DNA from: a bacterium | GTDB lineage: Bacteria > J088 > JAWLBW01 | Direction: 5' to 3' | Assembly (NCBI GenBank): GCA_041690355.1 | Contig: JAWLHK010000002.1 | Span: 283,082-347,081, forward strand | DNA: 64,000 nt | In this document: positions 1 to 64,000 of the stretch, piece after piece | Layout of the letters: the number at the start of each line of letters is the position of its first letter | Position numbering within the stretch: the first letter of the stretch is position 1 | Translations under genes and position numbers: made by a program | Notes under the pieces: generated by a model | Seen by the model: the letters and a program-made list of their open reading frames with translations, nothing else | Database searches by the model: none | Told to the model about the DNA's origin: nothing

Positions 1-107
1 TCGTTCAGATCGCGCCAGTTCTGCCAGGCCCAGGCGCCCACGAGCGCCGTGCCAATCAGGAGAAATGCCAGGAATAACCCGGCCATGGAGTGCAGGATTT
101 TCTTCAT
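1..107 (-). CDS. membrane protein, N-terminal fragment (gene runs off window start); possibly MltG/YceG-like
   Basis: Reverse strand reads MKKILHSMAGLFLAFLLIGTALVGAWAWQNWRDLNE with one TM helix; ATG at 105-107 overlaps the ruvX stop; the MltG guess rests only on the common ruvX-mltG gene order. Confidence 0.3.
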   Translation of the reverse strand, partial: MKKILHSMAGLFLAFLLIGTALVGAWAWQNWRDLN

Positions 108-517
108 CGGGAGTCTGCGTCGAGGTAATTCTGGAGAATGATGGCGGCCGCGATGCGATCGACGGAACCCTTTTGGCGCCGGACCTTCCGGGGGGCGTCG
201 CGCAGCACCCGGGTGGCCTCGATAGACGAAAAGCGCTCGTCGACGGTTTCGACGGGCAGGCCGAGGGTCGCTCCGATCCGGCCGGCGAGGTCGAGGACGC
301 GCGTGGCCCGCGGTCCTTCGCTGCCGTCCTGATTCAGGGGCAGGCCGACGACCACGCGGCTGATTTCGTGCTCGCGAACCAGGGCGCCGATGCGCGCCAG
401 AAGGTCGCGATCGCCGGTGATTTCGAGCGTGCCCACGGGTTGGGCGGTAAGCCCCAGACTGTCGCTGACGGCAACGCCTACCCGGCGTTCGCCGAGGTCC
501 AGTCCGAGAATCCGCAT
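104..517 (-). CDS. ruvX: Holliday junction resolvase-like protein RuvX/YqgF
   Basis: Translation MRILGLDLGERRVGVAVSD... matches the YqgF/RuvX N-terminal signature; start taken at the internal Met (MRILG) rather than the longer ORF start at 544. Confidence 0.85.
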   Translation of the reverse strand: MRILGLDLGERRVGVAVSDSLGLTAQPVGTLEITGDRDLLARIGALVREHEISRVVVGLPLNQDGSEGPRATRVLDLAGRIGATLGLPVETVDERFSSIEATRVLRDAPRKVRRQKGSVDRIAAAIILQNYLDADSR

Positions 518-565
518 GGCGGTTATTATATCCGCGCCGACCAACGGGCGCGACCCCCCACATCA

Positions 566-745
566 AGTTACGAGTTACGAGTGACGAGTGAACGAGTGAC
601 GAACACCTTACCGTTCGCCTCGAGCTTACGGACGAAGGCAGAGCCGGAGTCGACAGCGAGAGGTTGCGCAAACTGACGATTGACGATTTGGCGGAACGCG
701 CCCGCTGGCCCCCGTCCCTTGCTTCCTTGGCGCTCGGCGCTTGTC
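566..745. repeat. mosaic intergenic element, reverse orientation (TCACTCG array 566-605, AATCGTC units 675-688, AGCGCCG module 725-745)
   Basis: Tandem 7-bp units cgagtta/cgagtga, gacgatt x2 and ccttggcgctcggcgcttg; the reverse complement of 601-688 aligns with 10563-10650 with few mismatches. Confidence 0.8.
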
Positions 746-811
746 TTGTCCCCCGGCGGCGTTTGACGCTTGGCCGGCGTTCAGTGAGCAGCGGGTTTCT
801 CGTCTCGTGCG

Positions 812-835
812 TTGAAAGGGGGGGCATGGTAGAAT
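812..835 (+). promoter_or_regulatory. putative typA promoter with extended -10 (TGgTAGAAT) and weak TTGAAA -35
   Basis: ttgaaa at 812-817, TG at 827-828, tagaat at 830-835; the 11-mer catggtagaat is repeated upstream of rimP. Confidence 0.35.
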
Positions 836-887
836 ATTAGACTTTACATTCGTCTCCGGAGGAGAACCGGAGGACAGGAAAGATTTT

Positions 888-2717
<1,830 letters not shown>

Positions 2718-2718
2718 A

Positions 2719-2830
2719 TTTACGATTGACGATTGACGATTGACAATTTTCGGAACGAACCCTGGCATGCTGCCCGTTCTTGCGGGAGCCGGTCAAATCG
2801 TCAATTGTAAATTGTAAATCGTCAATTTCC
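2719..2830. repeat. inverted pair of AATCGTC-type heptamer arrays (2719-2750 and 2794-2830) flanking a 43-bp core
   Basis: Arm 1 tttacgattgacgattgacgattgacaatttt, arm 2 caaatcgtcaattgtaaattgtaaatcgtcaatttcc; arms pair unit by unit with a few mismatches; begins 2 bp after the typA stop. Confidence 0.8.
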
Positions 2831-2862
2831 TCTGCCCGATAACTGCGGGCCAGGAGCACGAC

Positions 2863-4473
2863 ATGAAACTCTATCTGCCGGAACTGCGGCTGCGGATTGA
2901 AGAGTCCGCTGAGTTGCTGCGCGAGCGGGCCGCAGGGCAGCTGCAGATCGCACCCGACGCCATCCGGAAGCTCGACATCCGCCGGCGCTCGCTCGATACC
3001 CGGCAGCGCGACGTCATCTGGAGCGTCTACGGCCTCGAGCTCGAAGTCGACCCCGCGGCCGTGGCGCCCGACACGGGCCGGCGCTTTTCGCAGATCCCCA
3101 AGCGGGCGCTTCCGGCGCCGCTCCCCCCGCGGCCTTCGCGGCTTCCCGAACACCCGATCGTCATCGTGGGCGCCGGTCCCGCCGGGCTCTTCTGCGCCCA
3201 GCGGCTGGCCGACGTGGGGGTCCCCTGCGTGCTCGTGGAACGGGGGAAGCCGATCCGCCGGCGCGCCCAGGATACCAAGCGGTTCAAGAAGAGCGGCGAG
3301 CTGAACCCCGAGAGCAACATCCAGTTCGGCGAGGGCGGAGCCGGAACCTACAGCGACGGCAAGCTGACCTACCGCACCGACGACCCGCTGTCGGCCTGGG
3401 TGCTCGAGACCTTCATCCGCTACGGGGCCGACCCGGAGATCCGCTATCTGAACCGCCCCCACATCGGCACCGAACACCTTCGCGCCTGCATCGTGCGCAT
3501 GAGCGAGGGGCTGTCGGCACAGGGGGTCGCCTTTCGCTTCGATTCCCGGTTGGAACATCTGGTCATCGAAGAGCAGGGGAACCGGAAAGTACTGCGCGCC
3601 GCGCGGCTGACCGACGGCGAGATTCCCGCGGAAAAGCTGGTGCTCGGCATCGGCCACTCCGCACGGGATACGTTTCTCGCGCTGCAGGCCGACGGGGTCC
3701 CCTTCGTCGCCAAGCCGTTCGCCGTGGGGGTGCGCGCGGAACATCCGCAATTGCTCGTGGACCAGAGCCAGTACGGCCGGCATGCCGATAATCCTGCGCT
3801 GCCGCGGGCGAGCTACGCCCTGTCGCAGCAGGTGCGCACCGACGCAGAGCGGGGCGTCTATTCCTTCTGCATGTGTCCGGGCGGCGAGACGATGGCTTGC
3901 TCGAGCGAGTTCGGTGGCGTCGTCACGAACGGCATGAGCTACTCCGTGCAGCGCAGCGGCGTGGCCAGCTCGGGGCTCGTGGTCAGCGTGAATCCGCCGG
4001 ACTGCGGCGACCCGGCGGATGCGTTTGCCGGGATGCGCTTTCAGCGTTCCCTCGAAGAAGCGGCCTTCCGTCTCGGCGGCGGAACTTACTTCGCGCCGGC
4101 GCAGGGAATTTCCGATTTCCTGAGTGGCAAGGTTTCCGGTCGTCTTGGCGCGCAGGGAACCACGTACCATCCCGGGGTGACCGAAGCCGATCTGCGTACG
4201 ATCCTTCCGCCGTTCGTCACGGCCGCGCTCGAGCGGGCACTCCCCGCGTTCGAGCGGCGCATCCGCGGGTACACGGGCGAGAGCGGAATCATCGTGGGGG
4301 TCGAGACGCGCACGAGCAGCCCGGTGCGCATCCCCCGCGAAGAGGACCTGCAGGCCACCGGCTGGACCGGCCTGTATCCCGTGGGCGAAGGCGCCGGGTA
4401 TGCGGGCGGCATCGTGAGCGCGGCTGTCGACGGCGTGCGCGCGGCCGACGCGATCCTGAAAGCCCTGGCGTGA
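2863..4473 (+). CDS. FAD-dependent oxidoreductase (uncharacterized FAD-dependent dehydrogenase family)
   Basis: 536 aa; dinucleotide-binding motif IVIVGAGPAGLFCA and GIGHSARD segment typical of this family. Confidence 0.75.
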   Translation: MKLYLPELRLRIEESAELLRERAAGQLQIAPDAIRKLDIRRRSLDTRQRDVIWSVYGLELEVDPAAVAPDTGRRFSQIPKRALPAPLPPRPSRLPEHPIVIVGAGPAGLFCAQRLADVGVPCVLVERGKPIRRRAQDTKRFKKSGELNPESNIQFGEGGAGTYSDGKLTYRTDDPLSAWVLETFIRYGADPEIRYLNRPHIGTEHLRACIVRMSEGLSAQGVAFRFDSRLEHLVIEEQGNRKVLRAARLTDGEIPAEKLVLGIGHSARDTFLALQADGVPFVAKPFAVGVRAEHPQLLVDQSQYGRHADNPALPRASYALSQQVRTDAERGVYSFCMCPGGETMACSSEFGGVVTNGMSYSVQRSGVASSGLVVSVNPPDCGDPADAFAGMRFQRSLEEAAFRLGGGTYFAPAQGISDFLSGKVSGRLGAQGTTYHPGVTEADLRTILPPFVTAALERALPAFERRIRGYTGESGIIVGVETRTSSPVRIPREEDLQATGWTGLYPVGEGAGYAGGIVSAAVDGVRAADAILKALA

Positions 4474-4493
4474 GGCGGGCTGCACAGCCGCGC

Positions 4494-4710
4494 ATTCCTG
4501 ATTCCTGATTCCTGATTCTTGATTCTTGACTCCTTGAGCCGGAAGGTGAAGCGCCGAGCGCCGAGCGCTAAGCACCGAGGAAGGGCAAAGGTTTCATCGT
4601 CCTTGTCTGAAATCGTCAATTGTAAATCGTCAATCGTCAATTCCCGTGACTTGACGCGCGCCCGCCGACTCTATATTTTGACTCTTGACCCCTGACTCTC
4701 GACTCGCGAC
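4494..4710. repeat. mosaic intergenic element (ATTCCTG array 4494-4537, AGCGCCG module 4548-4580, AATCGTC array 4610-4645, GACTCTT-like array 4668-4710)
   Basis: Four distinct tandem heptamer arrays in a row between the FAD gene stop and the sterol-desaturase-family start. Confidence 0.8.
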
Positions 4711-4718
4711 GAAGAACC

Positions 4719-5594
4719 ATGCCCGACATCATCCTCTATGCCATTCCGTTCTTTCTGGGAACGGTGATTCTTGAAGCGGTCGTTTCGTCCTGGCTCAAGG
4801 TGAAGGACGTGAAGGGGTTCGAGAAGAAAGACACCTTCGCGAGCCTCGGCATGGGCATCGGCAACGTGCTCGTGAACCTGATGGTCAAGGGGGGCGTGTT
4901 CGCGAGCTTCACGTTCCTCCATCAGTTCCGCCTGTTCGACATCGGGACTGTCTGGTGGGCGTGGGTGCTGCTGCTGTTCGGCGAAGACCTCTGCTACTAC
5001 GCCTTTCACCGCGCGAGCCATGAGGTGCGCTTTCTCTGGGCGGCGCACGTCAATCACCACTCGAGCGAGCACTACAATTTGTCGACGGCGCTGCGCCAGT
5101 CGTGGACGACGCCGCTGACGAGCTTCTGGTTCTGGCTGCCGCTGCCGCTCCTCGGTTTCGAGCCGTGGATGATCGTGACCCAGCAGTCGATCAGCCTGCT
5201 CTATCAGTACTGGATTCACACCGAGTGGATCAAGAAGCTGCCGTTCGGTCTCGAAGGGGTGCTCAATTCTCCCTCGCACCACCGCGTGCACCACGGGTCG
5301 AACGCAGCGTATCTGGACCGCAACCACGGCGGCATCCTGATCATCTGGGATCGCCTCTTCGGCACCTTCGCGCCCGAGCGCGAGAAGGTCGTCTACGGAC
5401 TGACGAAGAACATCCACACGTTCAACCTCGTGAAGATTGCCTTTCACGAGTGGGCCGCGCTGCTCAAGGACATGGCGCGTCCGAATCCGTTGTGGGTGCG
5501 GCTGCAGTATGCCCTGCGTCCGCCCGGATGGAGCCCCGACGGCTCGACCCTGACCTCGGATCAGCTTCGCGCGACGCAGCAGGCGCAGGCGTAA
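4719..5594 (+). CDS. fatty acid hydroxylase / sterol desaturase family membrane protein
   Basis: 291 aa; histidine boxes HRASH, HVNHH and HHRVHH in a multi-TM protein. Confidence 0.85.
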   Translation: MPDIILYAIPFFLGTVILEAVVSSWLKVKDVKGFEKKDTFASLGMGIGNVLVNLMVKGGVFASFTFLHQFRLFDIGTVWWAWVLLLFGEDLCYYAFHRASHEVRFLWAAHVNHHSSEHYNLSTALRQSWTTPLTSFWFWLPLPLLGFEPWMIVTQQSISLLYQYWIHTEWIKKLPFGLEGVLNSPSHHRVHHGSNAAYLDRNHGGILIIWDRLFGTFAPEREKVVYGLTKNIHTFNLVKIAFHEWAALLKDMARPNPLWVRLQYALRPPGWSPDGSTLTSDQLRATQQAQA

Positions 5595-5645
5595 GTTAGC
5601 AATCGCTACCTGCGATAGTTCTCCTCTCGCATCGCCGCCGGCTAT

Positions 5646-5864
5646 TTAACCGGGATGTTTCCGGTCAGTCGCTCTGGAAGCTTCGTATCCTTCAAGTTCC
5701 GCTCGCCATTCTCCGGTCAGAAACTTTTCGGTCATGGCCTCGCGCCGCTTCAGCATGAGCGCTTCGGAGAGCAGCTTCCGAATCGCCGGGCCTTTCTTCT
5801 TTTCACCCGTTAACTCGCAGATTTCCCTGACTTCTTCGTCAGCGATTTCAAATGCGATCCTCAT
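5646..5864 (-). CDS. solo antitoxin-like small protein (VapB/DUF2191-like)
   Basis: 72 aa, MRIAFEIADEEVREICELTGEKKKGPAIRKLLSEAL..., resembling VapB-type antitoxins; the 251-aa ORF on the track is judged an overextension across DoxX; region looks lower in GC than its surroundings. Confidence 0.45.
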   Translation of the reverse strand: MRIAFEIADEEVREICELTGEKKKGPAIRKLLSEALMLKRREAMTEKFLTGEWRAELEGYEASRATDRKHPG

Positions 5865-5933
5865 ATTTCTGAGTTTCCCACAGGGCAATGGCAACAAGCA
5901 ACGCCCGAGGTTGCGGCAGTACGGACGTCTCGT

Positions 5934-6404
5934 TTGTATACTGTATGCATGCAGAATCTCACGCGTTTTCTCTATTCTCCCGTCGAGTCGACATCCGTCT
6001 CGCTCGGGCTGCTCGCGCTTCGCGTGGGCACCGGGTTGTTCATGTTCTTCTTCCACGGTCTGGGCAAGGTACTGAATTATGCGGAACGGGCGCAGACGTT
6101 CAAGGACCCACTCGGCGTGGGGAGCGAGATCAGTCTGCTGCTCGCCATTTTCGCCGAGGTCGTCTGCGCGCTCGTGATCGTGCTTGGGCTGGGGACGCGG
6201 CTGGCGGCCATTCCGCTCGTGATCACGATGCTCGTGGCCGCGGGCATCGTGCACATTACCGACCCGTGGGCGAAGCAGGAGTTCGCGCTGCTCTACGCGA
6301 TCCCCTTCTTCGGGCTGCTGCTGACGGGCGCGGGGAAGTTTTCCCTGGATGCCCGTCTCTTCGGGCGCGCACCCGCTGCGCCGGTTCCGCCGACGGTGCA
6401 CTGA
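5934..6404 (+). CDS. DoxX family membrane protein
   Basis: Multi-TM protein with DoxX-like layout; true start may be the internal ATG at 5949 (MQNLTRF). Confidence 0.75.
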   Translation: MYTVCMQNLTRFLYSPVESTSVSLGLLALRVGTGLFMFFFHGLGKVLNYAERAQTFKDPLGVGSEISLLLAIFAEVVCALVIVLGLGTRLAAIPLVITMLVAAGIVHITDPWAKQEFALLYAIPFFGLLLTGAGKFSLDARLFGRAPAAPVPPTVH

Positions 6405-6484
6405 AACTGGGCCTGCTTCCAGCGCGCTTGCCGAGCAGCCGCTTTCGTGCTTAGCTATGAGCAGCCGGCCTTTCTGAAAAAGCG

Positions 6485-6640
6485 ATGCGGACGCGAACCA
6501 TTTTTATCGTTGCCGCGATTCTTGGCTTCGCTTTCTGGTCAGCCTGGCCTTGGCTGGAAGAGTTTCTGGCGGTTGATCGCTGTCTGGACTCCGGCGGTCG
6601 GTGGTTGGCTGAAGAGTCCCGCTGCGAGGATGGGTTGTGA
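6485..6640 (+). CDS. small hypothetical membrane/secreted protein (51 aa)
   Basis: Read by eye (below the track length cutoff): MRTRTIFIVAAILGFAFWSAWPWLEEFLAVDRCLDSGGRWLAEESRCEDGL; stop overlaps the GTG start of the next gene (GTGA). Confidence 0.3.
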   Translation: MRTRTIFIVAAILGFAFWSAWPWLEEFLAVDRCLDSGGRWLAEESRCEDGL

Positions 6641-7020
6641 AACGCATTTTACTCGGTCTCTTCGTTGGCGTTGCTGCCGTGATTGCCGGAAGAGCGGGTC
6701 TCGACTTGGTGCGGCCACGTCATCTGGTCATCGTCCTGAACGAAACCGGCCAGAACCTTCGCTCGTTCGGGATTGGCGTACGGGAACCCAAGGTGTTTGC
6801 GGAGGTGCCCGCGGGTGCGGTTCGATTCTTCGAGTTTCGTGATGTCAGCCATGCCGCCTACGTCTTTTCGCTGCCGAACGCATCCGGAGTCCGGGAGCCT
6901 GCCGGCAGCTGCGGATACACGGGAGCGGGTGTCAACCGGTATATCGTTCGGCTGAAGGAGTTCCCCGTTGAGGACAGGCACTGCGCTCCCGGACACCCAA
7001 CGAACAGGGGAATGGAATGA
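6637..7020 (+). CDS. hypothetical secreted protein
   Basis: 127 aa with N-terminal hydrophobic segment; GTG start; coupled to both neighbouring genes by 4-bp overlaps. Confidence 0.4.
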   Translation: MKRILLGLFVGVAAVIAGRAGLDLVRPRHLVIVLNETGQNLRSFGIGVREPKVFAEVPAGAVRFFEFRDVSHAAYVFSLPNASGVREPAGSCGYTGAGVNRYIVRLKEFPVEDRHCAPGHPTNRGME

Positions 7021-7424
7021 CGAACCCTCTGGTGGGTGGGCGGGTTCCATCCGGCCGGTGGATTGTGCTCGCTCGACGCGCGGGTGCCCTGGCGATCGAC
7101 GGATGCGTCGCGCTCTTCCTCGGTGTCGCGGGCGCGCTGCTCGGCGAAGCGATGGAGCTCCTCCACGGCGCCCGTCCATTCATGCCCGGCGCCGCCGTCG
7201 CGGCTTTTCTGGTCCTTCGAACGGCCGATCTCTCCCTTGGATATCGCGTGTTCGGTCTCAGCGCCGCCAACACATCCCTCGTTAAGAATCTCATTCGTGC
7301 CGTCGCGGTTCTCGTACCCGGGTATAACGTATTTGACGGGGTCCACGCCCTCTTGGTTTCAAATCAGCAGACGTTTACGGACAGCAGACTTGCCGTCAAG
7401 GTGGTTGAGGCACGGCTTCGTTGA
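7017..7424 (+). CDS. hypothetical membrane protein, tentatively RDD-family-like
   Basis: 135 aa; hydrophobic segments with R...D and TFTDSRLAVKVV motifs loosely resembling RDD proteins. Confidence 0.4.
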   Translation: MTNPLVGGRVPSGRWIVLARRAGALAIDGCVALFLGVAGALLGEAMELLHGARPFMPGAAVAAFLVLRTADLSLGYRVFGLSAANTSLVKNLIRAVAVLVPGYNVFDGVHALLVSNQQTFTDSRLAVKVVEARLR

Positions 7425-7447
7425 GGGAAGGCCAATTGTTTGAAGTA

Positions 7448-7476
7448 TTGACAGCAGTGATATCAATGCCTACAAT
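7448..7476 (+). promoter_or_regulatory. sigma70-type promoter of the toxin-antitoxin operon (TTGACA-17-TACAAT)
   Basis: ttgaca at 7448-7453, 17-bp spacer with palindrome tgatatca, tacaat at 7471-7476; the antitoxin ATG at 7483 sits about where transcription would start. Confidence 0.55.
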
Positions 7477-7482
7477 GACGAC

Positions 7483-7734
7483 ATGGCGACACTGAACGTG
7501 AGAAACCTTCCGGACGATGTTCATGCCCGTCTCCGCATTCGCGCGGCCAAGGCCGGCCGCAGCATGGAGGCCGAGGCACGGGCCATTCTCGAATCCGCGT
7601 GTCGCGACGAAACCGCAGCTGAAAAGGAGTCCGATCTCCAGGCGTGGGTCGATAAGCTCTATTCGGGTCGGAAACCAAAACGCGTCGTCGAGTCGCTGAT
7701 CCGTGAACGTCGTCTCGCGGCAAAGCGCGAGTGA
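7483..7734 (+). CDS. type II antitoxin, ribbon-helix-helix (FitA/VapB-like)
   Basis: 83 aa; MATLNVRNLPDDVHARLRIRAAKAGRSMEAEARAIL is typical of FitA/VapB antitoxins; stop overlaps the toxin start. Confidence 0.8.
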   Translation: MATLNVRNLPDDVHARLRIRAAKAGRSMEAEARAILESACRDETAAEKESDLQAWVDKLYSGRKPKRVVESLIRERRLAAKRE

Positions 7735-8105
7735 TTGCACTCGATGCATCGGCGCTGCTGGCGTACCTTTTCCGTGAGCGTGGCCACGAGGAGGTAGCCC
7801 CGCTTCTTGACGAGGCATGTATATCGACGGTGAATTACGCGGAGGTACTTTCCCGATTTGTGCGGGATGGCATCGATATTCTGGACCTCACCGGGCCTCT
7901 GAGCCGTCAGCTTGAAGTGGTACCCTTTGACGAATCACAAGCCGTACGTGCCGCCACTTTGCTCCCTTTTTGTGCGCCGCTGGGCCTATCGCTGGCCGAC
8001 AGGGCCTGTCTTGCCCTTGCTGCGGTCCGGAGTATACCCGTCTACACGGCTGACCGGGTCTGGGCGAAGCTCGACATCGGGATAGACATCCGTTTGATAC
8101 GCTGA
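7731..8105 (+). CDS. vapC: type II toxin VapC (PIN-domain ribonuclease)
   Basis: 124 aa; PIN acidic residues (IALDAS, LSLADRA, YTADR); GTG start overlapping the antitoxin stop. Confidence 0.85.
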   Translation: MIALDASALLAYLFRERGHEEVAPLLDEACISTVNYAEVLSRFVRDGIDILDLTGPLSRQLEVVPFDESQAVRAATLLPFCAPLGLSLADRACLALAAVRSIPVYTADRVWAKLDIGIDIRLIR

Positions 8106-8139
8106 CGGACCCTTCTGTCCGCCATCGGCCATCGGGCAT

Positions 8140-10431
8140 TCAGTTCGCGCGACTCGTCATCTCGAAGACGATCTCGCGGCTCGTGGTCAGCTCTTCGTGC
8201 TCGAGGTAGTGCCGGTTGATGCGCTTACCGTCCACGTAGACCGCGCCGACATAGATATTCTTCTCCGAAGTTCCCGGCGCGCGAATGGTGAGGGTGCGGC
8301 CATTCTCGAGGCGGATGACGGCCTTTTCGAAGATCGGCGTGCCGATCCAGTAGCGGGTCGTGGCGGGAATCGGATAGAAGCCGAGGGCGCTGAAGATGTA
8401 CCAGGCCGACAGCGTGCCGCCGTCGTCGTTGCCGTCGAGGCCGTCGGGACCCGTGCCGTAGCGGCTTTCCATGACCCACCGGATGACCGGCGCGCCGCGT
8501 TTCGGTTCGCCCCACATCGCATACAGGTAGGGGGCGTGCAGGTCGGGCTCGTTGCCGTGCCAGTAGTAGTTGTCGGGCATGCGGATATCGCCGAGATATG
8601 GCTTCGGCGTCTCCTGCGACTTCGTGAAGAAGTGGTCGAGCTTCGCCAGGGCCGCGTCGACGCCGCCGAGCAGCGTCGCCAGCTTCTCGACGTTCCACGG
8701 CACAAGCCAGAGGTACTGCCAGGCGTTGCCCTCGGTGTAATCGTCGGTGTGGTTGAGCGGGTCGAGGGCCGGTAGCGCCCAGGAGCCGTCTCGCTTTTTC
8801 GCGCGGAAAAAGCCGTTCTCCGCATCCCAGAGGGTGTCGAACGCGTCGGCCCGGTCTGCGAAGAACAGGGCGTCTTCTTCCTTGCCGATGGCCTGCGCGA
8901 ACCGGCTGATGGCAAAGTCGGCCCACATGTTTTCCTGCGTAACCGAAACGGAACCGTTGGTGTTGTCGGCGGTGCAGTGCCCGAGGGTGTTGTAATCGTC
9001 GACGCAGCGCCGCATGTTGTACGGGTCACCCCAGACGGCCGTCGAGACCATGAGCGCGTAGGCACGTTGCCAGTCGAAGTCGCGGATTCCCTTGAGATAG
9101 CTGTCTGCAATCACGATGTCGGCCGGGGTACCGATCATGGATGCCCCGTCACGGTGGGCGAAGGGCCAGCGGGGCAGGGAGCCGCGGGCGCGCCCCATTT
9201 CGACGAGTGAGCGCACGAAGTCGCGCTGATACGAGGGCGTCAGCCACGTCAGCAGCGGATGCAGCGTGCGGTAGGTATCCCACAGGCTCATGTCCGAGTA
9301 GAACTCGCTTCCGGCGTCGGCGGCGATGCTTCCGTCAAAGGCACGGTGGCGGCCGTTCACGTCGCTGTAGAGGCTCGGCATCTGCAGGGCATGGTAGAGG
9401 GCCGTGTAGAAGATTTCGCGCTGGTCGGGCGTGCCCCCTTCGACTTCAATCTGGTCGAGGCGGGTCTCCCAGACGGTGCGCGCCGCTTCGCGGATGTCGT
9501 CGAAGGTACGCCCGGCCGTTTCGACCGAGCGGTTCGCCTCGGCATCCCGGGCGCTCGTGAAGGAGATGCCGACGAAGACCTCGACCGGGGCCGACGGATC
9601 GAAGTGGAGATAGGCCCCCGTGCTTCCGCCGCTGCCGTCGGCGCGGGCGTTGATGCCGCGATCCTGGAGGGCGCCGCCGTCGGTGGTCGCGCTCCACACG
9701 CCGTACTTGCGGAAGGGCCTGCTGAAGACGGCATCCATGTAGATGGTGACGCCGCCGAAGCGCCCCGAAAAGGCGTTCCGCTGATGCAGGGAGCCGCGCA
9801 GCCGCTTCTCGCCGGGAAGGATCTCGATCTGGCTCCAGTCGACCTCGCCCGAAGAGAGCGTATGCCCGAGGTCGACCACGACGACGGCATCGGCGCCGGG
9901 GGGAAAGGTGTAGCGGTGCGCGCCGGTGCGCAGCGTGGCCGACAGCTCGGCGCGGATGGCCTGGGCCCGCTGTTCTTCATCGGCCGGATCGGAAACGCCC
10001 AGATCGACGGCGTAGTACCCCGGCTCGCCGACCTCGGCCCCGTGCGTAAAGGGGGCGCTGTATCCGCGCCAGCTCGTTTTCTCGGCGGTCATGCCGAGCG
10101 TGGGCATGAAGGTGACGTTGCCGTAATCGATGGCGCCGGTGCCGTGGACGTGCGTGTGGCTGAAGCCTTCGATGTGCGTATCGCCGTAGAAGTAGCCGGC
10201 GAAGTGCGCGAAGGTCTCCCGGCCGAAGAGTCCGCCCTGGGTGTCGGGGCTCAGTTTGACGAGGCCGAAGGGGAGGGCGGCGCCCGGGTAGCAGCTGCCG
10301 GCGCCGAACCCGGTGCCCCCCGTGCCGATGAAGACGTCGACCTCTTCGAACGGCGAGCGCCGCTCGGATTCGGGAAGCGGAGGGCAGGCGGCGAGCAGGA
10401 AAGCGAAAATCAGGAAGACGAATCGCATCAT
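8140..10431 (-). CDS. glycoside hydrolase family 92 (alpha-mannosidase-like), secreted/lipoprotein
   Basis: About 764 aa; signal peptide MRFVFLIFAFLLAAC; GH92 N-terminal signature VFIGTGGTGFGAGSCYPGAALPFGLVKLSPDT. Confidence 0.85.
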   Translation of the reverse strand: MMRFVFLIFAFLLAACPPLPESERRSPFEEVDVFIGTGGTGFGAGSCYPGAALPFGLVKLSPDTQGGLFGRETFAHFAGYFYGDTHIEGFSHTHVHGTGAIDYGNVTFMPTLGMTAEKTSWRGYSAPFTHGAEVGEPGYYAVDLGVSDPADEEQRAQAIRAELSATLRTGAHRYTFPPGADAVVVVDLGHTLSSGEVDWSQIEILPGEKRLRGSLHQRNAFSGRFGGVTIYMDAVFSRPFRKYGVWSATTDGGALQDRGINARADGSGGSTGAYLHFDPSAPVEVFVGISFTSARDAEANRSVETAGRTFDDIREAARTVWETRLDQIEVEGGTPDQREIFYTALYHALQMPSLYSDVNGRHRAFDGSIAADAGSEFYSDMSLWDTYRTLHPLLTWLTPSYQRDFVRSLVEMGRARGSLPRWPFAHRDGASMIGTPADIVIADSYLKGIRDFDWQRAYALMVSTAVWGDPYNMRRCVDDYNTLGHCTADNTNGSVSVTQENMWADFAISRFAQAIGKEEDALFFADRADAFDTLWDAENGFFRAKKRDGSWALPALDPLNHTDDYTEGNAWQYLWLVPWNVEKLATLLGGVDAALAKLDHFFTKSQETPKPYLGDIRMPDNYYWHGNEPDLHAPYLYAMWGEPKRGAPVIRWVMESRYGTGPDGLDGNDDGGTLSAWYIFSALGFYPIPATTRYWIGTPIFEKAVIRLENGRTLTIRAPGTSEKNIYVGAVYVDGKRINRHYLEHEELTTSREIVFEMTSRAN

Positions 10432-10494
10432 AGCGATGGATTCTACCATGGCGCGTCATTTCTGTAACGCGCTACTTGAGCGCCGGGCACCAGT

Positions 10495-10672
10495 CAAGCG
10501 CCGAGCGCCGAGCGCTGAGCGCCAAGGAAACAAGCACATGGGTATTTTCGGTACTTTCCGGTAAATCGTCAATCGTCAGTATGCGCAACCTCTCGCTGTC
10601 GACTCCGGCCCTGCCTTCGTCGGTCAGCTCGAGGCGAACGGGAATGTCACTCGTCACTCGTAACTCGTAACT
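10495..10672. repeat. mosaic intergenic element, forward orientation (AGCGCCG module 10495-10527, AATCGTC units 10563-10579, TCACTCG array 10647-10672)
   Basis: Same module order and internal unique sequence as the reverse-oriented element at 566-745. Confidence 0.8.
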
Positions 10673-10754
10673 TCGCGGAGCGCTCCCCCTTCCCCCCTTG
10701 GCAAGGGGACGCACTACAATAGGGAAGCGTGAACGCCGCCTCGAGGAGTTACCG

Positions 10755-11456
10755 ATGAAGAAATGGAAGACCCTGCCCCCCAACATCCGCCTCCGGCTCG
10801 TCGAACCGGGCGGCCATGCCTACGAATTGCCCCTGCTTCCGGCTGTGCTCGGGGGACCCGGGGCCGACATCGTGCTCGACCACCCGACGGTTTCGGCCGA
10901 ACACGCGCGCATCGAGCTGGCCGGCGGGGTGCTCGTGGTGCGCGACCTGGCTTCGCGCAAGGGGACCTGGGTGAACGGGCGCCGCGTGGGAGACGACCTG
11001 CGCGCGCTCGAACACGGCGACACGCTGGCGCTGGGCTCGGCCCTGCTGCGGGTGGATCTGCAGTCGGTGGCGCGTCAGCAAGGGCGCCGGGCGGTGGCGC
11101 CGCTGGCCGAAACCGTGCCCGCGGGCCACGAGGAGGCTCAGGAGGCGCACCGGTGGAGCACGGCCCGCAGCGTCTGGCTCGTGGTCAACTCCGGCGGCGG
11201 ACAGCAGCGGTTTCTGCTCGATCGCCCCGTGCAGACCATCGGCCGCCTGGCCGACATCCGCATTTCCGATCCCGCCTTGTCGCGGAAGCACCTCCAGGTT
11301 GAGATCCACCCCGATCGCGTCTGTCTGAAAGACCTGGCGAGCGCGAATGGAACCTATGTGGACGGCCACCGCATCTCCTACCTGGAGGTGGATGGAGAAG
11401 TGACGTTTTCGGCCGGCTCGGCCACGTTTCACCTCGTCGCCAACCAGCGCGCCTGA
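10755..11456 (+). CDS. FHA domain-containing protein (two FHA domains)
   Basis: Start at MKKWKTL with gaggag RBS; two FHA-like modules (…GTWVNGRRV… and …GTYVDGHRI…). Confidence 0.8.
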   Translation: MKKWKTLPPNIRLRLVEPGGHAYELPLLPAVLGGPGADIVLDHPTVSAEHARIELAGGVLVVRDLASRKGTWVNGRRVGDDLRALEHGDTLALGSALLRVDLQSVARQQGRRAVAPLAETVPAGHEEAQEAHRWSTARSVWLVVNSGGGQQRFLLDRPVQTIGRLADIRISDPALSRKHLQVEIHPDRVCLKDLASANGTYVDGHRISYLEVDGEVTFSAGSATFHLVANQRA

Positions 11457-11478
11457 GCCGGACGCCGTTCCCGGAAAC

Positions 11479-11506
11479 AAAAAAGGGCGCCTGCGGGCGC
11501 CCTTTT
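11479..11506. terminator. bidirectional intrinsic terminator between the FHA gene and grx
   Basis: aaaaaa + GC stem gggcgcc / ggcgccc with tgcg loop + tttt. Confidence 0.6.
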
Positions 11507-11526
11507 CCAACCCGTGTGCAACCGGG

Positions 11527-11841
11527 TCAGACGCCGGCCATCTTCGCCAGGTCGCCGCTGGCGGCCATCTGCTGCACGATGTCGTTGCCGCCGACGAATT
11601 CACCGTTCACGTAGAGCTGGGGAATCGTGGGCCAGTTGGAGAAGTCCTTGATCCCCTGGCGCAGGGCCTCGTCGGCCAGCACGTTGCGGGCGGCAAAGGG
11701 GATGCCGAGGCGCTTCAGCGTCGCCACGGTGGCCGCCGAGAAGCCGCACATGGGCTGGTCGGGGGTTCCCTTCATGTAGAGCATGACTTTGTTTTCCTGG
11801 ACGTCCTTGGAAATCATGTCGAATACCGGATTCTCGGCCAT
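11527..11841 (-). CDS. grxD: Grx4-family monothiol glutaredoxin
   Basis: 104 aa with CGFS active site (PMCGFSAAT). Confidence 0.9.
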
Positions 11842-11879
11842 GTAAGCCTCCTCTAGGAAAAAGAAAATTCAGACGGAAC

Positions 11880-12116
11880 TTAATCGGATGCCATCGTGGT
11901 CAGGGCCAGGGCGTGAATCGGAGCGTGCGAGCCCTGGATGTACTCGTTGAGCGCGCCGTAGACCATCTGATGCTGCTTGACCAGCGTGAGCTCCTTGAAT
12001 TGCGGCGCCTTGATGGTGGCGGCGAAGTGGTCGCCGGTGCCGGTCGTGTCGACGACGTTCACCCGGGCGCCCGGGAGCGCAACTTCAATCAGTTTCTGGA
12101 CTTCTTCAGTCGTCAT
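11880..12116 (-). CDS. BolA family protein
   Basis: 78 aa from MTTEEVQKLIEVALPGARVNVVDTTGTGDHFAATIKA; the track ORF is overextended upstream. Confidence 0.85.
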   Translation of the reverse strand: MTTEEVQKLIEVALPGARVNVVDTTGTGDHFAATIKAPQFKELTLVKQHQMVYGALNEYIQGSHAPIHALALTTMASD

Positions 12117-12200
12117 GCATCCTCTGTCGGGGGGTGAAAGGCCATATTGTACCAAATTGGTGCGAATTCGGGGAGGGAAGCGTCGAGCGTCAAGCAACCA

Positions 12201-12236
12201 AGAAAAAACCCCGGCCGCCGTGGGGCGACCGGGGTG
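12201..12236 (-). terminator. putative intrinsic terminator downstream of the H+-PPase gene
   Basis: On the minus strand: GC-rich hairpin (ccccggtcgcc / ggcggccgggg) followed by a T-run. Confidence 0.5.
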
Positions 12237-12258
12237 CAATGGTGCGGACGGGCCGCGC

Positions 12259-14736
<2,478 letters not shown>

Positions 14737-15011
14737 CGTTCGAACTCCAGGTTTCGAATGGGTAAGGGAAGTCGGGTCGCAGGCGCGCCGCCGCAGCCGG
14801 GGGGCAGGGTGGAAAAACTGAGCGCCAAAAAGCAGTTAAACGGCCTAGTATAGCAGCAAACCGGGTGGCTGTAAAGCAATCGGCCTGAGGATGGGACGGG
14901 GCAAACAAAGCGGGCTGTCAACCCCTCGCCGATGTGTTTTTCGGATCGCCCCCGGCGCCCGGAAGGGAGCCGGTAGTCTGAGAGTGGACGTTTTTTCCAT
15001 GGAGGAATTCT

Positions 15012-15308
15012 ATGAAAGCGAAGTTCTGGATAGCTTCCGCCGCGGCTCTCGTGCTGGGTACGGCCGGTTTCGCCCAGGCAGCCGGCGGCGACAAGGAACA
15101 CGAAGGCATGGAGGGTCAGCAGACCGAAGAGATTCTGATTCCCGCCCCGGGCGAGGCCACGGCCGGCACCGAAGAAACGCGCGTCCCGATGGAGGGCGAA
15201 GAAGGGATGCAGGACCCGGGGCTGCAGCAGGACGAGGTGATTCAGGAAGACCTGGCGCCTGAAGAGGGCGCGACCGGCGCCGAAGAGTCCGACGGCATGA
15301 ACTACTGA
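15012..15308 (+). CDS. small secreted acidic protein (hypothetical)
   Basis: 98 aa; signal peptide MKAKFWIASAAALVLGTAGFAQA; ggagg RBS; followed by a terminator. Confidence 0.5.
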   Translation: MKAKFWIASAAALVLGTAGFAQAAGGDKEHEGMEGQQTEEILIPAPGEATAGTEETRVPMEGEEGMQDPGLQQDEVIQEDLAPEEGATGAEESDGMNY

Positions 15309-15328
15309 TCAGCCGGATACGAAGCATG

Positions 15329-15369
15329 AAAAAAGCGGAAACCGGCCGGTCCGGTTTCCGCTTTTTTTT
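15329..15369. terminator. bidirectional intrinsic terminator
   Basis: A-run, stem gcggaaaccgg / ccggtttccgc, T8; lies between the 15012 gene and the 3' end of tRNA-Val. Confidence 0.65.
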
Positions 15370-15375
15370 CGAAGA

Positions 15376-15450
15376 TGGTGGGCGATGTAGGGATCGAACC
15401 TACGACTTCCACCGTGTGAAGGTGGCACTCTCCCGCTGAGTTAATCGCCC
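15376..15450 (-). tRNA. tRNA-Val (anticodon CAC)
   Basis: Minus-strand read GGGCGATTAACTCAGCGGGAGAGTGCCACCTTCACACGGTGGAAGTCGTAGGTTCGATCCCTACATCGCCCACCA folds as a cloverleaf: 7-bp acceptor stem, D and T arms, anticodon loop TTCACAC, encoded CCA. Confidence 0.9.
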
Positions 15451-15510
15451 GAGTGCATGCAGGAATCGAAAATTGTAGCAGCCCCTTTCGGAATGATCAA
15501 TGGGGCCGCT

Positions 15511-15649
15511 GCCAAGCGCTGAGCACCGAGCGCCCATGAGGAACGAGAAACGTGATCAAGGTTCTTGCCTGGATTCGTCACTCGTCACTCGTAACTCGTA
15601 ACTCGGCACTTGCATAAATCGTCAATCGTCAATCGTAAATTGTAAATTC
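15511..15649. repeat. mosaic intergenic element (AGCGC module 15511-15535, caaggttcttgcc 15557-15569, TCACTCG array 15573-15606, AATCGTC array 15616-15649)
   Basis: Tandem heptamers as in the other elements; the AATCGTC array overlaps the last codons of the 15622..16008 gene. Confidence 0.8.
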
Positions 15650-16008
15650 TCCGGCTCCGCCGCCGCCGCCTCGATGGTTCCGCCCGGGGCCACCAGATAG
15701 AACCCGGCATCCCCGTCACCGTACTCCCCGGACGGATCCGACAGCAGCGGCGCCTGGATGCCGAACCGGTCGCACAGCGCGCGCGCTTCGGCTGGTTCGG
15801 CCGCCACGATCAGATAGACGTTCACGAAATCTTCGAGCAGCCAGTGGGCCACGCGCGCGGCCGCGGCTTCGAGCAGGCGCTCCTGTCTCGCACGGGGAAC
15901 AATGCCGACGACCGTGTGCCCGCGGGCGAAGATTTCGGCCAGATCGATGTTCCCCCCCTTGCTCGAAGCCAGACGGCGGGCGGGAAACGGCGTGCGGACG
16001 GCAATCAT
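15622..16008 (-). CDS. hypothetical protein with degenerate thioredoxin/peroxiredoxin-like segments (no CxxC)
   Basis: 128 aa from MIAVRTP; APLLSDPSGEYGDG and FYLVAPGGTIE resemble peroxiredoxin motifs but no catalytic Cys is present; C-terminal ENLQFTIDD is encoded by the heptamer array. Confidence 0.4.
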   Translation of the reverse strand: MIAVRTPFPARRLASSKGGNIDLAEIFARGHTVVGIVPRARQERLLEAAAARVAHWLLEDFVNVYLIVAAEPAEARALCDRFGIQAPLLSDPSGEYGDGDAGFYLVAPGGTIEAAAAEPENLQFTIDD

Positions 16009-16151
16009 TGGAGGGCGCTCGGGAAAGAGGTTCGTTCCGTTCCAGTATACGGAATTCCACCCGCGGTCGCCGCCGGAGGAGCGACGGTCGTGCATACTTT
16101 CGCTGCGGCGGGCGGGCGGCCGATTTGTCCGGGCATCCCCGCCGCGCTATC

Positions 16152-17396
16152 ATGACTGGCATGACAGCCTGGCAGGGAAAACAGGTTCTTCTCGGGGTGA
16201 GCGGCGGGATCGCCGCCTATCGCGCCGCCGAACTGGTGCGCCTTTTCGTCAAGGCCGGGGCGAGCGTGAACGTCGTCATGACGCGCAACGCCACCGAGTT
16301 CATCACGCCGCTCACGATGCAGACCCTGAGCGGAAATCCCGTACTTACGGACACCTTCGACCGGGAACAGGGAGCCGACATCAAGCATGTCTCGCTCCCC
16401 GACGAGGCGGATGTGATCGTGCTCGCGCCCGCCACGGCCAACCTCATCGGAAAGCTTGCGAACGGCATCGCCGACGACCTGCTGACGACCGCCCTGCTCG
16501 TGGCCCGCTGCCCCATCGTCATGGCGCCGGCCATGAACGTGCACATGTGGGATCACCCCGTCGTGCAGGAGAACCTCGCCCGGGTTCGCCGTATTCCCGG
16601 CCTTCGCGTCGTGGAACCCGTGGAGGGGCTGCTTGCCTGCGGCTGGGAGGGAAAGGGGAAGCTGGCGGAGCCGGAGGCCATTTTCCGGGCGGCGGGCGAG
16701 GCCCTGCGTCCTCGGGATCTGAGCGGCCGCAGCCTGGTGCTCACGGCCGGGCCGACGCGGGAATTCCTCGATCCGGTCCGCTACCTTTCGAATCCGTCCA
16801 CCGGCAAGATGGGGCTCGCCATCGCCGAGGCCGCCGCCGTGCGCGGGGCCGACGTGACCGTCGTGCTCGGGCCCACCGCCGAGAAGCCTCCGGCCGGGGT
16901 GCGCGTCCTTCGGGTCGAATCGGCCGCCGACATGTTCGAGGCCGCGCGCGCGGCCTTCGCAGACGCCCAGGTGTTCATCGCCTCGGCTGCCGTCGCCGAT
17001 TACACGCCGGCGGTGCGCGAAGACCGTAAAGTGAAGAAAAGCGAGGGGGATGTCGACGTACGCCTGACGCGCACGACCGACATCCTCAAGACGCTTGCCG
17101 CCGACAAGGGTGAGCGGATCGTCGTCGGCTTCGCGGCCGAGACGAACGACGTGGTCCGCTACGCGCGCGAGAAGCTTGTCGCCAAGAACTGCGATCTGGT
17201 CGTCGCCAACGACGTCACGGCGCCCGGAAGCGGGTTCGCCGTCGACACGAACCGGGCGATTCTGGTCGAACGGGAAGGCGAGACCGAGCTACCCCTGCTG
17301 ACCAAGCGTGAGATCGCCGACCGTATTCTCGATCGTGTCGTCGAGCTGCTTGCGCAGGGCGGCCGGATCGAGCGCCCTGAGCGCCACCGCGCCTGA
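16152..17396 (+). CDS. coaBC: bifunctional phosphopantothenoylcysteine decarboxylase / phosphopantothenate-cysteine ligase
   Basis: 414 aa from MTGMTAWQGK; flavoprotein N-domain (VLLGVSGGIAAYRAAEL) and CoaB C-domain (LVLTAGPTREFLDPVRYLSNPSTGKMG). Confidence 0.9.
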   Translation: MTGMTAWQGKQVLLGVSGGIAAYRAAELVRLFVKAGASVNVVMTRNATEFITPLTMQTLSGNPVLTDTFDREQGADIKHVSLPDEADVIVLAPATANLIGKLANGIADDLLTTALLVARCPIVMAPAMNVHMWDHPVVQENLARVRRIPGLRVVEPVEGLLACGWEGKGKLAEPEAIFRAAGEALRPRDLSGRSLVLTAGPTREFLDPVRYLSNPSTGKMGLAIAEAAAVRGADVTVVLGPTAEKPPAGVRVLRVESAADMFEAARAAFADAQVFIASAAVADYTPAVREDRKVKKSEGDVDVRLTRTTDILKTLAADKGERIVVGFAAETNDVVRYAREKLVAKNCDLVVANDVTAPGSGFAVDTNRAILVEREGETELPLLTKREIADRILDRVVELLAQGGRIERPERHRA

Positions 17397-17397
17397 A
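17318..17397. repeat. 80-bp direct repeat, copy 1 (3' end of coaBC)
   Basis: Matches 21988-22067 with 4 mismatches in 80 bp; encodes the CoaBC C-terminus on the plus strand. Confidence 0.85.
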
Positions 17398-17417
17398 GTC
17401 ACGGGCATAGGTTCGGC

Positions 17418-18308
17418 TCAGCGCCGTTTGCCCTGGCTCTCGAGATCCGAATCGTCCTCGTCGTCGGGGTCCTCCGGATCCTCCTCTTCATCGTCTCGGT
17501 CATCGTCGTCCGGCTCGCCGGGCGCTTCGGGGTCTTCATCGTTGATGCGGGGCTGCTGATCCTGCGATCGGGCGCGAATTTCCTCCACCGCTCGCGTTTC
17601 ACCCGCGCGCTCCTGCAGCTCGTCGCGCTGCAGTGCATCGGCCGCATCCCGGGCAGGGTGAGCCGGCCGGCTGAACCCGCGCATGGCGTGGAGCCAGGAG
17701 TCAAAGGCAGACCCCTTCAATGCCTCCGGCTGCACCGCAGCCAGGTCTTCACCCGAGACGAGGCCGGCCGCCAAGGCCCGCGCGGCGGTCCGGGTCGCGT
17801 CGTCCATCTGGCCGGGGCGCAGTGCCGCTCTCAACTGCGTCTTCACGAAGGCTACGGCTTCGCCCTCGCCGGCGCCGGCCGCATTCAGGACGCCGGTGGC
17901 GTACAGAGCAGACTGCATGCGTTGCGCGTCGCCGGCCAGAGCCTGAAGATCGGCAACGGTCGCTGCCGACAAGCCGCCGGCCATGGCCGTCAGCGCCGCC
18001 TGCTGCACGGGGCGTGCCGCTACGGCTCCGGGGGCGGCCTTCTGCAGCGCGGCAAGCCGAGCCCGCTGCAGTTGCAGCGCTTCGACGAGCCGGACTGCCG
18101 GAACCCGCTTTGCGACACCTTCGAGCGCCTTTTGTCGCAGCGGTTCGGTCGGCAGGCCGTCGTTCTCGGCGGCATCGAGGAGCGCCTGTACGCGGGCAGC
18201 CACCTCGCGCGGATAGCCGCTGCGGGCGAGTCGATCGGCAAGTCTCTCCTCGCCCCACGCAGACGGGATGGAAACCAGCAGCAAGAGGATGGTGGCGATT
18301 GTTTTCAC
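17418..18308 (-). CDS. secreted Ala-rich protein with poly-acidic C-terminal tail (hypothetical)
   Basis: 296 aa; signal peptide MKTIATILLLLVSIPSAWG; C-terminal D/E-rich tail. Confidence 0.55.
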   Translation of the reverse strand: MKTIATILLLLVSIPSAWGEERLADRLARSGYPREVAARVQALLDAAENDGLPTEPLRQKALEGVAKRVPAVRLVEALQLQRARLAALQKAAPGAVAARPVQQAALTAMAGGLSAATVADLQALAGDAQRMQSALYATGVLNAAGAGEGEAVAFVKTQLRAALRPGQMDDATRTAARALAAGLVSGEDLAAVQPEALKGSAFDSWLHAMRGFSRPAHPARDAADALQRDELQERAGETRAVEEIRARSQDQQPRINDEDPEAPGEPDDDDRDDEEEDPEDPDDEDDSDLESQGKRR

Positions 18309-18691
18309 GGTGTCCTCTTCTCTAACGGTCGAGCCGCCTCGGAGTCACCGCCCGGCGGAACCAGGAGTACGGCGTTGCGGCCGCCAAAGTCGTCTTGCTC
18401 GTACCAGTCGAAATCGACGGGCGGCGCACTCCCCGCAGGGCCCAGGCAGTGCAGCCGATACACACCGGGCGGCGGCGACGCAAACTGCAGACGCCAGCCC
18501 GCGCGAGTCTCGCGGCTTTCGAGCAGAGAAACCGGTCGCCATGCCGAAAAGTCAGCCAGCAGCTCCGGTCTGCCTCCCAGGGCCGGGCACGTGACTTCCC
18601 AGGCCGCGCCCAGCGACTCGGGGCGTGCCTCACGGTAGCAGCCGGTGACCGCGGTTGCGGCTAGAACCAGTAGAGCGGCGCGAATTCCCAT
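18305..18691 (-). CDS. lipoprotein (hypothetical)
   Basis: 128 aa; lipobox LAATAVTGC; overlaps both neighbours. Confidence 0.5.
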   Translation of the reverse strand: MGIRAALLVLAATAVTGCYREARPESLGAAWEVTCPALGGRPELLADFSAWRPVSLLESRETRAGWRLQFASPPPGVYRLHCLGPAGSAPPVDFDWYEQDDFGGRNAVLLVPPGGDSEAARPLEKRTP

Positions 18692-19566
18692 AGCAGCCGG
18701 GCGGTTGCCCTTTCATAGGAAAAGACGTTCGAGTGGTTGCGCATCGCGGCGGCTGACAGCGTGATGCGATGGGAGGCGGCAACGCGTTGATCGAACCGTG
18801 CATAACCCGCCACCCGTGCGTCGGCCCGTCCCGAGCCATAGTCGCGCACACGGTAGGCGGCCGTGAGCGATGCCGAGGCCCCCCGCCAGAGTGGCGCCGC
18901 GAGGCCGCCGCGCACAGACCAGCCATCGTACCGGTAGACGGCTTCGTCTTCAACGCTGCGGGCGAGGCCGGCCGCCACGGGCACGGCGAGCCACGACAGG
19001 ACCCGCCAGCGCAGGCGCGCTTCGGCGCGGTGTTCGGTGTCGCGTCTCGGATCCAGGTTCGCCGCAGCATCGGCCGTAAGCCGCGTGCCGGCGAAAAGAG
19101 CGCCTTCTACCGGTGCGTCCGGCGCCCACGTGAAAAGTCCTTCGACCTGGCCCCCGTAGGACGTGCGGCCGCCCACCAGCCGTGCCGCCCGGTAGCGGTA
19201 GCCCGCCACAGAGAGGTCGAGCCGCGTTCGCAGGCTGGTCAGAAACGACCACCCCAGCCCCCCTTCGTAAAAGAAGGACGCACCCGGTGAGGCGGTCGGA
19301 GACGACAGCGCCGTGAGTTCTTCACCCTGCGCCGAAACGTCGACGGCCAGCCGGTGCCGCAACCCGGGCACCCAGACGGCCGTCCATCCGACTTCGCCGC
19401 CGGCGATGCCCACGGCGGTCGCGTCCGTCGCGGCGAAGTCATAATTCGAGTCGACGGCCGCCTGCAGGCCGATGCGCGGCCCCGTGGCGAAGACCGGCCC
19501 GTCGGCATGGGCGCGTGCTGCGGGGGCGCCGAGGAGCGCGAGAAGAAGTATCGTTCGCAACAACAC
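18661..19566 (-). CDS. putative outer-membrane beta-barrel protein
   Basis: 301 aa; signal peptide; alternating hydrophobic pattern; C-terminal aromatic residue (…PLYWF). Confidence 0.5.
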   Translation of the reverse strand: MLLRTILLLALLGAPAARAHADGPVFATGPRIGLQAAVDSNYDFAATDATAVGIAGGEVGWTAVWVPGLRHRLAVDVSAQGEELTALSSPTASPGASFFYEGGLGWSFLTSLRTRLDLSVAGYRYRAARLVGGRTSYGGQVEGLFTWAPDAPVEGALFAGTRLTADAAANLDPRRDTEHRAEARLRWRVLSWLAVPVAAGLARSVEDEAVYRYDGWSVRGGLAAPLWRGASASLTAAYRVRDYGSGRADARVAGYARFDQRVAASHRITLSAAAMRNHSNVFSYERATARLLWEFAPLYWF

Positions 19567-19578
19567 GCAGAGGCGACC

Positions 19579-20160
19579 TTACCGGGCGGCGATGTGGACG
19601 ACGGAATTGACGCGGCCGAACCCGTCGTCGACTGTCCCGGCCGCGGCCGGATCGGCCAGCCACTGCTCGCCATCGACGACGAACTGATACTGATAGACGC
19701 CCGGCGTCAGCTCAATCGATAATCGCCAGACCCTGCCTTCACGGCGCAGGACGTGGCGCTCCGGATCCCAGCCATTGAACTCACCCACGAGGGCGACCGA
19801 TTCCGCATGCGGGTGGACGAAGACGAACTCCGTCCCCGAAGGGGAACCGGGCAGCGTTCTCGCCGCCAGAACGCCGAGCGCGAAGGCGAGCACCAGGGAC
19901 GCAAAGGCCGCCAGGGGCGCCGCCCGCCGCAAGGTGAGGCGCCACCATGGGGTACCGTGTTCGGCCGCACGCATACGTACGGCGCGCAAGACCCGTTCCT
20001 CGAAACCGGGAGACGGTTCGGCGTCGATGGGCATGGCCGACCAGGTGCGGGCGGCCGCATCGAGCGCCGGCGATGCGGCACGCCGCCGCGCAAACGCGGC
20101 GTGCTCGGCTTCGGTGAGTTCGCCGGCGAGATACTTGGAGAGCAGTTCAGCGTCACTCAT
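19579..20160 (-). CDS. anti-sigma factor with C-terminal CBM48/AMPK-beta-like carbohydrate-binding domain
   Basis: 193 aa; N-terminal anti-sigma-like region, one TM helix, then VALVGEFNGWDPERH...GVYQYQFVVDGEQWLADP resembling the AMPK-beta glycogen-binding domain; overlaps the sigma gene by 8 bp. Confidence 0.65.
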   Translation of the reverse strand: MSDAELLSKYLAGELTEAEHAAFARRRAASPALDAAARTWSAMPIDAEPSPGFEERVLRAVRMRAAEHGTPWWRLTLRRAAPLAAFASLVLAFALGVLAARTLPGSPSGTEFVFVHPHAESVALVGEFNGWDPERHVLRREGRVWRLSIELTPGVYQYQFVVDGEQWLADPAAAGTVDDGFGRVNSVVHIAAR

Positions 20161-20728
20161 ACAGTTTCTCCAGAGCCTTCAACAGCATAGCCCGTCCGCG
20201 CAGCAGGCGCATCTTGACCGCGCTCAGCCCCACGCCCAGGACCGAGGCGATTTCCTGCAGCGGCCGGTCGTCGTAGTGGGCGAGCATGAGCACCTCGCGA
20301 TAGGAATCGGGGAGAGACGCGAGCGCCTTGCCGACCAGCCTGCGCTCTTCGTCAGAGACCATGCGCACGTCTTCCGGTTCGCCGCCCACGGCCGTGTGGA
20401 GCGCGTACTCCAGCGGCCGCTCGTTTCGAACCGCCTGGGCGCGGAAGTAGTCGTGGGCGAGATTCGAGGCGATGCGCATGACCCAACCGTCGAGGTTCAC
20501 CATCGTGTGAAAGGTGGGCAGGCGGGTGAGCGCACGTACGAGCGCTTCCTGCGTCAAGTCCTCGGCGAGCGTAAAGGAACCTGTCATGCGCAGCAGACGC
20601 CTGAAGAGGAGGGTCTTGTAGCGCTCTACGAAGGCCGACTGGGCCGACCGGTCGCCTGCCTTGCACCGTCGGACGAGGTCTTCGTCATCGGCGCTCGGCG
20701 GGCGGTCGGTAGTGGATTCCTTTGTCAC
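20153..20728 (-). CDS. RNA polymerase sigma-70 factor, ECF subfamily
   Basis: 191 aa with sigma region 2 and region 4 features. Confidence 0.9.
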   Translation of the reverse strand: MTKESTTDRPPSADDEDLVRRCKAGDRSAQSAFVERYKTLLFRRLLRMTGSFTLAEDLTQEALVRALTRLPTFHTMVNLDGWVMRIASNLAHDYFRAQAVRNERPLEYALHTAVGGEPEDVRMVSDEERRLVGKALASLPDSYREVLMLAHYDDRPLQEIASVLGVGLSAVKMRLLRGRAMLLKALEKLYE

Positions 20729-20902
20729 GCGCGCTCATTCCCGGCCTTCCGGGCACGTCAGGTAACCGTCCCCTCGGGCGCGAGACAGTATACCCTACGG
20801 GAATAAACGGATACTCCCCGCCCGCAGTCACATTCTTTTTTCACGCCTGTGACCCGAAGGGCTGCCGGCCGTTGATCGAGAAACCATTGCACCGAGGTCA
20901 CC

Positions 20903-21862
20903 ATGCGCGCTTCCACATCAACCATGATTCTTGCGTTCGGGCTCGCCGCCTGCGCGCCTGCCGCCGCCACCGATCCCGCCGGCCGCCTGTCTGCGGGCGA
21001 CGTGCCGCAGGCCACCGCGCGGCTCACCATCCAGGCTGCGGCGCCCGCCGCGGCGGCCCCTGTCCAACCCCTCGCGTTTCTCGCGAACGGCGTCACCATC
21101 GAAGCGGCGACGGCCGTCATTGCCGAGGTCAATCTCAAGGGCTGGGAGTACGAGGAGGATGACGAGCACGAAGGCGATGATGGCGCGGATGAACGTGAAG
21201 AGGAGGAGGTGGAAGACGATTCGGCTTCCCTGAGCGGCGCGCTGCTGCGCGGCCAGGCAGAAGACGACTCCATCGACGAGGAGGAGGCTGACGAAGCGTC
21301 GTCCGAGGATACCGACGATTCCGGCGACGAAGAAGACAGCGAAGACCCTGAAGTCGAAAACGTAGACTTCAAAGGTCCCTATCATGTCGACCTGCTGACC
21401 GGAGCAAGCACGCCGCCGTTCGGCGATTCCGTGCTGCCGTCGGGGGCATATCGCAGCGTCGAGTTCAAGCTCGACGCACCGGAGGACTCGACGACCGCCG
21501 CGTCGATTGAAATCGCCGGTCGCTTTGCGGTCGACGGCGTTTACCACCCCTTCATCCTGCGCAATCTGCGCGACGAGGAGCTCAAGTGGGATTTCGCCGC
21601 CCCGGTTTCCATGTCGGCGGCCGCCGTCAACGAACTGGTCCTCCGTATTCCCCTGGGGCAGTGGGTGAACGCCGCCCTGGTAGAGGCCATGGCCCAGTCC
21701 GTACGCGACGGCGCGGTCGTGCCCGATGCCGACGGCGTCTACCTCTTTACGACCGAGACGGCCGCGGTCGCCGACATCCTGGAAGCCAATCTCGAGAATG
21801 AGGGCGGGCTCGAACACGATGACGGTGACGACGACGAAGAAGACGACGAAGCGGCTGAATGA
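20903..21862 (+). CDS. acidic lipoprotein (hypothetical)
   Basis: 319 aa; lipobox LAFGLAAC; long D/E-rich low-complexity stretches. Confidence 0.55.
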   Translation: MRASTSTMILAFGLAACAPAAATDPAGRLSAGDVPQATARLTIQAAAPAAAAPVQPLAFLANGVTIEAATAVIAEVNLKGWEYEEDDEHEGDDGADEREEEEVEDDSASLSGALLRGQAEDDSIDEEEADEASSEDTDDSGDEEDSEDPEVENVDFKGPYHVDLLTGASTPPFGDSVLPSGAYRSVEFKLDAPEDSTTAASIEIAGRFAVDGVYHPFILRNLRDEELKWDFAAPVSMSAAAVNELVLRIPLGQWVNAALVEAMAQSVRDGAVVPDADGVYLFTTETAAVADILEANLENEGGLEHDDGDDDEEDDEAAE

Positions 21863-21906
21863 CCGCCTGAAGTCTCGCTCGGCGGGAATCTTGTTAGGGG
21901 GGAGGA

Positions 21907-21945
21907 TGGAGGCGGCAGGGTCACCTGTCGCCTCCATTTTTTTTT
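21907..21945. terminator. bidirectional intrinsic terminator
   Basis: Stem tggaggcggcag / ctgtcgcctcca followed by T9; between two convergent genes. Confidence 0.65.
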
Positions 21946-21961
21946 GGGCGGATGCGTAGGA

Positions 21962-22981
21962 CTAGGCCCGCGAGCCCGTGGGCGGCTCGACCGGATTCTC
22001 GACCGTGTCGTCGAGCTGCTTGCGCAGGGCGGCCGGATCGAGCGCCTTGAGCGCCATCGCGCCTGAACCCGGCACCCGGTCGGGATACCGGTTCGTCCAT
22101 GTACGCGCCGGAAAATCGAACTCCAGAATCGGCGCCAGCTCCTGAAAGTGCATGTCGGGATCAAACTCCGACTTGCGCCGCATGCGCCGGCCTTCCTTAT
22201 GCAGGCGCTGGGCCGTGTCGAGCATGCGCTGCCCGGTCGGATCGTTGTGGTAGGTATGCGAGCGATCCAGCTGATGCAGCATGTCGAAAATACTGTTCAT
22301 GGCCAGGTGATCGTAGCGGTGCGCGTCGGCGGCGTCGAACTGCCATGGTGAGCGCTGGTTCATGGAATTGAGCGCGCTGCGCCACTGCTTCATGTTCTGC
22401 ACGAACAGGGTCGAGTTGAAGATCATTTTGTTCACGCGGTGTGAAAAGATGGTCTCTTCGAGCTGCGACTGGAGCAGCGCGTCGTCGCGCGGATCCACCA
22501 GACGCTGAATACGGCCGGCCATGTCCCAGATCGGTTTCTGCGTCCGCCCGTCGTAGCGCACCTCCCAGTAGGCATGCTTGAATCCCCGCGGGGCGTCGCT
22601 GCGCAGGACCTGGGAGGGAATGAATATGTTGTGGGCGATCGTGTCGGCGGCCAGGTGGGTGATATAGCCCCACATGAAGGCTTTCTGCGGCTCGTCGGGG
22701 GCCTTTTCGAGCAGCTCGAAGGCGACGTCCCAGTTGTGGCAGTGCAGCCGGTAATCGATGTACTTCTTGCCCAGAATCAGATCGGCCGCCAGGTTCCCGT
22801 ACATGTAGTCGAACGAGTACGTGGCGAGCAGCGTGCGCAGGGCGACCGGCACCATCTCGAGGTTGATGAGGACCTCGCTCGCAAAGCGCAGATGCGTGGC
22901 GGGGCCCCAGGCCCATGCCGCGTCGGGCACGAGAAAAACGAGCAGAAAACCGATGAAGATGGACAAGAAAACCATGCGCAC
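21962..22981 (-). CDS. zinc-dependent phospholipase C family protein
   Basis: 339 aa; signal peptide; WGPATHLRF and GYITHLAADTIAHN metal-ligand motifs; last ~25 codons lie on the reverse strand of the 80-bp repeat. Confidence 0.65.
   Translation of the reverse strand: MRMVFLSIFIGFLLVFLVPDAAWAWGPATHLRFASEVLINLEMVPVALRTLLATYSFDYMYGNLAADLILGKKYIDYRLHCHNWDVAFELLEKAPDEPQKAFMWGYITHLAADTIAHNIFIPSQVLRSDAPRGFKHAYWEVRYDGRTQKPIWDMAGRIQRLVDPRDDALLQSQLEETIFSHRVNKMIFNSTLFVQNMKQWRSALNSMNQRSPWQFDAADAHRYDHLAMNSIFDMLHQLDRSHTYHNDPTGQRMLDTAQRLHKEGRRMRRKSEFDPDMHFQELAPILEFDFPARTWTNRYPDRVPGSGAMALKALDPAALRKQLDDTVENPVEPPTGSRA
21988..22067. repeat. 80-bp direct repeat, copy 2 (3' end of the phospholipase C-like gene, opposite strand)
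   Basis: Matches 17318-17397 with 4 mismatches. Confidence 0.85.
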
Positions 22982-23115
22982 GCGTCCGGCGGATTGTTAC
23001 AATACCACCCATTATATCGGACACTGGATGCGCGTCGCAGCCTGCGATGGGCACGTTCGGCAACCCCCGCCGCCCTGCCTGCCCGGCCGGAGGGGGTTCC
23101 GGGGACGGACGAAGC

Positions 23116-24018
23116 ATGGATGAGTGGAAGGACACGCTGCGGCAGATCCGGTCGCACCTCGAGTACCTGCGCGACATGGGGGTGACCGAGCTGAGCCTGC
23201 CCACCGAGGAGGCCGAAGCGCAGCTGCGCGCCGGACCCTCGGGGGGGAGGGGGGCTGCCGCCGCTCCTCAGTCGAGCCCCTCCCGGTCATTCGCTCCGCC
23301 GCCGCCTGCTCCGCCCCCGGCCGTCGGTTCTGCTTCGCCGCCCCCGCCGCAACCCGCCCGGGAAGCGCCGCGTGCGTATGAGGCCCCCGCAGCCGTCGCG
23401 GCCGCTGCGATGCCCGCCGCCCGCGCCCCCGCGCCTGCGTCCCTGCCGGTGGCAGAGGGGCTCGAGCCGATGGAACGCGAGGTTTCGGGCTGCCGCCAGT
23501 GCCGGCTCTGTGAGAAACGCACGCAGACGGTCTTCGGCAGCGGCAATCCCCAGGCCGATCTGATGTTCGTCGGCGAGGGCCCGGGGGCCGAGGAAGATCG
23601 GCGCGGTCTCCCCTTCGTGGGTGAAGCCGGGCAGCTTCTCGCGAAAATCATCGAGGCCATGGGGACGACCCGTGAGGCGGTCTACATCGCCAACGTCGTA
23701 AAGTGCCGCCCGCCGAACAACCGCACCCCGATGCTCGACGAAATCGAGGCCTGCTATCCGTACCTGCGGCGCCAGATCGCGGCCGTGAAGCCGAAGATTA
23801 TCGTGGCCCTCGGCGCGCCGGCGACCCAGACGCTGCTCGGCGTGAGCATGCCGATTTCGCGCATGCGCGGCAGCTTCTACCGGTACGGCGAAATCCAGGT
23901 CATGCCCACCTTTCACCCCGCCTATCTCCTGCGGAATCCGGGGGAAAAGCGGGCCGTCTGGGAGGATATGCAGAAAGTCATGGCCGCGCTCAATCTGACT
24001 CAGGGGGACAAGGCATGA
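23116..24018 (+). CDS. uracil-DNA glycosylase, family 4, with Pro/Ala-rich N-terminal extension
   Basis: Core GCRQCRLCEKRTQTVFGSGNPQADLMFVGEGPGAEEDRRGLPFVGEAGQLL is typical of family-4 UDG; start taken at ATG 23116 (track ORF begins at 23047). Confidence 0.8.
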   Translation: MDEWKDTLRQIRSHLEYLRDMGVTELSLPTEEAEAQLRAGPSGGRGAAAAPQSSPSRSFAPPPPAPPPAVGSASPPPPQPAREAPRAYEAPAAVAAAAMPAARAPAPASLPVAEGLEPMEREVSGCRQCRLCEKRTQTVFGSGNPQADLMFVGEGPGAEEDRRGLPFVGEAGQLLAKIIEAMGTTREAVYIANVVKCRPPNNRTPMLDEIEACYPYLRRQIAAVKPKIIVALGAPATQTLLGVSMPISRMRGSFYRYGEIQVMPTFHPAYLLRNPGEKRAVWEDMQKVMAALNLTQGDKA

Positions 24019-25352
24019 AGTTCCTGGGAAGATTCCTTTCCGCCCTGTTCGCGATTGTCGCCTTCGCGCTGCCCGCCGCGGCCCAGGAGACCGGCGACGC
24101 TGCCGGAGGCCCGCTCGTGTTCGAGGCGGTGCTCACCCAGGACATGATCAATCCGGCGACGGCCGAGTACATCGAGCGCGCCATCGCCAGGGCCGAAGAA
24201 GAAAAGGCGGCGGCGCTGCTCATCCGCATCGACACTCCGGGCGGCATGCTGCAGAGCACGCGCAGCATCGTGCGCGCCATGCTCGCCGCCAAGGTTCCGA
24301 TTGTGACCTACGTGGCGCCGGGCGGCGCGCAGGCCGGCTCGGCCGGGGTCTTCATCACGATGGCCGGCCACGTGGCCGCCATGGCGCCGGGAACCAACAT
24401 CGGCGCGGCCCATCCGGTCGCCGGGGGCGGTGAAGACATCGGCGAGCAGGGCGGCAGCGCGATGGAAGAGAAGGTCGTCAACGATACGCGCGCCTTTGCC
24501 GAGGCCATCGCCCGGGAACGCGGGCGTAACGAGGCATGGGCCGCCGCGGCCGTGACCAGCTCGGTCTCGGTGGCCGCCGAAGAAGCCTTGCGCGAGAAGG
24601 TCATCGACCTGATCGCCGCGAACACCGGGGAGCTGCTCGCGCAGATTGACGGGCGCGAGGTCACGACGGAAAGCGGCACGATGACCCTGCGCACGGCGGG
24701 CGCCCGGGTCGTCACGCTCGAGATGACCTTCAAGCAGAAGCTCATCTCGTTTCTCGCGAATCCGAACATCGCCTACATGCTGCTCACGCTCGGCTTTCTC
24801 GGGTTGTATGTGGAGCTGTCGAATCCGGGGCTCATCCTGCCCGGGGTGGCGGGCGTGCTCTGCCTGATTCTCGGTTTTGTGGCTCTGCAGATCATCCCGT
24901 TCAACGCGGGGGGGCTCGCGCTGATCCTGCTGGGGATCGTACTGTTCGTCGCCGAGATCTTCGTCCCCGGCTTCGGCCTGCTGACCGCCGGAGGCGTCGT
25001 CGCGCTCGTGCTGGGGGGAATTCTGCTCTTTGATACGCCGGAGGCTTCGGTGTCGGTAGACTACGGACTCATCGTAACGGTGGGCATCTCGCTCGGGATC
25101 ATTTTCGGGGCCGTGGCCTATGCCGTGGCGCGCTCGTTCCGCCGCAGGGTGACCACCGGTACCGAGGGCATGCTCGGGAAGATCGGCGTCGCCGAAAGCG
25201 ACCTTTCGCCGCGCGGGACGGTTTTCGTCAACGGCGAGATCTGGAGCGCCGTCGCGTCCAGTCCGGTATCCAAGGGCGAACGCGTCGAAGTCGTCGCTAT
25301 CGACGGCCTGACCATTCAAGTGAAACCTGCTGAAGGAGGCGAACGTGCCTAA
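24015..25352 (+). CDS. NfeD-family membrane-bound serine protease
   Basis: 445 aa from MKFLGRF; ClpP-like N-domain, TM segments, C-terminal OB-fold region; ATG overlaps the UDG stop. Confidence 0.85.
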
Positions 25353-26097
25353 CCTGTTCTATCTTGTCGTTGCGGCGGTCATCCTCATTTCCTTTCTGTC
25401 GGCGGCCATCAAGATCTTCAACGAGTACGAGCGCGGCGTCGTGTTTCGCCTCGGCCGCTACGTGGGGATCAAGGGGCCGGGGCTCGTCATCCTGATTCCC
25501 TTCATCGATAAGGCGGTCACGGTCAGCCTGCGCACCGTCACCCTCGACGTGCCTCCGCAGGACGTCATCACCAAGGACAACGTGTCGGTCAAGGTGAACG
25601 CGGTGCTCTACTTTCGCGTCCTGCACCCGAACAAGGCCGTGCTCGAGGTCGAAAACTTCCTCTACGCCACGAGCCAGCTTGCCCAGACGACCCTGCGCAG
25701 CGTGTGCGGCGAAGCCGACCTCGACGATCTGCTCAGCGAGCGCGAGAAGCTCAACCATGATCTGCAGTCCATTCTCGACAGGCAGACTGATCCGTGGGGC
25801 ATCAAGGTGAGCGCCGTGGAACTCAAGCACATCGACCTGCCGCAGGAGATGCAGCGGGCCATGGCGCGCCAGGCCGAGGCCGAGCGCGAGCGGCGCGCCA
25901 AGGTCATCGCGGCCGACGGTGAGTTCCAGGCTTCGACCAAGCTGGCTGAAGCGGCCGACGTCATGTCACAGAACCCGGTCACGTTGCAGCTGCGCTACCT
26001 GCAGACGCTGGGTGAGATCGCGACGGAAAACAATTCCACCACGGTCTTTCCCATTCCCATCGACCTGTTCACGGCCTTCACCCAGAAGAAGAGCTGA
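25345..26097 (+). CDS. SPFH/band-7 (stomatin-like) protein
   Basis: 250 aa; N-terminal TM then SPFH domain; GTG start overlapping nfeD; classic NfeD-stomatin pair. Confidence 0.9.
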
Positions 26098-26101
26098 CGG
26101 C

Positions 26102-27187
26102 TTGCTGCGCCGGCGTTTCGCCGTACTGCTGTTTGCGGCCGCGGCCCTCGGGTTCCCCCCCGCGGTTTCGGCCGACGGCGACGTCGTGGTCCGCGTGCGC
26201 ATCGCCGGCGCCGGCAGCGTGACGGTCGAAGGAGACCTGCGCTACGAAGGCAAGGATACCGGTGGGCGGGCCAAGCGGCTCATTATTACCGTGACCGGCG
26301 GGAGCCTGCGCGTGGCCGGCGAGAGGGAACGCGGCGAACTCTCGGTGACCGCCCGCAGCGGCCGCATCAAGGTCGGCAGCTATAGCTACCGCGGGCGCAT
26401 GCGCATCGCCGCCGTCGACGGCAAGGTGCAGGTCGTGAACGTCGTCGACATGGAGAACTATCTCGCCTCGGTGCTCGGTTCCGAGATGGGAGCCTCCTGG
26501 CCGCGCGAGGCGCTTAAGGCGCAGGCGGTCGTGGCGCGCAGCTACACGCTCGTGAACAAGCGCAAGTCGCGCAACCGGGCCTTTGACGTCGACGCCTCGG
26601 TGCTCTCGCAGGTCTACAAGGGGATCAAGGGCGAAGATTCCCGCACGCGCGCCGCCGTCGACGCCACGCGCGGTGAGGTGCTCATGGTCGGCGGCGAGAT
26701 CGTCGAAGGGTTCTATCACAGCGCCTGCGGCGGCCAGACCGAAGCGGCAGCGGCGATCTGGCAGGGGAGCCCCGCATGGTTCCGCTCCGTCAAGGACCCC
26801 TACTGCGAAGCCGCCCCCGGTTACTTCTGGACTCACCGTATCGATTACCGGGAGCTCGGCCGCAAGCTCGGCGTCGGCCCGGTTACCGCCGTCAAGGTGC
26901 TCGATCGGGGCCCCGGCGGGCGCGTACTGCTGGCCCAGTTCGAGGGGGAGGGGGAGCAGCGGCTGCTCGCCGGTGACGAGGTCCGGCGGCTGCTCGGCTA
27001 CGCCAACCTGAAGAGCACCTTCTTCGAAATCTCCGTCGAGGGCGCGACGTTTCTCTTCAAGGGGAGCGGCTCGGGGCACGGCGTCGGTCTCTGCCAATGG
27101 GGTGCGCGCGGCCAGGCCGAAAAGGGGCGCACCTACCGCCAGATCCTCGCCCACTACTTTCCCGCCGCCCGCCTGGCGAACCCCTGA
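26102..27187 (+). CDS. SpoIID/LytB domain protein
   Basis: Signal peptide LLRRRFAVLLFAAAALGFPPAVSA then SpoIID-like domain; no ATG near the signal peptide, so TTG at 26102 is proposed. Confidence 0.75.
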   Translation: MLRRRFAVLLFAAAALGFPPAVSADGDVVVRVRIAGAGSVTVEGDLRYEGKDTGGRAKRLIITVTGGSLRVAGERERGELSVTARSGRIKVGSYSYRGRMRIAAVDGKVQVVNVVDMENYLASVLGSEMGASWPREALKAQAVVARSYTLVNKRKSRNRAFDVDASVLSQVYKGIKGEDSRTRAAVDATRGEVLMVGGEIVEGFYHSACGGQTEAAAAIWQGSPAWFRSVKDPYCEAAPGYFWTHRIDYRELGRKLGVGPVTAVKVLDRGPGGRVLLAQFEGEGEQRLLAGDEVRRLLGYANLKSTFFEISVEGATFLFKGSGSGHGVGLCQWGARGQAEKGRTYRQILAHYFPAARLANP

Positions 27188-27280
27188 CCACCTTGTCAAT
27201 TTGGCAAGACTGCCCTAGCCTGAAACGAGAAAGCCGGGCTGCGCACTGGGGCGCGCACCGGTCGGTTTCGGGGAGGAAGC

Positions 27281-27625
27281 ATGCGGAAGATTTTCTGCGC
27301 GCTGGGGTGGTCTTTTCTTCTGGTGGCCTGCGGCACGTTCGACGGGGAACCTCCGGGGGCTTCGGGCCCGGTGTCCCTGACAGAAGTGGACGAGACCGTC
27401 ATCATCAGCCAGTCGGACGATCGATGGAGCCGGTTCGAGCTTCCCGAAGAAGACGGGGAGTGTTCGCAGGACGCCGATTGCGAAATGGGGGGCTGTTCGG
27501 CCGAAGTCTGCACGACGGTCACGACGGCCCCGGAGCTGTTCACGACCTGTAACGAACAGCACCCCGGCAATGGTTTCCGTTGCGGCTGCATCCGGTCGCA
27601 TTGCCGCTGGCAGAAATACGAATGA
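27281..27625 (+). CDS. cysteine-rich lipoprotein (hypothetical)
   Basis: 114 aa; lipobox FLLVAC; eight further Cys in the mature part; gggaggaag RBS. Confidence 0.55.
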   Translation: MRKIFCALGWSFLLVACGTFDGEPPGASGPVSLTEVDETVIISQSDDRWSRFELPEEDGECSQDADCEMGGCSAEVCTTVTTAPELFTTCNEQHPGNGFRCGCIRSHCRWQKYE

Positions 27626-27726
27626 GCGTTCGGGCCGGGCCCGAACGCTCATTCCTGATTCCTGATTCTTGATTCCTGACCGGAACGCCCAGCGACTGCC
27701 GGCTGAAGACTGCCGCCTGAAGACTG
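27620..27726. repeat. mosaic intergenic element (palindromic hairpin 27620-27654, ATTCCTG array 27651-27681, CAGTCTT-family units 27694-27726)
   Basis: Perfect palindrome tgagcgttcgggc/gcccgaacgctca overlapping the stop codon, then attcctg x4, then a duplicated ctgccgNctgaagactg. Confidence 0.75.
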
Positions 27727-30306
27727 TTATTCGTACTCGAGCGCCGAGATGATGTTCGTCTTCGCGGCCTTCCACCCCGGATAGATGCTGGCCAGCACCG
27801 AGACGACGAAGGCGAGCAGAAAGCCGCCGACGACGCTCTCGAGGGGGAACACGAACGGGGTCGTCCAGCCGATGACCTCGCGCAGCATGATCTTCGTGAT
27901 GATGGCCGTGAAGCCGACCCCCGCCAGCACACCGAAGCTTCCCGCCAGAATCCCCATGACCCCCGCCTCGTTCATGACCAGCTTCTGCAGCTGCCGGCGG
28001 GTGAAGCCGATGGCGCGCAGCATCCCCAGCTCGCGGGTGCGGTCGAGCACCGAGACCATGAGCGTGTTGATGATGCCGATGACGGCGATGATGATGGCGA
28101 TGATGTACATGACATCGGTGATGCGGAACGCCTGCTGGACGGCAGTCTGCACCTCGGTCTTGTACTCGGAGTTCGTCTGCAGCACGAGCCGGTAGTTTTT
28201 CCCGAACTTGGCCGTGATCGCATCCCGCACGGCGGCGATGTTGGCCCCCGGCTTGAGGAAGACGTCATAGCTGTCGACGCCGTTGTCCTGGAAGTACTTC
28301 TTGAAGGTCGACCGGTCCATGCCGATGACTCCCTGGTCGCTCATGTAATCCACGCGCACTCCCGCAATCGAGAAGTCGTGCGCTCCGGTGGGGGTCTTGA
28401 GGGAGACCTTGTCGCCGGCATGCAGATTGAACCGGTTCATGAAGTTCTCCGACACGTAGACTGAGTCGTTGCCGGTCACCGCGTCGTAGACCTTCTCCGC
28501 TTCGCCCTCGATCCAGATGCCCGGGCTGTACTTACGGTATTCGGGCATCTGCACGCTGTAGAGCACGATGCCCGTGCCGCCGTAGCTCTGGTTGATCATG
28601 CGGAAGCGGTTGACGTCGGCGACCCCGTCTACCTCGCGCAGAATGTCGTCGCCCAGGGTCTCGGGCATGTCGACGGCGTCGGGGCCGGGCAGGGCCGACG
28701 AGCTGCGGATGACCAGGTCGGCCGTGACCGACTGCTCGAGCCATTCGAGCACCGAGCTCTGAAAGCTGAGCATCGTACCCTTGACCGCGACGGCCAGCGA
28801 AATGCCAATCATGAGCGCGCTCACGGTCACGCTCGTGCGGCCGGGCGTACGCGTGAGGTTGTCGGCACCCAGCTTACCCTCGACGCTGAAGAGCTTGCGC
28901 AGAACCGGGCTGAAGAGGTCGCCGGCCACCACGATGAGAATCGGGGCGAGCAGCGTGAGGGCGAGAAAGCCGAGCATGCTCGATGCCGAACCGACGAAGG
29001 GATTATCGAGGAACTTCTGGGCGTACAGGCCTGCGAACTGCAGGCCGAACAGGGCGATGCCCATGTAGAAGTACTTCATGTACGCCTTGCGCTGGGTCGC
29101 CTCCATGGCCACGGGGCGCATGGCCTCGAGCGGCGACACCGTCGCGGCCTGGCGGGCCGGCGCGATGGCCGAAAGCACCGAGGTGCCGACGCCGAGCGCG
29201 ATGACGATGCCGATATGCAGCGGCGACATGGCGATCTGGTCGATGTTGATCTTGAAGTAAGCCGTGCTGATCGTCTGCGCAACGATGGACGTCAACTCGC
29301 GCGCCAGCAGAAAGCCCGAGAAGCTGCCGATGGTTGCCCCGATGAGGCCGAGCACGCCCGCCTCGACGATGAAGATGCCGCGGATCTGGGCCGCCGTCAC
29401 ACCGAGGGCGCGCATGATGCCGATCTCGCGGCGGCGCTGGGCGACGGCCATCGAGAAGGTGTTGTAGATGAGAAACATGCCGACGAAGAGCGACAGGGCG
29501 CTCATGATCGTGAGGATCTGCTGAAAGCTCTTGAGCATGTTCTCGACCTGCCCCGAGCGCGCGCCCGGATAGCCGATCTCGTACCCTTCGCCCAGCGTCT
29601 CGCGCAGACGCGAGACCACGGCCTCACGCTCTTCGGCGCCGGCGTTCGGGGCCAGGATGATGTCGATCTGATCGAGGCGCCCTTCGCGCTCGAGCACGGT
29701 CATGGCGCTGTAGACGTCCATGATCAGCAGGTTGCCGCCGAAGACCTTCGCGGCCCCTTTTTCTTCGAGAATCGCGCGCACGGTCAGCGTCTTGAGCCCC
29801 GCGCCGGTCACCAGGTTGATCGTGTCGTCCTTCTTGATGCCGTACCGGTTCGCGAGAACGTTGGTCATCAGCACGCTGTCGGGGCTGTTGAGAAACTGCA
29901 GGGCGTCGATTTCTTCGCCCTTGTGCTCGTCATCCTCAGCCGTGAAGGTGCGAAAGTCCTTGTCGGCGAAGGTGTCGACGCCGAGCAGAATGATCGTGTC
30001 TTCGGGGTTCGACTCGAGAAAGGCGCTCGTGCGGATGATCGGCGTGGCCTTGGCAACCCCTTCGACCTGGGTCACCTGCTCGTAGACGGCCTCTTCGAAG
30101 CCGCTGCGGCCGCGGCTGATCTCAATCTGCGCCCGCCCGGCGACGTTGTTGATCATCTGGCGGAAAGAGGTGAGCGTGGCGTCGTTGACGAGCATGATGC
30201 CCACGAAGACGGTGATGCCCAGGGCGATGCCGACGACGGTCAGCCCGGTGCGCAGCAGGTGAAGCGTGAAGTGGCGCAGGCTGACGTTGCGAAGGAAAAA
30301 GAGCAT
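27727..30306 (-). CDS. ABC transporter permease, FtsX-like (MacB/LolCE type)
   Basis: 859 aa with two FtsX-like TM bundles and large periplasmic domains. Confidence 0.9.
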   Translation of the reverse strand: MLFFLRNVSLRHFTLHLLRTGLTVVGIALGITVFVGIMLVNDATLTSFRQMINNVAGRAQIEISRGRSGFEEAVYEQVTQVEGVAKATPIIRTSAFLESNPEDTIILLGVDTFADKDFRTFTAEDDEHKGEEIDALQFLNSPDSVLMTNVLANRYGIKKDDTINLVTGAGLKTLTVRAILEEKGAAKVFGGNLLIMDVYSAMTVLEREGRLDQIDIILAPNAGAEEREAVVSRLRETLGEGYEIGYPGARSGQVENMLKSFQQILTIMSALSLFVGMFLIYNTFSMAVAQRRREIGIMRALGVTAAQIRGIFIVEAGVLGLIGATIGSFSGFLLARELTSIVAQTISTAYFKINIDQIAMSPLHIGIVIALGVGTSVLSAIAPARQAATVSPLEAMRPVAMEATQRKAYMKYFYMGIALFGLQFAGLYAQKFLDNPFVGSASSMLGFLALTLLAPILIVVAGDLFSPVLRKLFSVEGKLGADNLTRTPGRTSVTVSALMIGISLAVAVKGTMLSFQSSVLEWLEQSVTADLVIRSSSALPGPDAVDMPETLGDDILREVDGVADVNRFRMINQSYGGTGIVLYSVQMPEYRKYSPGIWIEGEAEKVYDAVTGNDSVYVSENFMNRFNLHAGDKVSLKTPTGAHDFSIAGVRVDYMSDQGVIGMDRSTFKKYFQDNGVDSYDVFLKPGANIAAVRDAITAKFGKNYRLVLQTNSEYKTEVQTAVQQAFRITDVMYIIAIIIAVIGIINTLMVSVLDRTRELGMLRAIGFTRRQLQKLVMNEAGVMGILAGSFGVLAGVGFTAIITKIMLREVIGWTTPFVFPLESVVGGFLLAFVVSVLASIYPGWKAAKTNIISALEYE

Positions 30307-30376
30307 GGTGCTCCTCGAACGGCTGAAAGGATGAAAGAAAGGGGAACGGCGGCCGCGAACCGGGCGGGACCCGAGC

Positions 30377-31090
30377 TCAGGCCGGCTCGAATTCCTTGCG
30401 CGAAGCTTCGCGGATCTCTTCGATGAGGCCGTCCTTCACGATGACGATGCGGTCGCCCGCCTCGGCCACCTTCGGGTCGTGGGTGACGAGCACGATGGTC
30501 TGCTTGAACTCCTCGACCGTGCGGCGCAGCAGGCGCAGGATTTCGGCCCCCGTCTTCGAGTCCAGATTGCCCGTCGGCTCGTCGGCGAGCAGCAGGGCCG
30601 GGTTGTTGGCGAGGGCGCGGGCGATGGCGACGCGCTGCTGCTGTCCGCCCGAGAGTTCTTCGGGCTTGTGGCCGAGCCGGTGCTCGAGCCCGACGAGGGC
30701 GACCAGCTCCTTCACGCGCCGGTCGATGGTGGCCTTATCGACTTTTTCGAGCACGAGCGGGAGCGAGATGTTCTCTTCGACCGTCATCGTCGGCAGCAGG
30801 TTGAAGAACTGGAAGACGAAGCCGAGGCGGCGGCGGCGCAGCAGCGTCAGCTTCTGATCGCCCATTTCCTGGGTGCCCTGGCCCTCGATGACCACCTTGC
30901 CGCTCGTCGGAATGTCGAGCCCGCCGAGCAGGTGCAGCAGCGTGCTCTTTCCCGATCCGCTCGGGCCCATGATCGAGACGATCTCGCCCTTGTGGGCCTG
31001 GAGACTGACCCCCTTGAGAGCCTGCACGGCCTTGGCGCCGGTGCCGTAGGTCTTGGTCACGTTCTGGACATCAATCATTACATCGCTCAT
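30377..31090 (-). CDS. ABC transporter ATP-binding protein
   Basis: 237 aa from MSDVMIDVQN; Walker A GPSGSGKST, ABC signature LSGGQQQRV, Walker B LLLADEPT. Confidence 0.9.
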   Translation of the reverse strand: MSDVMIDVQNVTKTYGTGAKAVQALKGVSLQAHKGEIVSIMGPSGSGKSTLLHLLGGLDIPTSGKVVIEGQGTQEMGDQKLTLLRRRRLGFVFQFFNLLPTMTVEENISLPLVLEKVDKATIDRRVKELVALVGLEHRLGHKPEELSGGQQQRVAIARALANNPALLLADEPTGNLDSKTGAEILRLLRRTVEEFKQTIVLVTHDPKVAEAGDRIVIVKDGLIEEIREASRKEFEPA

Positions 31091-31350
31091 GAGCCTGCCC
31101 TTTGCGGAAAGTTGGCGGAAATCCGGAAGGGCCATTATACATGGATACCCGCCCTTAATCAACCGTGCGTTTAATTGGCGGTACGCTCCAATTCAAACAA
31201 GGTTTTCACGGAGGGGAGCTGCTGTCGGGCCGCTGGGGGGAGGCCCGTGGGGGACGAGGCATCCGCGTATCGTTAAAACGCTGTTTTGAGCCATTTTCCG
31301 CATTGACGCCGCCCAGGGGTTCCGGGTAGGGTTTGACAGGAGTTTCTACC

Positions 31351-33078
31351 ATGTCCCGTTTTTCCCTTCGGTTCCTCGCCGCGGCCGCTCTCTTAAGCGG
31401 ATGCGCTTCACAGACCTCTGTCGCCCGCCTCCGGGCCCTCCCGCCCCGCGAGAGCATCGCGGAGCACTGCCGCGAGCAGATCGGCGCGCCCCGTATCGAA
31501 CGCGTCGGCGAGCGCATCTACGCGGCGCTTGGCTACGATCTGGCCAACACGATCCTCATCCGCACCGACGACGGCAACGTCATCGTCGATCCCGGCATGA
31601 GCCCGGCCCGGGCCGCGCGCGTCCGCGAAGATCTGCTGGCCGCGGCGCCGGGACCCGTGCGCGCCGTCGTCTACACGCACAGCCATATCGATCACATCGG
31701 CGGTGCCAGCGTGTGGGTCGAGGAGGGGACCGAGATCTGGGCGACCGACGCCTTTCTGCCGCACATGCTGAAGCAGTACGGCCGGTTTCAGCGCGCCGAG
31801 GCCATGCGCGGGCAGGGGCAGTTCGGCCGTCACGTTCCCCTCGAAGCGCTCCCGTGCTCGGCCATCGGGCGGCGGGTCGACATCGACGCCGCTCTCGAGT
31901 CGGGGGTACGCGTGCCGACCCGCACCTTCTCGGGGCAGGCGTCGTTCACGATCGGCGGCGTTCGCTTCGAGCTTCGCGAGGCGCACGGCGAGACGCACGA
32001 TCAGCTCTTCGTCTGGCTTCCGGGCGAGCGGATCCTGCTGCCCGGCGACAACTTCTATCACGCTTTTCCGAACCTCTACACGATTCGCGGCACCAGCGCA
32101 CGGCCCGTCGACGTGTGGATCGAAAGCCTCGACGCCATGCGCCGCCTCGCGCCCATGGCCCTGGTACCCTCGCACACGCGGCCGGTGGTCGGCGGTGACT
32201 TGGTGGCCGGGGCGCTTCGCGATTACCGTGACGGCATCCAGTGGCTGCGCGACGACGTCGTGCGCCGGGCCAACGCGGGGATGACCGTCGAGGAGATCGT
32301 TTCTTCGGTCGGCCTTCCCCCGCATCTTGCGCAACGCCCCTTTCTCCAGGAACTCTACGGGCAGGTCGACTGGTCGGCGCGCGCCATCTACGACAACGAA
32401 CTCGGCTGGTTCGACGGCGACCCGCTGGCGCTTTATCCGCTCGCGGCCACGGAGACGGCGCGGCGCACGGTGCAGCTCATGGGCGGGAGCGAGAAGGTGC
32501 TCGCCGCTGCCCGCGAAGCGCGCGCGCAGGGAGATCCGCGTTGGGCGGCTCACCTGCTCGGCCTGCTGCGCGACGCCCGCGCAGGCGATCCCGAGATCGT
32601 CCGCGAAGAGCTCGCGCGGAGCCTCGAGGCCGTGGCCGCCGGCGTGGGCAATACGAACGGGCGCGCCTATCTGTTGGAATCGTCGGTCGCGCTCACGGAA
32701 ACCAGGAGACCGCTCCCGCGTGTGCAGCTCGATGATGCGCTGCTGGAGGGAATTCCCGTCAAGGTATTCATGACGCTCATGAGCGGCCGCCTGATCCCCG
32801 AACGGTCGGCGGCCGTCCACGAATCGGTCGTGTTCCGCTTCGGCGAGCAGCAGTTCGTGCTTACCATCCGTCGCGGCGTGGCTGAGCTGGTGGAAGGGGA
32901 ACCCCTCCCCGGCACCCCCGAGCCGCTGGCGGTCGTGCATACCGATCCGTTGACGTGGAAGCGGCTGGCGCTGCAGATCGACAGCCCGGCCGCGGCCCTG
33001 CTGTCGGGGCGGCTGCGCATCGAGGGGAGCCAGACGGGCTTTCTGGCCTTCACGAACCGCTTCGACCGCGAACTCTGA
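31351..33078 (+). CDS. metallo-beta-lactamase-fold alkyl/aryl sulfatase-like lipoprotein
   Basis: Lipobox LLSGC; MBL motif THSHIDHIGG; C-terminal SCP2-like region; aggag RBS before ATG 31351. Confidence 0.8.
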   Translation: MSRFSLRFLAAAALLSGCASQTSVARLRALPPRESIAEHCREQIGAPRIERVGERIYAALGYDLANTILIRTDDGNVIVDPGMSPARAARVREDLLAAAPGPVRAVVYTHSHIDHIGGASVWVEEGTEIWATDAFLPHMLKQYGRFQRAEAMRGQGQFGRHVPLEALPCSAIGRRVDIDAALESGVRVPTRTFSGQASFTIGGVRFELREAHGETHDQLFVWLPGERILLPGDNFYHAFPNLYTIRGTSARPVDVWIESLDAMRRLAPMALVPSHTRPVVGGDLVAGALRDYRDGIQWLRDDVVRRANAGMTVEEIVSSVGLPPHLAQRPFLQELYGQVDWSARAIYDNELGWFDGDPLALYPLAATETARRTVQLMGGSEKVLAAAREARAQGDPRWAAHLLGLLRDARAGDPEIVREELARSLEAVAAGVGNTNGRAYLLESSVALTETRRPLPRVQLDDALLEGIPVKVFMTLMSGRLIPERSAAVHESVVFRFGEQQFVLTIRRGVAELVEGEPLPGTPEPLAVVHTDPLTWKRLALQIDSPAAALLSGRLRIEGSQTGFLAFTNRFDREL

Positions 33079-33081
33079 AAA

Positions 33082-33332
33082 CAGTCTTCAGGCGTCAGTC
33101 TCCGGTCCTCAGTCGGAATTCGTCACTCGACACTCGATACCCGTCACTGAGTATTCGTCACTCGTCACTCGTCACTCACACAAAGCGCCAAGCGCTGAGC
33201 ACCGAGTGCTGACGAGGCAAGGGCGAAGTGTTTCAAGGTTCTTGCCGGAAACGCGTCACTCGTCACTCGTAACTGAACAAGGTTCTTGCCGCTCAATCGT
33301 CAATCGTCAATCGTAAATCGTCAATCGACGAG
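33082..33332. repeat. largest mosaic intergenic element (CAGTCTT-family 33082-33114, TCACTCG array 33117-33180, AGCGC module 33184-33217, caaggttcttgcc 33234-33246 and 33278-33290, TCACTCG 33251-33275, AATCGTC array 33293-33332)
   Basis: All module types in one spacer, beginning 4 bp after the sulfatase stop and ending next to a TATAAT box upstream of rseP. Confidence 0.8.
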
Positions 33333-33357
33333 TGGGGCGTAGTATAATGAGCGAATC

Positions 33358-34692
33358 ATGGGAATTCTGACATTCATCCTCGTGCTGGGGATTCTGATCT
33401 TCGTTCACGAGTTCGGCCACTTCTATTTCGCGAAACGCGCGGGCGTCGGCGTCGAACGTTTCTCCATCGGCTTCGGCCCCAAACTTTTCGGCTTCACGCG
33501 GGGCGAAACGGAGTACCGCGTCGCCGCCATTCCGCTCGGCGGCTACGTGAAGATGGTCGGCGACAATCCCGACGAGGCCCGGCAGGGGACCGAGAAGGAA
33601 TTTCTGAGCCGCCCCGTGCGCGACCGGCTGCCCATCGTGCTGGCGGGCCCCATCGTGAACCTGGCGCTCGCGTTCGTGCTCATGCCGCTGGTCTACCTGC
33701 TCGGCGTGCAGGTACCCGCCTTCGTTCAGGAAAAGCCGGTCATCGGGTATGTCGAGCCGGGGAGCCCGGCCGAGCGCGCCGGCCTGCAGACGGGGGACGA
33801 AATCGTCGCCATCAACGGCAAGCCGATGCCCGCCTGGGAAGACGTGCTCGCCTCGACCATGGCCGAGCCCGGCAAGACGATTCAGGTGCGGCTGACCCGC
33901 GGCGGCTCCAGCCTGCAGGTTCCCGTGCATCTCGAAACCGCCGAGAGCGGGGCCGCGGCCTTCGGCGTGCAGCCCCCGGCCGTGCCCGTCGTCGGGCAGG
34001 TCAATCCCGGATCTCCCGCCGCCCTGGCCGGCCTGCAGCCGGGCGACCGGATCACCAGCCTGAACGGGGTGCCGGTCGACCACTGGGTGGCCATGGCCGA
34101 ACGCATCCAGTCGCTGGGGACGCAGCCGATTGAAGTCGGCTTCGCGCGCGACGGGGGCGAGCAGCGCGTCATGCTCACCCCCGAGCGCATGGCCGACGCC
34201 GACCGGGTCATCATCGGCATCCAGCGCAGCGAAGACCTGGTCGAGGTGCAATACGGCTTCGTCGACGCTGTGCGCGAAGGTTCGCGCCGCGTCGTACAGA
34301 TGACGACCCAGACCTTCGACATCCTGGGCAAGCTGCTGACCGGACAGCTGGGGGTGAAGACCCTGGGCGGCCCGATCCGCATCGCGCAGGTGACGTCGGC
34401 GGCGGCCGAAAGCGGCCTCTCCGACGTGCTGTCGCTGATGGCGTTTCTCTCGTTGCAGCTCGGCATTCTGAACCTGCTGCCGTTTCCGGTGCTCGACGGC
34501 GGGCACGTGCTCTTCATGAGCATCGAGGCCATCCGCCGCCGTCCGCTGTCGCGGCGCGCGCTCGAAATTTCGACGCAGGTCGGCTTCGTGCTGCTGCTCG
34601 TGCTCATGGTCGTCGTGACCAAGAACGACATCATGCACGCCTGGGGTCCGCAGATCGAGCGCATGTTCGACACGGTCCGTAATCTGTTCTGA
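33358..34692 (+). CDS. rseP: RIP metalloprotease RseP (site-2 protease)
   Basis: 444 aa; HEFGH zinc motif in TM1, PDZ region, C-terminal TM helices. Confidence 0.9.
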   Translation: MGILTFILVLGILIFVHEFGHFYFAKRAGVGVERFSIGFGPKLFGFTRGETEYRVAAIPLGGYVKMVGDNPDEARQGTEKEFLSRPVRDRLPIVLAGPIVNLALAFVLMPLVYLLGVQVPAFVQEKPVIGYVEPGSPAERAGLQTGDEIVAINGKPMPAWEDVLASTMAEPGKTIQVRLTRGGSSLQVPVHLETAESGAAAFGVQPPAVPVVGQVNPGSPAALAGLQPGDRITSLNGVPVDHWVAMAERIQSLGTQPIEVGFARDGGEQRVMLTPERMADADRVIIGIQRSEDLVEVQYGFVDAVREGSRRVVQMTTQTFDILGKLLTGQLGVKTLGGPIRIAQVTSAAAESGLSDVLSLMAFLSLQLGILNLLPFPVLDGGHVLFMSIEAIRRRPLSRRALEISTQVGFVLLLVLMVVVTKNDIMHAWGPQIERMFDTVRNLF

Positions 34693-34694
34693 CC

Positions 34695-35387
34695 GTGTTT
34701 CTGCTGGCCATCGATACCAGCTCGCCCGCCTTCTCCTGCGCGCTGCTCGAAGACGGGGCCGAGCGCGCCGCGCTGCACGTGCGCGGGCGAATGGCGGCCG
34801 AGGTCGACCAGTTGCTGACCCTCGATCGCATGCTGCAGTCGGCCGGCGTCGCCATTGCCGAGGTCGACGCCTTTGCGTGCACCATCGGGCCGGGAAGCTT
34901 CACCGGACTTCGGGTGGGTCTTTCGCTCCTCAAGGGGCTTGCGCTGCCGGGGGCGCGGCCGGTGTTCGGCATCTCGACACTCGAGGCGCTGGCGGCGGCG
35001 GTCGGTTACCCCCCGGGCCCGGTCGTCGCCTGCCTCGATGCCCGGCGCCATGAGGTCTACGCCGCTGCCTGGTCAGACGGGGGCGTCGTGGTGCCCGAGG
35101 GGGTGTATGCGGTCGAAGCGCTGCGGGAACGCGTCCGCGGCCTGGGGGGTGAGCCGCTCTGGGTTGGCGGCGGCGCCCGCGTCTGCGGCGAAGCGCTGGG
35201 GCTTGCGCCCGGTCGCCTGGCCCCGGAGTGGTTCGACGCCCCGCGCGCCGAGATCGTCGCCCGCCTCGCCTGGCACGCCTGGGAACGGGGCGAGCGGCCG
35301 GCCCCCGACCTCCTCGTCCCCAACTACCTGCGGGCTTCGGAAGCGGAACGGAAAAGGCGTCCGGCTGGCGACGGGACCGGCTCGTAA
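34695..35387 (+). CDS. tsaB: tRNA threonylcarbamoyladenosine biosynthesis protein TsaB
   Basis: 230 aa; LAIDTSS start and GPGSFTGLRVG motif; GTG start. Confidence 0.85.
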   Translation: MFLLAIDTSSPAFSCALLEDGAERAALHVRGRMAAEVDQLLTLDRMLQSAGVAIAEVDAFACTIGPGSFTGLRVGLSLLKGLALPGARPVFGISTLEALAAAVGYPPGPVVACLDARRHEVYAAAWSDGGVVVPEGVYAVEALRERVRGLGGEPLWVGGGARVCGEALGLAPGRLAPEWFDAPRAEIVARLAWHAWERGERPAPDLLVPNYLRASEAERKRRPAGDGTGS

Positions 35388-35618
35388 CAGGTCCCTTTCT
35401 ACGGGCAGGAGCTGAGCGGACAAAAAACTGTCCTTGCGGTCAATATTTTAGCCGTTTCACTTCGATACAGGGGGGCGGCTTGCCCCTTGCCCCCCGGAGC
35501 CCTCGCCTGGCGGCCAAAAAGTTGCCCGGTTGCGAATCGGACTCTCCTCTGGAAAAGCGTTGGTACGGGCCTTGCTTGAGCATGGTGCCGTTTCCTCTTT
35601 TTCCCGCTTGGAGTTTCG

Positions 35619-35876
35619 ATGCCTTCGGCCAACGTCATCCCGTTTCCGTCCCGCGAGAAGCTTTCCTGCCCGCGCGAAGACTACTTGATTCGACACGAAG
35701 AAAAAACCGATCTGCTTCGCGATGGCGTGCGGCGGGTCGTGAGCATCCGCAAGACGTTCTTTGACGGGCGCGAACGGGTCGAGCTGGAGTTCGAAACCGA
35801 GTACCAGCGCGATGCCGAGCTCGACGAGTTTCTTGCCCGTGTCGACGACGCGGTGCAGGCCTACTTCTGCTCCTGA
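35619..35876 (+). CDS. hypothetical small protein
   Basis: 85 aa ORF with no recognised motif; followed by a strong terminator. Confidence 0.35.
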   Translation: MPSANVIPFPSREKLSCPREDYLIRHEEKTDLLRDGVRRVVSIRKTFFDGRERVELEFETEYQRDAELDEFLARVDDAVQAYFCS

Positions 35877-35897
35877 GGCAGAGCGCTGACTTTCTGA

Positions 35898-35942
35898 ACG
35901 GGTGGCCGGGAACAGTTCCTGTTTCCGACCACCGTTTTTTTT
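35898..35942 (+). terminator. intrinsic terminator
   Basis: Imperfect long hairpin (cgggtgg...ccaccg) followed by T8. Confidence 0.6.
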
Positions 35943-36136
35943 GCCCGTCGCGGGGCGGCTATGTTACAATTCTCACTCGTCTAGGCACGCGAAATTCCTA
36001 CAGGTTTCCGCTTTCGGCGTGCCGCCCGTTTTGCCCGGAGGTCGGACTTGCCCTTGAAATCCGCCAGCAGCTGCAGCCTATCGGCTTGCCCGGGCGTCGT
36101 CACGCGTCGGGTCTCCCTGCCGGAGGAATGCTGACG

Positions 36137-36625
36137 ATGCGCATTCTGGGCCTGGATCCGGGTTCGCATTTCACCGGTTACGGCGTGCTCGATTGGGCGG
36201 GGAGCCGGGCGACGCATGTCGACAACGGCGTCATCGCGCTGGCCGATGGGCCGCTTCCGTCGCGCCTGAGCGAACTTTCGACACGCCTGAACGAAGTCAT
36301 CGACGCGCACGCGCCCGACGTGGCCGCCGTCGAGTCGGTGTTCGCGCACCGCAATTTTCAATCCGCCTTCATTCTCGCCCAGGCCCGCGGTGCGCTCCTG
36401 GCCGTGCTCGGCCTGCGCCGCGTGCCGGTTTTCGAGTACGCGCCCGCCGACATCAAGAAGACCCTGACCGGCAACGGCCGCGCCGAGAAACCGCAGATGC
36501 AGCGCATCGTGCGCATGCTGCTCAAGCTGCCCGAGGATGCCGCCGCCGACGCCTCGGATGCGCTCGCGGCCGCCTTCTGCCACGTGCGCATGGCGCGCAC
36601 CCACGCCGTTCTGGGGGGGCGCTGA
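36137..36625 (+). CDS. ruvC: crossover junction endodeoxyribonuclease RuvC
   Basis: MRILGLDPGSHFTGYGVL start typical of RuvC; start at internal Met. Confidence 0.9.
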   Translation: MRILGLDPGSHFTGYGVLDWAGSRATHVDNGVIALADGPLPSRLSELSTRLNEVIDAHAPDVAAVESVFAHRNFQSAFILAQARGALLAVLGLRRVPVFEYAPADIKKTLTGNGRAEKPQMQRIVRMLLKLPEDAAADASDALAAAFCHVRMARTHAVLGGR

Positions 36626-37209
36626 TGATCGCGCGGCTGCGGGGACGCATTTGGGAAAAAGGGTCCGGCGCGCTTGTACTCGACGTCAATGGCGTCGGTT
36701 ACGAGGTGCACGTCACGTCGACGACCCTGGCGACGGTGGGTCCCGAGGGCCAGACGGCCGACCTCAACATTTCGACGCAGGTACGCGAAGACAGCATTAC
36801 GCTCTACGGTTTCGTGCGCCCTGAAGAACGCATGCTTTTCGAGATGCTCATCGGCGTGAGCGGCATCGGGCCCACGAAGGCCATCGGCGCGCTCTCGGCG
36901 ACGACGCCGTCTGATCTGGCCGTGGCCCTCGCCGGCGGCGATCTGGTGCGCCTGTCGCGCCTGCCCGGCATCGGCAAGAAGACGGCCGAGAGGCTCGTGG
37001 TCGAGCTGCGCGACAAGATCGACGCCCTGCGCGCCACCCTGGGCGCGACGGCGGGCGTACCCGGCGGGGCGCGCGGCGACGCGCTGGCGGCCCTGCTCAC
37101 GCTGGGTTACACCCGGCAGCAGGCCGAAGCGGCACTCGACGGCGTCGGCGACGGAAACGTTCAGGATCTCATCAAGACGGCCCTGCAGAGACTGAGCACG
37201 CGATCATGA
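36625..37209 (+). CDS. ruvA: Holliday junction branch migration protein RuvA
   Basis: MIARLRGRI... OB domain, HhH motifs ([19 protein letters not shown]); ATG overlaps the ruvC stop. Confidence 0.9.
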
Positions 37210-38231
37210 GCAGCCCGCAGGCCAACGACGTCCGTCCCGAGGGTGATGCCCTCGATACCGCATGGGAAGAACCGCTGCGTCCGGTTCGCCTTGACGACTA
37301 CATCGGCCAGGCCGAAATGAAGGCCAACCTGAAAGTCGGCATCCAGGCGGCGCGCCAGCGTGGCGAACCCCTGGGGCACGCGCTGTTCTTCGGCCCGCCG
37401 GGGCTGGGTAAGACGACGCTCGCGCACATCATCGCCACCGAGATGGGGGGAGGCCTGCGCTCGACCGCGGGCCCCGTGCTGTTGCGCCAGGGAGATCTGG
37501 CGGGCATCCTGACATCGCTCGAAGCCAACGACATTCTCTTCATCGACGAGATTCACCGCCTGCCGCGGGCCGTCGAAGAAATCCTCTACTCGGCCATGGA
37601 GGACTTCAAGCTCGACATCCTGCTCGGCGCGGGGCCTGGCGCCCAGAGCGTGAAGATTGACCTGCCCCGCTTCACCCTCGTCGGCGCCACGACCCGCGCG
37701 GGCTCGCTTTCGACGCCGCTGTACGACCGCTTCACCTTTCACGAACACCTGAATTTCTACACGCCGGTCGACCTGCAGCAGATCATCGAACGGGCGGCCC
37801 GGCTCAATCGCATTCCCATCGAACCCGAAGGGAGCCTGGCGCTCGCGGGCCGTTCGCGGGGCACCCCGCGCATCGCGCTGCGCCTGCTCAGCCGGGTGCG
37901 CGACTTTGCAGAAGTGGGCGACGGTGTGATAGATGGTAAGACGGCCTGCGAGGCTCTCGATCGGCTGCACGTCGACGAGGCAGGGCTGAATATGATGGAC
38001 CAGAAGATTCTCCTGACGATACTCGAGAAGTTCAGCGGGGGACCGGTGGGGCTTGAAACGCTGTCGGCGGCCGTGGGCGAAGAAAAAGAGACCATCGAGT
38101 TCACCATCGAACCGTACCTGCTGCAGCAGGGCTTTCTTGCGCGTACGCCGCGCGGCCGCGTGCTGACGGAGCATGCCTACCGTCATTTCGGACGGAGCAT
38201 TCCTTCGTCGCAGAGGAAACTTTTCCCGTGA
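37206..38231 (+). CDS. ruvB: Holliday junction branch migration ATPase RuvB
   Basis: Walker [10 protein letters not shown], Walker B FIDEIHR, full RuvB length. Confidence 0.95.
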
Positions 38232-40645
38232 ACCTTACGTCCTACCTCCTGCGCCAGACGCCTGTCGAGCCGACCCTTCTCGAGCAGATACTCGCGTTCA
38301 CGCAGGACAATCCCCAGGTCATCGCCGGCGCGGGCGTGCTGCTCGTGGTGCTTCTGGTGCTGCGCAAGTTCATCGGCTCCGATGCGGGCCCCAAACCGGG
38401 CAAGCTCCCCCGCAATCCGAAACAGGCCCGCCGGTGGGCCGAGCTGTCGATTCAGGCCAACAAGTTTCGCCAGGCGGGCGACTTCTACCTCATCGCCAAC
38501 GAATACGAAGCGGCTTACAACGCGTTTGCGCGCGCCGCCGCTTACGACGAGGCCGCCGAGGCGGCGCTTGCGCTCGGTGCCAAGGAAAAAGCGGCGATGA
38601 TGCTCGAAAAGGCGAAGAAGTATGTCGCCGCCGCGAAGCTGTATCAGCAGTCGGGACGCTACAACGACGCCGGCGAGGTCTTCGCGCGTGCCGGTAACGA
38701 TACCCTTGCCGCCGAAGCCTTCGAGGCGGCTGGCAACTGGGGCAAGGGGGCCCTGCACTTCGAGCGCGCCCGCAACCACGTCAAGGCGGCCGACCTCTAT
38801 GTGAAGGCGCGGGATTTCAAGAAGGCCGGCGCCCTGTACGAAGCTGCCTACCGCGAGGCGCGGCAGCAGTCGAAGGAGAACCCCGCGCGGACGCGCCAGG
38901 CCGGCGAGTTCGCGCTCAAGGCTGCGGGCTGCTTTGAGAAGATCAAGGAAGTGAAACCGGCCATCGCCGTTCTGAGCGACGCCGGCTTCTTCGAAAAGGC
39001 GGCCGGCCTGCTGCGCTCGACCAACGATCTCGAGGGGGCCGCCGACCTCTACGTCAAGGCCAACCTCCCGCTGCAGGCCGCCGATCTCTACGTGCAGATG
39101 GGCGACCCCGAGCGCGCCGCCCGCCTCAAGGGCGATGTCCTGCGTTCGGAGGGGAACGAGCTGGCCGCCGCCGATAATTACCGGCAGGCCGGTGAGTATC
39201 TGGAAGCGGCCGAAATCTTCCGCCGGCACAACCATTACGCCGAAGCCGCCTCGATGTATCTGCAGGTGGGCGATTACCTGCAGGCAGGCGAAATGTTCCT
39301 GCGCGCCAAGGACCCACGCAAGGCGGCCGAGGCCTGGGAGCGCGCGGGTGACTATCGCCGGGCCGCCGAGGTCTACCAGCGGCTCGGCGACGGCCGCAAG
39401 CAGAGCGAACTGCTCGAGCGCGCCGGCGAGTCGTTCGAAGCCGGGCTGAATTACTACCGTCTGAAGCTCCCCGACGAGGCCGTGCGGGTGCTTTCGTCGA
39501 TTCCCGGCGAGCATCCCTCGTTCCGCAAGGCCTGCAACCTGCTCGGCGACATCTATCGCGAAAAGGGAGACGCGGCGCAAGCCGTCAAGAAGTATCAGCA
39601 GGCGGTCGAGGGGCAGAAGGTCAGTCAGGCCAACCTGCATCCCTATTACAATCTGGCGCGCGTGCTCGAAGAGTCGGGCGACCCGCGCCTCGCCTTCGCC
39701 CTGTTTCGCAAGATTCAGCAGGAAGACAGCCAGTTTCAGGACGTGGCGGCGCGCGTCAACACGCTCAAGTCGCGCGTCGAAGAGGCCGATCGCAAAGAGC
39801 GCGAGAAGACGGCGCCCCCCGATACGAGCACGGCCACGCCCGTGGTCGCGCGCGCCAAGAAGCGTTATACGCTGTTGTCGGAGATCGGCCGCGGCGGCAT
39901 GGGAATCGTCTACAAGGCGCACGATCAGGTGCTCGACCGTGTCGTCGCCTTCAAGGTGCTCCCCTCCGATCTGCGCAACAATGACGTGGCGGTGAAGAAC
40001 TTCCTGCGCGAAGCCAAGGCCGCCGCCGGGCTGAACCACCCGAACATCGTCATCGTCTACGACGCCGGCGAAGAGGGTGACAACTATTATATCGCCATGG
40101 AGTACATCGAGGGGCGTACGCTGCGCGACATCGTCGTCGCCGACGGCAAGATTCCGCTGCCCGGGCTCATGGTCATCACGGCCCAGCTCTGCCGGGCCAT
40201 GGAGTACGCGCACGGCCGCAGCGTGGTTCATCGCGACATCAAGGGCTCGAACATCATGTGGACCGACGCCAAGCTCGTCAAGGTCATGGATTTCGGGCTC
40301 GCCAAGGTCATTCAGGAAGTCGTCAACTTTCAGACCGTGGTCGGCGGCACCCCGCACTACATGGCGCCCGAACAGATCCTGGGCGAAGAAATCGACCGCC
40401 GCGCCGACCTGTATTCGCTGGGGGTCACGCTCTACGAGTGCGCCACGGGCACCGTCCCGTTTCCCAAGGGCGACGTCGGCTACCATCACATCCACACCCC
40501 TGCACCCGACCCGCGCGAGTTCAACAAGGATGTACCCGAGGCCTATGCCAAGCTGCTTCTGAAGTGCCTCGTGAAGGATCCGGCGGCACGCTATCAGAGC
40601 GCCGCCGAAATCTACGAGGACCTCAAGGAAATTCGGGTGCGATAA
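38228..40645 (+). CDS. membrane-anchored Ser/Thr protein kinase with TPR-like helical repeat region
   Basis: 805 aa; N-terminal TM; about 450 aa of Ala-rich repeats; C-terminal kinase domain ([29 protein letters not shown]); GTG start. Confidence 0.85.
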
Positions 40646-43074
40646 TGGACACGCAGGCCGTGCTCGAGCACCTGCAGCGCTTACCGCCCTGGGCCTGGGG
40701 CGCGGCCCTGCTGGGACTGGTGGCGCTGGTCTTCGCCGTGCGCGTTCTGAAGCGCTACGGCCGGCTGCGCCGTTACCCCGGTCTTCAGCCGCGGTTTCGA
40801 TCGGCGGCCGGGGCGCGCGTGCTCGCCGCGGCCGAGGCCTCCGAAAAGCGCGGTGCGTTCGAAGAGGCGGGAGATCTGTTTCTCCAGCTAGAACTCCACG
40901 ACGGCGCGCGCCGCAACTATCATCGCGCCCAGACCGGGTTGAAGCTGGCCGGCTCTTATCTCGCCACCGGGCAGAAGCTCGAGGCCGCCACGTGGTTCGA
41001 ACGTGCGGGGCGAGTCGACGAGGCGCTCGAACTGTACCTCGAAGTGGGCCAGATCGCCCATGCGGCACGTGCGGCGCAGTCGGCCGGTGACTTTCTGCAG
41101 GCGGCCCAGCTCTTCGAGGGGGCGGGCGATTTCGCCGCCGCGGCTCCCCTTTACCGGCGCATTCAGGACATTCCCAAAGCGTTCGCCTGCTATGAGAAAG
41201 CCGGCGAGCAGGGGGCGGCGGCGGCGCTGGGCGTCGAACACGTCGGCCAGATGCTCGCCGGGCTCCGGCAGGGGAAAAAGGCGAGCGCCGCCGACGTGCG
41301 CGAACTCGAGTCGCTCGCCGAGCGCGCGGCGGCGATCCTGGCAGAGTCGGAGAAGGCGAGCGACTGGGAGCAGGGGCTGCAGCTCTATCTCTTCGCGAAG
41401 CGGTGGGCGAGCGCGGGGCACCTTTTCCGCAAACTCGGCAAGCTCGAAAAGGCCGTCGAGCAGTTTCTGCGCGCCGGCGACAAACGCAATGCCGCCGACG
41501 TGCTCGACGAACTCGGCCGCCCCCGCGAGAGCGCGAAGCTCAAAGGCGAAGACTTTCTCGCCCGCGACATGCTGCGCGAGGCGGCCGCGCAGTTCGAGAC
41601 CGCCGAACTCTGGGAGCAGGCCGCCGAAGCGCTCGTCAAACTGGGCGACAACCTGAAGGCCGCCCTTCTGTTTCGCCGCATGAACATGCCGCTGCGCACC
41701 GCAGAGCTGCTGGAAAAGGAAGGGCAGTACGGCGAGGCGGCCGCCGCCTACCGCGAGGCGGGCGACGACGAACGCGCCCTGCACTGCTACGAGCAGTTGA
41801 GCGACTGGGGCGCGTATACGGAACTGCTCGAAGCGAAGGAGCGGTGGTACGAGGCCGGCCTGAATTACCTCAAGCGGGGGCTGAGCGACAAGGCAATCAA
41901 GGCCCTGCAGCGGGTCGACGAGCACGATCCGCGCTACGGGGCCGCGGCCCTCGCGCTCGGCGACCTCTTCGCCGAGAAGGGCATGCATGGCCTCGCGAAA
42001 GAAAAGTACCTGGCCCTCATCGGTGACGAGCGCATCCAGCGCCGGAACATCGAGGCCTATTACAAGCTGGCGCTCGCCTACGAAGCCAATCAGGAGCTCA
42101 ACCAGGCGCTCCAGACGTTCGAGAAGATCCTCGGCCTCGACTTTCACTTCAAGGACGTCGGCCAGCGCATTCACGATCTGAAGGAACGCATCGCCCTGCG
42201 CACCCCGTTCATGACGCCGGCGCAGAGCGGGGGCCAGCCGGTCGATCCCTTCGCCGCCACGCTCATGCAGCCGGCCCAGGCGGCCAAACGCCGGTATGAA
42301 ATCGTCTCTGAACTCGGCCGCGGCGGGATGGGTGTCGTCTACAAGGCGCGCGATACGGTACTCGACCGGGTCGTGGCCCTCAAGGTGCTCCCCCCCATGT
42401 TCCGCCAGAACGAGCTGGCCCTGCGCAACTTCTTTCGCGAAGCCAAGAGCGCGGCGGCACTTCAGCACCCCAATATCGTCACCGTCTACGATACGGGTGA
42501 AGAAGCGGGCAGTCCCTATATTACAATGGAATTCGTAGAGGGGCGCGATCTCAAGCAGATCGTGTCGGAGTCGGGGGCGTTTGCGCTGGGGCCGCTTCTG
42601 CTGGTGTTCGGGCAGATGTGCCAGGCGCTCACCTATGCGCACGAGCGATCCATCGTGCACCGGGATATCAAACCGAGCAACGTGCTGTGGACCAAGGACA
42701 AGCAGGTCAAGGTAACCGACTTCGGCCTCGCCCGCGCCCTGAACCAGGGTGCGAACACCATGACCACGACCGGCGGCACCCCCTACTACATGAGCCCCGA
42801 GCAGACGCTGGGCAAGAACCTCGATCACCGCACCGACATCTACTCGCTGGGGGTCATGATGTTCGAGCTGGCGACGGCGCGCCTGCCGTTCGAGGAGGGG
42901 GACATCGGGTACCACCACGTTCACTCCGAGGCGCCGAACCCGTCGGTGCACCGCAACGACCTGCCCCCGGCCATGAGCCGTATCATCCTGCGCTGCCTGG
43001 CCAAGAAGGCCGACGAGCGCTATGCGACGGCCGCCGACGTTTTTCGCGAGCTGCGCGAGTCCTTCGGCAGCTGA
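40645..43074 (+). CDS. membrane-anchored Ser/Thr protein kinase with TPR-like helical repeat region (paralog)
   Basis: 809 aa from MDTQAVL; same architecture (LGRGGMGVVYKA, HRDIKPSN, DFGLARA); ATG overlaps the upstream stop. Confidence 0.85.
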   Translation: MDTQAVLEHLQRLPPWAWGAALLGLVALVFAVRVLKRYGRLRRYPGLQPRFRSAAGARVLAAAEASEKRGAFEEAGDLFLQLELHDGARRNYHRAQTGLKLAGSYLATGQKLEAATWFERAGRVDEALELYLEVGQIAHAARAAQSAGDFLQAAQLFEGAGDFAAAAPLYRRIQDIPKAFACYEKAGEQGAAAALGVEHVGQMLAGLRQGKKASAADVRELESLAERAAAILAESEKASDWEQGLQLYLFAKRWASAGHLFRKLGKLEKAVEQFLRAGDKRNAADVLDELGRPRESAKLKGEDFLARDMLREAAAQFETAELWEQAAEALVKLGDNLKAALLFRRMNMPLRTAELLEKEGQYGEAAAAYREAGDDERALHCYEQLSDWGAYTELLEAKERWYEAGLNYLKRGLSDKAIKALQRVDEHDPRYGAAALALGDLFAEKGMHGLAKEKYLALIGDERIQRRNIEAYYKLALAYEANQELNQALQTFEKILGLDFHFKDVGQRIHDLKERIALRTPFMTPAQSGGQPVDPFAATLMQPAQAAKRRYEIVSELGRGGMGVVYKARDTVLDRVVALKVLPPMFRQNELALRNFFREAKSAAALQHPNIVTVYDTGEEAGSPYITMEFVEGRDLKQIVSESGAFALGPLLLVFGQMCQALTYAHERSIVHRDIKPSNVLWTKDKQVKVTDFGLARALNQGANTMTTTGGTPYYMSPEQTLGKNLDHRTDIYSLGVMMFELATARLPFEEGDIGYHHVHSEAPNPSVHRNDLPPAMSRIILRCLAKKADERYATAADVFRELRESFGS

Positions 43075-43937
43075 TCTTCGCGCCGCTCGCTCTGGCCGGC
43101 CTGCTGCTGCCCGCCCCGGCGTCGGCGACCCAGACCCTGCTCTTCGAGCGTGCCGAGACGCCCGCCGCGGGCACGTTGACGCTCGGGCTGGGGGCCGACT
43201 GGCGGATGCGCGACTACCAGGCGCTCGACCCTGAGGCCGAACGGGGCAGCCCCGCCTCCGATTTCGAGCAGAAATACACGCTCGGCCGGCTCACCGCCGG
43301 ATACGCGGCCGGCGACCGGGTCGAACTGCGGGCCTGGGGCACGGGCATGAACGTCTTTCGCCCGGGCGCGGGGAGCGTGCGCAACCTGCGCGAGTACCGG
43401 ACGGTCGACGATCTGGTGACCGGCTTCAAGTGGCGCTTCTGGCCGTGGAACACGATTGCGGGCGCCCCGCTTCTCGCCGCCCTGCGCTTCGACACGAAGT
43501 TCCCGAACACGAACGAGCGCTATTTCGCGGGAACGAACAACATCGACCTGGCCTTCGGCGCCCTGGCCGATCTGACCCTCACCCGCGACGTGACGCTGCA
43601 CCTGCAGGCCGGCCTCAACATCGTCGGCGACCCCCGCCGGGCCAACCACCAGGACGACTGGGCCGAATATCGGATTGCCCTCGGCCCGTCGGCCGCGCAC
43701 CGCCGTGCCCGCCGCTGGGGGCTTGCTGGGGGCCTGCAGGGCTACCGCGGCTACTATGACCGCCATGACGACAAGGGGCGCATCTTTCTGCAGACGAGCT
43801 GGCGCCCCGGCGAGCGCTGGGAGGTGCTCGGCGCCCTGACCCGGCAGGTCTACGGCGACCGGGCCGAACCGTTCGAGGTCTTTCACTTCACGGAACAGGC
43901 GGGGGTCGCCGTCGATGTCCTCTGGCGTCTGCCCTAG
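43071..43937 (+). CDS. secreted / outer-membrane-like hypothetical protein, start codon uncertain
   Basis: Signal-peptide-like LIFAPLALAGLLLPAPASA begins right after the kinase stop, but no in-frame ATG/GTG/TTG precedes it; coordinates assume CTG at 43071. Confidence 0.4.
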   Translation: MIFAPLALAGLLLPAPASATQTLLFERAETPAAGTLTLGLGADWRMRDYQALDPEAERGSPASDFEQKYTLGRLTAGYAAGDRVELRAWGTGMNVFRPGAGSVRNLREYRTVDDLVTGFKWRFWPWNTIAGAPLLAALRFDTKFPNTNERYFAGTNNIDLAFGALADLTLTRDVTLHLQAGLNIVGDPRRANHQDDWAEYRIALGPSAAHRRARRWGLAGGLQGYRGYYDRHDDKGRIFLQTSWRPGERWEVLGALTRQVYGDRAEPFEVFHFTEQAGVAVDVLWRLP

Positions 43938-43990
43938 CAGGGTCTTGAAATATTTGAGCGAGCGCGAAATATCGATTCCTGCGCTCGGGT

Positions 43991-44019
43991 TTGCGGAGCC
44001 CGGCTTCCCATGGTAGAAT
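43991..44019 (+). promoter_or_regulatory. putative promoter of the rimP-nusA-infB operon (TTGCGG-17-TGgTAGAAT)
   Basis: ttgcgg at 43991-43996, TG at 44011-44012, tagaat at 44014-44019; shares catggtagaat with the typA upstream region. Confidence 0.4.
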
Positions 44020-44047
44020 CATCTACTAACTTGGGTATTTCTACCGA

Positions 44048-44076
44048 GTGGATTTCCGTCAGGTATCCACTTTTTT
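44048..44076 (+). promoter_or_regulatory. leader hairpin with T-run (possible attenuator) upstream of rimP
   Basis: gtggat / atccac stem with 11-nt loop followed by tttttt, inside the 5' leader. Confidence 0.35.
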
Positions 44077-44100
44077 CGTTTATGAGAGGGAGAGTTCGGG

Positions 44101-44604
44101 GTGGAGCCGCGGTCCAAAGCCGACGACCAGCTGCGCGAGTCGATTGAAAACCGGGTCCGCGAGGTCGCAGACCTGCGACTGGCCCGGATCGGACTCGATC
44201 TGGTCGACGCCGAGTACAAGCGGGAACCCGGCGGCGTCGTCCTGCGGCTCTACATCGACAAGGAGGGCGGGGTCAGCCTCGACGATTGTCAGTCGGCCAG
44301 CCGCACGCTCGAACCGGTGTTTGAAACCGAGGGGGTAGACGACCTGATTCCGGGGCCGTACAACCTCGAGGTTTCGAGCCCGGGACTTTTCCGCCAGCTG
44401 AAGCGGCCGCGCGATTTTGAACGCGCCGTCGGCCGGCGGATCAAGATTCGGACCCATCGCGCCCTCGAGGGGCAGAAGGTCTTTGTAGGCATCCTCGACC
44501 GGCTGGGCGAGGATCATCTGTTTCTGCGCACCGGTGACGCCGTCTTCGAAATCGAGATGGACAACATCGGCAAAGCGAATCTGGAACCGGAATTGCATTT
44601 CTGA
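44101..44604 (+). CDS. rimP: ribosome maturation factor RimP
   Basis: 167 aa, GTG start; RimP-like sequence immediately upstream of nusA. Confidence 0.85.
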   Translation: MEPRSKADDQLRESIENRVREVADLRLARIGLDLVDAEYKREPGGVVLRLYIDKEGGVSLDDCQSASRTLEPVFETEGVDDLIPGPYNLEVSSPGLFRQLKRPRDFERAVGRRIKIRTHRALEGQKVFVGILDRLGEDHLFLRTGDAVFEIEMDNIGKANLEPELHF

Positions 44605-44647
44605 CGAGCCGGCGCCCGGCCATACGGGTGTCGCACAGGAGGATACG

Positions 44648-46180
<1,533 letters not shown>

Positions 46181-46286
46181 GGATGACCGATCCGGCGCCC
46201 GGGGTTCGCGTCAACCTCGAACCCGGCGCTCCTGCCGTGCTCTGTGCGTCGCGATGACGTAAGATAGACAGGTTGAGGAAATATTG

Positions 46287-48947
<2,661 letters not shown>

Positions 48948-48975
48948 TCGCGCGGCCCGGCCCCGCTCGCGCCCG

Positions 48976-49272
48976 ATGTACGTCGGCGTCCTGACCCTGC
49001 GGCTGTACCTTCACGGGGTGCGCGACCTCAAGGCCAAGCGGCGCATCGTTCAGTCGGTTCGTGAGCGTGTCCGATCGCGCTTCAACTGCGCCGTTGCCGA
49101 AGTCGACGATCTCGACCGCTGGCAATCGGCCGTCCTCGGTGTGAGCGTCGTCAGCAACGACGGCGCCCACGCCGATTCTTCGCTGCAGCATATCGCAGAC
49201 TTCGTCGACGGCCTCGGGCTCGCCGAAGTTCTCGACCGATCCGTAGAGATCCTCGTCGTCCGGGAGGAGTAA
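48976..49272 (+). CDS. DUF503 (YlxP-like) protein
   Basis: 98 aa; the small conserved gene usually found between infB and rbfA. Confidence 0.7.
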   Translation: MYVGVLTLRLYLHGVRDLKAKRRIVQSVRERVRSRFNCAVAEVDDLDRWQSAVLGVSVVSNDGAHADSSLQHIADFVDGLGLAEVLDRSVEILVVREE

Positions 49273-49631
49273 TGGCCAGAGAATTCAAACGCAGCGATCG
49301 GGTGGGCGAACAGATTCAGCGGATCCTCGGGGAGCTGCTGCTGTACGAAGTGAAGGACCCGCGCCTCACCGGCGTCACGCTGACAGGGGTCAAGGTCACC
49401 GACGATCTCTACCATGCGACGGTCTACTTTTTCGTCCACGGCGGCGAGAAGGAGCGCGACGAAGCCCTGGCCGGATTTCGCTCGGCGGCCGGCTATTTCC
49501 GCAGCGTCATCCGCAAGCAGACCGATCTGCGCACCACCCCCGAACTCCACTTCTCCTGGGACCGCTCGCTCGACGAGGGGGAGAAGATGGACCGCATTTT
49601 CCGCGAGCTGCAGGATCGTGGCGGCGAGTGA
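49272..49631 (+). CDS. rbfA: ribosome-binding factor A
   Basis: 119 aa with RbfA-like KH fold sequence. Confidence 0.9.
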   Translation: MAREFKRSDRVGEQIQRILGELLLYEVKDPRLTGVTLTGVKVTDDLYHATVYFFVHGGEKERDEALAGFRSAAGYFRSVIRKQTDLRTTPELHFSWDRSLDEGEKMDRIFRELQDRGGE

Positions 49632-50613
49632 GCTCGAGCGGGCCGCCGCTGCCCTGCGCGCGGCCGAAACCGTGCTCGTGACCGCCCATGCCCAGCCCGA
49701 GGGTGATGCACTCGGATCCAGCCTCGCGCTCGCTCTCCTGCTCGAACGCATGGGCAAGCGCGTACAGCTTTTCAATGCCGATCCGGTTCCGCGCAACTTG
49801 CGCTTTCTCCCGCAAATCGCGCGCCTGCTGACCCACGCGCTCCCCTCGGGCCCGGTCGATGCCGTCGTGCTCTGCGACGTCGCCGAGCCCGAACGCGTGT
49901 CCGAGGGCCTCGAGTCGCTACCTGCGCGAATCCGCATCGTCTTCGACCACCACCTGACCACCCGCGCCTTCGGCGATATCCTCGTGCGCGATGCCGATGC
50001 CCCGGCCACCTGTGAACTCATCCTGCAGCTGGCCGACGCCCTCGCGGTTCCCCTCGACGCCGAGCTGGCGACCTGTCTTTATGCGGGAATCGCCGTGGAT
50101 ACCGGAAATTTCCGCTTCTCGAATGCCGGGACGCGCGCCTTTGCCGCCGCCGCCCGGCTCGTCGCGGCCGGGGCTGATGCGCCCGCCATCGCCCACGAGC
50201 TGTTCGAAGAGCTTCCGCTCAGCCGCCTGCGCCTGCTGGCATGCGCGCTCGGGTCGCTCGAACTCGATCTCGAGGGGCGCGTCGCTTCGCTGACGGTCGA
50301 CGCCGCCATGCTCGAGGCCTGCGCCGCCGGGACGGAAGATCTGGACGGGCTCGTCAACTATCCGCGCGCGCTCGCCGGTTGCGCCGTCGCGTTGCTGCTC
50401 TATCCGAGGTCTTCGGGTGAGACCCGCATCAGCCTGCGCACGAGCGTGAACGCAGTCGATGTGGAATCGGTGGCGCGCGTCTTCGGGGGCGGCGGCCACC
50501 AGCACGCGGCGGGGTGTACGATTGCCGCGCCGGCGCCGGAAGCGCGCCGCAGGGTCGTCGCCGAAATCGAACGCATGCTCGCGCGCGTTCTGCCGTCTGC
50601 GGAGCAGGCCTGA
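49618..50613 (+). CDS. nrnA: DHH-family oligoribonuclease / pAp phosphatase NrnA-like
   Basis: DHH motif (IVFDHH) and GGGH motif; GTG start proposed at 49618, overlapping rbfA. Confidence 0.8.
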   Translation: MAASELERAAAALRAAETVLVTAHAQPEGDALGSSLALALLLERMGKRVQLFNADPVPRNLRFLPQIARLLTHALPSGPVDAVVLCDVAEPERVSEGLESLPARIRIVFDHHLTTRAFGDILVRDADAPATCELILQLADALAVPLDAELATCLYAGIAVDTGNFRFSNAGTRAFAAAARLVAAGADAPAIAHELFEELPLSRLRLLACALGSLELDLEGRVASLTVDAAMLEACAAGTEDLDGLVNYPRALAGCAVALLLYPRSSGETRISLRTSVNAVDVESVARVFGGGGHQHAAGCTIAAPAPEARRRVVAEIERMLARVLPSAEQA

Positions 50614-51539
50614 TGAACGGCGTGCTCCTGGTCGACAAGCCGGCCGGGCTGACGTCGCGCCAGGTCGACGACCGGGTGAAGCGCGGCCTGGGCCGCGGCG
50701 CCCGTGTCGGTCACGCCGGCACGCTCGATCCTTTCGCCACGGGGCTGCTGCCCGTGCTCATCGGCGAGGCGACCAAGCTGAGCCCGTGGCTCACCGGGTG
50801 CGAAAAGGCCTATGAAGCGGAACTCGTGCTCGGGCGCGCGACCGACACGGCCGACCGAGAGGGGGCGGTCGTGGCCGAGGCCGCCATCGGTGCGCTCGAT
50901 CCCGCGCGCATCCGGGCGGCGATGGACGCACTTACGGGCACCTTTCCCCAGCGCGTCCCCGCCTACTCGGCCGTCAAGCAGGGGGGCGAGGCGCTTCATG
51001 CGAAGGCCCGCCGCGGCGAGGCCGTCGACGCGCCCGTGCGCGACGTGACCGTCTACGCCTGGGATCTGCTCGGGACGACCCCGACGTCCATCCGCTTCTC
51101 GGTGCGCTGCGCGGCGGGCACGTTCGTGCGCGCGCTGGGCGAACAGCTGGCCGAGCGGCTGGGGACGATCGGATACCTGGAGACCCTGCGGCGCACGGCC
51201 GCCGGCCGGTTCTCGGTTGCCGACGCGCGCCCCCTCGACGAGGCTCTCGCGCGCATGTCGCTGCTGCCGCTCGAAGCGGCCCTGGATCTTCCCGTCGTTC
51301 ACCTCGACGCCCGCACGGCCTGGCAGATGGCCAACGGCCAGCGCGTTTCTGCCCCCGACGGCCCCGCGCGGGCGCAGGCGTGGACTCCCGAAGGGCGGCT
51401 CCTGGCCGTCGTCGAGCGCCGCGAGACGGCCGAGGATACCCCCCCGGTCTGGCGGGTCGTGCGCGGCTTTCGTCTCGGCAGCCCCCAGCGGCCAGAAAGG
51501 CCCGGCGCCCCGGGGGAGGCGGCGGCCAAAGCCCCTTGA
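50613..51539 (+). CDS. truB: tRNA pseudouridine(55) synthase TruB
   Basis: GVLLVDKPAGLTS and catalytic HAGTLDP motifs. Confidence 0.9.
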   Translation: MNGVLLVDKPAGLTSRQVDDRVKRGLGRGARVGHAGTLDPFATGLLPVLIGEATKLSPWLTGCEKAYEAELVLGRATDTADREGAVVAEAAIGALDPARIRAAMDALTGTFPQRVPAYSAVKQGGEALHAKARRGEAVDAPVRDVTVYAWDLLGTTPTSIRFSVRCAAGTFVRALGEQLAERLGTIGYLETLRRTAAGRFSVADARPLDEALARMSLLPLEAALDLPVVHLDARTAWQMANGQRVSAPDGPARAQAWTPEGRLLAVVERRETAEDTPPVWRVVRGFRLGSPQRPERPGAPGEAAAKAP

Positions 51540-51556
51540 CGGGGATTTGCGATTCC

Positions 51557-51585
51557 TTTACAGGGACGCGCCCGGGTGGTAGACT
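51557..51585 (+). promoter_or_regulatory. putative sigma70 promoter of rpsO (TTTACA-17-TAGACT)
   Basis: tttaca at 51557-51562, 17-bp spacer, tagact at 51580-51585; aaggaaaggag RBS before ATG 51634. Confidence 0.4.
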
Positions 51586-51633
51586 ATCGGATTACCTCTA
51601 TTTAGAGAAGACAAGGAAAGGAGTGCGCGAGCC

Positions 51634-51903
51634 ATGCCGCTTGCCGTCGAAAAAAAGGGCGAAATCATCACCTCGCATCGTAAGCACGAAAACGATACGG
51701 GCAGCCCCGAAGTCCAGATTGCGCTGTTGACTGAACGTATCACGTACCTCACCGAGCATTTCAAGACCCACAAGAAGGATCACCATTCCCGCCGGGGTCT
51801 GCTCAAGCTCGTCGGCCGTCGCCGCAAGTTGCTCGACTACTTGCGCCGCAACGACATCGAGCGCTACCGGTCCATCATCGAAAAGCTCGGAATCCGCAAG
51901 TAA
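51634..51903 (+). CDS. rpsO: 30S ribosomal protein S15
   Basis: 89 aa with characteristic S15 sequence. Confidence 0.95.
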
Positions 51904-51926
51904 TCTGCGGATGGGAATGAGGTTCC

Positions 51927-54038
51927 ATGCTCTACACGCCCAAGATCTATGAAACGCAGATCGATGGCAAGACGATCCGGATTGAAACGGGTCGTATGGC
52001 CAAGCAGGCAGACGGCAGCGTGCTCGTCTCCTGTGGCGGCAGCGTCGTTCTCGTCGTTGCCGTCTCTGCCGAAAAGCCCAAGGAAGGCATCGATTTCTTT
52101 CCGCTGACCTGCAACTACCAGGAGCAGGCCTACGCCGCCGGCAAGATTCCCGGCGGGTATTTCAAGCGCGAAGGCAAGCCGCCCGAGAAGGAAGTGCTCA
52201 CGAGCCGGCTCATCGACCGCCCGCTGCGCCCGCTGTTTCCGGAAGGCTACAGCAACGAAACCCAGGTCATGGCTACGGTCATCTCGGCCGACACCGAGAA
52301 TGATACGGACGTGCTCGCCATGATCGGCGCTTCGGCCTGCCTGACGATTTCGAACATCCCGTTTCACGGACCGATCGCGGCCGTGCGCGTGGGGCGTGTC
52401 GACGGCAAGCTGGTGGCCTACCCGACGCGCTCGCAGCTGAAGACCAGCGACATGAACATCGTCCTGGCCGCCAGCAAGGAGTCGCTCGTCATGGTCGAAG
52501 GGGGCGCCCAGTTCGTTCCCGAAGCCGACGTGCTCGCCGCGCTGGAGTTCGGCCACAAGTCGATTCAGCCGCTCATCGAGCTGCAGGAGAAGATGCAGGC
52601 CGACGTGGGCCGCCCGAAGCGCGAATTCTCGACCAAGACCTTCGATAAGGAGTGGGTCGACAAGGTGCGCCCGTTCGCCGAAGCCAAACTTCGCGATGCC
52701 TTCCAGACGGCCGACAAGGCCGAACGCCGCGGCAAGCTGAGCGCCATCGGCGAAGAGGTGCTCGCGCACTTTGCGGGAACTGAAGACACCGCCGCAAACG
52801 CCGGCGAAGTCAAGGCCGCCTTCGAAGAAGTCAAGTGGCGCATCATGCGCCTGCTGATCAAGGAAGGCAAGCGCATCGACGGCCGCGGGCTCAAGGACAT
52901 CCGTCCCATCGTCTGCGAAGTCGGCGTGCTCCCGCGCGCCCATGGTTCGTCGCTGTTCACGCGCGGCGAAACCCAGGCGCTCGTGGCCGCCACGCTCGGT
53001 ACCAGCGAAGACGCGCAGTGGATTGACACGCTGGAAGGCGACTTCCAGAAAACGTTCATGCTCCACTACAACTTTCCCGCCTACTCGGTGGGCGAGGTGC
53101 GTCGGCTGGCCCCTCCGGGCCGCCGCGAAATCGGCCACGGCGCGCTGGCCGAACGGGCCGTGCGTCCGGTGCTGAACCAGGAAGAGCTCCCCTACACGAT
53201 CCGCATCGTGAGCGACATTCTCGAATCGAACGGTTCGAGCTCGATGGCCTCGGTCTGCGGCGCGACCTTGAGCCTGCTCGACGCCGGCATCAAGATCAAG
53301 GCGCCGGTGGCCGGCATCGCGATGGGACTCATCAAGGAAGACGACCAGTTCATGGTGCTCTCCGACATCCTCGGCGACGAGGACCATCTGGGGGACATGG
53401 ACTTCAAGGTCTGCGGCACGCGCGAAGGGATCACGGCCCTGCAGATGGACATCAAGGTCACCGGCGTGACCGGAGCCATCATGCAGCAGGCGCTCGACCA
53501 GGCGCGCGAAGGCCGTCTGCACATCCTGGGCAAGATGGCCGAGGCGCTGTCCGAACCGCGTCCCGAGCTCTCGCCCTATGCACCGCGCCTCACGACGATT
53601 AAGATCAACCCCGACAGGATCCGGGACGTCATCGGCTCGGGCGGCAAGACCATTCGCGGTATCGTCGCCGAAACCGGCGTCAAGATCGACGTCGAAGATG
53701 ATGGCACCGTGACGATCTTCTCGGCCGACGCCGACAGCATGCGCCGGGCGGTTCAGATCGTCAAGAACCTCACCGAAGAGGCCGAGGTCGGCGCTCTGTA
53801 CGTGGGCAAGGTGCGCAAGATCATGGACTTCGGCGCCTTCGTCGAGATTCTCCCCGGAACCGACGGACTCGTTCACATCTCGCAGCTGTCGCACGAACGT
53901 GTGGCGTCGGTGAGCGATGTGCTGAAAGAGGGTGACGAAATACTGGTGAAGGTGCTCGGCATCGACAACGCAGGCAAGATCAAGCTCTCCCGCAAGGAGG
54001 CGCTGGACGCTAATCCGGAGCACGCCGTCAACCGGTAA
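51927..54038 (+). CDS. pnp: polynucleotide phosphorylase
   Basis: 703 aa; two RNase PH domains, KH and S1 domains. Confidence 0.95.
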
Positions 54039-54061
54039 TTCGCTGCAGGGGGTTATCAGGG

Positions 54062-55321
54062 GTGTATCGAAAAACGCAGCTTGACAACGGCATCCGCGTC
54101 GTTACCGAAGAAGTCGGATCTTTTCACACGGTGGCCCTCGGGCTGCATGTCGGGGTCGGCTCCCGCTTCGAGAGCGAAGCGGAAGCCGGCTACTCGCACT
54201 TTCTCGAACACATGCTTTTCAAGGGGACGCCGACCCGGTCGGCGTCCCGCATTGCACGGGAAATCGAGTCGGTCGGCGGTATCCTCAACGCCTACACCGC
54301 CAAGGAATACACCAGCTACTACTGCAAGGTTCTCTACGAGAACTTCGAGACGGCCGTCGATCTGCTGACGGACATCTTCCTGAACTCCACCTTCGATCCC
54401 GAAGAGCTTGAACGCGAGCGCGAGGTTATCAAGGAAGAAGTCCGCATGGTCGACGACACGCCCGACGACCTGGTGGTCGACCTCTTCTATCGCGATCTGT
54501 TTCCCGGGCATCCGCTCGGGCGCCCGATCCTGGGCACCTTCGACACGCTTGACGCCTTGACCCGAGACAGCCTCGTCGCCTACAGAGACCGGCATTACCG
54601 TCCCCACAACGTCGTCATCTCGGCCGCCGGGCGGGTCGATCACGATCGGCTCGTCGAAACGATCGCCCGCGTCTTCGACGGCGTGCATGGGGCCGCGACC
54701 CATCCGCTCGACGCGCCGCCGCCCATCGACCGCAAGGCCAGCCTGCACCACAAGCCCACCGAGCAGGTACACATCTGCCTGGGCACGCAGTGTTTCGCCT
54801 ACGGCGATCCGCGGCGCATCCCGCTGCTCGTGCTCAACACTGAACTCGGCGGCGGCATGGGGAGCCGTCTGTTTCAGGAAGTGCGCGAAAAGCGGGGGCT
54901 CGCCTACACGGTGGGTTCACACGCCAGCGGCTATCTGGATGCGGGGCTCTTCGAAATCTTTCTCGGCACGGCCAAGAAGAACGTCGCCGACGCCGTAAAC
55001 GTCTGCCTCGACGAACTCGAAAAGCTCGTGCGCCATCCGCTCACCGAACAACAGCTGCGCGAAGCCAAGAGCCAGCTCAAGGGGGCCCTGCTCATGTCGC
55101 TCGAGAGCAGTGACGCGCGCATGGGAAGGCTCGCCCGCAACGAGCTCTACCTCGGCCGCGCACAGAGCATCATGGACCTCATCGAGCAGGTCGACGCCGT
55201 GACCCAGGACGACATGGACGCGGTCGCCCGCCAGGTGTTCAATCCCGAACGCATGGTGCTCACCATGCTCGGCGACGGCGACGGCATCCGCGTGCCCGAC
55301 AGTTTCGCGGTCCGGACATGA
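54062..55321 (+). CDS. M16 family zinc peptidase (insulinase-like)
   Basis: HFLEH inverted zinc-binding motif near the N-terminus; GTG start. Confidence 0.85.
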
Positions 55322-55767
55322 CCGTCCGCGTTCCCGTCCGCGTCCTGCCGCACGCGGCCGACCTCCCGCTGCCTGGCTACGCGACGGCTCACGCCGCCGG
55401 ACTCGATCTGCTCGCCGCCGTCGACGCCGACGTCCTGCTGGCTCCGATGCAGCGCGCCGTTATCCCCACCGGGCTGTGCGTGGCGATCCCCGAAGGGTGG
55501 GAGGCGCAGGTGCGCCCCCGGTCGGGGCTTGCCCGCAATCACGGCGTCACCTGCCTGAACACGCCCGGAACGATCGATGCCGATTACCGCGGCGAGATCG
55601 GCGTTCTGCTCGTCAACCTCGGCGCCGAGCCCTTCGCCGTGTCTCGCGGCATGCGCATCGCCCAGCTCGTCGTGTCTCCGGTGGGCCGCATCGAGTGGGA
55701 ACCTGCGACCGAGCTTCCGCCCACGGTGCGCGGCGCGGGCGGCTTCGGCAGTACCGGCGTCGCCTGA
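55318..55767 (+). CDS. dut: dUTP diphosphatase
   Basis: 149 aa with dUTPase motifs ([20 protein letters not shown]). Confidence 0.9.
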
Positions 55768-55837
55768 GGCGCCCACCCGGAAATCTTCTGCCGGCAGGGT
55801 CCTTCAGCAGACGGTCGCCCCGGTTTACAATGGGCCT

Positions 55838-56611
55838 GTGCCCCGCGTCGATCTCCACTCTCATCTCATCCCCGGCGTCGACGACGGCGTGCGCACCCTT
55901 GATGATGCTCTGCGGTGCATCGAGGGGCTCGTCGAGCGTGGATACGATTGCCTCTGCACGACGCCCCACCAGGCCGACCGCTGGCGCCCCGACGCCGCCT
56001 TCCTGACCGCCGCCCTGCGCGGGTTGCGCGAAGAGATCGACCGGCGCGGGTGGCCCGTGCGGCTCGCCCTCGGCGCCGAGAACCATCTCGACGAGGTCTT
56101 TCTGACACGACTCGAGCAGGGGACCCTGCCCACGTACGGCCTCGCCGGCCGCGACGTGCTCGTGGAGTGCCCGGTTTGGTCCCGGCCGCCGTTTCTTGAA
56201 GAAATCCTCTTCCGCCTGCAGACAGGCGGGATACGGCCGGTTCTTGCCCACCCTGAGCGCTATCCGTGGCTGGTGCGCGACAGGGCGCGCGTTGCGGCCC
56301 TCCGGAACGCGGGGTGCCTGTTCCAGGTCGACCTCGGGAGCTTCGCCGGGGCATACGGCAGCGAGGCAAGACAGGCGGCGCGGCGGCTCGTGCGCGAGAA
56401 AGCCGTCGATCTCGTCGCGACCGACCTGCACGGTGCCGGCCGCCTGCCCGCCCTGGTCGACGCCGGGTGGCAGGCGCTGGCCGAACTGGCCGGCCCGGCC
56501 GAGCTGGCGCGGTGGGGATCTGCGACCCCCGGCGAGATCTTCGCGCGTGCCTGGACGGGCGCCTGGGGGCAAGAAATCGCTCACCCCCCCGAACCGTCTG
56601 CCGATATCTAA
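55838..56611 (+). CDS. PHP-domain protein-tyrosine phosphatase (CpsB/YwqE-like)
   Basis: N-terminal VDLHSHLIPGVDDG metal-binding motif; GTG start. Confidence 0.7.
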   Translation: MPRVDLHSHLIPGVDDGVRTLDDALRCIEGLVERGYDCLCTTPHQADRWRPDAAFLTAALRGLREEIDRRGWPVRLALGAENHLDEVFLTRLEQGTLPTYGLAGRDVLVECPVWSRPPFLEEILFRLQTGGIRPVLAHPERYPWLVRDRARVAALRNAGCLFQVDLGSFAGAYGSEARQAARRLVREKAVDLVATDLHGAGRLPALVDAGWQALAELAGPAELARWGSATPGEIFARAWTGAWGQEIAHPPEPSADI

Positions 56612-56662
56612 GCGGCTGATATCTCAGCAGTCCATTGCTGATTCACCCGGCCATTCGGTACA

Positions 56663-58576
56663 ATGGTCGTTTGGCCTCGCGATGTGGCGTCGCCGATGTC
56701 ACACGGGAATTTCGCCTGGGCGCAGCGCATGAGTCTTGTCGGCAACATTGAGGATCTTCCGCTCACGGACATCCTCCAGATCGTTTCGCTCAGCCGAAAG
56801 TCGGGTGTTCTGGCATTGAAGCGCGAGGGGGCTGAGGCCGCGATCTGCTTTCAGAACGGGCTCGTCGTCGCTGCCTCCATCACCGACTTCCCGCTCGACC
56901 TGCTGGCGTTTCTGCGCCGCAAGGGCCTGCTGACCCCGGCCGACGAAGCCGACGTCCGCCAGCAGGTACAGGACGGCATTCCGGTGGCCGAAGCGCTTGC
57001 AAACTTCGCGGTCCCCGACACCGTCATCGAAGGCTTTTCCCGCGCGGCGATCGAAAAGGTGGTCTACCGTCTGTTCACCTGGCGCGAAGGCTCGTTCACA
57101 TTCGATCTGATGGATGGGGCCGAAGAGCGTTTCCGCGCGAATCCGCTGCATCCGTTTCTCGCCCAGGGGGTGAACCCGCAGTTTCTCGCCATGGAAGGGG
57201 CGCGCCTGCAGGACGAGAGCGACTATTTCACGACGAAAAGCCCCGGCGCTGCGCCTTCGCCTGACCCCGCGCCGGCCCCGGCCGCGAAGCCCGAGCCCCG
57301 TCCCGCGCAGGCGGCCCCGAGCGAGCCTCCGGTCGCGCCTGCGCCGCCTCCCGCTCAGCCTGCGCGCGCCGCCGCCCCCGCGACGGCCCCCGCGACGGCC
57401 TCCGGTGCGGCCTCCAGTGCGGCCCCCCGGCCGTCGGCCGCCGCCGCTCCGGCGCCGGCCCTCAACGACCGGCCGCTCGTCGCCATCGTCGACAACGACG
57501 CCGTCGCGCTCAAGAACATCGAAAACGTGCTCCTGCAGCGCGGCTACGAAGTGGCCGCCTTTGCCCGCGTCGAGACCGTCATCAACGCCGTGCGCGAGCT
57601 CCTGCGCAAGGGGCGGCCGCTCATCGTGCTGGCCGACCTCGTCATGCCCAAGCGCGATGCGAGCGGGATGCTGGGCGGTCTCGAGGTGCTCGAGCTGCTG
57701 CGCGCCGAAGAGCAGGACGTGCCGATCGTCGTGCTGGCCGACATCAACAATGCCGATGCCGAAGCGCGCGCCCGCGAACTGGGGGCCGACGGCTACGTCT
57801 CGAAGCCGGGCCGCAAGTTCTACGTCAAAGAAAAAGAAAACAACACGCCCGAGTTTCTGACCTTCATGGCCGGCCTGGCCGCCGAGATCGAGCGGCTGAC
57901 CGAGAAGGCACGCGGCATTTCGGCGTCTCCGGCCGCCTCGCCGTTCGTCGATCTGAGCACCGAGCTCAAGGGCGAGCTCGAGGCTGCGACCCATGCCGTG
58001 AGCGCCACGGCCCCCGTCATGGTGCCGGGCATCGAAAAATCGCGCGGCCTCGACATGCTCAAGGAGATGGTTCGCGAACTCAACGATCCGCACTTCAACG
58101 CCGACGTCTCGCTGCTTGTGCTCCGTTTCGCCGTCGAGCTCATGGATCGGGCGGTGATCTTCGCCGTGACGCCGCAGGAAGTCATCGGCCTCGGGCAGGC
58201 AGGCATCGACGCCCCCGACGCGACGGCGCGCGTGCGCTCCATGCGGGTGCCCCTCGCCGGGAGCTCGATTTTCTCCGACGTCGTGCGCATGAACGGCGCG
58301 GTGCGCCGCAAACTCGATTCCAGTGAGTGGAACCGGTATATTCTCGACCAGCTCGGCGGCCAGCGCCCCGAAGAATCCTTCGCGGCCCCGATTTTCACGA
58401 GCCGGCGCATGGCCGCCGTCGTCTACGGCGACAATGCGTCGAGCGGGCGCCCCATCGGAGACGTCGATGCCCTCGAAATTTTTCTTTCGCACGCCGGCAT
58501 CGCCATGGAGCGGGCGCTGCTCGAGCGGCGGCTGCGCGACTTGACAGGCAGCCAACGCATCCACTATGCTGATTGA
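56663..58576 (+). CDS. DUF4388 - receiver (REC) - GAF-like multidomain regulator
   Basis: DUF4388-like N-terminus, Pro/Ala-rich linker, REC domain (LADLVMP, YVSKP), GAF-like C-terminus; true start may be ATG 56696 or 56729. Confidence 0.75.
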   Translation: MVVWPRDVASPMSHGNFAWAQRMSLVGNIEDLPLTDILQIVSLSRKSGVLALKREGAEAAICFQNGLVVAASITDFPLDLLAFLRRKGLLTPADEADVRQQVQDGIPVAEALANFAVPDTVIEGFSRAAIEKVVYRLFTWREGSFTFDLMDGAEERFRANPLHPFLAQGVNPQFLAMEGARLQDESDYFTTKSPGAAPSPDPAPAPAAKPEPRPAQAAPSEPPVAPAPPPAQPARAAAPATAPATASGAASSAAPRPSAAAAPAPALNDRPLVAIVDNDAVALKNIENVLLQRGYEVAAFARVETVINAVRELLRKGRPLIVLADLVMPKRDASGMLGGLEVLELLRAEEQDVPIVVLADINNADAEARARELGADGYVSKPGRKFYVKEKENNTPEFLTFMAGLAAEIERLTEKARGISASPAASPFVDLSTELKGELEAATHAVSATAPVMVPGIEKSRGLDMLKEMVRELNDPHFNADVSLLVLRFAVELMDRAVIFAVTPQEVIGLGQAGIDAPDATARVRSMRVPLAGSSIFSDVVRMNGAVRRKLDSSEWNRYILDQLGGQRPEESFAAPIFTSRRMAAVVYGDNASSGRPIGDVDALEIFLSHAGIAMERALLERRLRDLTGSQRIHYAD

Positions 58577-58602
58577 CGTTTTGCCTCCGGAGCCGCTATC
58601 GC

Positions 58603-58986
58603 GTGGGAAAAAAACTCCTGGTGGCCGAGGATTCGGCTACCATGCGACAACTGATCGTCGCCGCCCTCAGTCGGATTCCCGACCTTGAGATCGTCGAGTG
58701 CCAGAGCGGCTTTGAAGCCCTCAAGGCCATCCCACGGGTGCGTTTCGACATGGTGCTCACCGACATCAACATGCCCGACATCAACGGGCTCGAGTTGATC
58801 GGTTTTCTCAAGAGCAACCCCGATACCCGGAACATTCCCATCGTCATCATCACGACCGAGTCGAGCAAGCGTGATCAGGTGAAAGGCCTCGCCCTCGGGG
58901 CCAGCGAGTACCTGATCAAGCCGTTCTCTCCCGAGCGGCTGCAGGAGCTCGTCAGCCGGCACCTCCAGATACAGCTTCCCCAATGA
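58603..58986 (+). CDS. cheY: CheY-like single-domain response regulator
   Basis: KKLLVAEDS, MVLTDINMP (phospho-Asp), YLIKP; GTG start at 58603 preferred over TTG at 58573. Confidence 0.85.
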   Translation: MGKKLLVAEDSATMRQLIVAALSRIPDLEIVECQSGFEALKAIPRVRFDMVLTDINMPDINGLELIGFLKSNPDTRNIPIVIITTESSKRDQVKGLALGASEYLIKPFSPERLQELVSRHLQIQLPQ

Positions 58987-61058
58987 AAGACGACAAGGCC
59001 CTCCAGGAGTTTGTTTCGGAGAGCGAAGAGATCATCGAGGAGATCTTTCAGAACCTCCATGAGATCGAGGGGAGCATCGATCAGGGGCGCTACAACCCCG
59101 AAACCCTGAACGCAATCTTCCGCGGCGCGCACTCCATGAAGGGGCTCGCGGGGATGTTCGGTTTCGAGGGGATCCAGAGCTTCGCCCACCATCTCGAGGA
59201 CCTGCTCGACAAGCTGCGCCTGGGCAAGCTCACGTTCGACAAGCCGATTCTCAACCGGCTGTTTTCCAGCATGGAGTACCTGCGCAGCCTGGTGGCCGAC
59301 CGGGCGCAGGGAAAAGCCGACGACATGGCCGCCATCGACGAGCGCATCCGCGAGCTGCAGGCCATGCTCGCCGGGGGCAAGGGCGGGGCAGAGTCGAACC
59401 CCTTCGAGGGGGTAGCCCTCGATCCTGGCCTGCTCGGCGTGCTGACGGAGTACGAAGAATACCGCCTGAAGACCAACATCGAACAGGGTCATAACCTGTT
59501 CCGCGTGCGGGCGACGTTCGACATCATGAGTTTCGATCAGGAGCTCGACGGCATCACGAAGAAGCTCAAGGGGATGGGGGCCGAGCTCATCACGACCCTC
59601 CCGAGCCCCGAGCCGGCCAAGGAGATGGAGATCAAGTTCGATCTCGTCGCCGGAGGCGATCGGCCGCTGGCCGACCTCGAAGCCGAACTGGCCGCCCCGA
59701 ACGTGACCGTTACCGAAATCGAGCAGGCGAGCAAAAAAAAAAGGCCGTCGCCGGGAGTAGCCGGCACGGTTGAGAGCTTCCTCCAGGCGCAGGCGCCGAG
59801 TGGAACCGTGGTCGACGATGACGACGCCGGCCGCAGAGACGAGGCCACCTCAATCCGCAGCGTTTCGAAAACGGTGCGCGTCGATATCGACAAGCTCGAT
59901 ACGATCATGAACGTCGTGGGCGAGCTCGTTCTCTACTCGTCGCAGATCAACCGCTTCGCCGAAAAACTGCGCCTCGAGCAGGGCAACACGGGCCCCTCGG
60001 CGCAATTCTTCAAGGCCAGCCGCGCCCTCGAACGCAAACTGCGCGAACTGCAGGACGGCGTCATGGATACGCGCATGGTGCCGCTCAAGCAGGTGTTCGA
60101 CAAACTCCAGCGCATCGTGCGCAAGATTGTGCAGGACGTCGGCAAAGAAGCCGAGCTGGTCATTCTGGGCGGCGAGACCGAGCTCGATAAGCTGATCATC
60201 GAAGACCTCGGCGATCCGCTCATGCACATCATCCGCAATTCCGTCGACCACGGGCTCGAAACCCCCGACGAGCGCGAGAAGGCCGGCAAACCGCGCAAGG
60301 GAACGATCCGCATCCACGCCTACCAGCGCGGCAACCACGTCAACCTCGAGGTTGAGGACGACGGCCGCGGCATCGACCGCGAGCGCATCCGCAGGAAGGC
60401 GCGCGAAAAGCGGCTGGTCGACAACGTAGATGCCCTCAAGGACGACGAGGTGCTCAGCCTGATCTTCCTCCCCGGCTTCTCGACGGCCGAGAAGGTCTCT
60501 GAGCTTTCGGGGCGCGGCGTGGGACTCGATGTCGTCAAGGAGAACATCGCGCAGATGCGCGGGCTCATCAACATCGATACCGAACTCGGCAAGGGAACCA
60601 AGTTCACGCTCACCCTGCCGATCACGCTGGCCATCATCCGCGCCCTCATCATCGAGGCCCGCGGACGGCTCTATGCGATTCCGCTCAGTTCGATTCTCAC
60701 CTCGCTCATGATCGAGCCCCGGCAGATACGCACCATCGAGCGGCGCGAGGTCATGGAGTTCCGTCATCAGAATGCGGTGCAGACGCTGCCGCTGCTGCGG
60801 CTCGAGCGCATCTTCGACCTGCGCCGCGACACGGCCGAGGCGGGCGAAAGCCTCTACGTCGTCGTGCTCGAGCTGGCCGATCGCCGCCTGGGGCTGATCG
60901 TCGACCGCCTGCACGGACAGCAGGATATCGTCATCAAGTCGATCAGCGACGTCCTGCGCACGCGCGGCATCGCGGGGGCCACGGATCTGGGGAACCAGCA
61001 GACGATTCTCGTCCTGGACGCCGCGGCCCTGATCGACGAGGCCGCGCGCGGAGTCTGA
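58983..61058 (+). CDS. cheA: chemotaxis histidine kinase CheA
   Basis: Hpt (HSMKG), dimerisation and HATPase regions, C-terminal CheW-like domain; no fused receiver. Confidence 0.95.
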   Translation: MKDDKALQEFVSESEEIIEEIFQNLHEIEGSIDQGRYNPETLNAIFRGAHSMKGLAGMFGFEGIQSFAHHLEDLLDKLRLGKLTFDKPILNRLFSSMEYLRSLVADRAQGKADDMAAIDERIRELQAMLAGGKGGAESNPFEGVALDPGLLGVLTEYEEYRLKTNIEQGHNLFRVRATFDIMSFDQELDGITKKLKGMGAELITTLPSPEPAKEMEIKFDLVAGGDRPLADLEAELAAPNVTVTEIEQASKKKRPSPGVAGTVESFLQAQAPSGTVVDDDDAGRRDEATSIRSVSKTVRVDIDKLDTIMNVVGELVLYSSQINRFAEKLRLEQGNTGPSAQFFKASRALERKLRELQDGVMDTRMVPLKQVFDKLQRIVRKIVQDVGKEAELVILGGETELDKLIIEDLGDPLMHIIRNSVDHGLETPDEREKAGKPRKGTIRIHAYQRGNHVNLEVEDDGRGIDRERIRRKAREKRLVDNVDALKDDEVLSLIFLPGFSTAEKVSELSGRGVGLDVVKENIAQMRGLINIDTELGKGTKFTLTLPITLAIIRALIIEARGRLYAIPLSSILTSLMIEPRQIRTIERREVMEFRHQNAVQTLPLLRLERIFDLRRDTAEAGESLYVVVLELADRRLGLIVDRLHGQQDIVIKSISDVLRTRGIAGATDLGNQQTILVLDAAALIDEAARGV

Positions 61059-61060
61059 TC

Positions 61061-61876
61061 ATGTACGAGGAATTTTTCGGACTCAGCGCCCGCCCGTTTC
61101 AGAAGACCCCCGATCCCGCATTTCTCTATCGCGGACGCAAGCACGCCGAGGCGCTCACGCGCATGATATACGCGGCCGAAGAGCGCGAGCTCATGGTGCT
61201 CACCGGTGAGATCGGCGCCGGCAAGACCACGCTCACGCGCGCCCTCGCCGACGAACTTCCCGAAGACCGGTATCGCATCGTCCTGCTCATCAATCCCCGC
61301 ATCTCGGCGCTGCAGCTGCTTCAGGCCCTGGCCGAGCGGCTCGGGCTCGAGAACGCGCCCCGGCAGCGGGTGCGCCTGCTCGAGGCCGTCCAGGCGCGCC
61401 TTTACGAGCTCGATCAGCAGGGGGTGACGCCTGTGCTGATCATCGACGAAGCCCAGATGCTCCCCGGCAAGGACATCTTCGACGAGCTGCGGCTCATTAC
61501 GAACTACCAGCTCGACGATCGCAATCTGCTGGCCGTTCTTCTCGTCGGTCAGCCCGAACTGAGCAGGCGCCTCGCACACCCGAGCTATCGCGCATTGCAG
61601 CAACGAGTGGGAATCCGGTATCATCTTGAGGCACTGGATGAACAGGAAGTGCGGGAATATGTTGACTTTCGCACGGAAGTTGCCGGGCGCGGCGCGCCGC
61701 TTTTCACCACAGAGGCGGTCGCCGCACTGTTCCGTCTGAGCGGCGGCATACCCCGCGTCATCAACAATCTTGCGGCCAGCGCGTTGCTGAGCGGCTTCGG
61801 CAAGGGCGAAGACCCGGTCGACGCCGCTTCGGTCGAAGACGCGGCCCGCGAGCTTCAGCTGGTGCAGGTGGGGTGA
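61061..61876 (+). CDS. ExeA/GspA-like AAA ATPase
   Basis: FGL..RPF N-terminal motif, Walker A GEIGAGKTT, Walker B LIIDEAQ, GIPRVIN C-terminal motif. Confidence 0.8.
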   Translation: MYEEFFGLSARPFQKTPDPAFLYRGRKHAEALTRMIYAAEERELMVLTGEIGAGKTTLTRALADELPEDRYRIVLLINPRISALQLLQALAERLGLENAPRQRVRLLEAVQARLYELDQQGVTPVLIIDEAQMLPGKDIFDELRLITNYQLDDRNLLAVLLVGQPELSRRLAHPSYRALQQRVGIRYHLEALDEQEVREYVDFRTEVAGRGAPLFTTEAVAALFRLSGGIPRVINNLAASALLSGFGKGEDPVDAASVEDAARELQLVQVG

Positions 61877-61877
61877 G

Positions 61878-62744
61878 GTGGATTTACTCGAGATCCGCAA
61901 GAAAGCGCGCGCGCAGAAGAAAGCCGGGTCGACCAAGGACGATGCCCCCGGGGCGTCTGCGCCTGCCGTCGTCCCGGAGGCAGCTGCTGTTGCCGAAGCG
62001 CCTCCTGCGGCCGCATGGCCGGCCGGGGCCGTGCAGCACGTGCCCGCGCCTGCGGCGACCCCTGCGGCTTCAGACGAACCGGAAGTGCCCGCCTGGACGG
62101 CCGACGAGTTCGAGCATTTCCTGCAGAGCGGACCTTCTGCGCCCCCGGCGGCGGCCTTCGCCGCGCCTGCGTCACAGGCTGTGCCGGGCGGCTATCCCGC
62201 AGGGTCGGCCAGGGGCGACAGCCTGCGCGACTCGCTGCTCAACGCCGACTTTCTCGAACTGGCGACCGAAGAGCTTTACCGCCACACGTACGACGTCGAG
62301 ACGCCCGACACGGCATTCCGGCAGGTGCTGGCCTGTCTGCTCGCCGACGAGGAGTACGGCATCGACATTCACGGCATCCGCGAAATCATCAAGCCGCGCG
62401 ACATCACCGAGGTGCCGCGCGCCCCGCGCTACGTGCTCGGGATCATCACCCTGCGCGGCCGGGTCATCCCGGTGCTCGACCTGCGCGAGCGCCTGGGACT
62501 CAGCGTGTCGCCGTTGGGGCGCCAGAGTAAAATTGTCGTCGTGGCGCACCGGGAGAGCTTCTTCGGGCTGCTCGTCGACGCCGTCATCGACGTCGCCAAG
62601 ATTCCCGAGCCCTCCATCGAGAGCACGAGCGCGGTCATGGTCGGGGTCGACGGCAAGTATCTCGAAGGGATCGGCCGCGTCGGAGATGAAATGATCATCC
62701 TGCTCAACCTCGGCGAAGTTCTGAATATCGAGGGCCAGTCGTGA
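61878..62744 (+). CDS. CheW-domain protein with Pro/Ala-rich N-terminal extension
   Basis: About 140 aa low-complexity extension then CheW domain; GTG start. Confidence 0.8.
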   Translation: MDLLEIRKKARAQKKAGSTKDDAPGASAPAVVPEAAAVAEAPPAAAWPAGAVQHVPAPAATPAASDEPEVPAWTADEFEHFLQSGPSAPPAAAFAAPASQAVPGGYPAGSARGDSLRDSLLNADFLELATEELYRHTYDVETPDTAFRQVLACLLADEEYGIDIHGIREIIKPRDITEVPRAPRYVLGIITLRGRVIPVLDLRERLGLSVSPLGRQSKIVVVAHRESFFGLLVDAVIDVAKIPEPSIESTSAVMVGVDGKYLEGIGRVGDEMIILLNLGEVLNIEGQS

Positions 62745-63268
62745 AGACCGAATACCGTAGCCGGCACGATGAGATTCAGCTTGCGGTGCTCGTGGTCGGG
62801 GGCGAGAAGTTCGCGCTCGACATCATGCGCATCATGGAAATACAGCGGTCGCAGACCATCACGCGCATGCCCAAGGTGCCCGACTTTCTCGAAGGGGTCA
62901 TCAACCTGCGCGGTGCGGTCATTCCGGTCGTCGACATGCGCAAGCGGCTGGAGCTCACCGTCACGCCGACCTCGCGCAAGACGCGCATCGTCATCGCCAA
63001 CGTCGGTGGCAAGATCGTCGGCCTGCTCGTCGACGAGGTCAGCGAAGTCATTCGCGTCGCCCGCTCAGACATCGGTCCGGCGCCCGCCCTGACCCGCGGC
63101 ATCGGATCCGAGTACATCATGGGGGTCGTCAAGCGCAAAGACGAGCTGCTCCTGCTGCTCGATTTCGAACGCATCCTCAGCACCGAAGAACGCGTGAAGA
63201 TCGACGAGATCAAGAAGCGCGCCCGCGAAACGGCGCAGCCGGCGGGAGAGGCGGTGAAGCCGGCATGA
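62741..63268 (+). CDS. cheW: chemotaxis coupling protein CheW
   Basis: 175 aa single CheW domain; GTG start overlapping upstream stop. Confidence 0.9.
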   Translation: MKTEYRSRHDEIQLAVLVVGGEKFALDIMRIMEIQRSQTITRMPKVPDFLEGVINLRGAVIPVVDMRKRLELTVTPTSRKTRIVIANVGGKIVGLLVDEVSEVIRVARSDIGPAPALTRGIGSEYIMGVVKRKDELLLLLDFERILSTEERVKIDEIKKRARETAQPAGEAVKPA

Positions 63269-64000
63269 GCGCGCGCAACTCCAGCATCGCCAGGCAGTTC
63301 ATCACCTTCATTTCGGTCGTCGTGGCCGTTCTGTCGGGCGTGCTCTCGATCGTCTTCTTCTTCAATTCCCGGACGCTGCTGAACGAAGAGCTCGATCGGC
63401 GCGGCCTGCTCATCACGCGGCAGCTCGGCTACGGGGCCGACGTCGCGATCATGAACAACTCGCTGATGTACCTCGACCAGAAAATCGACAATTTTCTCGG
63501 CGACAGCGACATCGCGTTCATCATCTATCGGAACAAGGAAGGGCTCGTCCTGCGCGACTGGTATCAGGAGCAGGACATGCGCGACGAGGTCAACAAGGAC
63601 CCGCAGGCCGACCGGTACCGATTTCGCGGCTACGAGATCCGCCACATCACGCGGCCGGTGACCTCGGTGACGACGACGCTCAGCGCCGATATCTTCGCCG
63701 TCTTCGGTGAAGAAGAAAGCGCCGGTGAGTCGGCCGCCACGTCGACGGTCGAGACGGTAGGCCTGGTCGAAGTCGGCATCAGCACGAAGAACATTCTCGA
63801 GCGCCTGCAGGACATCCTCTACAAGGCCATCGGCATCGCCGTGACGGGCGTGCTCATGGCCATTCTGCTCTCGTATTTCTACATTACCTACACGACGCGT
63901 CCCCTGAAGCGCATGGTGGGTGCGGCGCGCAGCGTGGCCGAGGGCAATCTGGCCGTTTCGATTGACGTCGACTCCACCGACGAGATCGGCGACCTGGCCC
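63265..64000 (+). CDS. methyl-accepting chemotaxis protein, 5' part (continues beyond window end)
   Basis: ATG at 63265 overlaps the cheW stop; TM1, about 170-aa sensor region, TM2, HAMP onset (RPLKRMVGAARSVAEGNLAVSIDVDSTDEIGDLA); absent from the ORF track because no stop is reached. Confidence 0.8.
   Translation, partial: MSARNSSIARQFITFISVVVAVLSGVLSIVFFFNSRTLLNEELDRRGLLITRQLGYGADVAIMNNSLMYLDQKIDNFLGDSDIAFIIYRNKEGLVLRDWYQEQDMRDEVNKDPQADRYRFRGYEIRHITRPVTSVTTTLSADIFAVFGEEESAGESAATSTVETVGLVEVGISTKNILERLQDILYKAIGIAVTGVLMAILLSYFYITYTTRPLKRMVGAARSVAEGNLAVSIDVDSTDEIGDLA

Follow-up and report, generated by a model that had tools for sequence, protein, structure and literature searches.

Seven genes on the + strand, running from position 56663 to the end of the 64,000-nucleotide stretch of DNA analysed here (the window), are with a probability of roughly 0.8 the promoter-proximal half of a single operon of the che5/Esn/Che8 type, some 15 kb long with 13 genes, with the window ending inside the receptor gene. 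The downstream half of this operon is predicted from related loci. Such clusters have been catalogued before, as che5/Esn in Geobacter and as Che8 in Myxococcus. Two features are reported as new here: the che-linked ATPases are MuB/ORC-like AAA+ proteins rather than secretion motors, and the CheW that follows the ATPase always carries a tagged N-terminus, in a layout resembling that of Vibrio ParC/ParP.

Gene content and organisation

Open reading frame calling together with Pfam and NCBIfam scans bore out the gene order given in an earlier note on this DNA, with a PATAN(DUF4388)-REC-GAF regulator, CheY and CheA followed by an AAA_22 ATPase of 271 aa, by first a long and then a normal CheW, and lastly by the beginning of a TM-HAMP receptor (Table 1). 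The genes are tightly packed, with cheA overlapping cheY by ATGA (-4 nt), the ATPase gene lying 2 nt after cheA and 1 nt before the long cheW, the canonical cheW overlapping the extended cheW by GTGA (-4 nt) and the receptor gene overlapping the canonical cheW by 4 nt. The junction between the PATAN gene and cheY is +26 or -4 nt depending on the choice of start codon. As such three or four junctions overlap, as had been noted for most of them, but the two on either side of the ATPase gene abut, and this gene is not transcribed on its own. The GC3 of the ATPase gene (0.78) is similar to that of its neighbours (0.80-0.86).

Table 1. Features of the cluster and its upstream neighbour, in window positions
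Feature	Position	Strand	Evidence
CpsB/CapC-type PHP tyrosine phosphatase, upstream neighbour	55577..56611	+	CpsB_CapC 127 bits
PATAN(DUF4388)-linker-REC-GAF response regulator	56729..58576	+	Pfam DUF4388 75 bits, Response_reg 54 bits
Single-domain CheY	58603..58986	+	Response_reg 90 bits (Pfam)
CheA histidine kinase (Hpt, H-kinase_dim, HATPase_c, CheW-like P5)	58983..61058	+	Pfam
Che-linked AAA+ ATPase (ExeA/GspA/MshM-like ATPase module only)	61061..61876	+	AAA_22 91 bits (Pfam)
Extended CheW, 288 aa, EsnB/GSU2220 position	61878..62744	+	CheW 118 bits (Pfam)
N-terminal peptide (V/M)DLLEIRKK of extended CheW	61878..61904	+	motif search, alignment
Canonical single-domain CheW, 175 aa	62741..63268	+	CheW 129 bits (Pfam)
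TM-HAMP chemoreceptor, 5' part (245 codons), cut by window end	63265..64000	+	HAMP 44.5 bits (Pfam)

The frame of the PATAN gene opens at ATG 56663, with the probable start at ATG 56729 (MSLVGNIEDL); homologues align from residue 23 on. The frame of cheY opens at TTG 58573, with GTG 58603 the likelier start. The phospho-acceptor Asp and a Lys-Pro pair were seen by eye in the unaligned translation of the REC domain of the PATAN regulator, and the acidic pair, phospho-acceptor Asp, Thr and Lys of a canonical receiver were read in the same way in CheY. The GAF label given earlier to the C-terminus of the regulator falls below threshold in Pfam (GAF_2, 18 bits against a cut-off of 28.6) and is confirmed at the level of the fold, the AF2 model of the domain having a pLDDT of 90.7 and its top 50 Foldseek matches in the PDB all being GAF domains. 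CheA has a single Hpt domain and no fused REC (Pfam). Within the window only the TM and HAMP parts of the proposed MCP can be seen, but locus L001 has in this place a HAMP-MCPsignal protein of 703 aa whose N-terminus shares 57% identity with the fragment, and the same gene is found in L081 and L083. The CpsB/CapC phosphatase gene, 117 nt upstream of the likely ATG of the PATAN gene, adjoins the cluster only in the window, L001 and L081 and is a lineage-specific neighbour outside the conserved cluster.

Conservation in related loci

More than 20 loci share this order, drawn from the Desulfuromonadales/Geobacter, Nitrospirota, Bdellovibrionota and the lineage of the window itself and including 15 genome loci from several phyla (L001-L015) together with L081, L083, L084/L085 and L087, the last group compared via precomputed Pfam annotation. 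Conservation of the arrangement is far beyond chance. A HEAT-repeat protein, CheR and CheB follow in every related locus that reaches far enough downstream, usually with a GAF protein and a REC protein after CheB, while in some lineages an MCP or a Zn-ribbon-REC protein lies ahead of HEAT, CheR and CheB. In the closest relatives (L001, L081 and L083) and in all other sufficiently long loci cheR and cheB lie 4-6 kb downstream, embedded with the HEAT, Zn-ribbon-REC and GAF genes. Neither gene occurs before the window ends at 64000, as the earlier note had observed, but given their position in relatives this absence is an artefact of the window edge and does not argue for an atypical module. The downstream extension that the note had proposed, carried out in relatives, thus recovered cheR and cheB but no flagellar operon.

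The closest characterised counterpart is the che5 or "beta group" cluster of Geobacter sulfurreducens, the core of the Esn electrode-sensing network (GSU2212-GSU2224). In the complete Geobacter sequences AP028967.1 and AP028061.1 the order is era, engA, PATAN-REC, CheY, CheA, AAA_22, CheW(252), REC, CheW, ZnR-REC, HEAT, CheR and CheB, with a GAF gene following CheB in locus L084 and locus L085 ending at CheB. This era-engA-linked layout matches GSU2226 to GSU2213, for which the published numbering gives GSU2225 as EngA, GSU2224 as a response regulator, GSU2223 as CheY, GSU2222 as CheA/EsnC, GSU2221 as the ATPase and GSU2220 as CheW/EsnB (PMC5585712, PMC8242959). Identity between the window's proteins and those at the corresponding Geobacter positions is 38% for the PATAN regulator (GSU2224), 55% for CheY (GSU2223), 47% over 694 aa for CheA (GSU2222/EsnC), 49% for the ATPase (GSU2221), 36% for the extended CheW (GSU2220) and 48% between the canonical CheW and the second Geobacter CheW. 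Judged by identity (36-55%) and shared order, the window genes are orthologous to those at the GSU2224 to GSU2218 positions. Both systems have the PATAN-REC-GAF regulator, CheY, CheA, AAA_22 ATPase, an extended CheW, whose N-terminal peptide is shared, and a second CheW, and the window's relatives also share the downstream Zn-ribbon-REC, HEAT, CheR, CheB and GAF genes. In Geobacter the two CheW genes are separated by an additional REC gene and the cluster contains no MCP, the receptor EsnA (GSU1704) being encoded elsewhere, whereas in the window's lineage, the Nitrospirota and the Bdellovibrionota a TM-HAMP MCP follows the second CheW. The flanking genes also differ, with pnp-M16-CpsB in the window and era-engA in Geobacter.

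The che8 cluster of M. xanthus has been reported to be syntenic with the G. sulfurreducens cluster (PMC2330069), and beta-group clusters occur in myxobacteria (PMC2577667). Che8 (MXAN_4751-4759) has two CheWs, a CheA with a dimerisation domain and without REC, two CheYs, CheR and CheB but no MCP (PMC3945109). Its likeness to the window's cluster is drawn from literature descriptions and locus tags, with CheW8b only 188 aa long and the consecutive tags of cheA8 (4758) and cheW8b (4757) indicating that the ATPase is probably absent.

The che-linked ATPase and the tagged CheW

The ATPase had been described as a secretion-type ATPase between cheA and cheW; the position stands but the label is overstated, since the protein has neither a TM segment nor a peptidoglycan-binding part (Pfam/NCBIfam scans), scores below threshold for its best NCBIfam family (TIGR03015, XrtA/PEP-CTERM-associated ATPase; 233.5 bits against a cut-off of 324.5) and in its predicted structure (AF2 pLDDT 92.8) has MuB, followed by ORC/Cdc6 and TnsC, as the nearest solved folds. 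With ExeA/GspA (T2SS), MshM (MSHA pilus) and the TIGR03015 ATPases it has in common an AAA_22 module of about 270 aa with an N-terminal MY..FFGL...PF...PDP motif, Walker A, DEAQ and GxPRxIN; the window's protein retains Walker A as GEIGAGKTT, Walker B as IIDEAQ and the GIPRxIN motif, its catalytic motifs being intact. It has no ExeB, msh or eps neighbours. In the tree the che-linked ATPases form one monophyletic clade, which includes the window's ATPase and the Geobacteraceae/Desulfuromonadales copies and is separate from the ExeA/GspA/MshM/TIGR03015 proteins, with the non-che ATPases of L016-L080 falling outside.

The CheW 3' of the che-linked ATPase begins with M-D-[IL]-x-x-[IVA]-R-K-K followed by a disordered linker, in one copy per locus. 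In the window's protein, as drawn from an alignment across 15 loci, the short peptide and an Ala/Pro-rich linker of about 140 aa make up a 148-aa N-terminal extension ahead of the CheW domain (residues 149-283). A six-frame search of 88 sources for M-D/N-[LI]-x-x-[IVL]-R-[KR]-[KR] gave 20 matches, 19 of them at the start of the gene directly 3' of a che-linked ATPase, with variants of the peptide in L008, L083 and L087. By adjacency and conservation the peptide is a candidate for docking onto the ATPase or activating it. In locus L086 the ATPase gene adjoins CheY-CheA and no CheW follows, such that the primary partner of the ATPase could be CheA rather than CheW.

Vibrio ParC/ParP and Rhodobacter PpfA are positioning systems for chemotaxis arrays. 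In ParC/ParP an ATPase gene within the che operon is followed immediately by that for a CheW-domain protein, in which a disordered linker joins a short conserved N-terminal peptide to a CheW-like domain, and next by a normal cheW, a layout like that of the window's cluster. ParC and PpfA are ParA/MinD-type deviant Walker-A ATPases, unlike the MuB/ORC/TnsC-type AAA+ protein described here, and the likeness is one of analogy without homology. Both the ATPase built into the cluster and the tagged CheW that follows are real and conserved.

Output of the system

The earlier suggestion of a Che-like module controlling something other than flagellar rotation is supported by orthology to che5/Esn, and to che8 from the literature, rather than by the missing cheR and cheB. 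In Geobacter, Esn mutants fail at electrode colonisation; deletions of esnB and esnC and transposon insertions in GSU2221 impaired growth on electrodes and left that on Fe(III) oxide unimpaired (PMC5585712).

Control of a type IV pilus or T2SS-like pseudopilus, with PATAN acting on the PilB/PilC motor in the manner of the cyanobacterial Tax systems and an MshM/ExeA-like ATPase aiding pilus or secretin assembly, is possible though doubtful. PATAN is an output domain that binds PilB1/PilC (bioRxiv 10.1101/2021.06.11.447907), and cyanobacterial Tax/Pix operons are, like the window's cluster, headed by a PATAN-REC (PatA-type) regulator beside a plain CheY. JGI annotates the ATPase relatives as 'ExeA/GspA', after the T2SS accessory ATPases, and Geobacter pil genes were also Tn-Seq matches for electrode growth (PMC5585712). 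The link is nevertheless at the family level only. No pil or gsp genes adjoin the cluster in any of the more than 20 loci, the ATPase is without the TM and peptidoglycan-binding part of ExeA and below threshold for its best named family, and CheA with its single Hpt and no REC is unlike ChpA or the hybrid CheA of cyanobacteria. Compared with Tax/Pix the window has an extra C-terminal GAF on the regulator and the ATPase, its relatives have CheR, CheB and HEAT, and in the Nitrospirota loci the regulator is without any REC.

Regulation of exopolysaccharide or matrix of the Dif or PEP-CTERM kind, with an EpsA-like ATPase (TIGR03015) and the upstream CpsB in the same pathway, is rather unlikely. 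It would fit the best NCBIfam match of the ATPase, the CpsB/CapC phosphatase directly upstream in the window, L001 and L081, and the altered extracellular matrix reported for a Geobacter che5 knockout (Tran et al.; PMC2577667). The TIGR03015 score is however well under the cut-off, the non-che ATPases lie outside the che-linked clade, CpsB is adjacent in one lineage only and across a gap, and no CheC/DifG, glycosyltransferase, Wzx/Wzy or PEP-CTERM genes occur in the examined flanks.

An ordinary flagellar chemotaxis operon, with the ATPase gene placed by chance between cheA and cheW and unrelated to them, is very improbable. All core Che proteins are present, cheR and cheB follow in relatives and CheY has the canonical receiver residues, but no flagellar, motor, CheZ, CheC or CheD genes were found in the window, nor in the related loci and flanks that were examined. 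The PATAN-REC-GAF, HEAT, Zn-ribbon-REC and GAF genes belong to the conserved set, the ATPase gene is closely packed, similar in composition and of a che-specific clade, and the phenotype of the Geobacter orthologues is one of electrode colonisation and not of swimming (PMC5585712). The flagellar reading is thereby largely refuted.

That the ATPase is a mobile-element remnant (an IstB/TniB/MuB-like AAA_22 helper) or a defence-system NTPase, as its nearest solved folds MuB and TnsC and weak P-loop-level matches to IS21 IstB and PADLOC models might suggest, is refuted by its conserved position across phyla and vertical-looking clade structure, no transposase, repeats or composition shift having been found and the IstB and PADLOC matches being limited to the Walker A region and far under any cut-off.

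Proposed mechanism

For the che5/Esn/Che8-type operon, the TM-HAMP receptor, the two CheWs and CheA would form a signalling array, with CheA phosphorylating the stand-alone CheY, the REC domain of the PATAN-REC-GAF regulator, the downstream REC proteins and CheB, and with CheR and CheB providing methylation-based adaptation. Output would run through protein-protein contacts made by PATAN and, probably, by the HEAT-repeat protein, and would be directed at a machine of the cell envelope or surface (an apparatus of the type IV pilus/T2SS kind, or matrix production) rather than the flagellar switch. In no lineage are genes for pili, secretion or EPS conserved beside the cluster, the flanks being housekeeping genes, such that this target is a guess from family-level associations. 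The AAA+ ATPase may be an integral component of the array, tethered by the N-terminal peptide and flexible linker of the next CheW. As an ATP-dependent oligomerising switch it would assemble, position or remodel the array or recruit the target, a role functionally analogous to that of ParC/ParP.

Organization of the Chemosensory Genes

The region 56663-64000 is filled by seven genes on the + strand, and Pfam and NCBIfam scans confirmed the order read in the earlier note, namely a DUF4388-REC-GAF regulator, CheY, CheA, an ATPase, an extended CheW, a second CheW and a receptor. Homologues of the regulator (gene 1) align from its residue 23, making ATG 56729 the likelier start, while for cheY the likelier start is GTG 58603. 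With these starts the successive junctions have gaps of +26, -4, +2, +1, -4, and -4 nt. GC3 is uniform across all cluster genes, the ATPase included (0.78-0.88), and sigma-70 and terminator scans found no promoter- or terminator-like signals above background inside the cluster. The short gaps, uniform GC3 and lack of internal signals place the ATPase in the same transcription and translation unit as the che genes. For a sigma-54 consensus, matches were fewer than in shuffled sequence, and none lay upstream of the cluster.

Chemosensory genes and neighboring features, in window coordinates
Feature	Position	Strand	Length	Remarks
tRNA-Val(CAC)	15376-15450	-		Sole Rfam/ARAGORN match in the window; far from the cluster
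CpsB/CapC-type PHP tyrosine phosphatase	55577-56611			Directly upstream of the cluster; 127 bits
Gene 1		+	637 aa	DUF4388/PATAN, residues 27-186; receiver domain, residues 273-383
cheY		+	137 aa	Single-domain receiver
cheA		+	691 aa	Hpt, dimerization, HATPase_c, and CheW-like domains
AAA_22 ATPase	61061-61876	+	271 aa	Between cheA and the extended CheW
Extended CheW	61878-62744	+	288 aa	CheW domain begins only at residue 149
Second CheW		+	175 aa	
Receptor	starts 63265	+	First 245 codons	Two hydrophobic segments and a HAMP domain

The C-terminus of gene 1 scored 18 bits against Pfam GAF_2, below the gathering threshold of 28.6, and GAF matches in eight of ten gene 1 orthologues at E <= 0.05 were also sub-threshold (best E 5.7e-5). 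An AlphaFold model of residues 455-637, made with 31 homologues, had a pLDDT of 90.7 and its top 50 Foldseek matches in the PDB were all GAF domains (probability 1.00, TM about 0.6). As modeled, the C-terminus is a GAF fold, such that the GAF label of the earlier note, although below the Pfam threshold, stands at the level of fold. In Nitrospirota-type loci (L002-L004, L007-L009, and L087) gene 1 encodes PATAN and a GAF-like C-terminal domain without a receiver, indicating that PATAN plus GAF is the conserved core of the protein and that phosphorylation of the gene 1 product is not universal in this cluster type.

The genes upstream of the cluster are housekeeping throughout. They include bipA, coaBC, an H+-pyrophosphatase and a GH92 glycosidase, as well as ruvAB, nusA-infB, truB, pnp, two TPR-Ser/Thr kinases, an M16 peptidase and a DHH protein, with the CpsB/CapC phosphatase next to the cluster. 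The kinases, which follow ruvAB at 38228-43074, are tandem paralogous TPR-repeat Ser/Thr protein kinases of 805 aa and up to 938 aa whose ORFs overlap, the second probably starting later. The adjacency of the CpsB/CapC phosphatase to the cluster is kept in the related loci L001 and L081 and is absent in other phyla. No flagellar, pilus, secretion or polysaccharide-export genes were found anywhere in the 64-kb window.

Related Loci and the Downstream Half of the Cluster

With the ATPase as query against one genome per species, 80 loci were recovered. At 47-82% ATPase identity the gene lies between cheA and a cheW in 15 of 15 loci, with the PATAN gene and cheY preceding; these loci belong to an unclassified MAG, Nitrospirota/Thermodesulfovibrionales, Desulfuromonadales, Geobacteraceae and "Deltaproteobacteria." Among the 65 more distant loci (identity of 42% or less) none had che genes nearby.

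The closest relative, L001 (ATPase 82%), has the upstream pnp-M16-CpsB synteny of the window, and its second cheW is followed by a 703-aa HAMP-MCPsignal receptor, a Zn-ribbon-REC protein, a 654-aa HEAT-repeat protein, cheR, cheB, a GAF protein and a REC protein. The same cluster genes were present by precomputed Pfam in L081 (77%), which also has truB-rpsO-pnp-M16-dut-CpsB synteny, and in L083 (Bdellovibrionota, 58%). By tblastn and ORF clustering, HEAT, CheR, and CheB were found in every locus reaching far enough. The earlier report that CheR and CheB are missing therefore holds within the window but is an edge effect, since the window stops 4-6 kb before cheR/cheB and both lie downstream in L001, L081, and L083.

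Individual loci vary in this half of the cluster. In L001 cheR appears split into two overlapping ORFs of 205 aa and 100 aa (17366-18225), probably by a frameshift or assembly error, as against an intact 276-aa CheR in L081. In L008 the extended CheW and the following MCP read as one 953-aa ORF (5421-8282), which may reflect either a genuine fusion or a sequencing artefact. In L087 (ENA contig_12171, 11647-14640) the extended CheW is separated from two MCP genes of the cluster by an insert that encodes two multihaem cytochromes (649 and 337 aa), an ABC substrate-binding protein and an ORF of 644 aa, a possible physical link of this chemosensory class to extracellular electron transfer. As to receptor class, residues 337-615 of the L001 MCP align without gaps to the chain of T. 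maritima TM1143 (2ch7) in a PDB alignment, a receptor of the 44H class. The Geobacter genes have been annotated as 40H-associated (PMC5585712).

Identity With the Geobacter Esn and Myxococcus Che8 Clusters

Gene 1 as query retrieves "response regulator [Geobacter]" proteins, one of which sits in two complete genomes, AP028967.1 (L084) and AP028061.1 (L085). The Geobacter order is era, engA, PATAN-REC (561 aa), CheY, CheA, AAA_22 (267 aa), CheW (252 aa), REC, CheW, Zn-ribbon-REC, HEAT, CheR, CheB, with a GAF gene after CheB in L084 and L085 ending at CheB. The window holds the first seven positions of a collinear PATAN-RR, CheY, CheA, (ATPase), CheW, CheW ... HEAT, CheR, CheB order. For each of six window proteins the positional Geobacter counterpart was the best L084 match by blastp, with identities of 38% (PATAN-REC), 55% (CheY), 47% (CheA), 49% (ATPase), 36% (extended CheW), and 48% (CheW).

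Published G. sulfurreducens locus tags, GSU2225 EngA, GSU2224 response regulator, GSU2223 CheY-6 and GSU2222 CheA (PMC8242959), with GSU2222 as EsnC, GSU2221 as "ATPase" and GSU2220 CheW as EsnB (PMC5585712), match this Geobacter gene order one for one. The locus corresponds to the "beta group" che cluster, G. sulfurreducens cluster 5, which was described as conserved in delta-proteobacteria including M. xanthus, and unpublished cluster 5 knockouts were cited as altering the extracellular matrix (Tran et al., PMC2577667). Conservation of the M. xanthus che8 cluster in G. sulfurreducens has been stated (Thomas et al., PMC2330069), and the published Che8 gene content (Moine et al., PMC3945109) fits. 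Mutants with esnB or esnC deleted, or with a transposon in GSU2221, grow poorly on electrodes, whereas their growth on Fe(III) oxide is not impaired (Chan et al., PMC5585712). These non-swimming phenotypes of the cluster type, electrode colonization and extracellular matrix, come from G. sulfurreducens only (PMC5585712; PMC2577667).

Differences from Geobacter are apparent. In Geobacter an additional REC gene separates the two cheW genes, and no MCP is encoded in the cluster in Geobacter/Desulfuromonadales, whereas the window lineage, Nitrospirota and Bdellovibrionota have one or two MCPs inside. The beta group was described as having no mcp inside the cluster (Tran et al., 2008), while here a TM-HAMP receptor gene follows the second cheW and a full MCP occupies the same position in L001, L081, L083, and the Nitrospirota loci. 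The in-cluster MCP is a lineage variant and not a different system, and the window cluster is a member of a catalogued chemosensory class, with an in-cluster MCP, rather than a new kind of system.

No flagellar or motor genes and no CheZ, CheC, CheD or CheV were found in the 64-kb window or in the 10-kb flanks of the related loci. The suggestion that this is a Che-like module controlling something other than flagellar rotation is supported by the Geobacter/Che8 orthology together with this complete lack of flagellar linkage, while the missing adaptation genes lend it no support. The earlier note therefore came to the right conclusion with one premise wrong and another, on the ATPase, loose (see below). 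We put the probability that the cluster is a non-flagellar, Esn/Che8-type operon at about 80%.

The ATPase

All che-linked copies of the ATPase keep a Walker A (GxxGxGKTT), a Walker B (IIDEAQ) and a GxPRxIN motif. A neighbor-joining tree groups all 16 che-linked ATPases in one clade free of other sequences, the ATPases from loci without che genes (L016-L080) falling outside it. Some of these non-che relatives, in Acidobacteriota MAGs (L024, L034, L044, and L046), come as tandem pairs of paralogues that lie about 1.3 kb from each other. The best named family, the XrtA/PEP-CTERM-associated ATPase TIGR03015, was matched at 233.5 bits, below the curated cut-off of 324.5.

The earlier description of a "secretion-type" ATPase is sound in that the AAA_22 module with Walker A/B is shared with the T2SS accessory ATPases ExeA/GspA, but its wording is loose. 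ExeA/GspA have a TM segment and a periplasmic peptidoglycan-binding domain, whereas the window ATPase has neither and ends at residue 271; no further Pfam domain was found in it, and no gsp genes that would supply an ExeB/GspB partner or secretin context were found in the window. No solved structure in the PDB is close to the ATPase in sequence, MuB being the only one related at all by sequence (E 2e-7). The AlphaFold model (pLDDT 92.8) best matched MuB filaments (E 8e-12), followed by ORC/Cdc6, RuvB, and TnsC. These are oligomerizing AAA+ assemblies and not GspE/PilB-type secretion motors, so the protein is an AAA+ ATPase whose nearest solved folds lie outside such motors.

A defense-system reading was rejected, as the matches of the ATPase and of the PATAN protein to PADLOC models did not go beyond the Walker A level, and a mobile-element reading was rejected on the conserved synteny and uniform composition. 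A literature search combining ExeA, CheA, CheW, and ATPase found nothing relevant.

A Tagged CheW Follows the ATPase

Alignment of the extended CheW from 15 loci revealed a conserved N-terminal peptide, M-D/N-[LI]-x-x-[IV]-R-K-K, followed by 70-150 unalignable acidic or Pro/Ala-rich residues and then the CheW domain. A regular-expression search of 88 sequences in six frames found the peptide at a start codon 20 times, and 19 of these matches are the first codons of the gene after a che-linked ATPase; L008, L083, and L087 have the variant MDIL-x-ARKKA. The Geobacter gene with this N-terminal peptide is EsnB.

The layout is also that of Vibrio parC-parP-cheW, in which an ATPase gene is followed by a gene for a CheW-like protein with an N-terminal peptide and flexible linker and then by a plain cheW. 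The same architecture and adjacency are present and conserved here, but the ATPase fold is unrelated, ParC being of the ParA/MinD family while the window ATPase has an AAA+ fold and no ParA/MinD-family Pfam match. From its adjacency to the ATPase gene and its conservation, we propose that the M-D-[IL]-x-x-[IVA]-R-K-K peptide may tether or activate the ATPase at the array. On a broader and tentative reading, the ATPase and tagged CheW might form a previously unrecognized accessory module of chemosensory arrays, in which a MuB/ORC-like ATP-dependent oligomerizing switch, tethered by the peptide, would control array assembly, placement or output coupling, a possible non-ParA counterpart of ParC/ParP in Desulfuromonadales, Nitrospirota, Bdellovibrionota, and the window lineage.

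In L086 (JGI Ga0314848_000003, 7619-13435) only CheY, a 674-aa CheA-sized protein and the ATPase occur together, with no CheW after the ATPase, suggesting that CheA may be the primary ATPase partner; the next genes of this locus, on the opposite strand, encode a GAF-GGDEF protein and a small GTPase of the Ras/Arf-like kind (402 aa).

Candidate Outputs

Nothing outside the cluster is conserved beside it, so the effector would be among the cluster members or elsewhere in the genome. In the Che7 system of M. xanthus, CheY7 has a HEAT-repeat protein as its partner. In PatA-type regulators of cyanobacteria PATAN is the output domain, with PilB1 and PilC as its binding partners (bioRxiv 10.1101/2021.06.11.447907). 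Taken with the T2SS and pilus associations that the ATPase family has by name and with the phenotypes known from Geobacter, these roles of HEAT and PATAN point to a surface or envelope machine as the controlled target, either a pilus/pseudopilus or matrix.

That the system specifically controls a type IV pilus or pseudopilus is unlikely: it would fit the binding of Pil proteins by PATAN and the T2SS and pilus associations of the ATPase family by name, but CheA, with a single Hpt and no C-terminal REC, lacks the hallmark of the Tfp-class (Pil-Chp)/Tax systems. Cyanobacterial Tax pairs a PatA-type PATAN-REC regulator with CheY, as in the window, where the regulator adds GAF. Output control of EPS is improbable, with the ATPase falling short of the PEP-CTERM-associated family cut-off and the non-che ATPases lying outside the che-linked clade.

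Significance

The analysis chiefly corrects the reading of the window, in that the "missing" CheR and CheB lie just past its edge. Genetically, this cluster type forms the core of the Geobacter "electrode sensing network," and few other chemosensory classes have so clear a phenotype unrelated to motility. What is new is that the operon, ATPase included, is conserved well beyond Geobacter, and that the ATPases form a dedicated clade followed by a peptide-bearing CheW. Follow-up is best directed at the conserved ATPase clade and tagged CheW, as together with the wide conservation they turn the "ATPase" annotation of GSU2221 into a specific hypothesis that is testable by mutation in an organism with established genetics.

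Follow-up and report, generated by a model that had tools for sequence, protein, structure and literature searches.

PATAN (DUF4388, PatA_N) is the output domain of the cyanobacterial PatA-type regulators. In PixE, this domain is by itself able to bind PilB1 and PilC and is enough for output (bioRxiv 10.1101/2021.06.11.447907). PixG of Synechocystis binds PilB1 only in its phosphorylated form and is antagonised by PixH (PMC11181946). DNA binding by PatA-type proteins was an early prediction, mentioned by Han et al., who argue against it and who consider phosphorylation 'unlikely' when a receiver lacks the second Asp or the Thr/Ser (bioRxiv 10.1101/2021.06.11.447907).

In Geobacter sulfurreducens, the published genes are GSU2225 (EngA), GSU2224 (response regulator), GSU2223 (CheY-6) and GSU2222 (CheA) (PMC8242959), the last also named EsnC and followed in the Esn description by GSU2221 (ATPase) and GSU2220 (EsnB) (PMC5585712). 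The Esn genes are needed for electrode colonisation, not for Fe(III) oxide reduction, and a diguanylate cyclase belongs to the Esn network (PMC5585712). A transposon mutant of GSU2224 is oxygen tolerant (PMC8242959). Tran et al. (2008) defined a delta-proteobacterial 'beta-group' of clusters (cheA, cheW, cheB, cheR; no mcp and no HD gene) linked to the extracellular matrix. The literature searched yielded neither a domain-level or biochemical study of GSU2224 nor a description of a PATAN-receiver-GAF protein.

The window analysed here, 64,000 nucleotides of contig JAWLHK010000002.1, carries a che operon headed by a gene encoding such a protein. The protein adds a member to a widespread, mechanistically unstudied family (GSU2224 type), which is in turn a variant of the PatA type. 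The main reading, to which a probability of roughly 0.55 is given, is that it serves an Esn-type pathway as a PatA-type output or adaptor, with a PATAN-GAF core and an accessory receiver. In this reading, the pathway is chemotaxis-like, not flagellar, and of the Geobacter GSU2220-GSU2224 type.

Start codon and upstream region

Positions 56663-58576 (+) form an uninterrupted ORF of 637 aa. The preliminary description had taken this ORF as the gene and had proposed that the true start be mapped. The open frame is confirmed; it begins 66 nt too far 5′. The mapping was done by comparison of homologs: 188 were retrieved from 5.8 billion proteins and the best 120 of them were used for counts. The N-terminus is MSLVG in 113 of these 120, and M1, S2, L3, V4 and G5 are invariant in an alignment of 40 sequences. 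The 22-codon N-terminal extension is aligned by no homolog, either in this alignment or among the best 120. Given this shared MSLVG N-terminus and the unmatched extension, the true start is, on this comparative evidence, ATG 56729, 66 nt (22 codons) 3′ of ATG 56663. One database entry (637 aa) matches the product of this ORF exactly and has the same over-extended N-terminus. An antisense ORF (56699-58564) was rejected as a high-GC artefact, all homology being on the + strand.

Two signals had been proposed just upstream, a TTGCTG-18-TACAAT promoter-like arrangement and a pair of GATATCT direct repeats. The promoter-like arrangement reads as described. A consensus scan for sigma-70 promoters and terminators (56300-56900) made no call, the arrangement being missed because TTGCTG matches the consensus at only three of six positions. 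The upstream region was aligned with those of four related loci (L001, L083, L084 and L085), whose regulators are 58-69% identical to that of the window. A TTGnCn-17/18-TAC(A/C)AT pattern is conserved in all five regions, and the comparative support for this candidate promoter is modest but real. ATG 56663 is overlapped by the TACAAT box, a further argument for a start at ATG 56729. A second conserved element, cTGAwAT, has three invariant positions in the five-way alignment (T18, G19 and A20) and is possibly an UP-like or regulator site.

The repeats fared less well. GATATCT does lie at 56603-56609 and 56618-56624, the first copy overlapping the stop codon of the upstream gene. The window contains three copies against 2.2 expected, and at least three copies were found in 38 of 100 shuffles. 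The pair is not conserved in the upstream regions of the four relatives. The repeat was therefore rejected as a regulator site, its count being at chance level and its conservation lacking. A sigma-54 -24/-12 site was rejected by eye, no correctly spaced GG preceding TTGC. An Rfam scan of the window found one tRNA only, far from the regulator gene.

Table 1. Features of the regulator gene and of the che operon, with their coordinates in the window. Residue numbers refer to the 615-aa protein.
Feature	Position	Strand	Residues	Details
Conserved cTGAwAT element	56616-56623	+		About 12-16 nt 5′ of the -35 box; overlaps the second GATATCT copy
Sigma-70-like promoter candidate	56635-56664	+		TTGCTG (-35, 56635-56640), 18-nt spacer, TACAAT (-10, 56659-56664)
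PATAN-REC-GAF regulator CDS	56729-58576	+	615 aa + TGA	Start corrected; 188 homologs
PATAN (DUF4388 / PatA_N) domain	56741-57220	+	5-164	PF14332, E 5.9e-21
Four-helix insertion ('alpha-clip') inside PATAN	56900-57073	+	58-115	GSPII/MshEN-like fold
Pro/Ala-rich low-complexity linker	57233-57472	+	169-248
Receiver (REC) domain	57479-57811	+	251-361	PF00072, E 2e-14
Divergent GAF domain (modelled fold)	58043-58549	+	~439-607	Best conserved domain of the family
Single-domain CheY	58603-58986	+	127 aa	GTG start, GGAG 10 nt upstream; Pfam E 1.3e-25
CheA	58983-61058	+		Hpt, dimerisation, HATPase_c and CheW-like domains (Pfam, NCBIfam)
AAA_22 (ExeA / PEP-CTERM-ATPase-like) ATPase	61061-61876	+		Pfam AAA_22, E 1.2e-25
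CheW gene 1	61878-62744	+		Pfam CheW, E 2.6e-34; Ala/Pro-rich N-terminal extension
CheW gene 2	62741-63268	+		Pfam CheW, E 1e-37
Transmembrane HAMP chemoreceptor (MCP), 5′ part	63265-64000	+		HAMP, E 1.9e-11; runs off the window

Domains, operon and family

The regulator had been described as a DUF4388-REC-GAF protein with a Pro/Ala-rich linker, heading a che cluster. Pfam and the evidence on the GAF fold support the three-domain reading. The DUF4388 assignment, for which an HMM search had been proposed, is upheld: Pfam DUF4388/PATAN covers aa 27-186 of the 637-aa ORF (E 6.3e-21; 75 bits, cut-off 25), PF14332 is matched in all 40 relatives, and the AlphaFold2 model of the domain has a pLDDT of 91 and a pTM of 0.85. 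As in PatA-type proteins, an alpha-helical insertion lies within PATAN. The linker is borne out by its composition (38% Ala and 29% Pro, together 66%); it varies in length and is unalignable among homologs. The receiver is likewise confirmed (Pfam Response_reg, aa 273-383 of the 637-aa ORF, E 2e-14) and is the only domain of the regulator matched by NCBIfam.

The GAF-like C-terminus needed other evidence than the HMM search that had been proposed for it. In the window protein, Pfam GAF_2 spans its whole profile but is sub-threshold (E 0.025; 15.2 bits vs 28.6). Of 40 family members, 25 match GAF_2, with E values from 2.9e-6 at best up to 1. For residues 390-615, an AlphaFold2 model based on 26 aligned sequences has a core pLDDT >90 and the order helix, two strands, helix, strand, helix, strand, helix, two strands, long helix. 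The modelled domain is an antiparallel sheet flanked by helices, with the terminal helix pair of GAF folds. The top 50 Foldseek matches in the PDB are all GAF domains, with a probability of 1.00. At the fold level, the model is regarded as proving the C-terminal domain to be a GAF. A profile search of PDB sequences returned receivers only; by sequence, it found no solved PATAN and no close relative of this GAF. Identity to the distant clade of the family is 48% for GAF, 44% for PATAN and 34% for REC.

The regulator is the first gene of a tightly packed operon whose genes abut or overlap. That it heads the che cluster was verified by Pfam, NCBIfam and tblastn, which place CheY, CheA, CheW and MCP genes downstream. 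The adjoining CheY is canonical by its sequence and has 127 aa in relatives also. The ATPase scores 233 bits against TIGR03015, below the cut-off; its position is conserved across loci. Full-length orthologs of the MCP, in L001 and L083, contain HAMP and MCPsignal. pilB, pilC and gspE were not found in the annotated parts of the window.

By tblastn, the order regulator, CheY, CheA, AAA_22 ATPase, CheW, (CheY), CheW is found in nearly all of 80 loci, mostly from Desulfuromonadales; an extra CheY often lies between the CheW genes. Relatives carry further downstream genes for a Zn-ribbon-receiver protein, a HEAT-repeat protein, CheR and CheB. Upstream, genes for PNPase, an M16 peptidase, dUTPase and a CpsB-type phosphatase are common to all four close relatives, and S15 is present in the two whose far-upstream region is annotated. 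Species-representative genomes contain 374 loci, mostly from Geobacteraceae, Desulfuromonadales and unclassified 'Deltaproteobacteria' MAGs; the best of them (59% identity) is in an unclassified MAG.

Searched with an HMM of the GAF subtype, a set of 1.84 billion representative proteins yielded 421 matches at E<=1e-30; the domain is C-terminal in all of them. The best 150 were classified with our own domain HMMs as PATAN-REC-GAF (68) or PATAN-GAF without receiver (52), the remainder being short, probable fragments; Pfam agrees with these classes for the ten proteins compared. Within these best 150 of 421 matches, the GAF subtype is, as judged by HMM, nearly exclusive to PATAN proteins. The label 'FRGAF' may occur in Geobacter annotations.

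About a third of the family representatives thus lack a receiver, and at 357-440 aa they have no room for one. The sources of these forms are a clustered set of representatives and contigs of metagenomes. Four receiver-less genes were looked up; all four lie directly upstream of a gene for a single-domain, CheY-type receiver, which is followed by CheA in three cases and by an unannotated gene in the fourth. Because the receiver-less forms keep the operon position, PATAN and GAF appear to be the constant unit of the operon's first gene. In the GSU2224-type family, the receiver looks optional.

Possible routes of signal input and output

What follows on the partner, on the direction in which the signal flows, on the function of GAF and on any ligand is an inference. 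PATAN and the C-terminal GAF would be the working core. By analogy with PixG and PixE, PATAN would be the partner-binding output, its partner being the N-terminal part of an ATPase of the T4P/T2SS class, or the platform. The GAF may be a regulatory module serving in dimerisation, partner control or small-ligand sensing, and the Pro/Ala linker may be a flexible tether between the PATAN half and the GAF half. The receiver, which keeps its phospho-acceptor Asp and its Lys, would be an accessory input from the adjacent CheA, possibly an inefficient one. The signal may also, or instead, come via the adjacent canonical CheY.

A classical two-regulator output, of the type of Synechocystis PixG/PixH or Pseudomonas PilG/PilH, is less likely than the main reading but quite possible. 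CheA would then phosphorylate D303, PATAN would be freed or activated, the neighbouring CheY would compete for phosphate, and GAF would only modulate. The layout of the operon is that of the cyanobacterial Tax systems, and the role of phosphorylation in PixG binding and the antagonism of PixH (PMC11181946) fit such a scheme. The residues of the receiver bear on it in both directions. By BLASTP against E. coli CheY, D255, N256 and D303 correspond to D12, D13 and the phospho-acceptor D57, and A337, Y356 and K359 to T87, Y106 and K109; six residues (ASGMLG) are inserted after the D57 loop. Counts were made in 120 sequences, 13 from the clade of the window (the window protein and 12 close relatives) and 107 distant ones. 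The equivalents of D303 and K359 are invariant in all 120, which argues that the receiver is still used where present. The first acidic residue (Asp/Glu; D12 equivalent) is invariant or nearly so. Of the 107 distant sequences, mostly of the Geobacter type, 106 carry Asp in place of D13; this clade retains the D-D-D arrangement.

Against this, the acidic pair is incomplete in the window protein, D255 being kept and N256 replacing D13, and the end of beta-4 carries A337 instead of Thr/Ser. Both substitutions are found in 13 of 13 sequences of the clade, the case for which phosphorylation was judged unlikely by Han et al. Even in the distant clade, the T87 position is occupied by A, S and T in 44, 39 and 24 sequences. 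The absence of the receiver from about a third of the family, at an unchanged operon position, also weighs against the classical output. Because the second Asp of the acidic pocket and the Thr/Ser switch residue are lost, phosphorylation of the receiver in the window's clade is likely to be weak or atypical. Asn at the D13 position may still permit some phosphorylation, to judge by CheY mutants. The degenerate pocket, together with the dispensability of the receiver in many relatives, weakens a simple model in which CheA phosphorylates the regulator.

A further-reaching proposal is regarded as speculative and rather unlikely: PATAN-GAF would be an ancient two-domain effector module that does not need phosphorylation of its own, and the receiver of the window's clade would be a pseudo-receiver. 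The module would bind the phosphorylated neighbouring CheY or a GAF ligand and would act on a pilus- or secretion-type ATPase or on the AAA_22 ATPase of the operon. If true, this would be a new route from a Che pathway to its target.

It is improbable that a second messenger is the main input, either a cyclic nucleotide or other small ligand bound by GAF or c-di-GMP bound by the MshEN-like insertion. The GAF fold is nearest to ligand-binding GAFs, those that bind cAMP and cGMP included; many GAF domains, however, bind no ligand. The best structural matches of the PATAN insertion are GSPII-B and MshEN domains, which bind c-di-GMP. A cyclic-dinucleotide link has been proposed for the Geobacter Esn system, in keeping with its diguanylate cyclase (PMC5585712). 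The MshEN receptor has two tandem 24-residue RLGxx... motifs separated by a 5-residue spacer (Wang et al. 2016, PMC5013675). One relaxed MshEN motif is present in 49 of 120 family members, but a tandem pair in none of the 120, and the window protein and the 11 close relatives scanned have no match to the relaxed motif. Binding of c-di-GMP by the insertion of the window protein was rejected for lack of the motif.

A role as phosphate sink or DNA-binding transcription regulator is very improbable: several receivers per CheA are common and DNA binding was once predicted for PatA-type proteins, but a sink needs only a receiver, here the dispensable part, neither Pfam nor NCBIfam gives a helix-turn-helix or other DNA-binding domain, and Han et al. 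argue against DNA binding (bioRxiv 10.1101/2021.06.11.447907).

Comparison with known systems

Non-flagellar chemotaxis-like pathways are common and their outputs are mostly uncharacterised; one such pathway is headed by the present family of regulators. Its Geobacter version is needed for electrode colonisation and has been linked to the extracellular matrix and to oxygen tolerance, and the regulator has so far been named 'response regulator' only. New here are the pairing of the GAF subtype with PATAN, the receiver-less third of the family at the same operon position, and the Asn and Ala substitutions in the window's clade. The hidden, highly conserved GAF, the PATAN-GAF pairing and the absent or degenerate receiver make a vague annotation experimentally addressable. 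For the window, the corrected start codon and the conserved candidate promoter are a practical gain.

The GAF domain can be set beside those of PtsP/EI-Ntr (3trc, 3ci6), Geobacter GAFs (3eea, 3e0y) and cNMP-binding GAFs (5w10, PDE2/5/6), to which it is 9-18% identical. Unlike these, it lies below the Pfam cut-off in the window protein, and its subtype is nearly always fused to PATAN. The PATAN insertion shares a helical hairpin repeat with the MshEN/GSPII domains of T4P/T2SS ATPases (MshE, PilF, PilB, XpsE). The latter stand at the N-terminus of an ATPase, whereas the insertion lies within a beta-sheet domain and is devoid of the tandem 24-residue motif.

The G. sulfurreducens homolog (P0074) aligns with the window protein at 39% identity across 98% of the length and has the same three domains and the same gene order. 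Its locus (Era, EngA, regulator, CheY, CheA, AAA_22 ATPase, CheW) matches the published GSU2225-GSU2220 context, and P0074 is therefore taken as the GSU2224 counterpart. By gene content only, this locus fits the 'beta-group' cluster; the text and supplements of Tran et al. give no locus tags for their cluster 5. The Geobacter protein differs from that of the window by its D-D-D acidic pocket, its short acidic linker and its single MshEN-like motif. The G. sulfurreducens cluster has no MCP gene, whereas the window's clade carries one.

In the cyanobacterial PatA-type proteins (PixG, PilG/TaxP, PixE, PatA), too, a receiver comes after an N-terminal PATAN that contains a helical insertion. Their genes are likewise first in a chemotaxis-like operon, directly next to a single-domain CheY. 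They are two-domain PATAN-REC proteins, whereas the window protein adds a conserved C-terminal GAF and so falls outside the two-domain definition. It also has the long Pro/Ala linker and the 6-residue insertion after the phospho-acceptor loop, and the equivalents of D13 and T87 are lost in its clade. The operon differs from PatA-type operons by its AAA_22 ATPase, by the Zn-ribbon-REC and HEAT-repeat genes of relatives and by its non-cyanobacterial host.

Regulator family and its receiver-less relatives

The insertion in the receiver of the regulator (the PATAN-REC-GAF protein encoded by the first gene of the che operon) comprises six residues and is specific to the family, in which it takes the form MPxxD-(A/G)SGxLGG-LE. 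L315, G316 and G317 show no variation, and 90% or more of the sequences retain G313. PATAN-GAF proteins devoid of a receiver (389-407 aa), which come from other uncultured lineages, are encoded at the same first position, 5′ of CheY; the CheY gene is followed by the CheA gene in three of these four loci.

Features located in the window or in related loci (L numbers; L081, Geobacter sulfurreducens)
Feature	Location	Remark
CpsB/PHP tyrosine-phosphatase ORF upstream of the regulator	window 55577-56611	over-extended as called
Six-residue receiver insertion	window 57650-57667 (aa 308-313)	directly after the phospho-acceptor loop
AAA_22/ExeA-like ATPase	window 61061-61876	between the CheA and CheW genes
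First CheW	window 61878-62744	CheW domain, aa 149-283
Transmembrane HAMP chemoreceptor	window 63265-64000	operon member; continues past the window end
Receiver-less PATAN-GAF genes	L086/L087 6001-7224; L088 1032-2234; L089 147-1316; L090 543-1757
Further-downstream genes of related clusters	L001 16317-19339; L013 16757-20773; L081 16686-21473

Start codons, antisense ORF and neighbouring genes

The CpsB/PHP domain of the upstream ORF begins only at residue 91, and its relatives have 245-252 aa. In its long form this ORF runs into the dUTPase gene; the true start is probably near 55850. The mechanical ORF of the neighbouring CheY (58573-58986, 137 aa) starts at TTG 58573; a GTG start at 58603, with GGAG ten bases upstream, fits the 127-aa relatives. 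An antisense ORF of 621 codons (56699-58564, minus strand), which mirrors the regulator gene and lacks homology support, was rejected; such an ORF is typical of 64-73% GC DNA. Other neighbours include an 805-aa Ser/Thr protein kinase with TPR repeats (38228-40645, about 16 kb upstream), a GH92 glycosidase, a MacB/FtsX transporter and the housekeeping genes of BipA, NusA, IF-2 and PNPase.

Other components of the operon and related clusters

The ATPase does not belong to the standard set of che components. It is found across nearly all related loci (n=80), and its match to TIGR03015 (PEP-CTERM-associated ATPase) scores 233 bits, below the cut-off of 324. Its Geobacter counterpart, GSU2221, was also among the hits of the electrode Tn-seq (PMC5585712). 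In the first CheW, some 145 residues rich in Ala and Pro extend the N-terminus. Further downstream, related clusters encode a Zn-ribbon-receiver protein and a HEAT/PBS-lyase-like repeat protein of 650 residues, the gene of the latter being followed by that of CheR in the Geobacter-type loci L013 and L081, and CheB being additionally present in L081. The repeat protein is reminiscent of the HEAT-repeat partner of Myxococcus Che7. Whereas the Geobacter cluster has no operon chemoreceptor gene, its receptor EsnA being encoded elsewhere, the window's clade has one in the operon (703 aa in the related loci L001 and L083).

What the first reader, a model, noticed from the sequence alone, without database searches (positions are those of the whole stretch)
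61061..61876. ExeA/GspA-type AAA ATPase embedded between cheA and cheW
The protein has the ExeA-family FGL..RPF N-terminal motif, Walker A and B boxes and the GIPRVIN motif. It starts 3 bp after the cheA stop and ends 2 bp before the next gene. ExeA-like proteins usually act with secretin or pilus systems, so this placement is unexpected.
Basis: partly seen in the sequence, partly recalled or inferred. Interest (0 to 1): 0.6.

Follow-up and report, generated by a model that had tools for sequence, protein, structure and literature searches.

The report
ExeA-type ATPase built into chemosensory operon
The gene is real: a soluble ExeA-family AAA+ ATPase that is a fixed part of one widespread type of chemotaxis-like signalling operon (the Geobacter "Esn"/beta-group type), always paired with a CheW carrying a conserved N-terminal peptide, and its role there has never been worked out.

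Summary
The ORF at 61061-61876 (+) is confirmed. It encodes a 271-aa AAA_22 ATPase with the N-terminal FGL..RPF motif, Walker A and B boxes and GIPRVIN, and sits between cheA and a cheW. Its ATPase module is 41-45% identical to canonical ExeA/GspA proteins, but it lacks their membrane and peptidoglycan-binding parts.

The adjacency is not strain-specific. CheA lies directly upstream in 74 of 76 assessable related loci, and CheW directly downstream in 69 of 70. These loci come from Nitrospirota, Desulfuromonadales/Geobacter, Acidobacteriota and Anaeromyxobacter. The Che-linked ATPases form one clade.

The Geobacter counterpart matches GSU2221, labelled only "ATPase". It lies between esnC (CheA) and esnB (CheW), and Tn-seq gave it the same electrode-growth defect as those two genes.

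New here: the downstream CheW nearly always begins with the peptide M-D-[LI]-[AL]-[KE]-I-R-K-K-A, followed by a variable, low-complexity-looking linker. Searching metagenomes for that peptide alone found the ATPase upstream in 71 of 71 assessable contigs.

The predicted fold is closest to MuB, ORC/Cdc6 and TnsC switch-type AAA+ proteins.

Best reading: an ATP-driven component of the signalling complex that docks on the CheW peptide. The pathway membership is well supported; the mechanism is inferred. I rate it a new variant of a known kind, of moderate interest.

The parts
55577..56611 (+). CpsB/CapC-type PHP protein-tyrosine phosphatase. This is the ORF as listed; the true start is probably near 55850. 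It is context only and is not conserved with the cluster.
   Evidence: The ORF is. It is 62% identical by tblastn to the L001 gene that carries PF19567 CpsB_CapC. It was found upstream of the cluster only in the window and L001.
56663..58576 (+). PATAN (PatA_N/DUF4388) response regulator, the first gene of the Che-like cluster.
   Evidence: Pfam DUF4388 at 6e-21 and Response_reg at 2e-14. A homologue was detected in 51 of 80 related loci.
58573..58986 (+). CheY-like single-domain response regulator.
   Evidence: Pfam Response_reg at 1.3e-25.
58983..61058 (+). CheA histidine kinase (Hpt, dimerisation, HATPase_c and CheW-like P5 domains).
   Evidence: CheA lies directly upstream of the ATPase in 74 of 76 assessable loci.
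61061..61876 (+). The finding: a soluble ExeA-family AAA+ (AAA_22) ATPase of 271 aa.
   Evidence: The AF2 model has pLDDT 92.3. The fold is closest to MuB, ORC/Cdc6 and TnsC. It belongs to the Che-linked clade.
61061..61129 (+). N-terminal family motif MYEEFFGLSARPFQKTPDPAFLY.
   Evidence: F13, T16, P17, P19 and L22 are invariant in A1. P12, F13, P17 and P19 are also at least 90% conserved in long ExeA forms.
61205..61231 (+). Walker A / P-loop, G49-EIGAGKTT-T57.
   Evidence: G49, G52, G54, K55 and T56 are invariant.
61433..61456 (+). Walker B, V125-LIIDEAQ-Q132, including the catalytic-type D129 and E130.
   Evidence: D129, E130 and A131 are invariant.
61490..61525 (+). Clade-specific loop R144-LITNYQLDDRN-N155. 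The Che-clade consensus is RLLTNfQLDDrN; long ExeA forms have RLLTNLETxxxK.
   Evidence: Q150, L151, D152 and N155 are at least 90% conserved in the Che clade and replaced in long ExeA forms by E (0.99), T (0.98), a variable residue and K (0.99) respectively.
61745..61765 (+). GIPRVIN motif. I read it as the AAA+ sensor-2 motif because it starts a lid-domain helix.
   Evidence: G229, P231, R232, I234 and N235 are invariant. The model places a helix at 231-248. The sensor-2 assignment is inferred from AAA+ topology.
61878..62744 (+). CheW paralogue (288 aa): an N-terminal peptide, a linker of about 130 residues that looks Ala/Pro-rich (by eye, not computed), and a CheW domain at residues 149-283.
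   Evidence: Pfam CheW at 2.6e-34. CheW lies directly downstream of the ATPase in 69 of 70 assessable loci.
61878..61913 (+). Conserved N-terminal basic peptide V(M)DLLEIRKKARA of the CheW paralogue; proposed docking or regulatory peptide.
   Evidence: The motif is present in 67 of 72 downstream CheW ORFs, and 3 more carry the variant MGRMxEARKKAR. It occurs once per locus and nowhere else in six-frame translations.
62741..63268 (+). Second CheW (175 aa), without the N-terminal peptide.
   Evidence: Pfam CheW at 1e-37.
63265..64000 (+). 5' part of a methyl-accepting chemotaxis protein gene, cut off by the end of the window.
   Evidence: Translation. The L001 orthologue carries HAMP and MCPsignal domains.

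Best explanation
The ORF encodes the dedicated ATPase subunit of a distinct, widespread class of chemotaxis-like signalling pathway. This is the 'beta-group' cluster of Tran et al. 2008, which includes the Esn genes of Geobacter sulfurreducens; the window gene corresponds to GSU2221.

The protein is the cytoplasmic AAA+ module of the ExeA/GspA family, freed of its membrane and peptidoglycan-binding parts. It is made from the same operon as CheA and a special CheW, with the start codons 2 and 1 bases after the preceding stops.

Proposed mechanism (inferred, not shown): the protein is an initiator-clade, MuB/ORC/TnsC-like AAA+ switch, so it oligomerises when ATP is bound. The acidic ATPase (net charge about -7) binds the invariant basic N-terminal peptide (MD[LI]xxIRKKA) that the downstream CheW carries on a long flexible tether. 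ATP binding and hydrolysis then assemble, remodel or localise the CheA-CheW-receptor complex, or gate its kinase output.

Confidence is layered. That it is a true ExeA-family ATPase: about 0.95. That it is a selected, integral component of this Che pathway: about 0.9. That it acts through the CheW N-terminal peptide on the signalling complex: about 0.4.
For: Identity:
- AAA_22 matches at 1.2e-25.
- Residues 1-265 are 41-45% identical to canonical long ExeA/GspA proteins.
- The catalytic motifs are invariant.
- The AF2 model is confident (pLDDT 92) and shows an AAA+ core plus lid.
- The nearest solved folds are MuB filament 8xvb (Foldseek E=2.5e-12), ORC/Cdc6 and TnsC.

Pathway membership:
- CheA lies directly upstream in 74 of 76 assessable loci and CheW directly downstream in 69 of 70, across four or more phyla.
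- All 78 Che-linked sequences fall in one NJ clade that contains no long ExeA forms.
- Geobacter loci L083 and L084 show the order engA, PATAN-RR, CheY, CheA, ATPase, CheW. This equals the published GSU2225 to GSU2220 order (PMC8242959, PMC5585712).
- The window protein is 49% identical to that Geobacter protein over 267 residues.
- Tn-seq gave GSU2221 a fitness value of -2.1 on electrodes, against -2.4 for CheW and -2.8 for CheA (PMC5585712).

Peptide link:
- The motif is present in 67 (+3 variant) of 72 downstream CheW ORFs and occurs once per locus.
- Metagenome contigs selected only by the peptide-coding pattern carry the ATPase directly upstream in 71 of 71 assessable cases.
- By tblastn, motif and ATPase are present in loci where no PATAN-RR (e.g. 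L004, L057, L072) or no HEAT protein (L004, L073) was detected.
- The Che-clade ATPases are acidic, with median pI 5.6 and charge -6.8. Long-ExeA ATPase domains have pI 7.1.
- A loop that is invariant within each group differs between the Che clade and long ExeA forms.

From prior knowledge, not tested here: MuB and TnsC are regulated by short peptides of their partners MuA and TnsB.
Against: - No physical interaction was tested, and the tools gave no complex prediction.
- The peptide could instead bind another conserved cluster component, the membrane, or DNA.
- The Tn-seq phenotype of GSU2221 could be a polar effect on the downstream esnB.
- The NJ tree has no bootstrap support and is midpoint-rooted.
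- The 80 genome loci are the best-scoring relatives, so they define the clade rather than sample the whole family.
- Locus-tag numbering suggests that Myxococcus xanthus Che8, listed as a beta-group cluster, has no gene between CheA8 (MXAN_4758) and CheW8b (MXAN_4757) (PMC3945109). The pathway type may therefore work without the ATPase.
- Variant loci exist: L043 has no CheW after the ATPase and L058 has no CheA before it.
Confidence: 0.5

Rival explanations
1. Output effector. The ATPase is not part of the signalling complex but the pathway's output device. Controlled by CheA, CheY or the PATAN response regulator, it acts as ExeA, MshM or PEP-CTERM ATPases are thought to act, on an envelope machine such as a secretin, a type IV pilus or polysaccharide export. 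This would explain the matrix and electrode-biofilm phenotypes.
For: - It is 41-45% identical to ExeA/GspA ATPase domains and aligns end to end with the PEP-CTERM-associated ATPase model.
- The nearest out-clade relative examined, L080, sits next to a low-molecular-weight tyrosine phosphatase.
- In the window and L001, a CpsB-type tyrosine phosphatase precedes the cluster.
- Tran et al. report unpublished data that the G. sulfurreducens beta cluster regulates extracellular matrix (PMC2577667).
- Esn mutants fail on electrodes (PMC5585712).
- PATAN response regulators bind the pilus motor in Synechocystis, according to the title and abstract of bioRxiv 10.1101/2021.06.11.447907.
- The ExeA-like protein PA5037 affects pilus number (PMC6321873).
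Against: - The protein has no transmembrane or peptidoglycan-binding domain.
- The ORFs Pfam-scanned in the window and the Pfam-annotated loci L001 and L083 showed no secretin, pilus or exosortase genes. The 80 loci were searched only with cluster proteins.
- CpsB adjacency is limited to the window and L001.
- Its fixed position between CheA and CheW, and its perfect pairing with a CheW-borne peptide, fit a core partner better than a distal effector.
Confidence: 0.25
2. Nucleoid-based positioning. Like its structural relatives MuB and TnsC, the ATPase polymerises on DNA when ATP is bound. The CheW peptide stimulates hydrolysis, so the system positions or segregates chemosensory clusters. This would be functionally analogous to the ParA-like PpfA and ParC systems, but built on an AAA+ protein.
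For: - The best structural and sequence matches among solved structures are the DNA-bound filament formers MuB and TnsC.
- A basic N-terminal peptide on a tether resembles partner peptides that stimulate ParA-, MuB- and TnsC-type ATPases (prior knowledge, not tested).
- ParA-like positioning ATPases are known to be encoded within che operons (prior knowledge).
Against: - The Che-clade proteins are acidic, with median pI 5.6 and net charge about -7. This argues against non-specific DNA binding.
- The cluster in the window and L001 encodes a transmembrane MCP, so the arrays are probably membrane-bound.
- No DNA-binding test was possible.
Confidence: 0.1
3. Passenger gene. The ATPase merely hitch-hikes in the operon and has no role in chemosensory signalling.
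For: No direct functional data exist for any member. The only phenotype, from Tn-seq, may be polar.
Against: - Position, orientation and tight spacing are conserved across Nitrospirota, Desulfuromonadota, Acidobacteriota and Myxococcota, with protein identities down to 41-58%.
- The catalytic residues are invariant.
- A clade-specific loop is conserved.
- The reciprocal association with the CheW peptide is perfect among assessable contigs.
Confidence: 0.03

Closest known systems
GSU2221 ('ATPase') of the Geobacter sulfurreducens Esn / beta-group che cluster 5 (Tran et al. 2008, PMC2577667; Chan et al. 2017, PMC5585712)
   Same: - Same gene position, between CheA (esnC, GSU2222) and a peptide-bearing CheW (esnB, GSU2220).
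- Same cluster content: PATAN-RR, CheY, CheA, ATPase, CheW, CheW, Zn-ribbon RR, HEAT, CheR, CheB, GAF, RR.
- 49% identity over the full length to the Geobacter protein P0375.
- Same NJ clade as the Geobacter-lineage loci, e.g. L022, L042, L074; P0375 itself was not in the tree.
   Different: - The window comes from a different, unclassified high-GC lineage. Its closest public relative is MAG GCA_041687475.1, at 82% identity.
- Its cluster includes an MCP gene and lacks the extra response regulator between the two CheW genes.
- It is preceded by a CpsB-type phosphatase.
- That P0375 equals GSU2221 is inferred from synteny and published locus-tag order, not from a locus-tagged record.
ExeA/GspA of type II secretion (Aeromonas ExeA; E. 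coli GspA)
   Same: - ATPase module with the N-terminal ..GL..PF.. motif, Walker A, DEAQ Walker B and GxPRxIN.
- 41-45% identity to long ExeA-type proteins that carry GspA_C39-like and PG_binding_1 domains.
   Different: - No transmembrane segment, C39-like domain or peptidoglycan-binding domain.
- No gspB/exeB or secretin gene nearby.
- Acidic rather than neutral.
- Different invariant loop: QLDDxN against ETxxxK.
- Only 27% identity over 142 aa to the divergent E. coli K-12 GspA.
XrtA/PEP-CTERM system-associated ATPase (NCBIfam TIGR03015)
   Same: A short, soluble ExeA-like ATPase of about 270 aa. The model aligns over positions 1-267 of 269 at E=2.8e-69.
   Different: - It scores 233.5 bits against a 324.5 cut-off.
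- No exosortase or PEP-CTERM polysaccharide genes are nearby.
- It is embedded in a che operon instead.
MuB / TnsC / ORC-Cdc6 switch-type AAA+ ATPases
   Same: - Closest solved structures: Foldseek E from 2.5e-12 to 3e-9, TM-scores 0.6-0.7.
- The profile search of PDB sequences puts MuB on top at 2.5e-8.
- AAA+ core plus lid domain.
   Different: - 13-24% identity only.
- No transposition or replication context.
- Acidic, and no evidence of DNA binding.
ParA-like array-positioning ATPases encoded in che operons (Rhodobacter PpfA, Vibrio ParC)
   Same: An accessory ATPase encoded inside a chemosensory operon that might act on array assembly or placement. This is an analogy from prior knowledge.
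   Different: A different fold and family: AAA+ AAA_22, not a ParA/MinD deviant-Walker-A protein. Pfam gave no ParA/CbiA hit.

Membership tests
ExeA/GspA family (COG3267), ATPase module | AAA_22-type P-loop domain with the N-terminal ..FGL..PF.. motif, Walker A GxxGxGKT, Walker B DEAQ and the C-terminal GxPRxIN motif; clear full-length similarity to bona fide members. | tested here: met
   AAA_22 at 1.2e-25. The motifs are invariant. Residues 1-265 are 41-45% identical to proteins with AAA_22 + GspA_C39-like + PG_binding_1.
ExeA/GspA as a secretin-assembly factor | Transmembrane segment plus a periplasmic C39-like and/or peptidoglycan-binding domain. | tested here: not met
   The protein is 271 aa and only AAA-type domains were found. 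E. coli GspA and the long relatives do have PF21327 and PF01471.
ExeA/GspA as a secretin-assembly factor | Encoded with gspB/exeB and near type II secretion or pilus secretin genes. | tested here: not met
   The window neighbours are che genes. Pfam scans of other window genes found housekeeping functions only. The neighbours detected in the related loci are che genes; those loci were searched only with cluster proteins.
ExeA/GspA as a secretin-assembly factor | Required for secretin multimerisation. | not testable with these tools
   This needs genetics and biochemistry.
XrtA/PEP-CTERM system-associated ATPase (TIGR03015) | Score at or above the curated cut-off of 324.5 bits. | tested here: not met
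   233.5 bits, aligned end to end.
XrtA/PEP-CTERM system-associated ATPase (TIGR03015) | Located in an exosortase/PEP-CTERM polysaccharide locus. | tested here: not met
   The genes Pfam-scanned in the window and the related loci L001 and L083 showed no such genes.
Beta-group / Esn-type che cluster ATPase (GSU2221 orthologue group) | Encoded directly between cheA and a cheW in a cluster with PATAN-RR, CheY, HEAT protein, CheR and CheB. | tested here: met
   Window layout. L001 shows the continuation of the cluster. The same order is seen in Geobacter L083 and L084 and in 74 of 76 and 69 of 70 assessable loci.
Beta-group / Esn-type che cluster ATPase (GSU2221 orthologue group) | Falls in the same sequence clade as the Geobacter proteins, separate from other ExeA-like proteins. 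| tested here: met
   The NJ clade holds 78 Che-linked sequences, including the Geobacter-lineage loci, 5 short representatives and L058, and no long forms. There is no bootstrap support. The window protein is 49% identical to P0375, which was not in the tree.
Beta-group / Esn-type che cluster ATPase (GSU2221 orthologue group) | Downstream CheW carries the N-terminal MD[LI]xxIRKKA peptide. This feature is defined in this study. | tested here: met
   The window CheW starts VDLLEIRKKARA.
Beta-group / Esn-type che cluster ATPase (GSU2221 orthologue group) | Needed for the pathway's biological output, i.e. electrode growth or extracellular matrix. | not testable with these tools
   The only data are Tn-seq for GSU2221, at -2.1 and possibly polar (PMC5585712).
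Initiator-clade / MuB-TnsC-like AAA+ | AAA+ alpha-beta-alpha core plus helical lid, with closest structural similarity to MuB, ORC/Cdc6 and TnsC. | tested here: met
   AF2 pLDDT 92.3. Foldseek top hits are 8xvb, 7jgr, 1w5s, 7ufi and 7m99.
Initiator-clade / MuB-TnsC-like AAA+ | ATP-dependent oligomer or filament formation on DNA. | not testable with these tools
   The net negative charge argues weakly against non-specific DNA binding.
ParA/MinD-type chemosensory array positioning ATPase (PpfA/ParC) | ParA/MinD fold with a deviant Walker A. | tested here: not met
   Pfam and NCBIfam gave no ParA/CbiA/MinD match, and the fold is AAA+.
Wuichet-Zhulin chemosensory class (F1-F17, ACF, Tfp) | Class-specific CheA/CheW/CheB/CheR profile matches. 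| not tested
   The class HMMs are not available here. The PATAN-RR plus CheY pair at the operon start resembles cyanobacterial Tax/Tfp systems, but that is only a lead.

The most novel reading that the evidence does not exclude
The ExeA-type AAA+ protein and the tethered N-terminal CheW peptide form a previously unrecognised, energy-consuming module of a chemosensory core complex. In this reading, an ATP-driven switch docks on CheW and assembles, remodels or gates the CheA-CheW-receptor array. That would add a new kind of core component to a major class of bacterial chemosensory systems found in Geobacter, Anaeromyxobacter, Nitrospirota and Acidobacteriota.
Probability: 0.35. Interest if true: 0.75.

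Novelty: new variant of a known kind. Interest (0 to 1): 0.55.

Why it matters
Chemosensory arrays are normally described as self-assembling lattices of receptor, CheA and CheW that need no dedicated ATPase. Here an ExeA-family AAA+ ATPase is a fixed part of one widespread pathway class. That class includes the Geobacter 'electrode sensing network', which is required for growth on electrodes.

The gene has only ever been listed as 'ATPase'. Two results here give a concrete, cheap experimental handle: the conserved pairing of the ATPase with a peptide-bearing CheW, and the acidic ATPase facing a basic peptide. These suggest peptide mutants, Walker mutants and binding assays in G. sulfurreducens.

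The result also shows that the ExeA ATPase module can work apart from its peptidoglycan-binding half. This bears on how ExeA/GspA, MshM and PEP-CTERM ATPases work, which is itself poorly understood.

Tried and rejected
- **Exact-sequence contig look-ups.** Look-ups of the window protein and its 100%-identical database entry P0001 found nothing. The cluster look-up gave no names or accessions. The source organism therefore stays unidentified. The nearest public genome is MAG GCA_041687475.1.
- **Literature.** Searches for ExeA with CheA, CheW, chemotaxis or chemosensory returned only irrelevant papers. The supplements of Tran 2008 do not mention GSU2221.
- **E. coli K-12 GspA as a reference.** It proved too divergent to be useful, at 27% identity over 142 aa. 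Long ExeA-type representatives were used instead.
- **AFDB fold search.** The library was unavailable.
- **CpsB phosphatase link to polysaccharide export.** I considered that the upstream CpsB-type tyrosine phosphatase ties the cluster to polysaccharide export. I rejected it as a general feature because it is present only in the window and L001.
- **MuB-like nucleoid binding.** I considered this as the main mechanism and down-weighted it because the clade is acidic.
- **Complex prediction.** I considered an AF2 run on a CheW-peptide/ATPase fusion. I did not run it, because paired alignments from fetched loci are not accepted and the tool returns no contact or PAE information.
- **Covariation.** Covariation between the peptide variant (MGRMxEARKKAR in L069, L077, L078) and the ATPase gave only two co-varying positions (A33, T57) from what is probably a single evolutionary event. 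This is too weak to use.
Full report
**Observation**

The window carries an ORF from ATG 61061 to the TGA at 61874-61876 on the + strand, encoding 271 aa. The preceding gene ends with TGA at 61056-61058, two bases before the ATG. The next gene starts at GTG 61878, one base after the stop. Codon-position GC (0.75/0.40/0.78) fits the genome's coding pattern; the 360-aa ORF on the opposite strand is a shadow ORF.

They coincide with invariant or near-invariant columns in an alignment of 31 homologues. Pfam gives AAA_22 at 1.2e-25. NCBIfam's XrtA/PEP-CTERM-associated ATPase model TIGR03015 aligns end to end but scores 233.5 bits against a cut-off of 324.5.

The upstream gene is a complete CheA with Hpt, dimerisation, HATPase_c and P5 domains. 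The two downstream genes are CheW proteins. Further upstream lie a PATAN(DUF4388) response regulator and a CheY. After the second CheW, a transmembrane MCP gene starts at 63265 and runs off the window.

**Is it an ExeA/GspA-type protein?**

An exhaustive profile-free search of 1.84 billion cluster representatives found 29,721 relatives at E<=0.001. The ten or so best are short proteins of 265-287 aa at 47-52% identity. Below them, at 40-45% identity over residues 1-265, most hits are proteins of 530-690 aa. Of seven long, single-ATPase-domain hits scanned, five carry AAA_22 followed by PG_binding_1, two of them also GspA_C39-like, which is the canonical ExeA/GspA architecture. E. coli K-12 GspA has the same architecture but is a divergent member, only 27% identical over 142 aa.

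The window protein is therefore a genuine member of the ExeA family at the level of the ATPase module. It lacks the membrane-spanning and periplasmic half that lets ExeA bind peptidoglycan and help the secretin assemble (that function is as summarised in PMC6321873).

Comparing 78 Che-linked sequences with 114 long forms gives three results:
- The N-terminal motif, P-loop, DEAQ, G163-Q164, Q181-R182, R204 and GxPRxxN are shared.
- A loop between helix 137-146 and strand 158-163 is invariant within each group but differs between them. It reads RLLTNfQLDDrN in the Che group and RLLTNLETxxxK in long ExeA forms.
- The Che group is acidic (median pI 5.6, net charge about -7), while long-form ATPase domains are near neutral (pI 7.1).

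**Structure**

AlphaFold2 with the 31-sequence alignment gives a confident model (mean pLDDT 92.3, pTM 0.85). It shows a five-stranded AAA+ core and a helical lid.

Foldseek against the PDB ranks the MuB-DNA filament first (8xvb, E=2.5e-12). ORC/Cdc6 proteins, TnsC and RuvB follow. A profile search of PDB sequences also puts MuB first at 2.5e-8, and also lists TnsC (4.4e-4). No ExeA ATPase domain appears among solved structures.

These relatives are switch-type AAA+ proteins that oligomerise on ATP binding rather than unfold substrates. I assign Q164 as sensor 1, R170 or R182 as a candidate arginine finger, and R232 as sensor 2. These assignments are inferred from AAA+ topology and are not shown.

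**Is the adjacency conserved?**

A relative at 82% identity (MAG GCA_041687475.1, locus L001) shows the whole cluster. Its order is CpsB-type phosphatase, PATAN-RR, CheY, CheA, ATPase, CheW, CheW, MCP, Zn-ribbon RR, HEAT-repeat protein, CheR, CheB, GAF protein and RR.

A scan of one genome per species (GTDB) returned 553 confirmed relatives, of which the 80 best were kept. By record title they comprise:
- 21 Nitrospirota or Thermodesulfovibrionales;
- 21 Desulfuromonadales or Geobacteraceae, including the isolates Malonomonas rubra, Geomonas edaphica and Oryzomonas japonica;
- 14 Acidobacteriota;
- 6 Anaeromyxobacter or Myxococcales, including A. oryzae;
- 6 labelled 'Deltaproteobacteria';
- 9 unclassified;
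- 3 others.

I mapped the cluster's proteins onto these loci by tblastn. CheA lies immediately upstream of the ATPase in 74 of 76 loci with enough upstream sequence. A CheW lies immediately downstream in 69 of 70. The median distance from the end of the CheA match to the ATPase start is 26 bases.

There are three exceptions:
- L058 has PATAN-RR and CheY, then the ATPase, with no CheA.
- L043 has RNase III after the ATPase.
- L080 has no che genes and a low-molecular-weight tyrosine phosphatase upstream.

In a neighbour-joining tree of 225 ATPase domains, all 78 Che-linked sequences fall in one clade of 84 tips. That clade holds no long ExeA form, and L080 falls outside it (no bootstrap, midpoint root).

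**Link to the literature**

Tran et al. 2008 described 'beta-group' che clusters (G. sulfurreducens cluster 5). They are conserved in delta-proteobacteria, have unknown function, and carry additional unexplained genes. The authors mention unpublished hints of a role in extracellular matrix (PMC2577667).

Chan et al. 2017 found by Tn-seq that three adjacent genes are needed for growth on electrodes: GSU2220 (esnB, CheW, -2.4), GSU2221 ('ATPase', -2.1) and GSU2222 (esnC, CheA, -2.8). They deleted and studied only esnB and esnC (PMC5585712). PMC8242959 gives GSU2224 as a response regulator flanked by GSU2223 (CheY), GSU2222 (CheA) and EngA (GSU2225).

A homologue named 'MULTISPECIES: ExeA family protein [Geobacter]' (P0375) lies in two complete Geobacter chromosomes. 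The surrounding order is era, engA, PATAN-RR, CheY, CheA, AAA_22 ATPase, CheW, RR, CheW, Zn-ribbon RR, HEAT, CheR, CheB, GAF, RR. This matches the published tag order exactly. I therefore infer that P0375 is GSU2221 or its near-identical orthologue. The window protein is 49% identical to it over 267 residues.

I found no paper that discusses the ATPase beyond that table entry.

**A new feature: the CheW peptide**

The CheW directly downstream of the ATPase has an N-terminal extension. Across the loci, its first residues are M-D-[LI]-[AL]-[KE]-I-R-K-K-A-[KR]. The R is invariant and the second K is present in 64 of 67 cases. After the peptide comes a variable linker that looks low-complexity by eye (composition not computed), and then the CheW domain.

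The counts are as follows:
- The motif is present in 67 of 72 downstream CheW ORFs.
- Three more loci (L069, L077, L078) carry the variant MGRMxEARK[KR]AR.
- The other two are probable start-site miscalls.
- A strict version of the motif occurs exactly once per locus, in 58 loci, and nowhere else in the six-frame translations. The second CheW does not carry it.
- The Geobacter EsnB-type CheW starts MMDIAEIRRKAQ.
- The window CheW starts V(M)DLLEIRKKARA.

As a reciprocal test, I searched metagenome contigs with a degenerate 29-base pattern encoding only this peptide. My estimate of chance matches is below one for the whole collection. In the 80 loci returned:
- An ExeA-like ATPase ends just upstream in 70 by tblastn, and in one more (L113) by inspection.
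- Seven have no upstream sequence.
- Two have only 165-216 non-coding bases upstream and are indeterminate.
- A CheW domain follows in frame wherever there is room (62 loci).

By tblastn, the peptide and the ATPase are both present in loci where no PATAN-RR was detected (e.g. L004, L057, L072) or no HEAT protein was detected (L004, L073). The caveat is that tblastn has limited sensitivity for those proteins.

**Mechanism**

Shown by the data:
- The ATPase active-site residues are intact and conserved.
- The predicted fold is AAA+ of the switch type.
- The gene is a selected, clade-specific component of this che operon type.
- It co-occurs essentially one-to-one with a CheW bearing a basic peptide on a flexible tether.
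- The Che-clade ATPase has become acidic and has its own invariant surface loop.

Inferred: the ATPase binds that peptide and uses an ATP-dependent oligomeric switch to assemble, remodel, localise or gate the CheA-CheW-receptor complex. The analogy with MuA-MuB and TnsB-TnsC, where short partner peptides control AAA+ assembly and hydrolysis, comes from prior knowledge and was not tested. I put about 0.9 on 'integral component of this pathway' and about 0.4 on the peptide-docking, array-acting mechanism.

Rivals:
- **Output effector acting on envelope or polysaccharide machinery (0.25).** This is supported by ExeA and PEP-CTERM homology, the matrix and electrode phenotypes, and the tyrosine phosphatases near the window cluster and near L080. 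It is weakened by the missing envelope domains, by the absence of secretion, pilus or polysaccharide genes among the neighbours examined, and by the gene's core position in the operon.
- **MuB-like nucleoid-based positioning system (0.1).** This is weakened by the acidic charge and by the membrane MCP in the cluster.
- **Passenger gene (0.03).**

**Caveats**
- The GSU2221 Tn-seq phenotype may be polar on esnB.
- M. xanthus Che8, named as a beta-group cluster, appears from consecutive locus tags (CheA8 MXAN_4758, CheW8b MXAN_4757; PMC3945109) to lack the ATPase. The pathway type may tolerate its loss; I could not fetch those sequences to check the peptide.
- The source organism of the window is not identified.
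- The rest of the window is housekeeping: BipA, H+-PPase, CoaBC, RseP-type protease, RuvB, a TPR Ser/Thr kinase and PNPase by Pfam, and an M16 peptidase and dUTPase from the orthologous L001 genes. It offers no obvious target machinery.

**Verdict**

The observation and the family assignment are correct. The placement is real, ancient and functionally meaningful. It is not categorically new, because the same gene sits unremarked in the Geobacter Esn cluster and NCBI annotates it as 'ExeA family protein'. However, no role has been proposed for it, and the tight pairing with a peptide-bearing CheW appears unreported in the literature searched here. I rate it a new variant of a known kind, with interest 0.55.

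Noticed in passing
window 61878-61913; L001-L081 and L083-L165 downstream of the ATPase: The CheW encoded right after the ATPase starts with a near-invariant basic peptide, MD[LI][AL][KE]IRKKA[KR]. A variable linker of tens to over 200 residues, low-complexity by eye, follows it. The second CheW of the cluster lacks the peptide. The papers searched and read here do not mention it.
   Followed up: yes
window 55577-56611 (true start probably near 55850): A CpsB/CapC-type PHP protein-tyrosine phosphatase sits directly upstream of the che cluster, here and in the 82%-identical relative L001, but in none of the other 79 genome loci. The nearest non-Che ExeA-like gene examined (L080:3785-4579) is preceded by a low-molecular-weight tyrosine phosphatase (L080:3333-3794). 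This may be a coincidence or a hint of a link to tyrosine-kinase-controlled polysaccharide export.
   Followed up: partly
L078:3730-8906 (same MAG as L001, GCA_041687475.1): The relative's genome has a second che cluster with its own ExeA-like ATPase, 44% identical to the window protein. Its CheW carries the variant peptide MGRLSDARKKARKK and its CheA matches differently. The same subtype occurs in the Acidobacteriota loci L069 and L077. One genome can therefore hold two such systems.
   Followed up: partly
Literature: M. xanthus MXAN_4751-4759 (PMC3945109): The M. xanthus Che8 cluster, listed as beta-group by Tran 2008, has CheA8 (4758) and CheW8b (4757) on consecutive locus tags. It apparently lacks the ATPase. 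CheA8 is also unusually long, at 862 aa. This could be a natural loss useful as a control.
   Followed up: no
L058:1838-5032 and L043:7576-11489: Two rearranged variants exist. In L058 (Thermoanaerobaculia) the ATPase follows PATAN-RR and CheY with no CheA between. In L043 (Acidobacteriota) CheY, CheA and the ATPase are followed by RNase III and transglutaminase-like genes instead of CheW.
   Followed up: partly
P0124, P0130, P0131 (representatives): Some relatives of 600-690 aa carry two tandem ExeA-type AAA_22 domains. This suggests that the module works as an oligomer and can be duplicated within one chain.
   Followed up: no
L086:1-216: The non-coding stretch upstream of the peptide-bearing cheW in this metagenome contig contains a short tandem repeat. 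In translation it reads as the repeated string LITDN**. The ATPase, if present, lies beyond the contig end.
   Followed up: no
window 40258-43074: A 938-aa protein with TPR repeats and a C-terminal Ser/Thr protein kinase domain. It is unrelated to the finding.
   Followed up: no
L083:18704-20804: In Geobacter, the cluster is followed directly by a large multihaem (cytochrome c7-type repeat) protein gene. This is noteworthy given the electrode-growth phenotype of the Esn genes.
   Followed up: no
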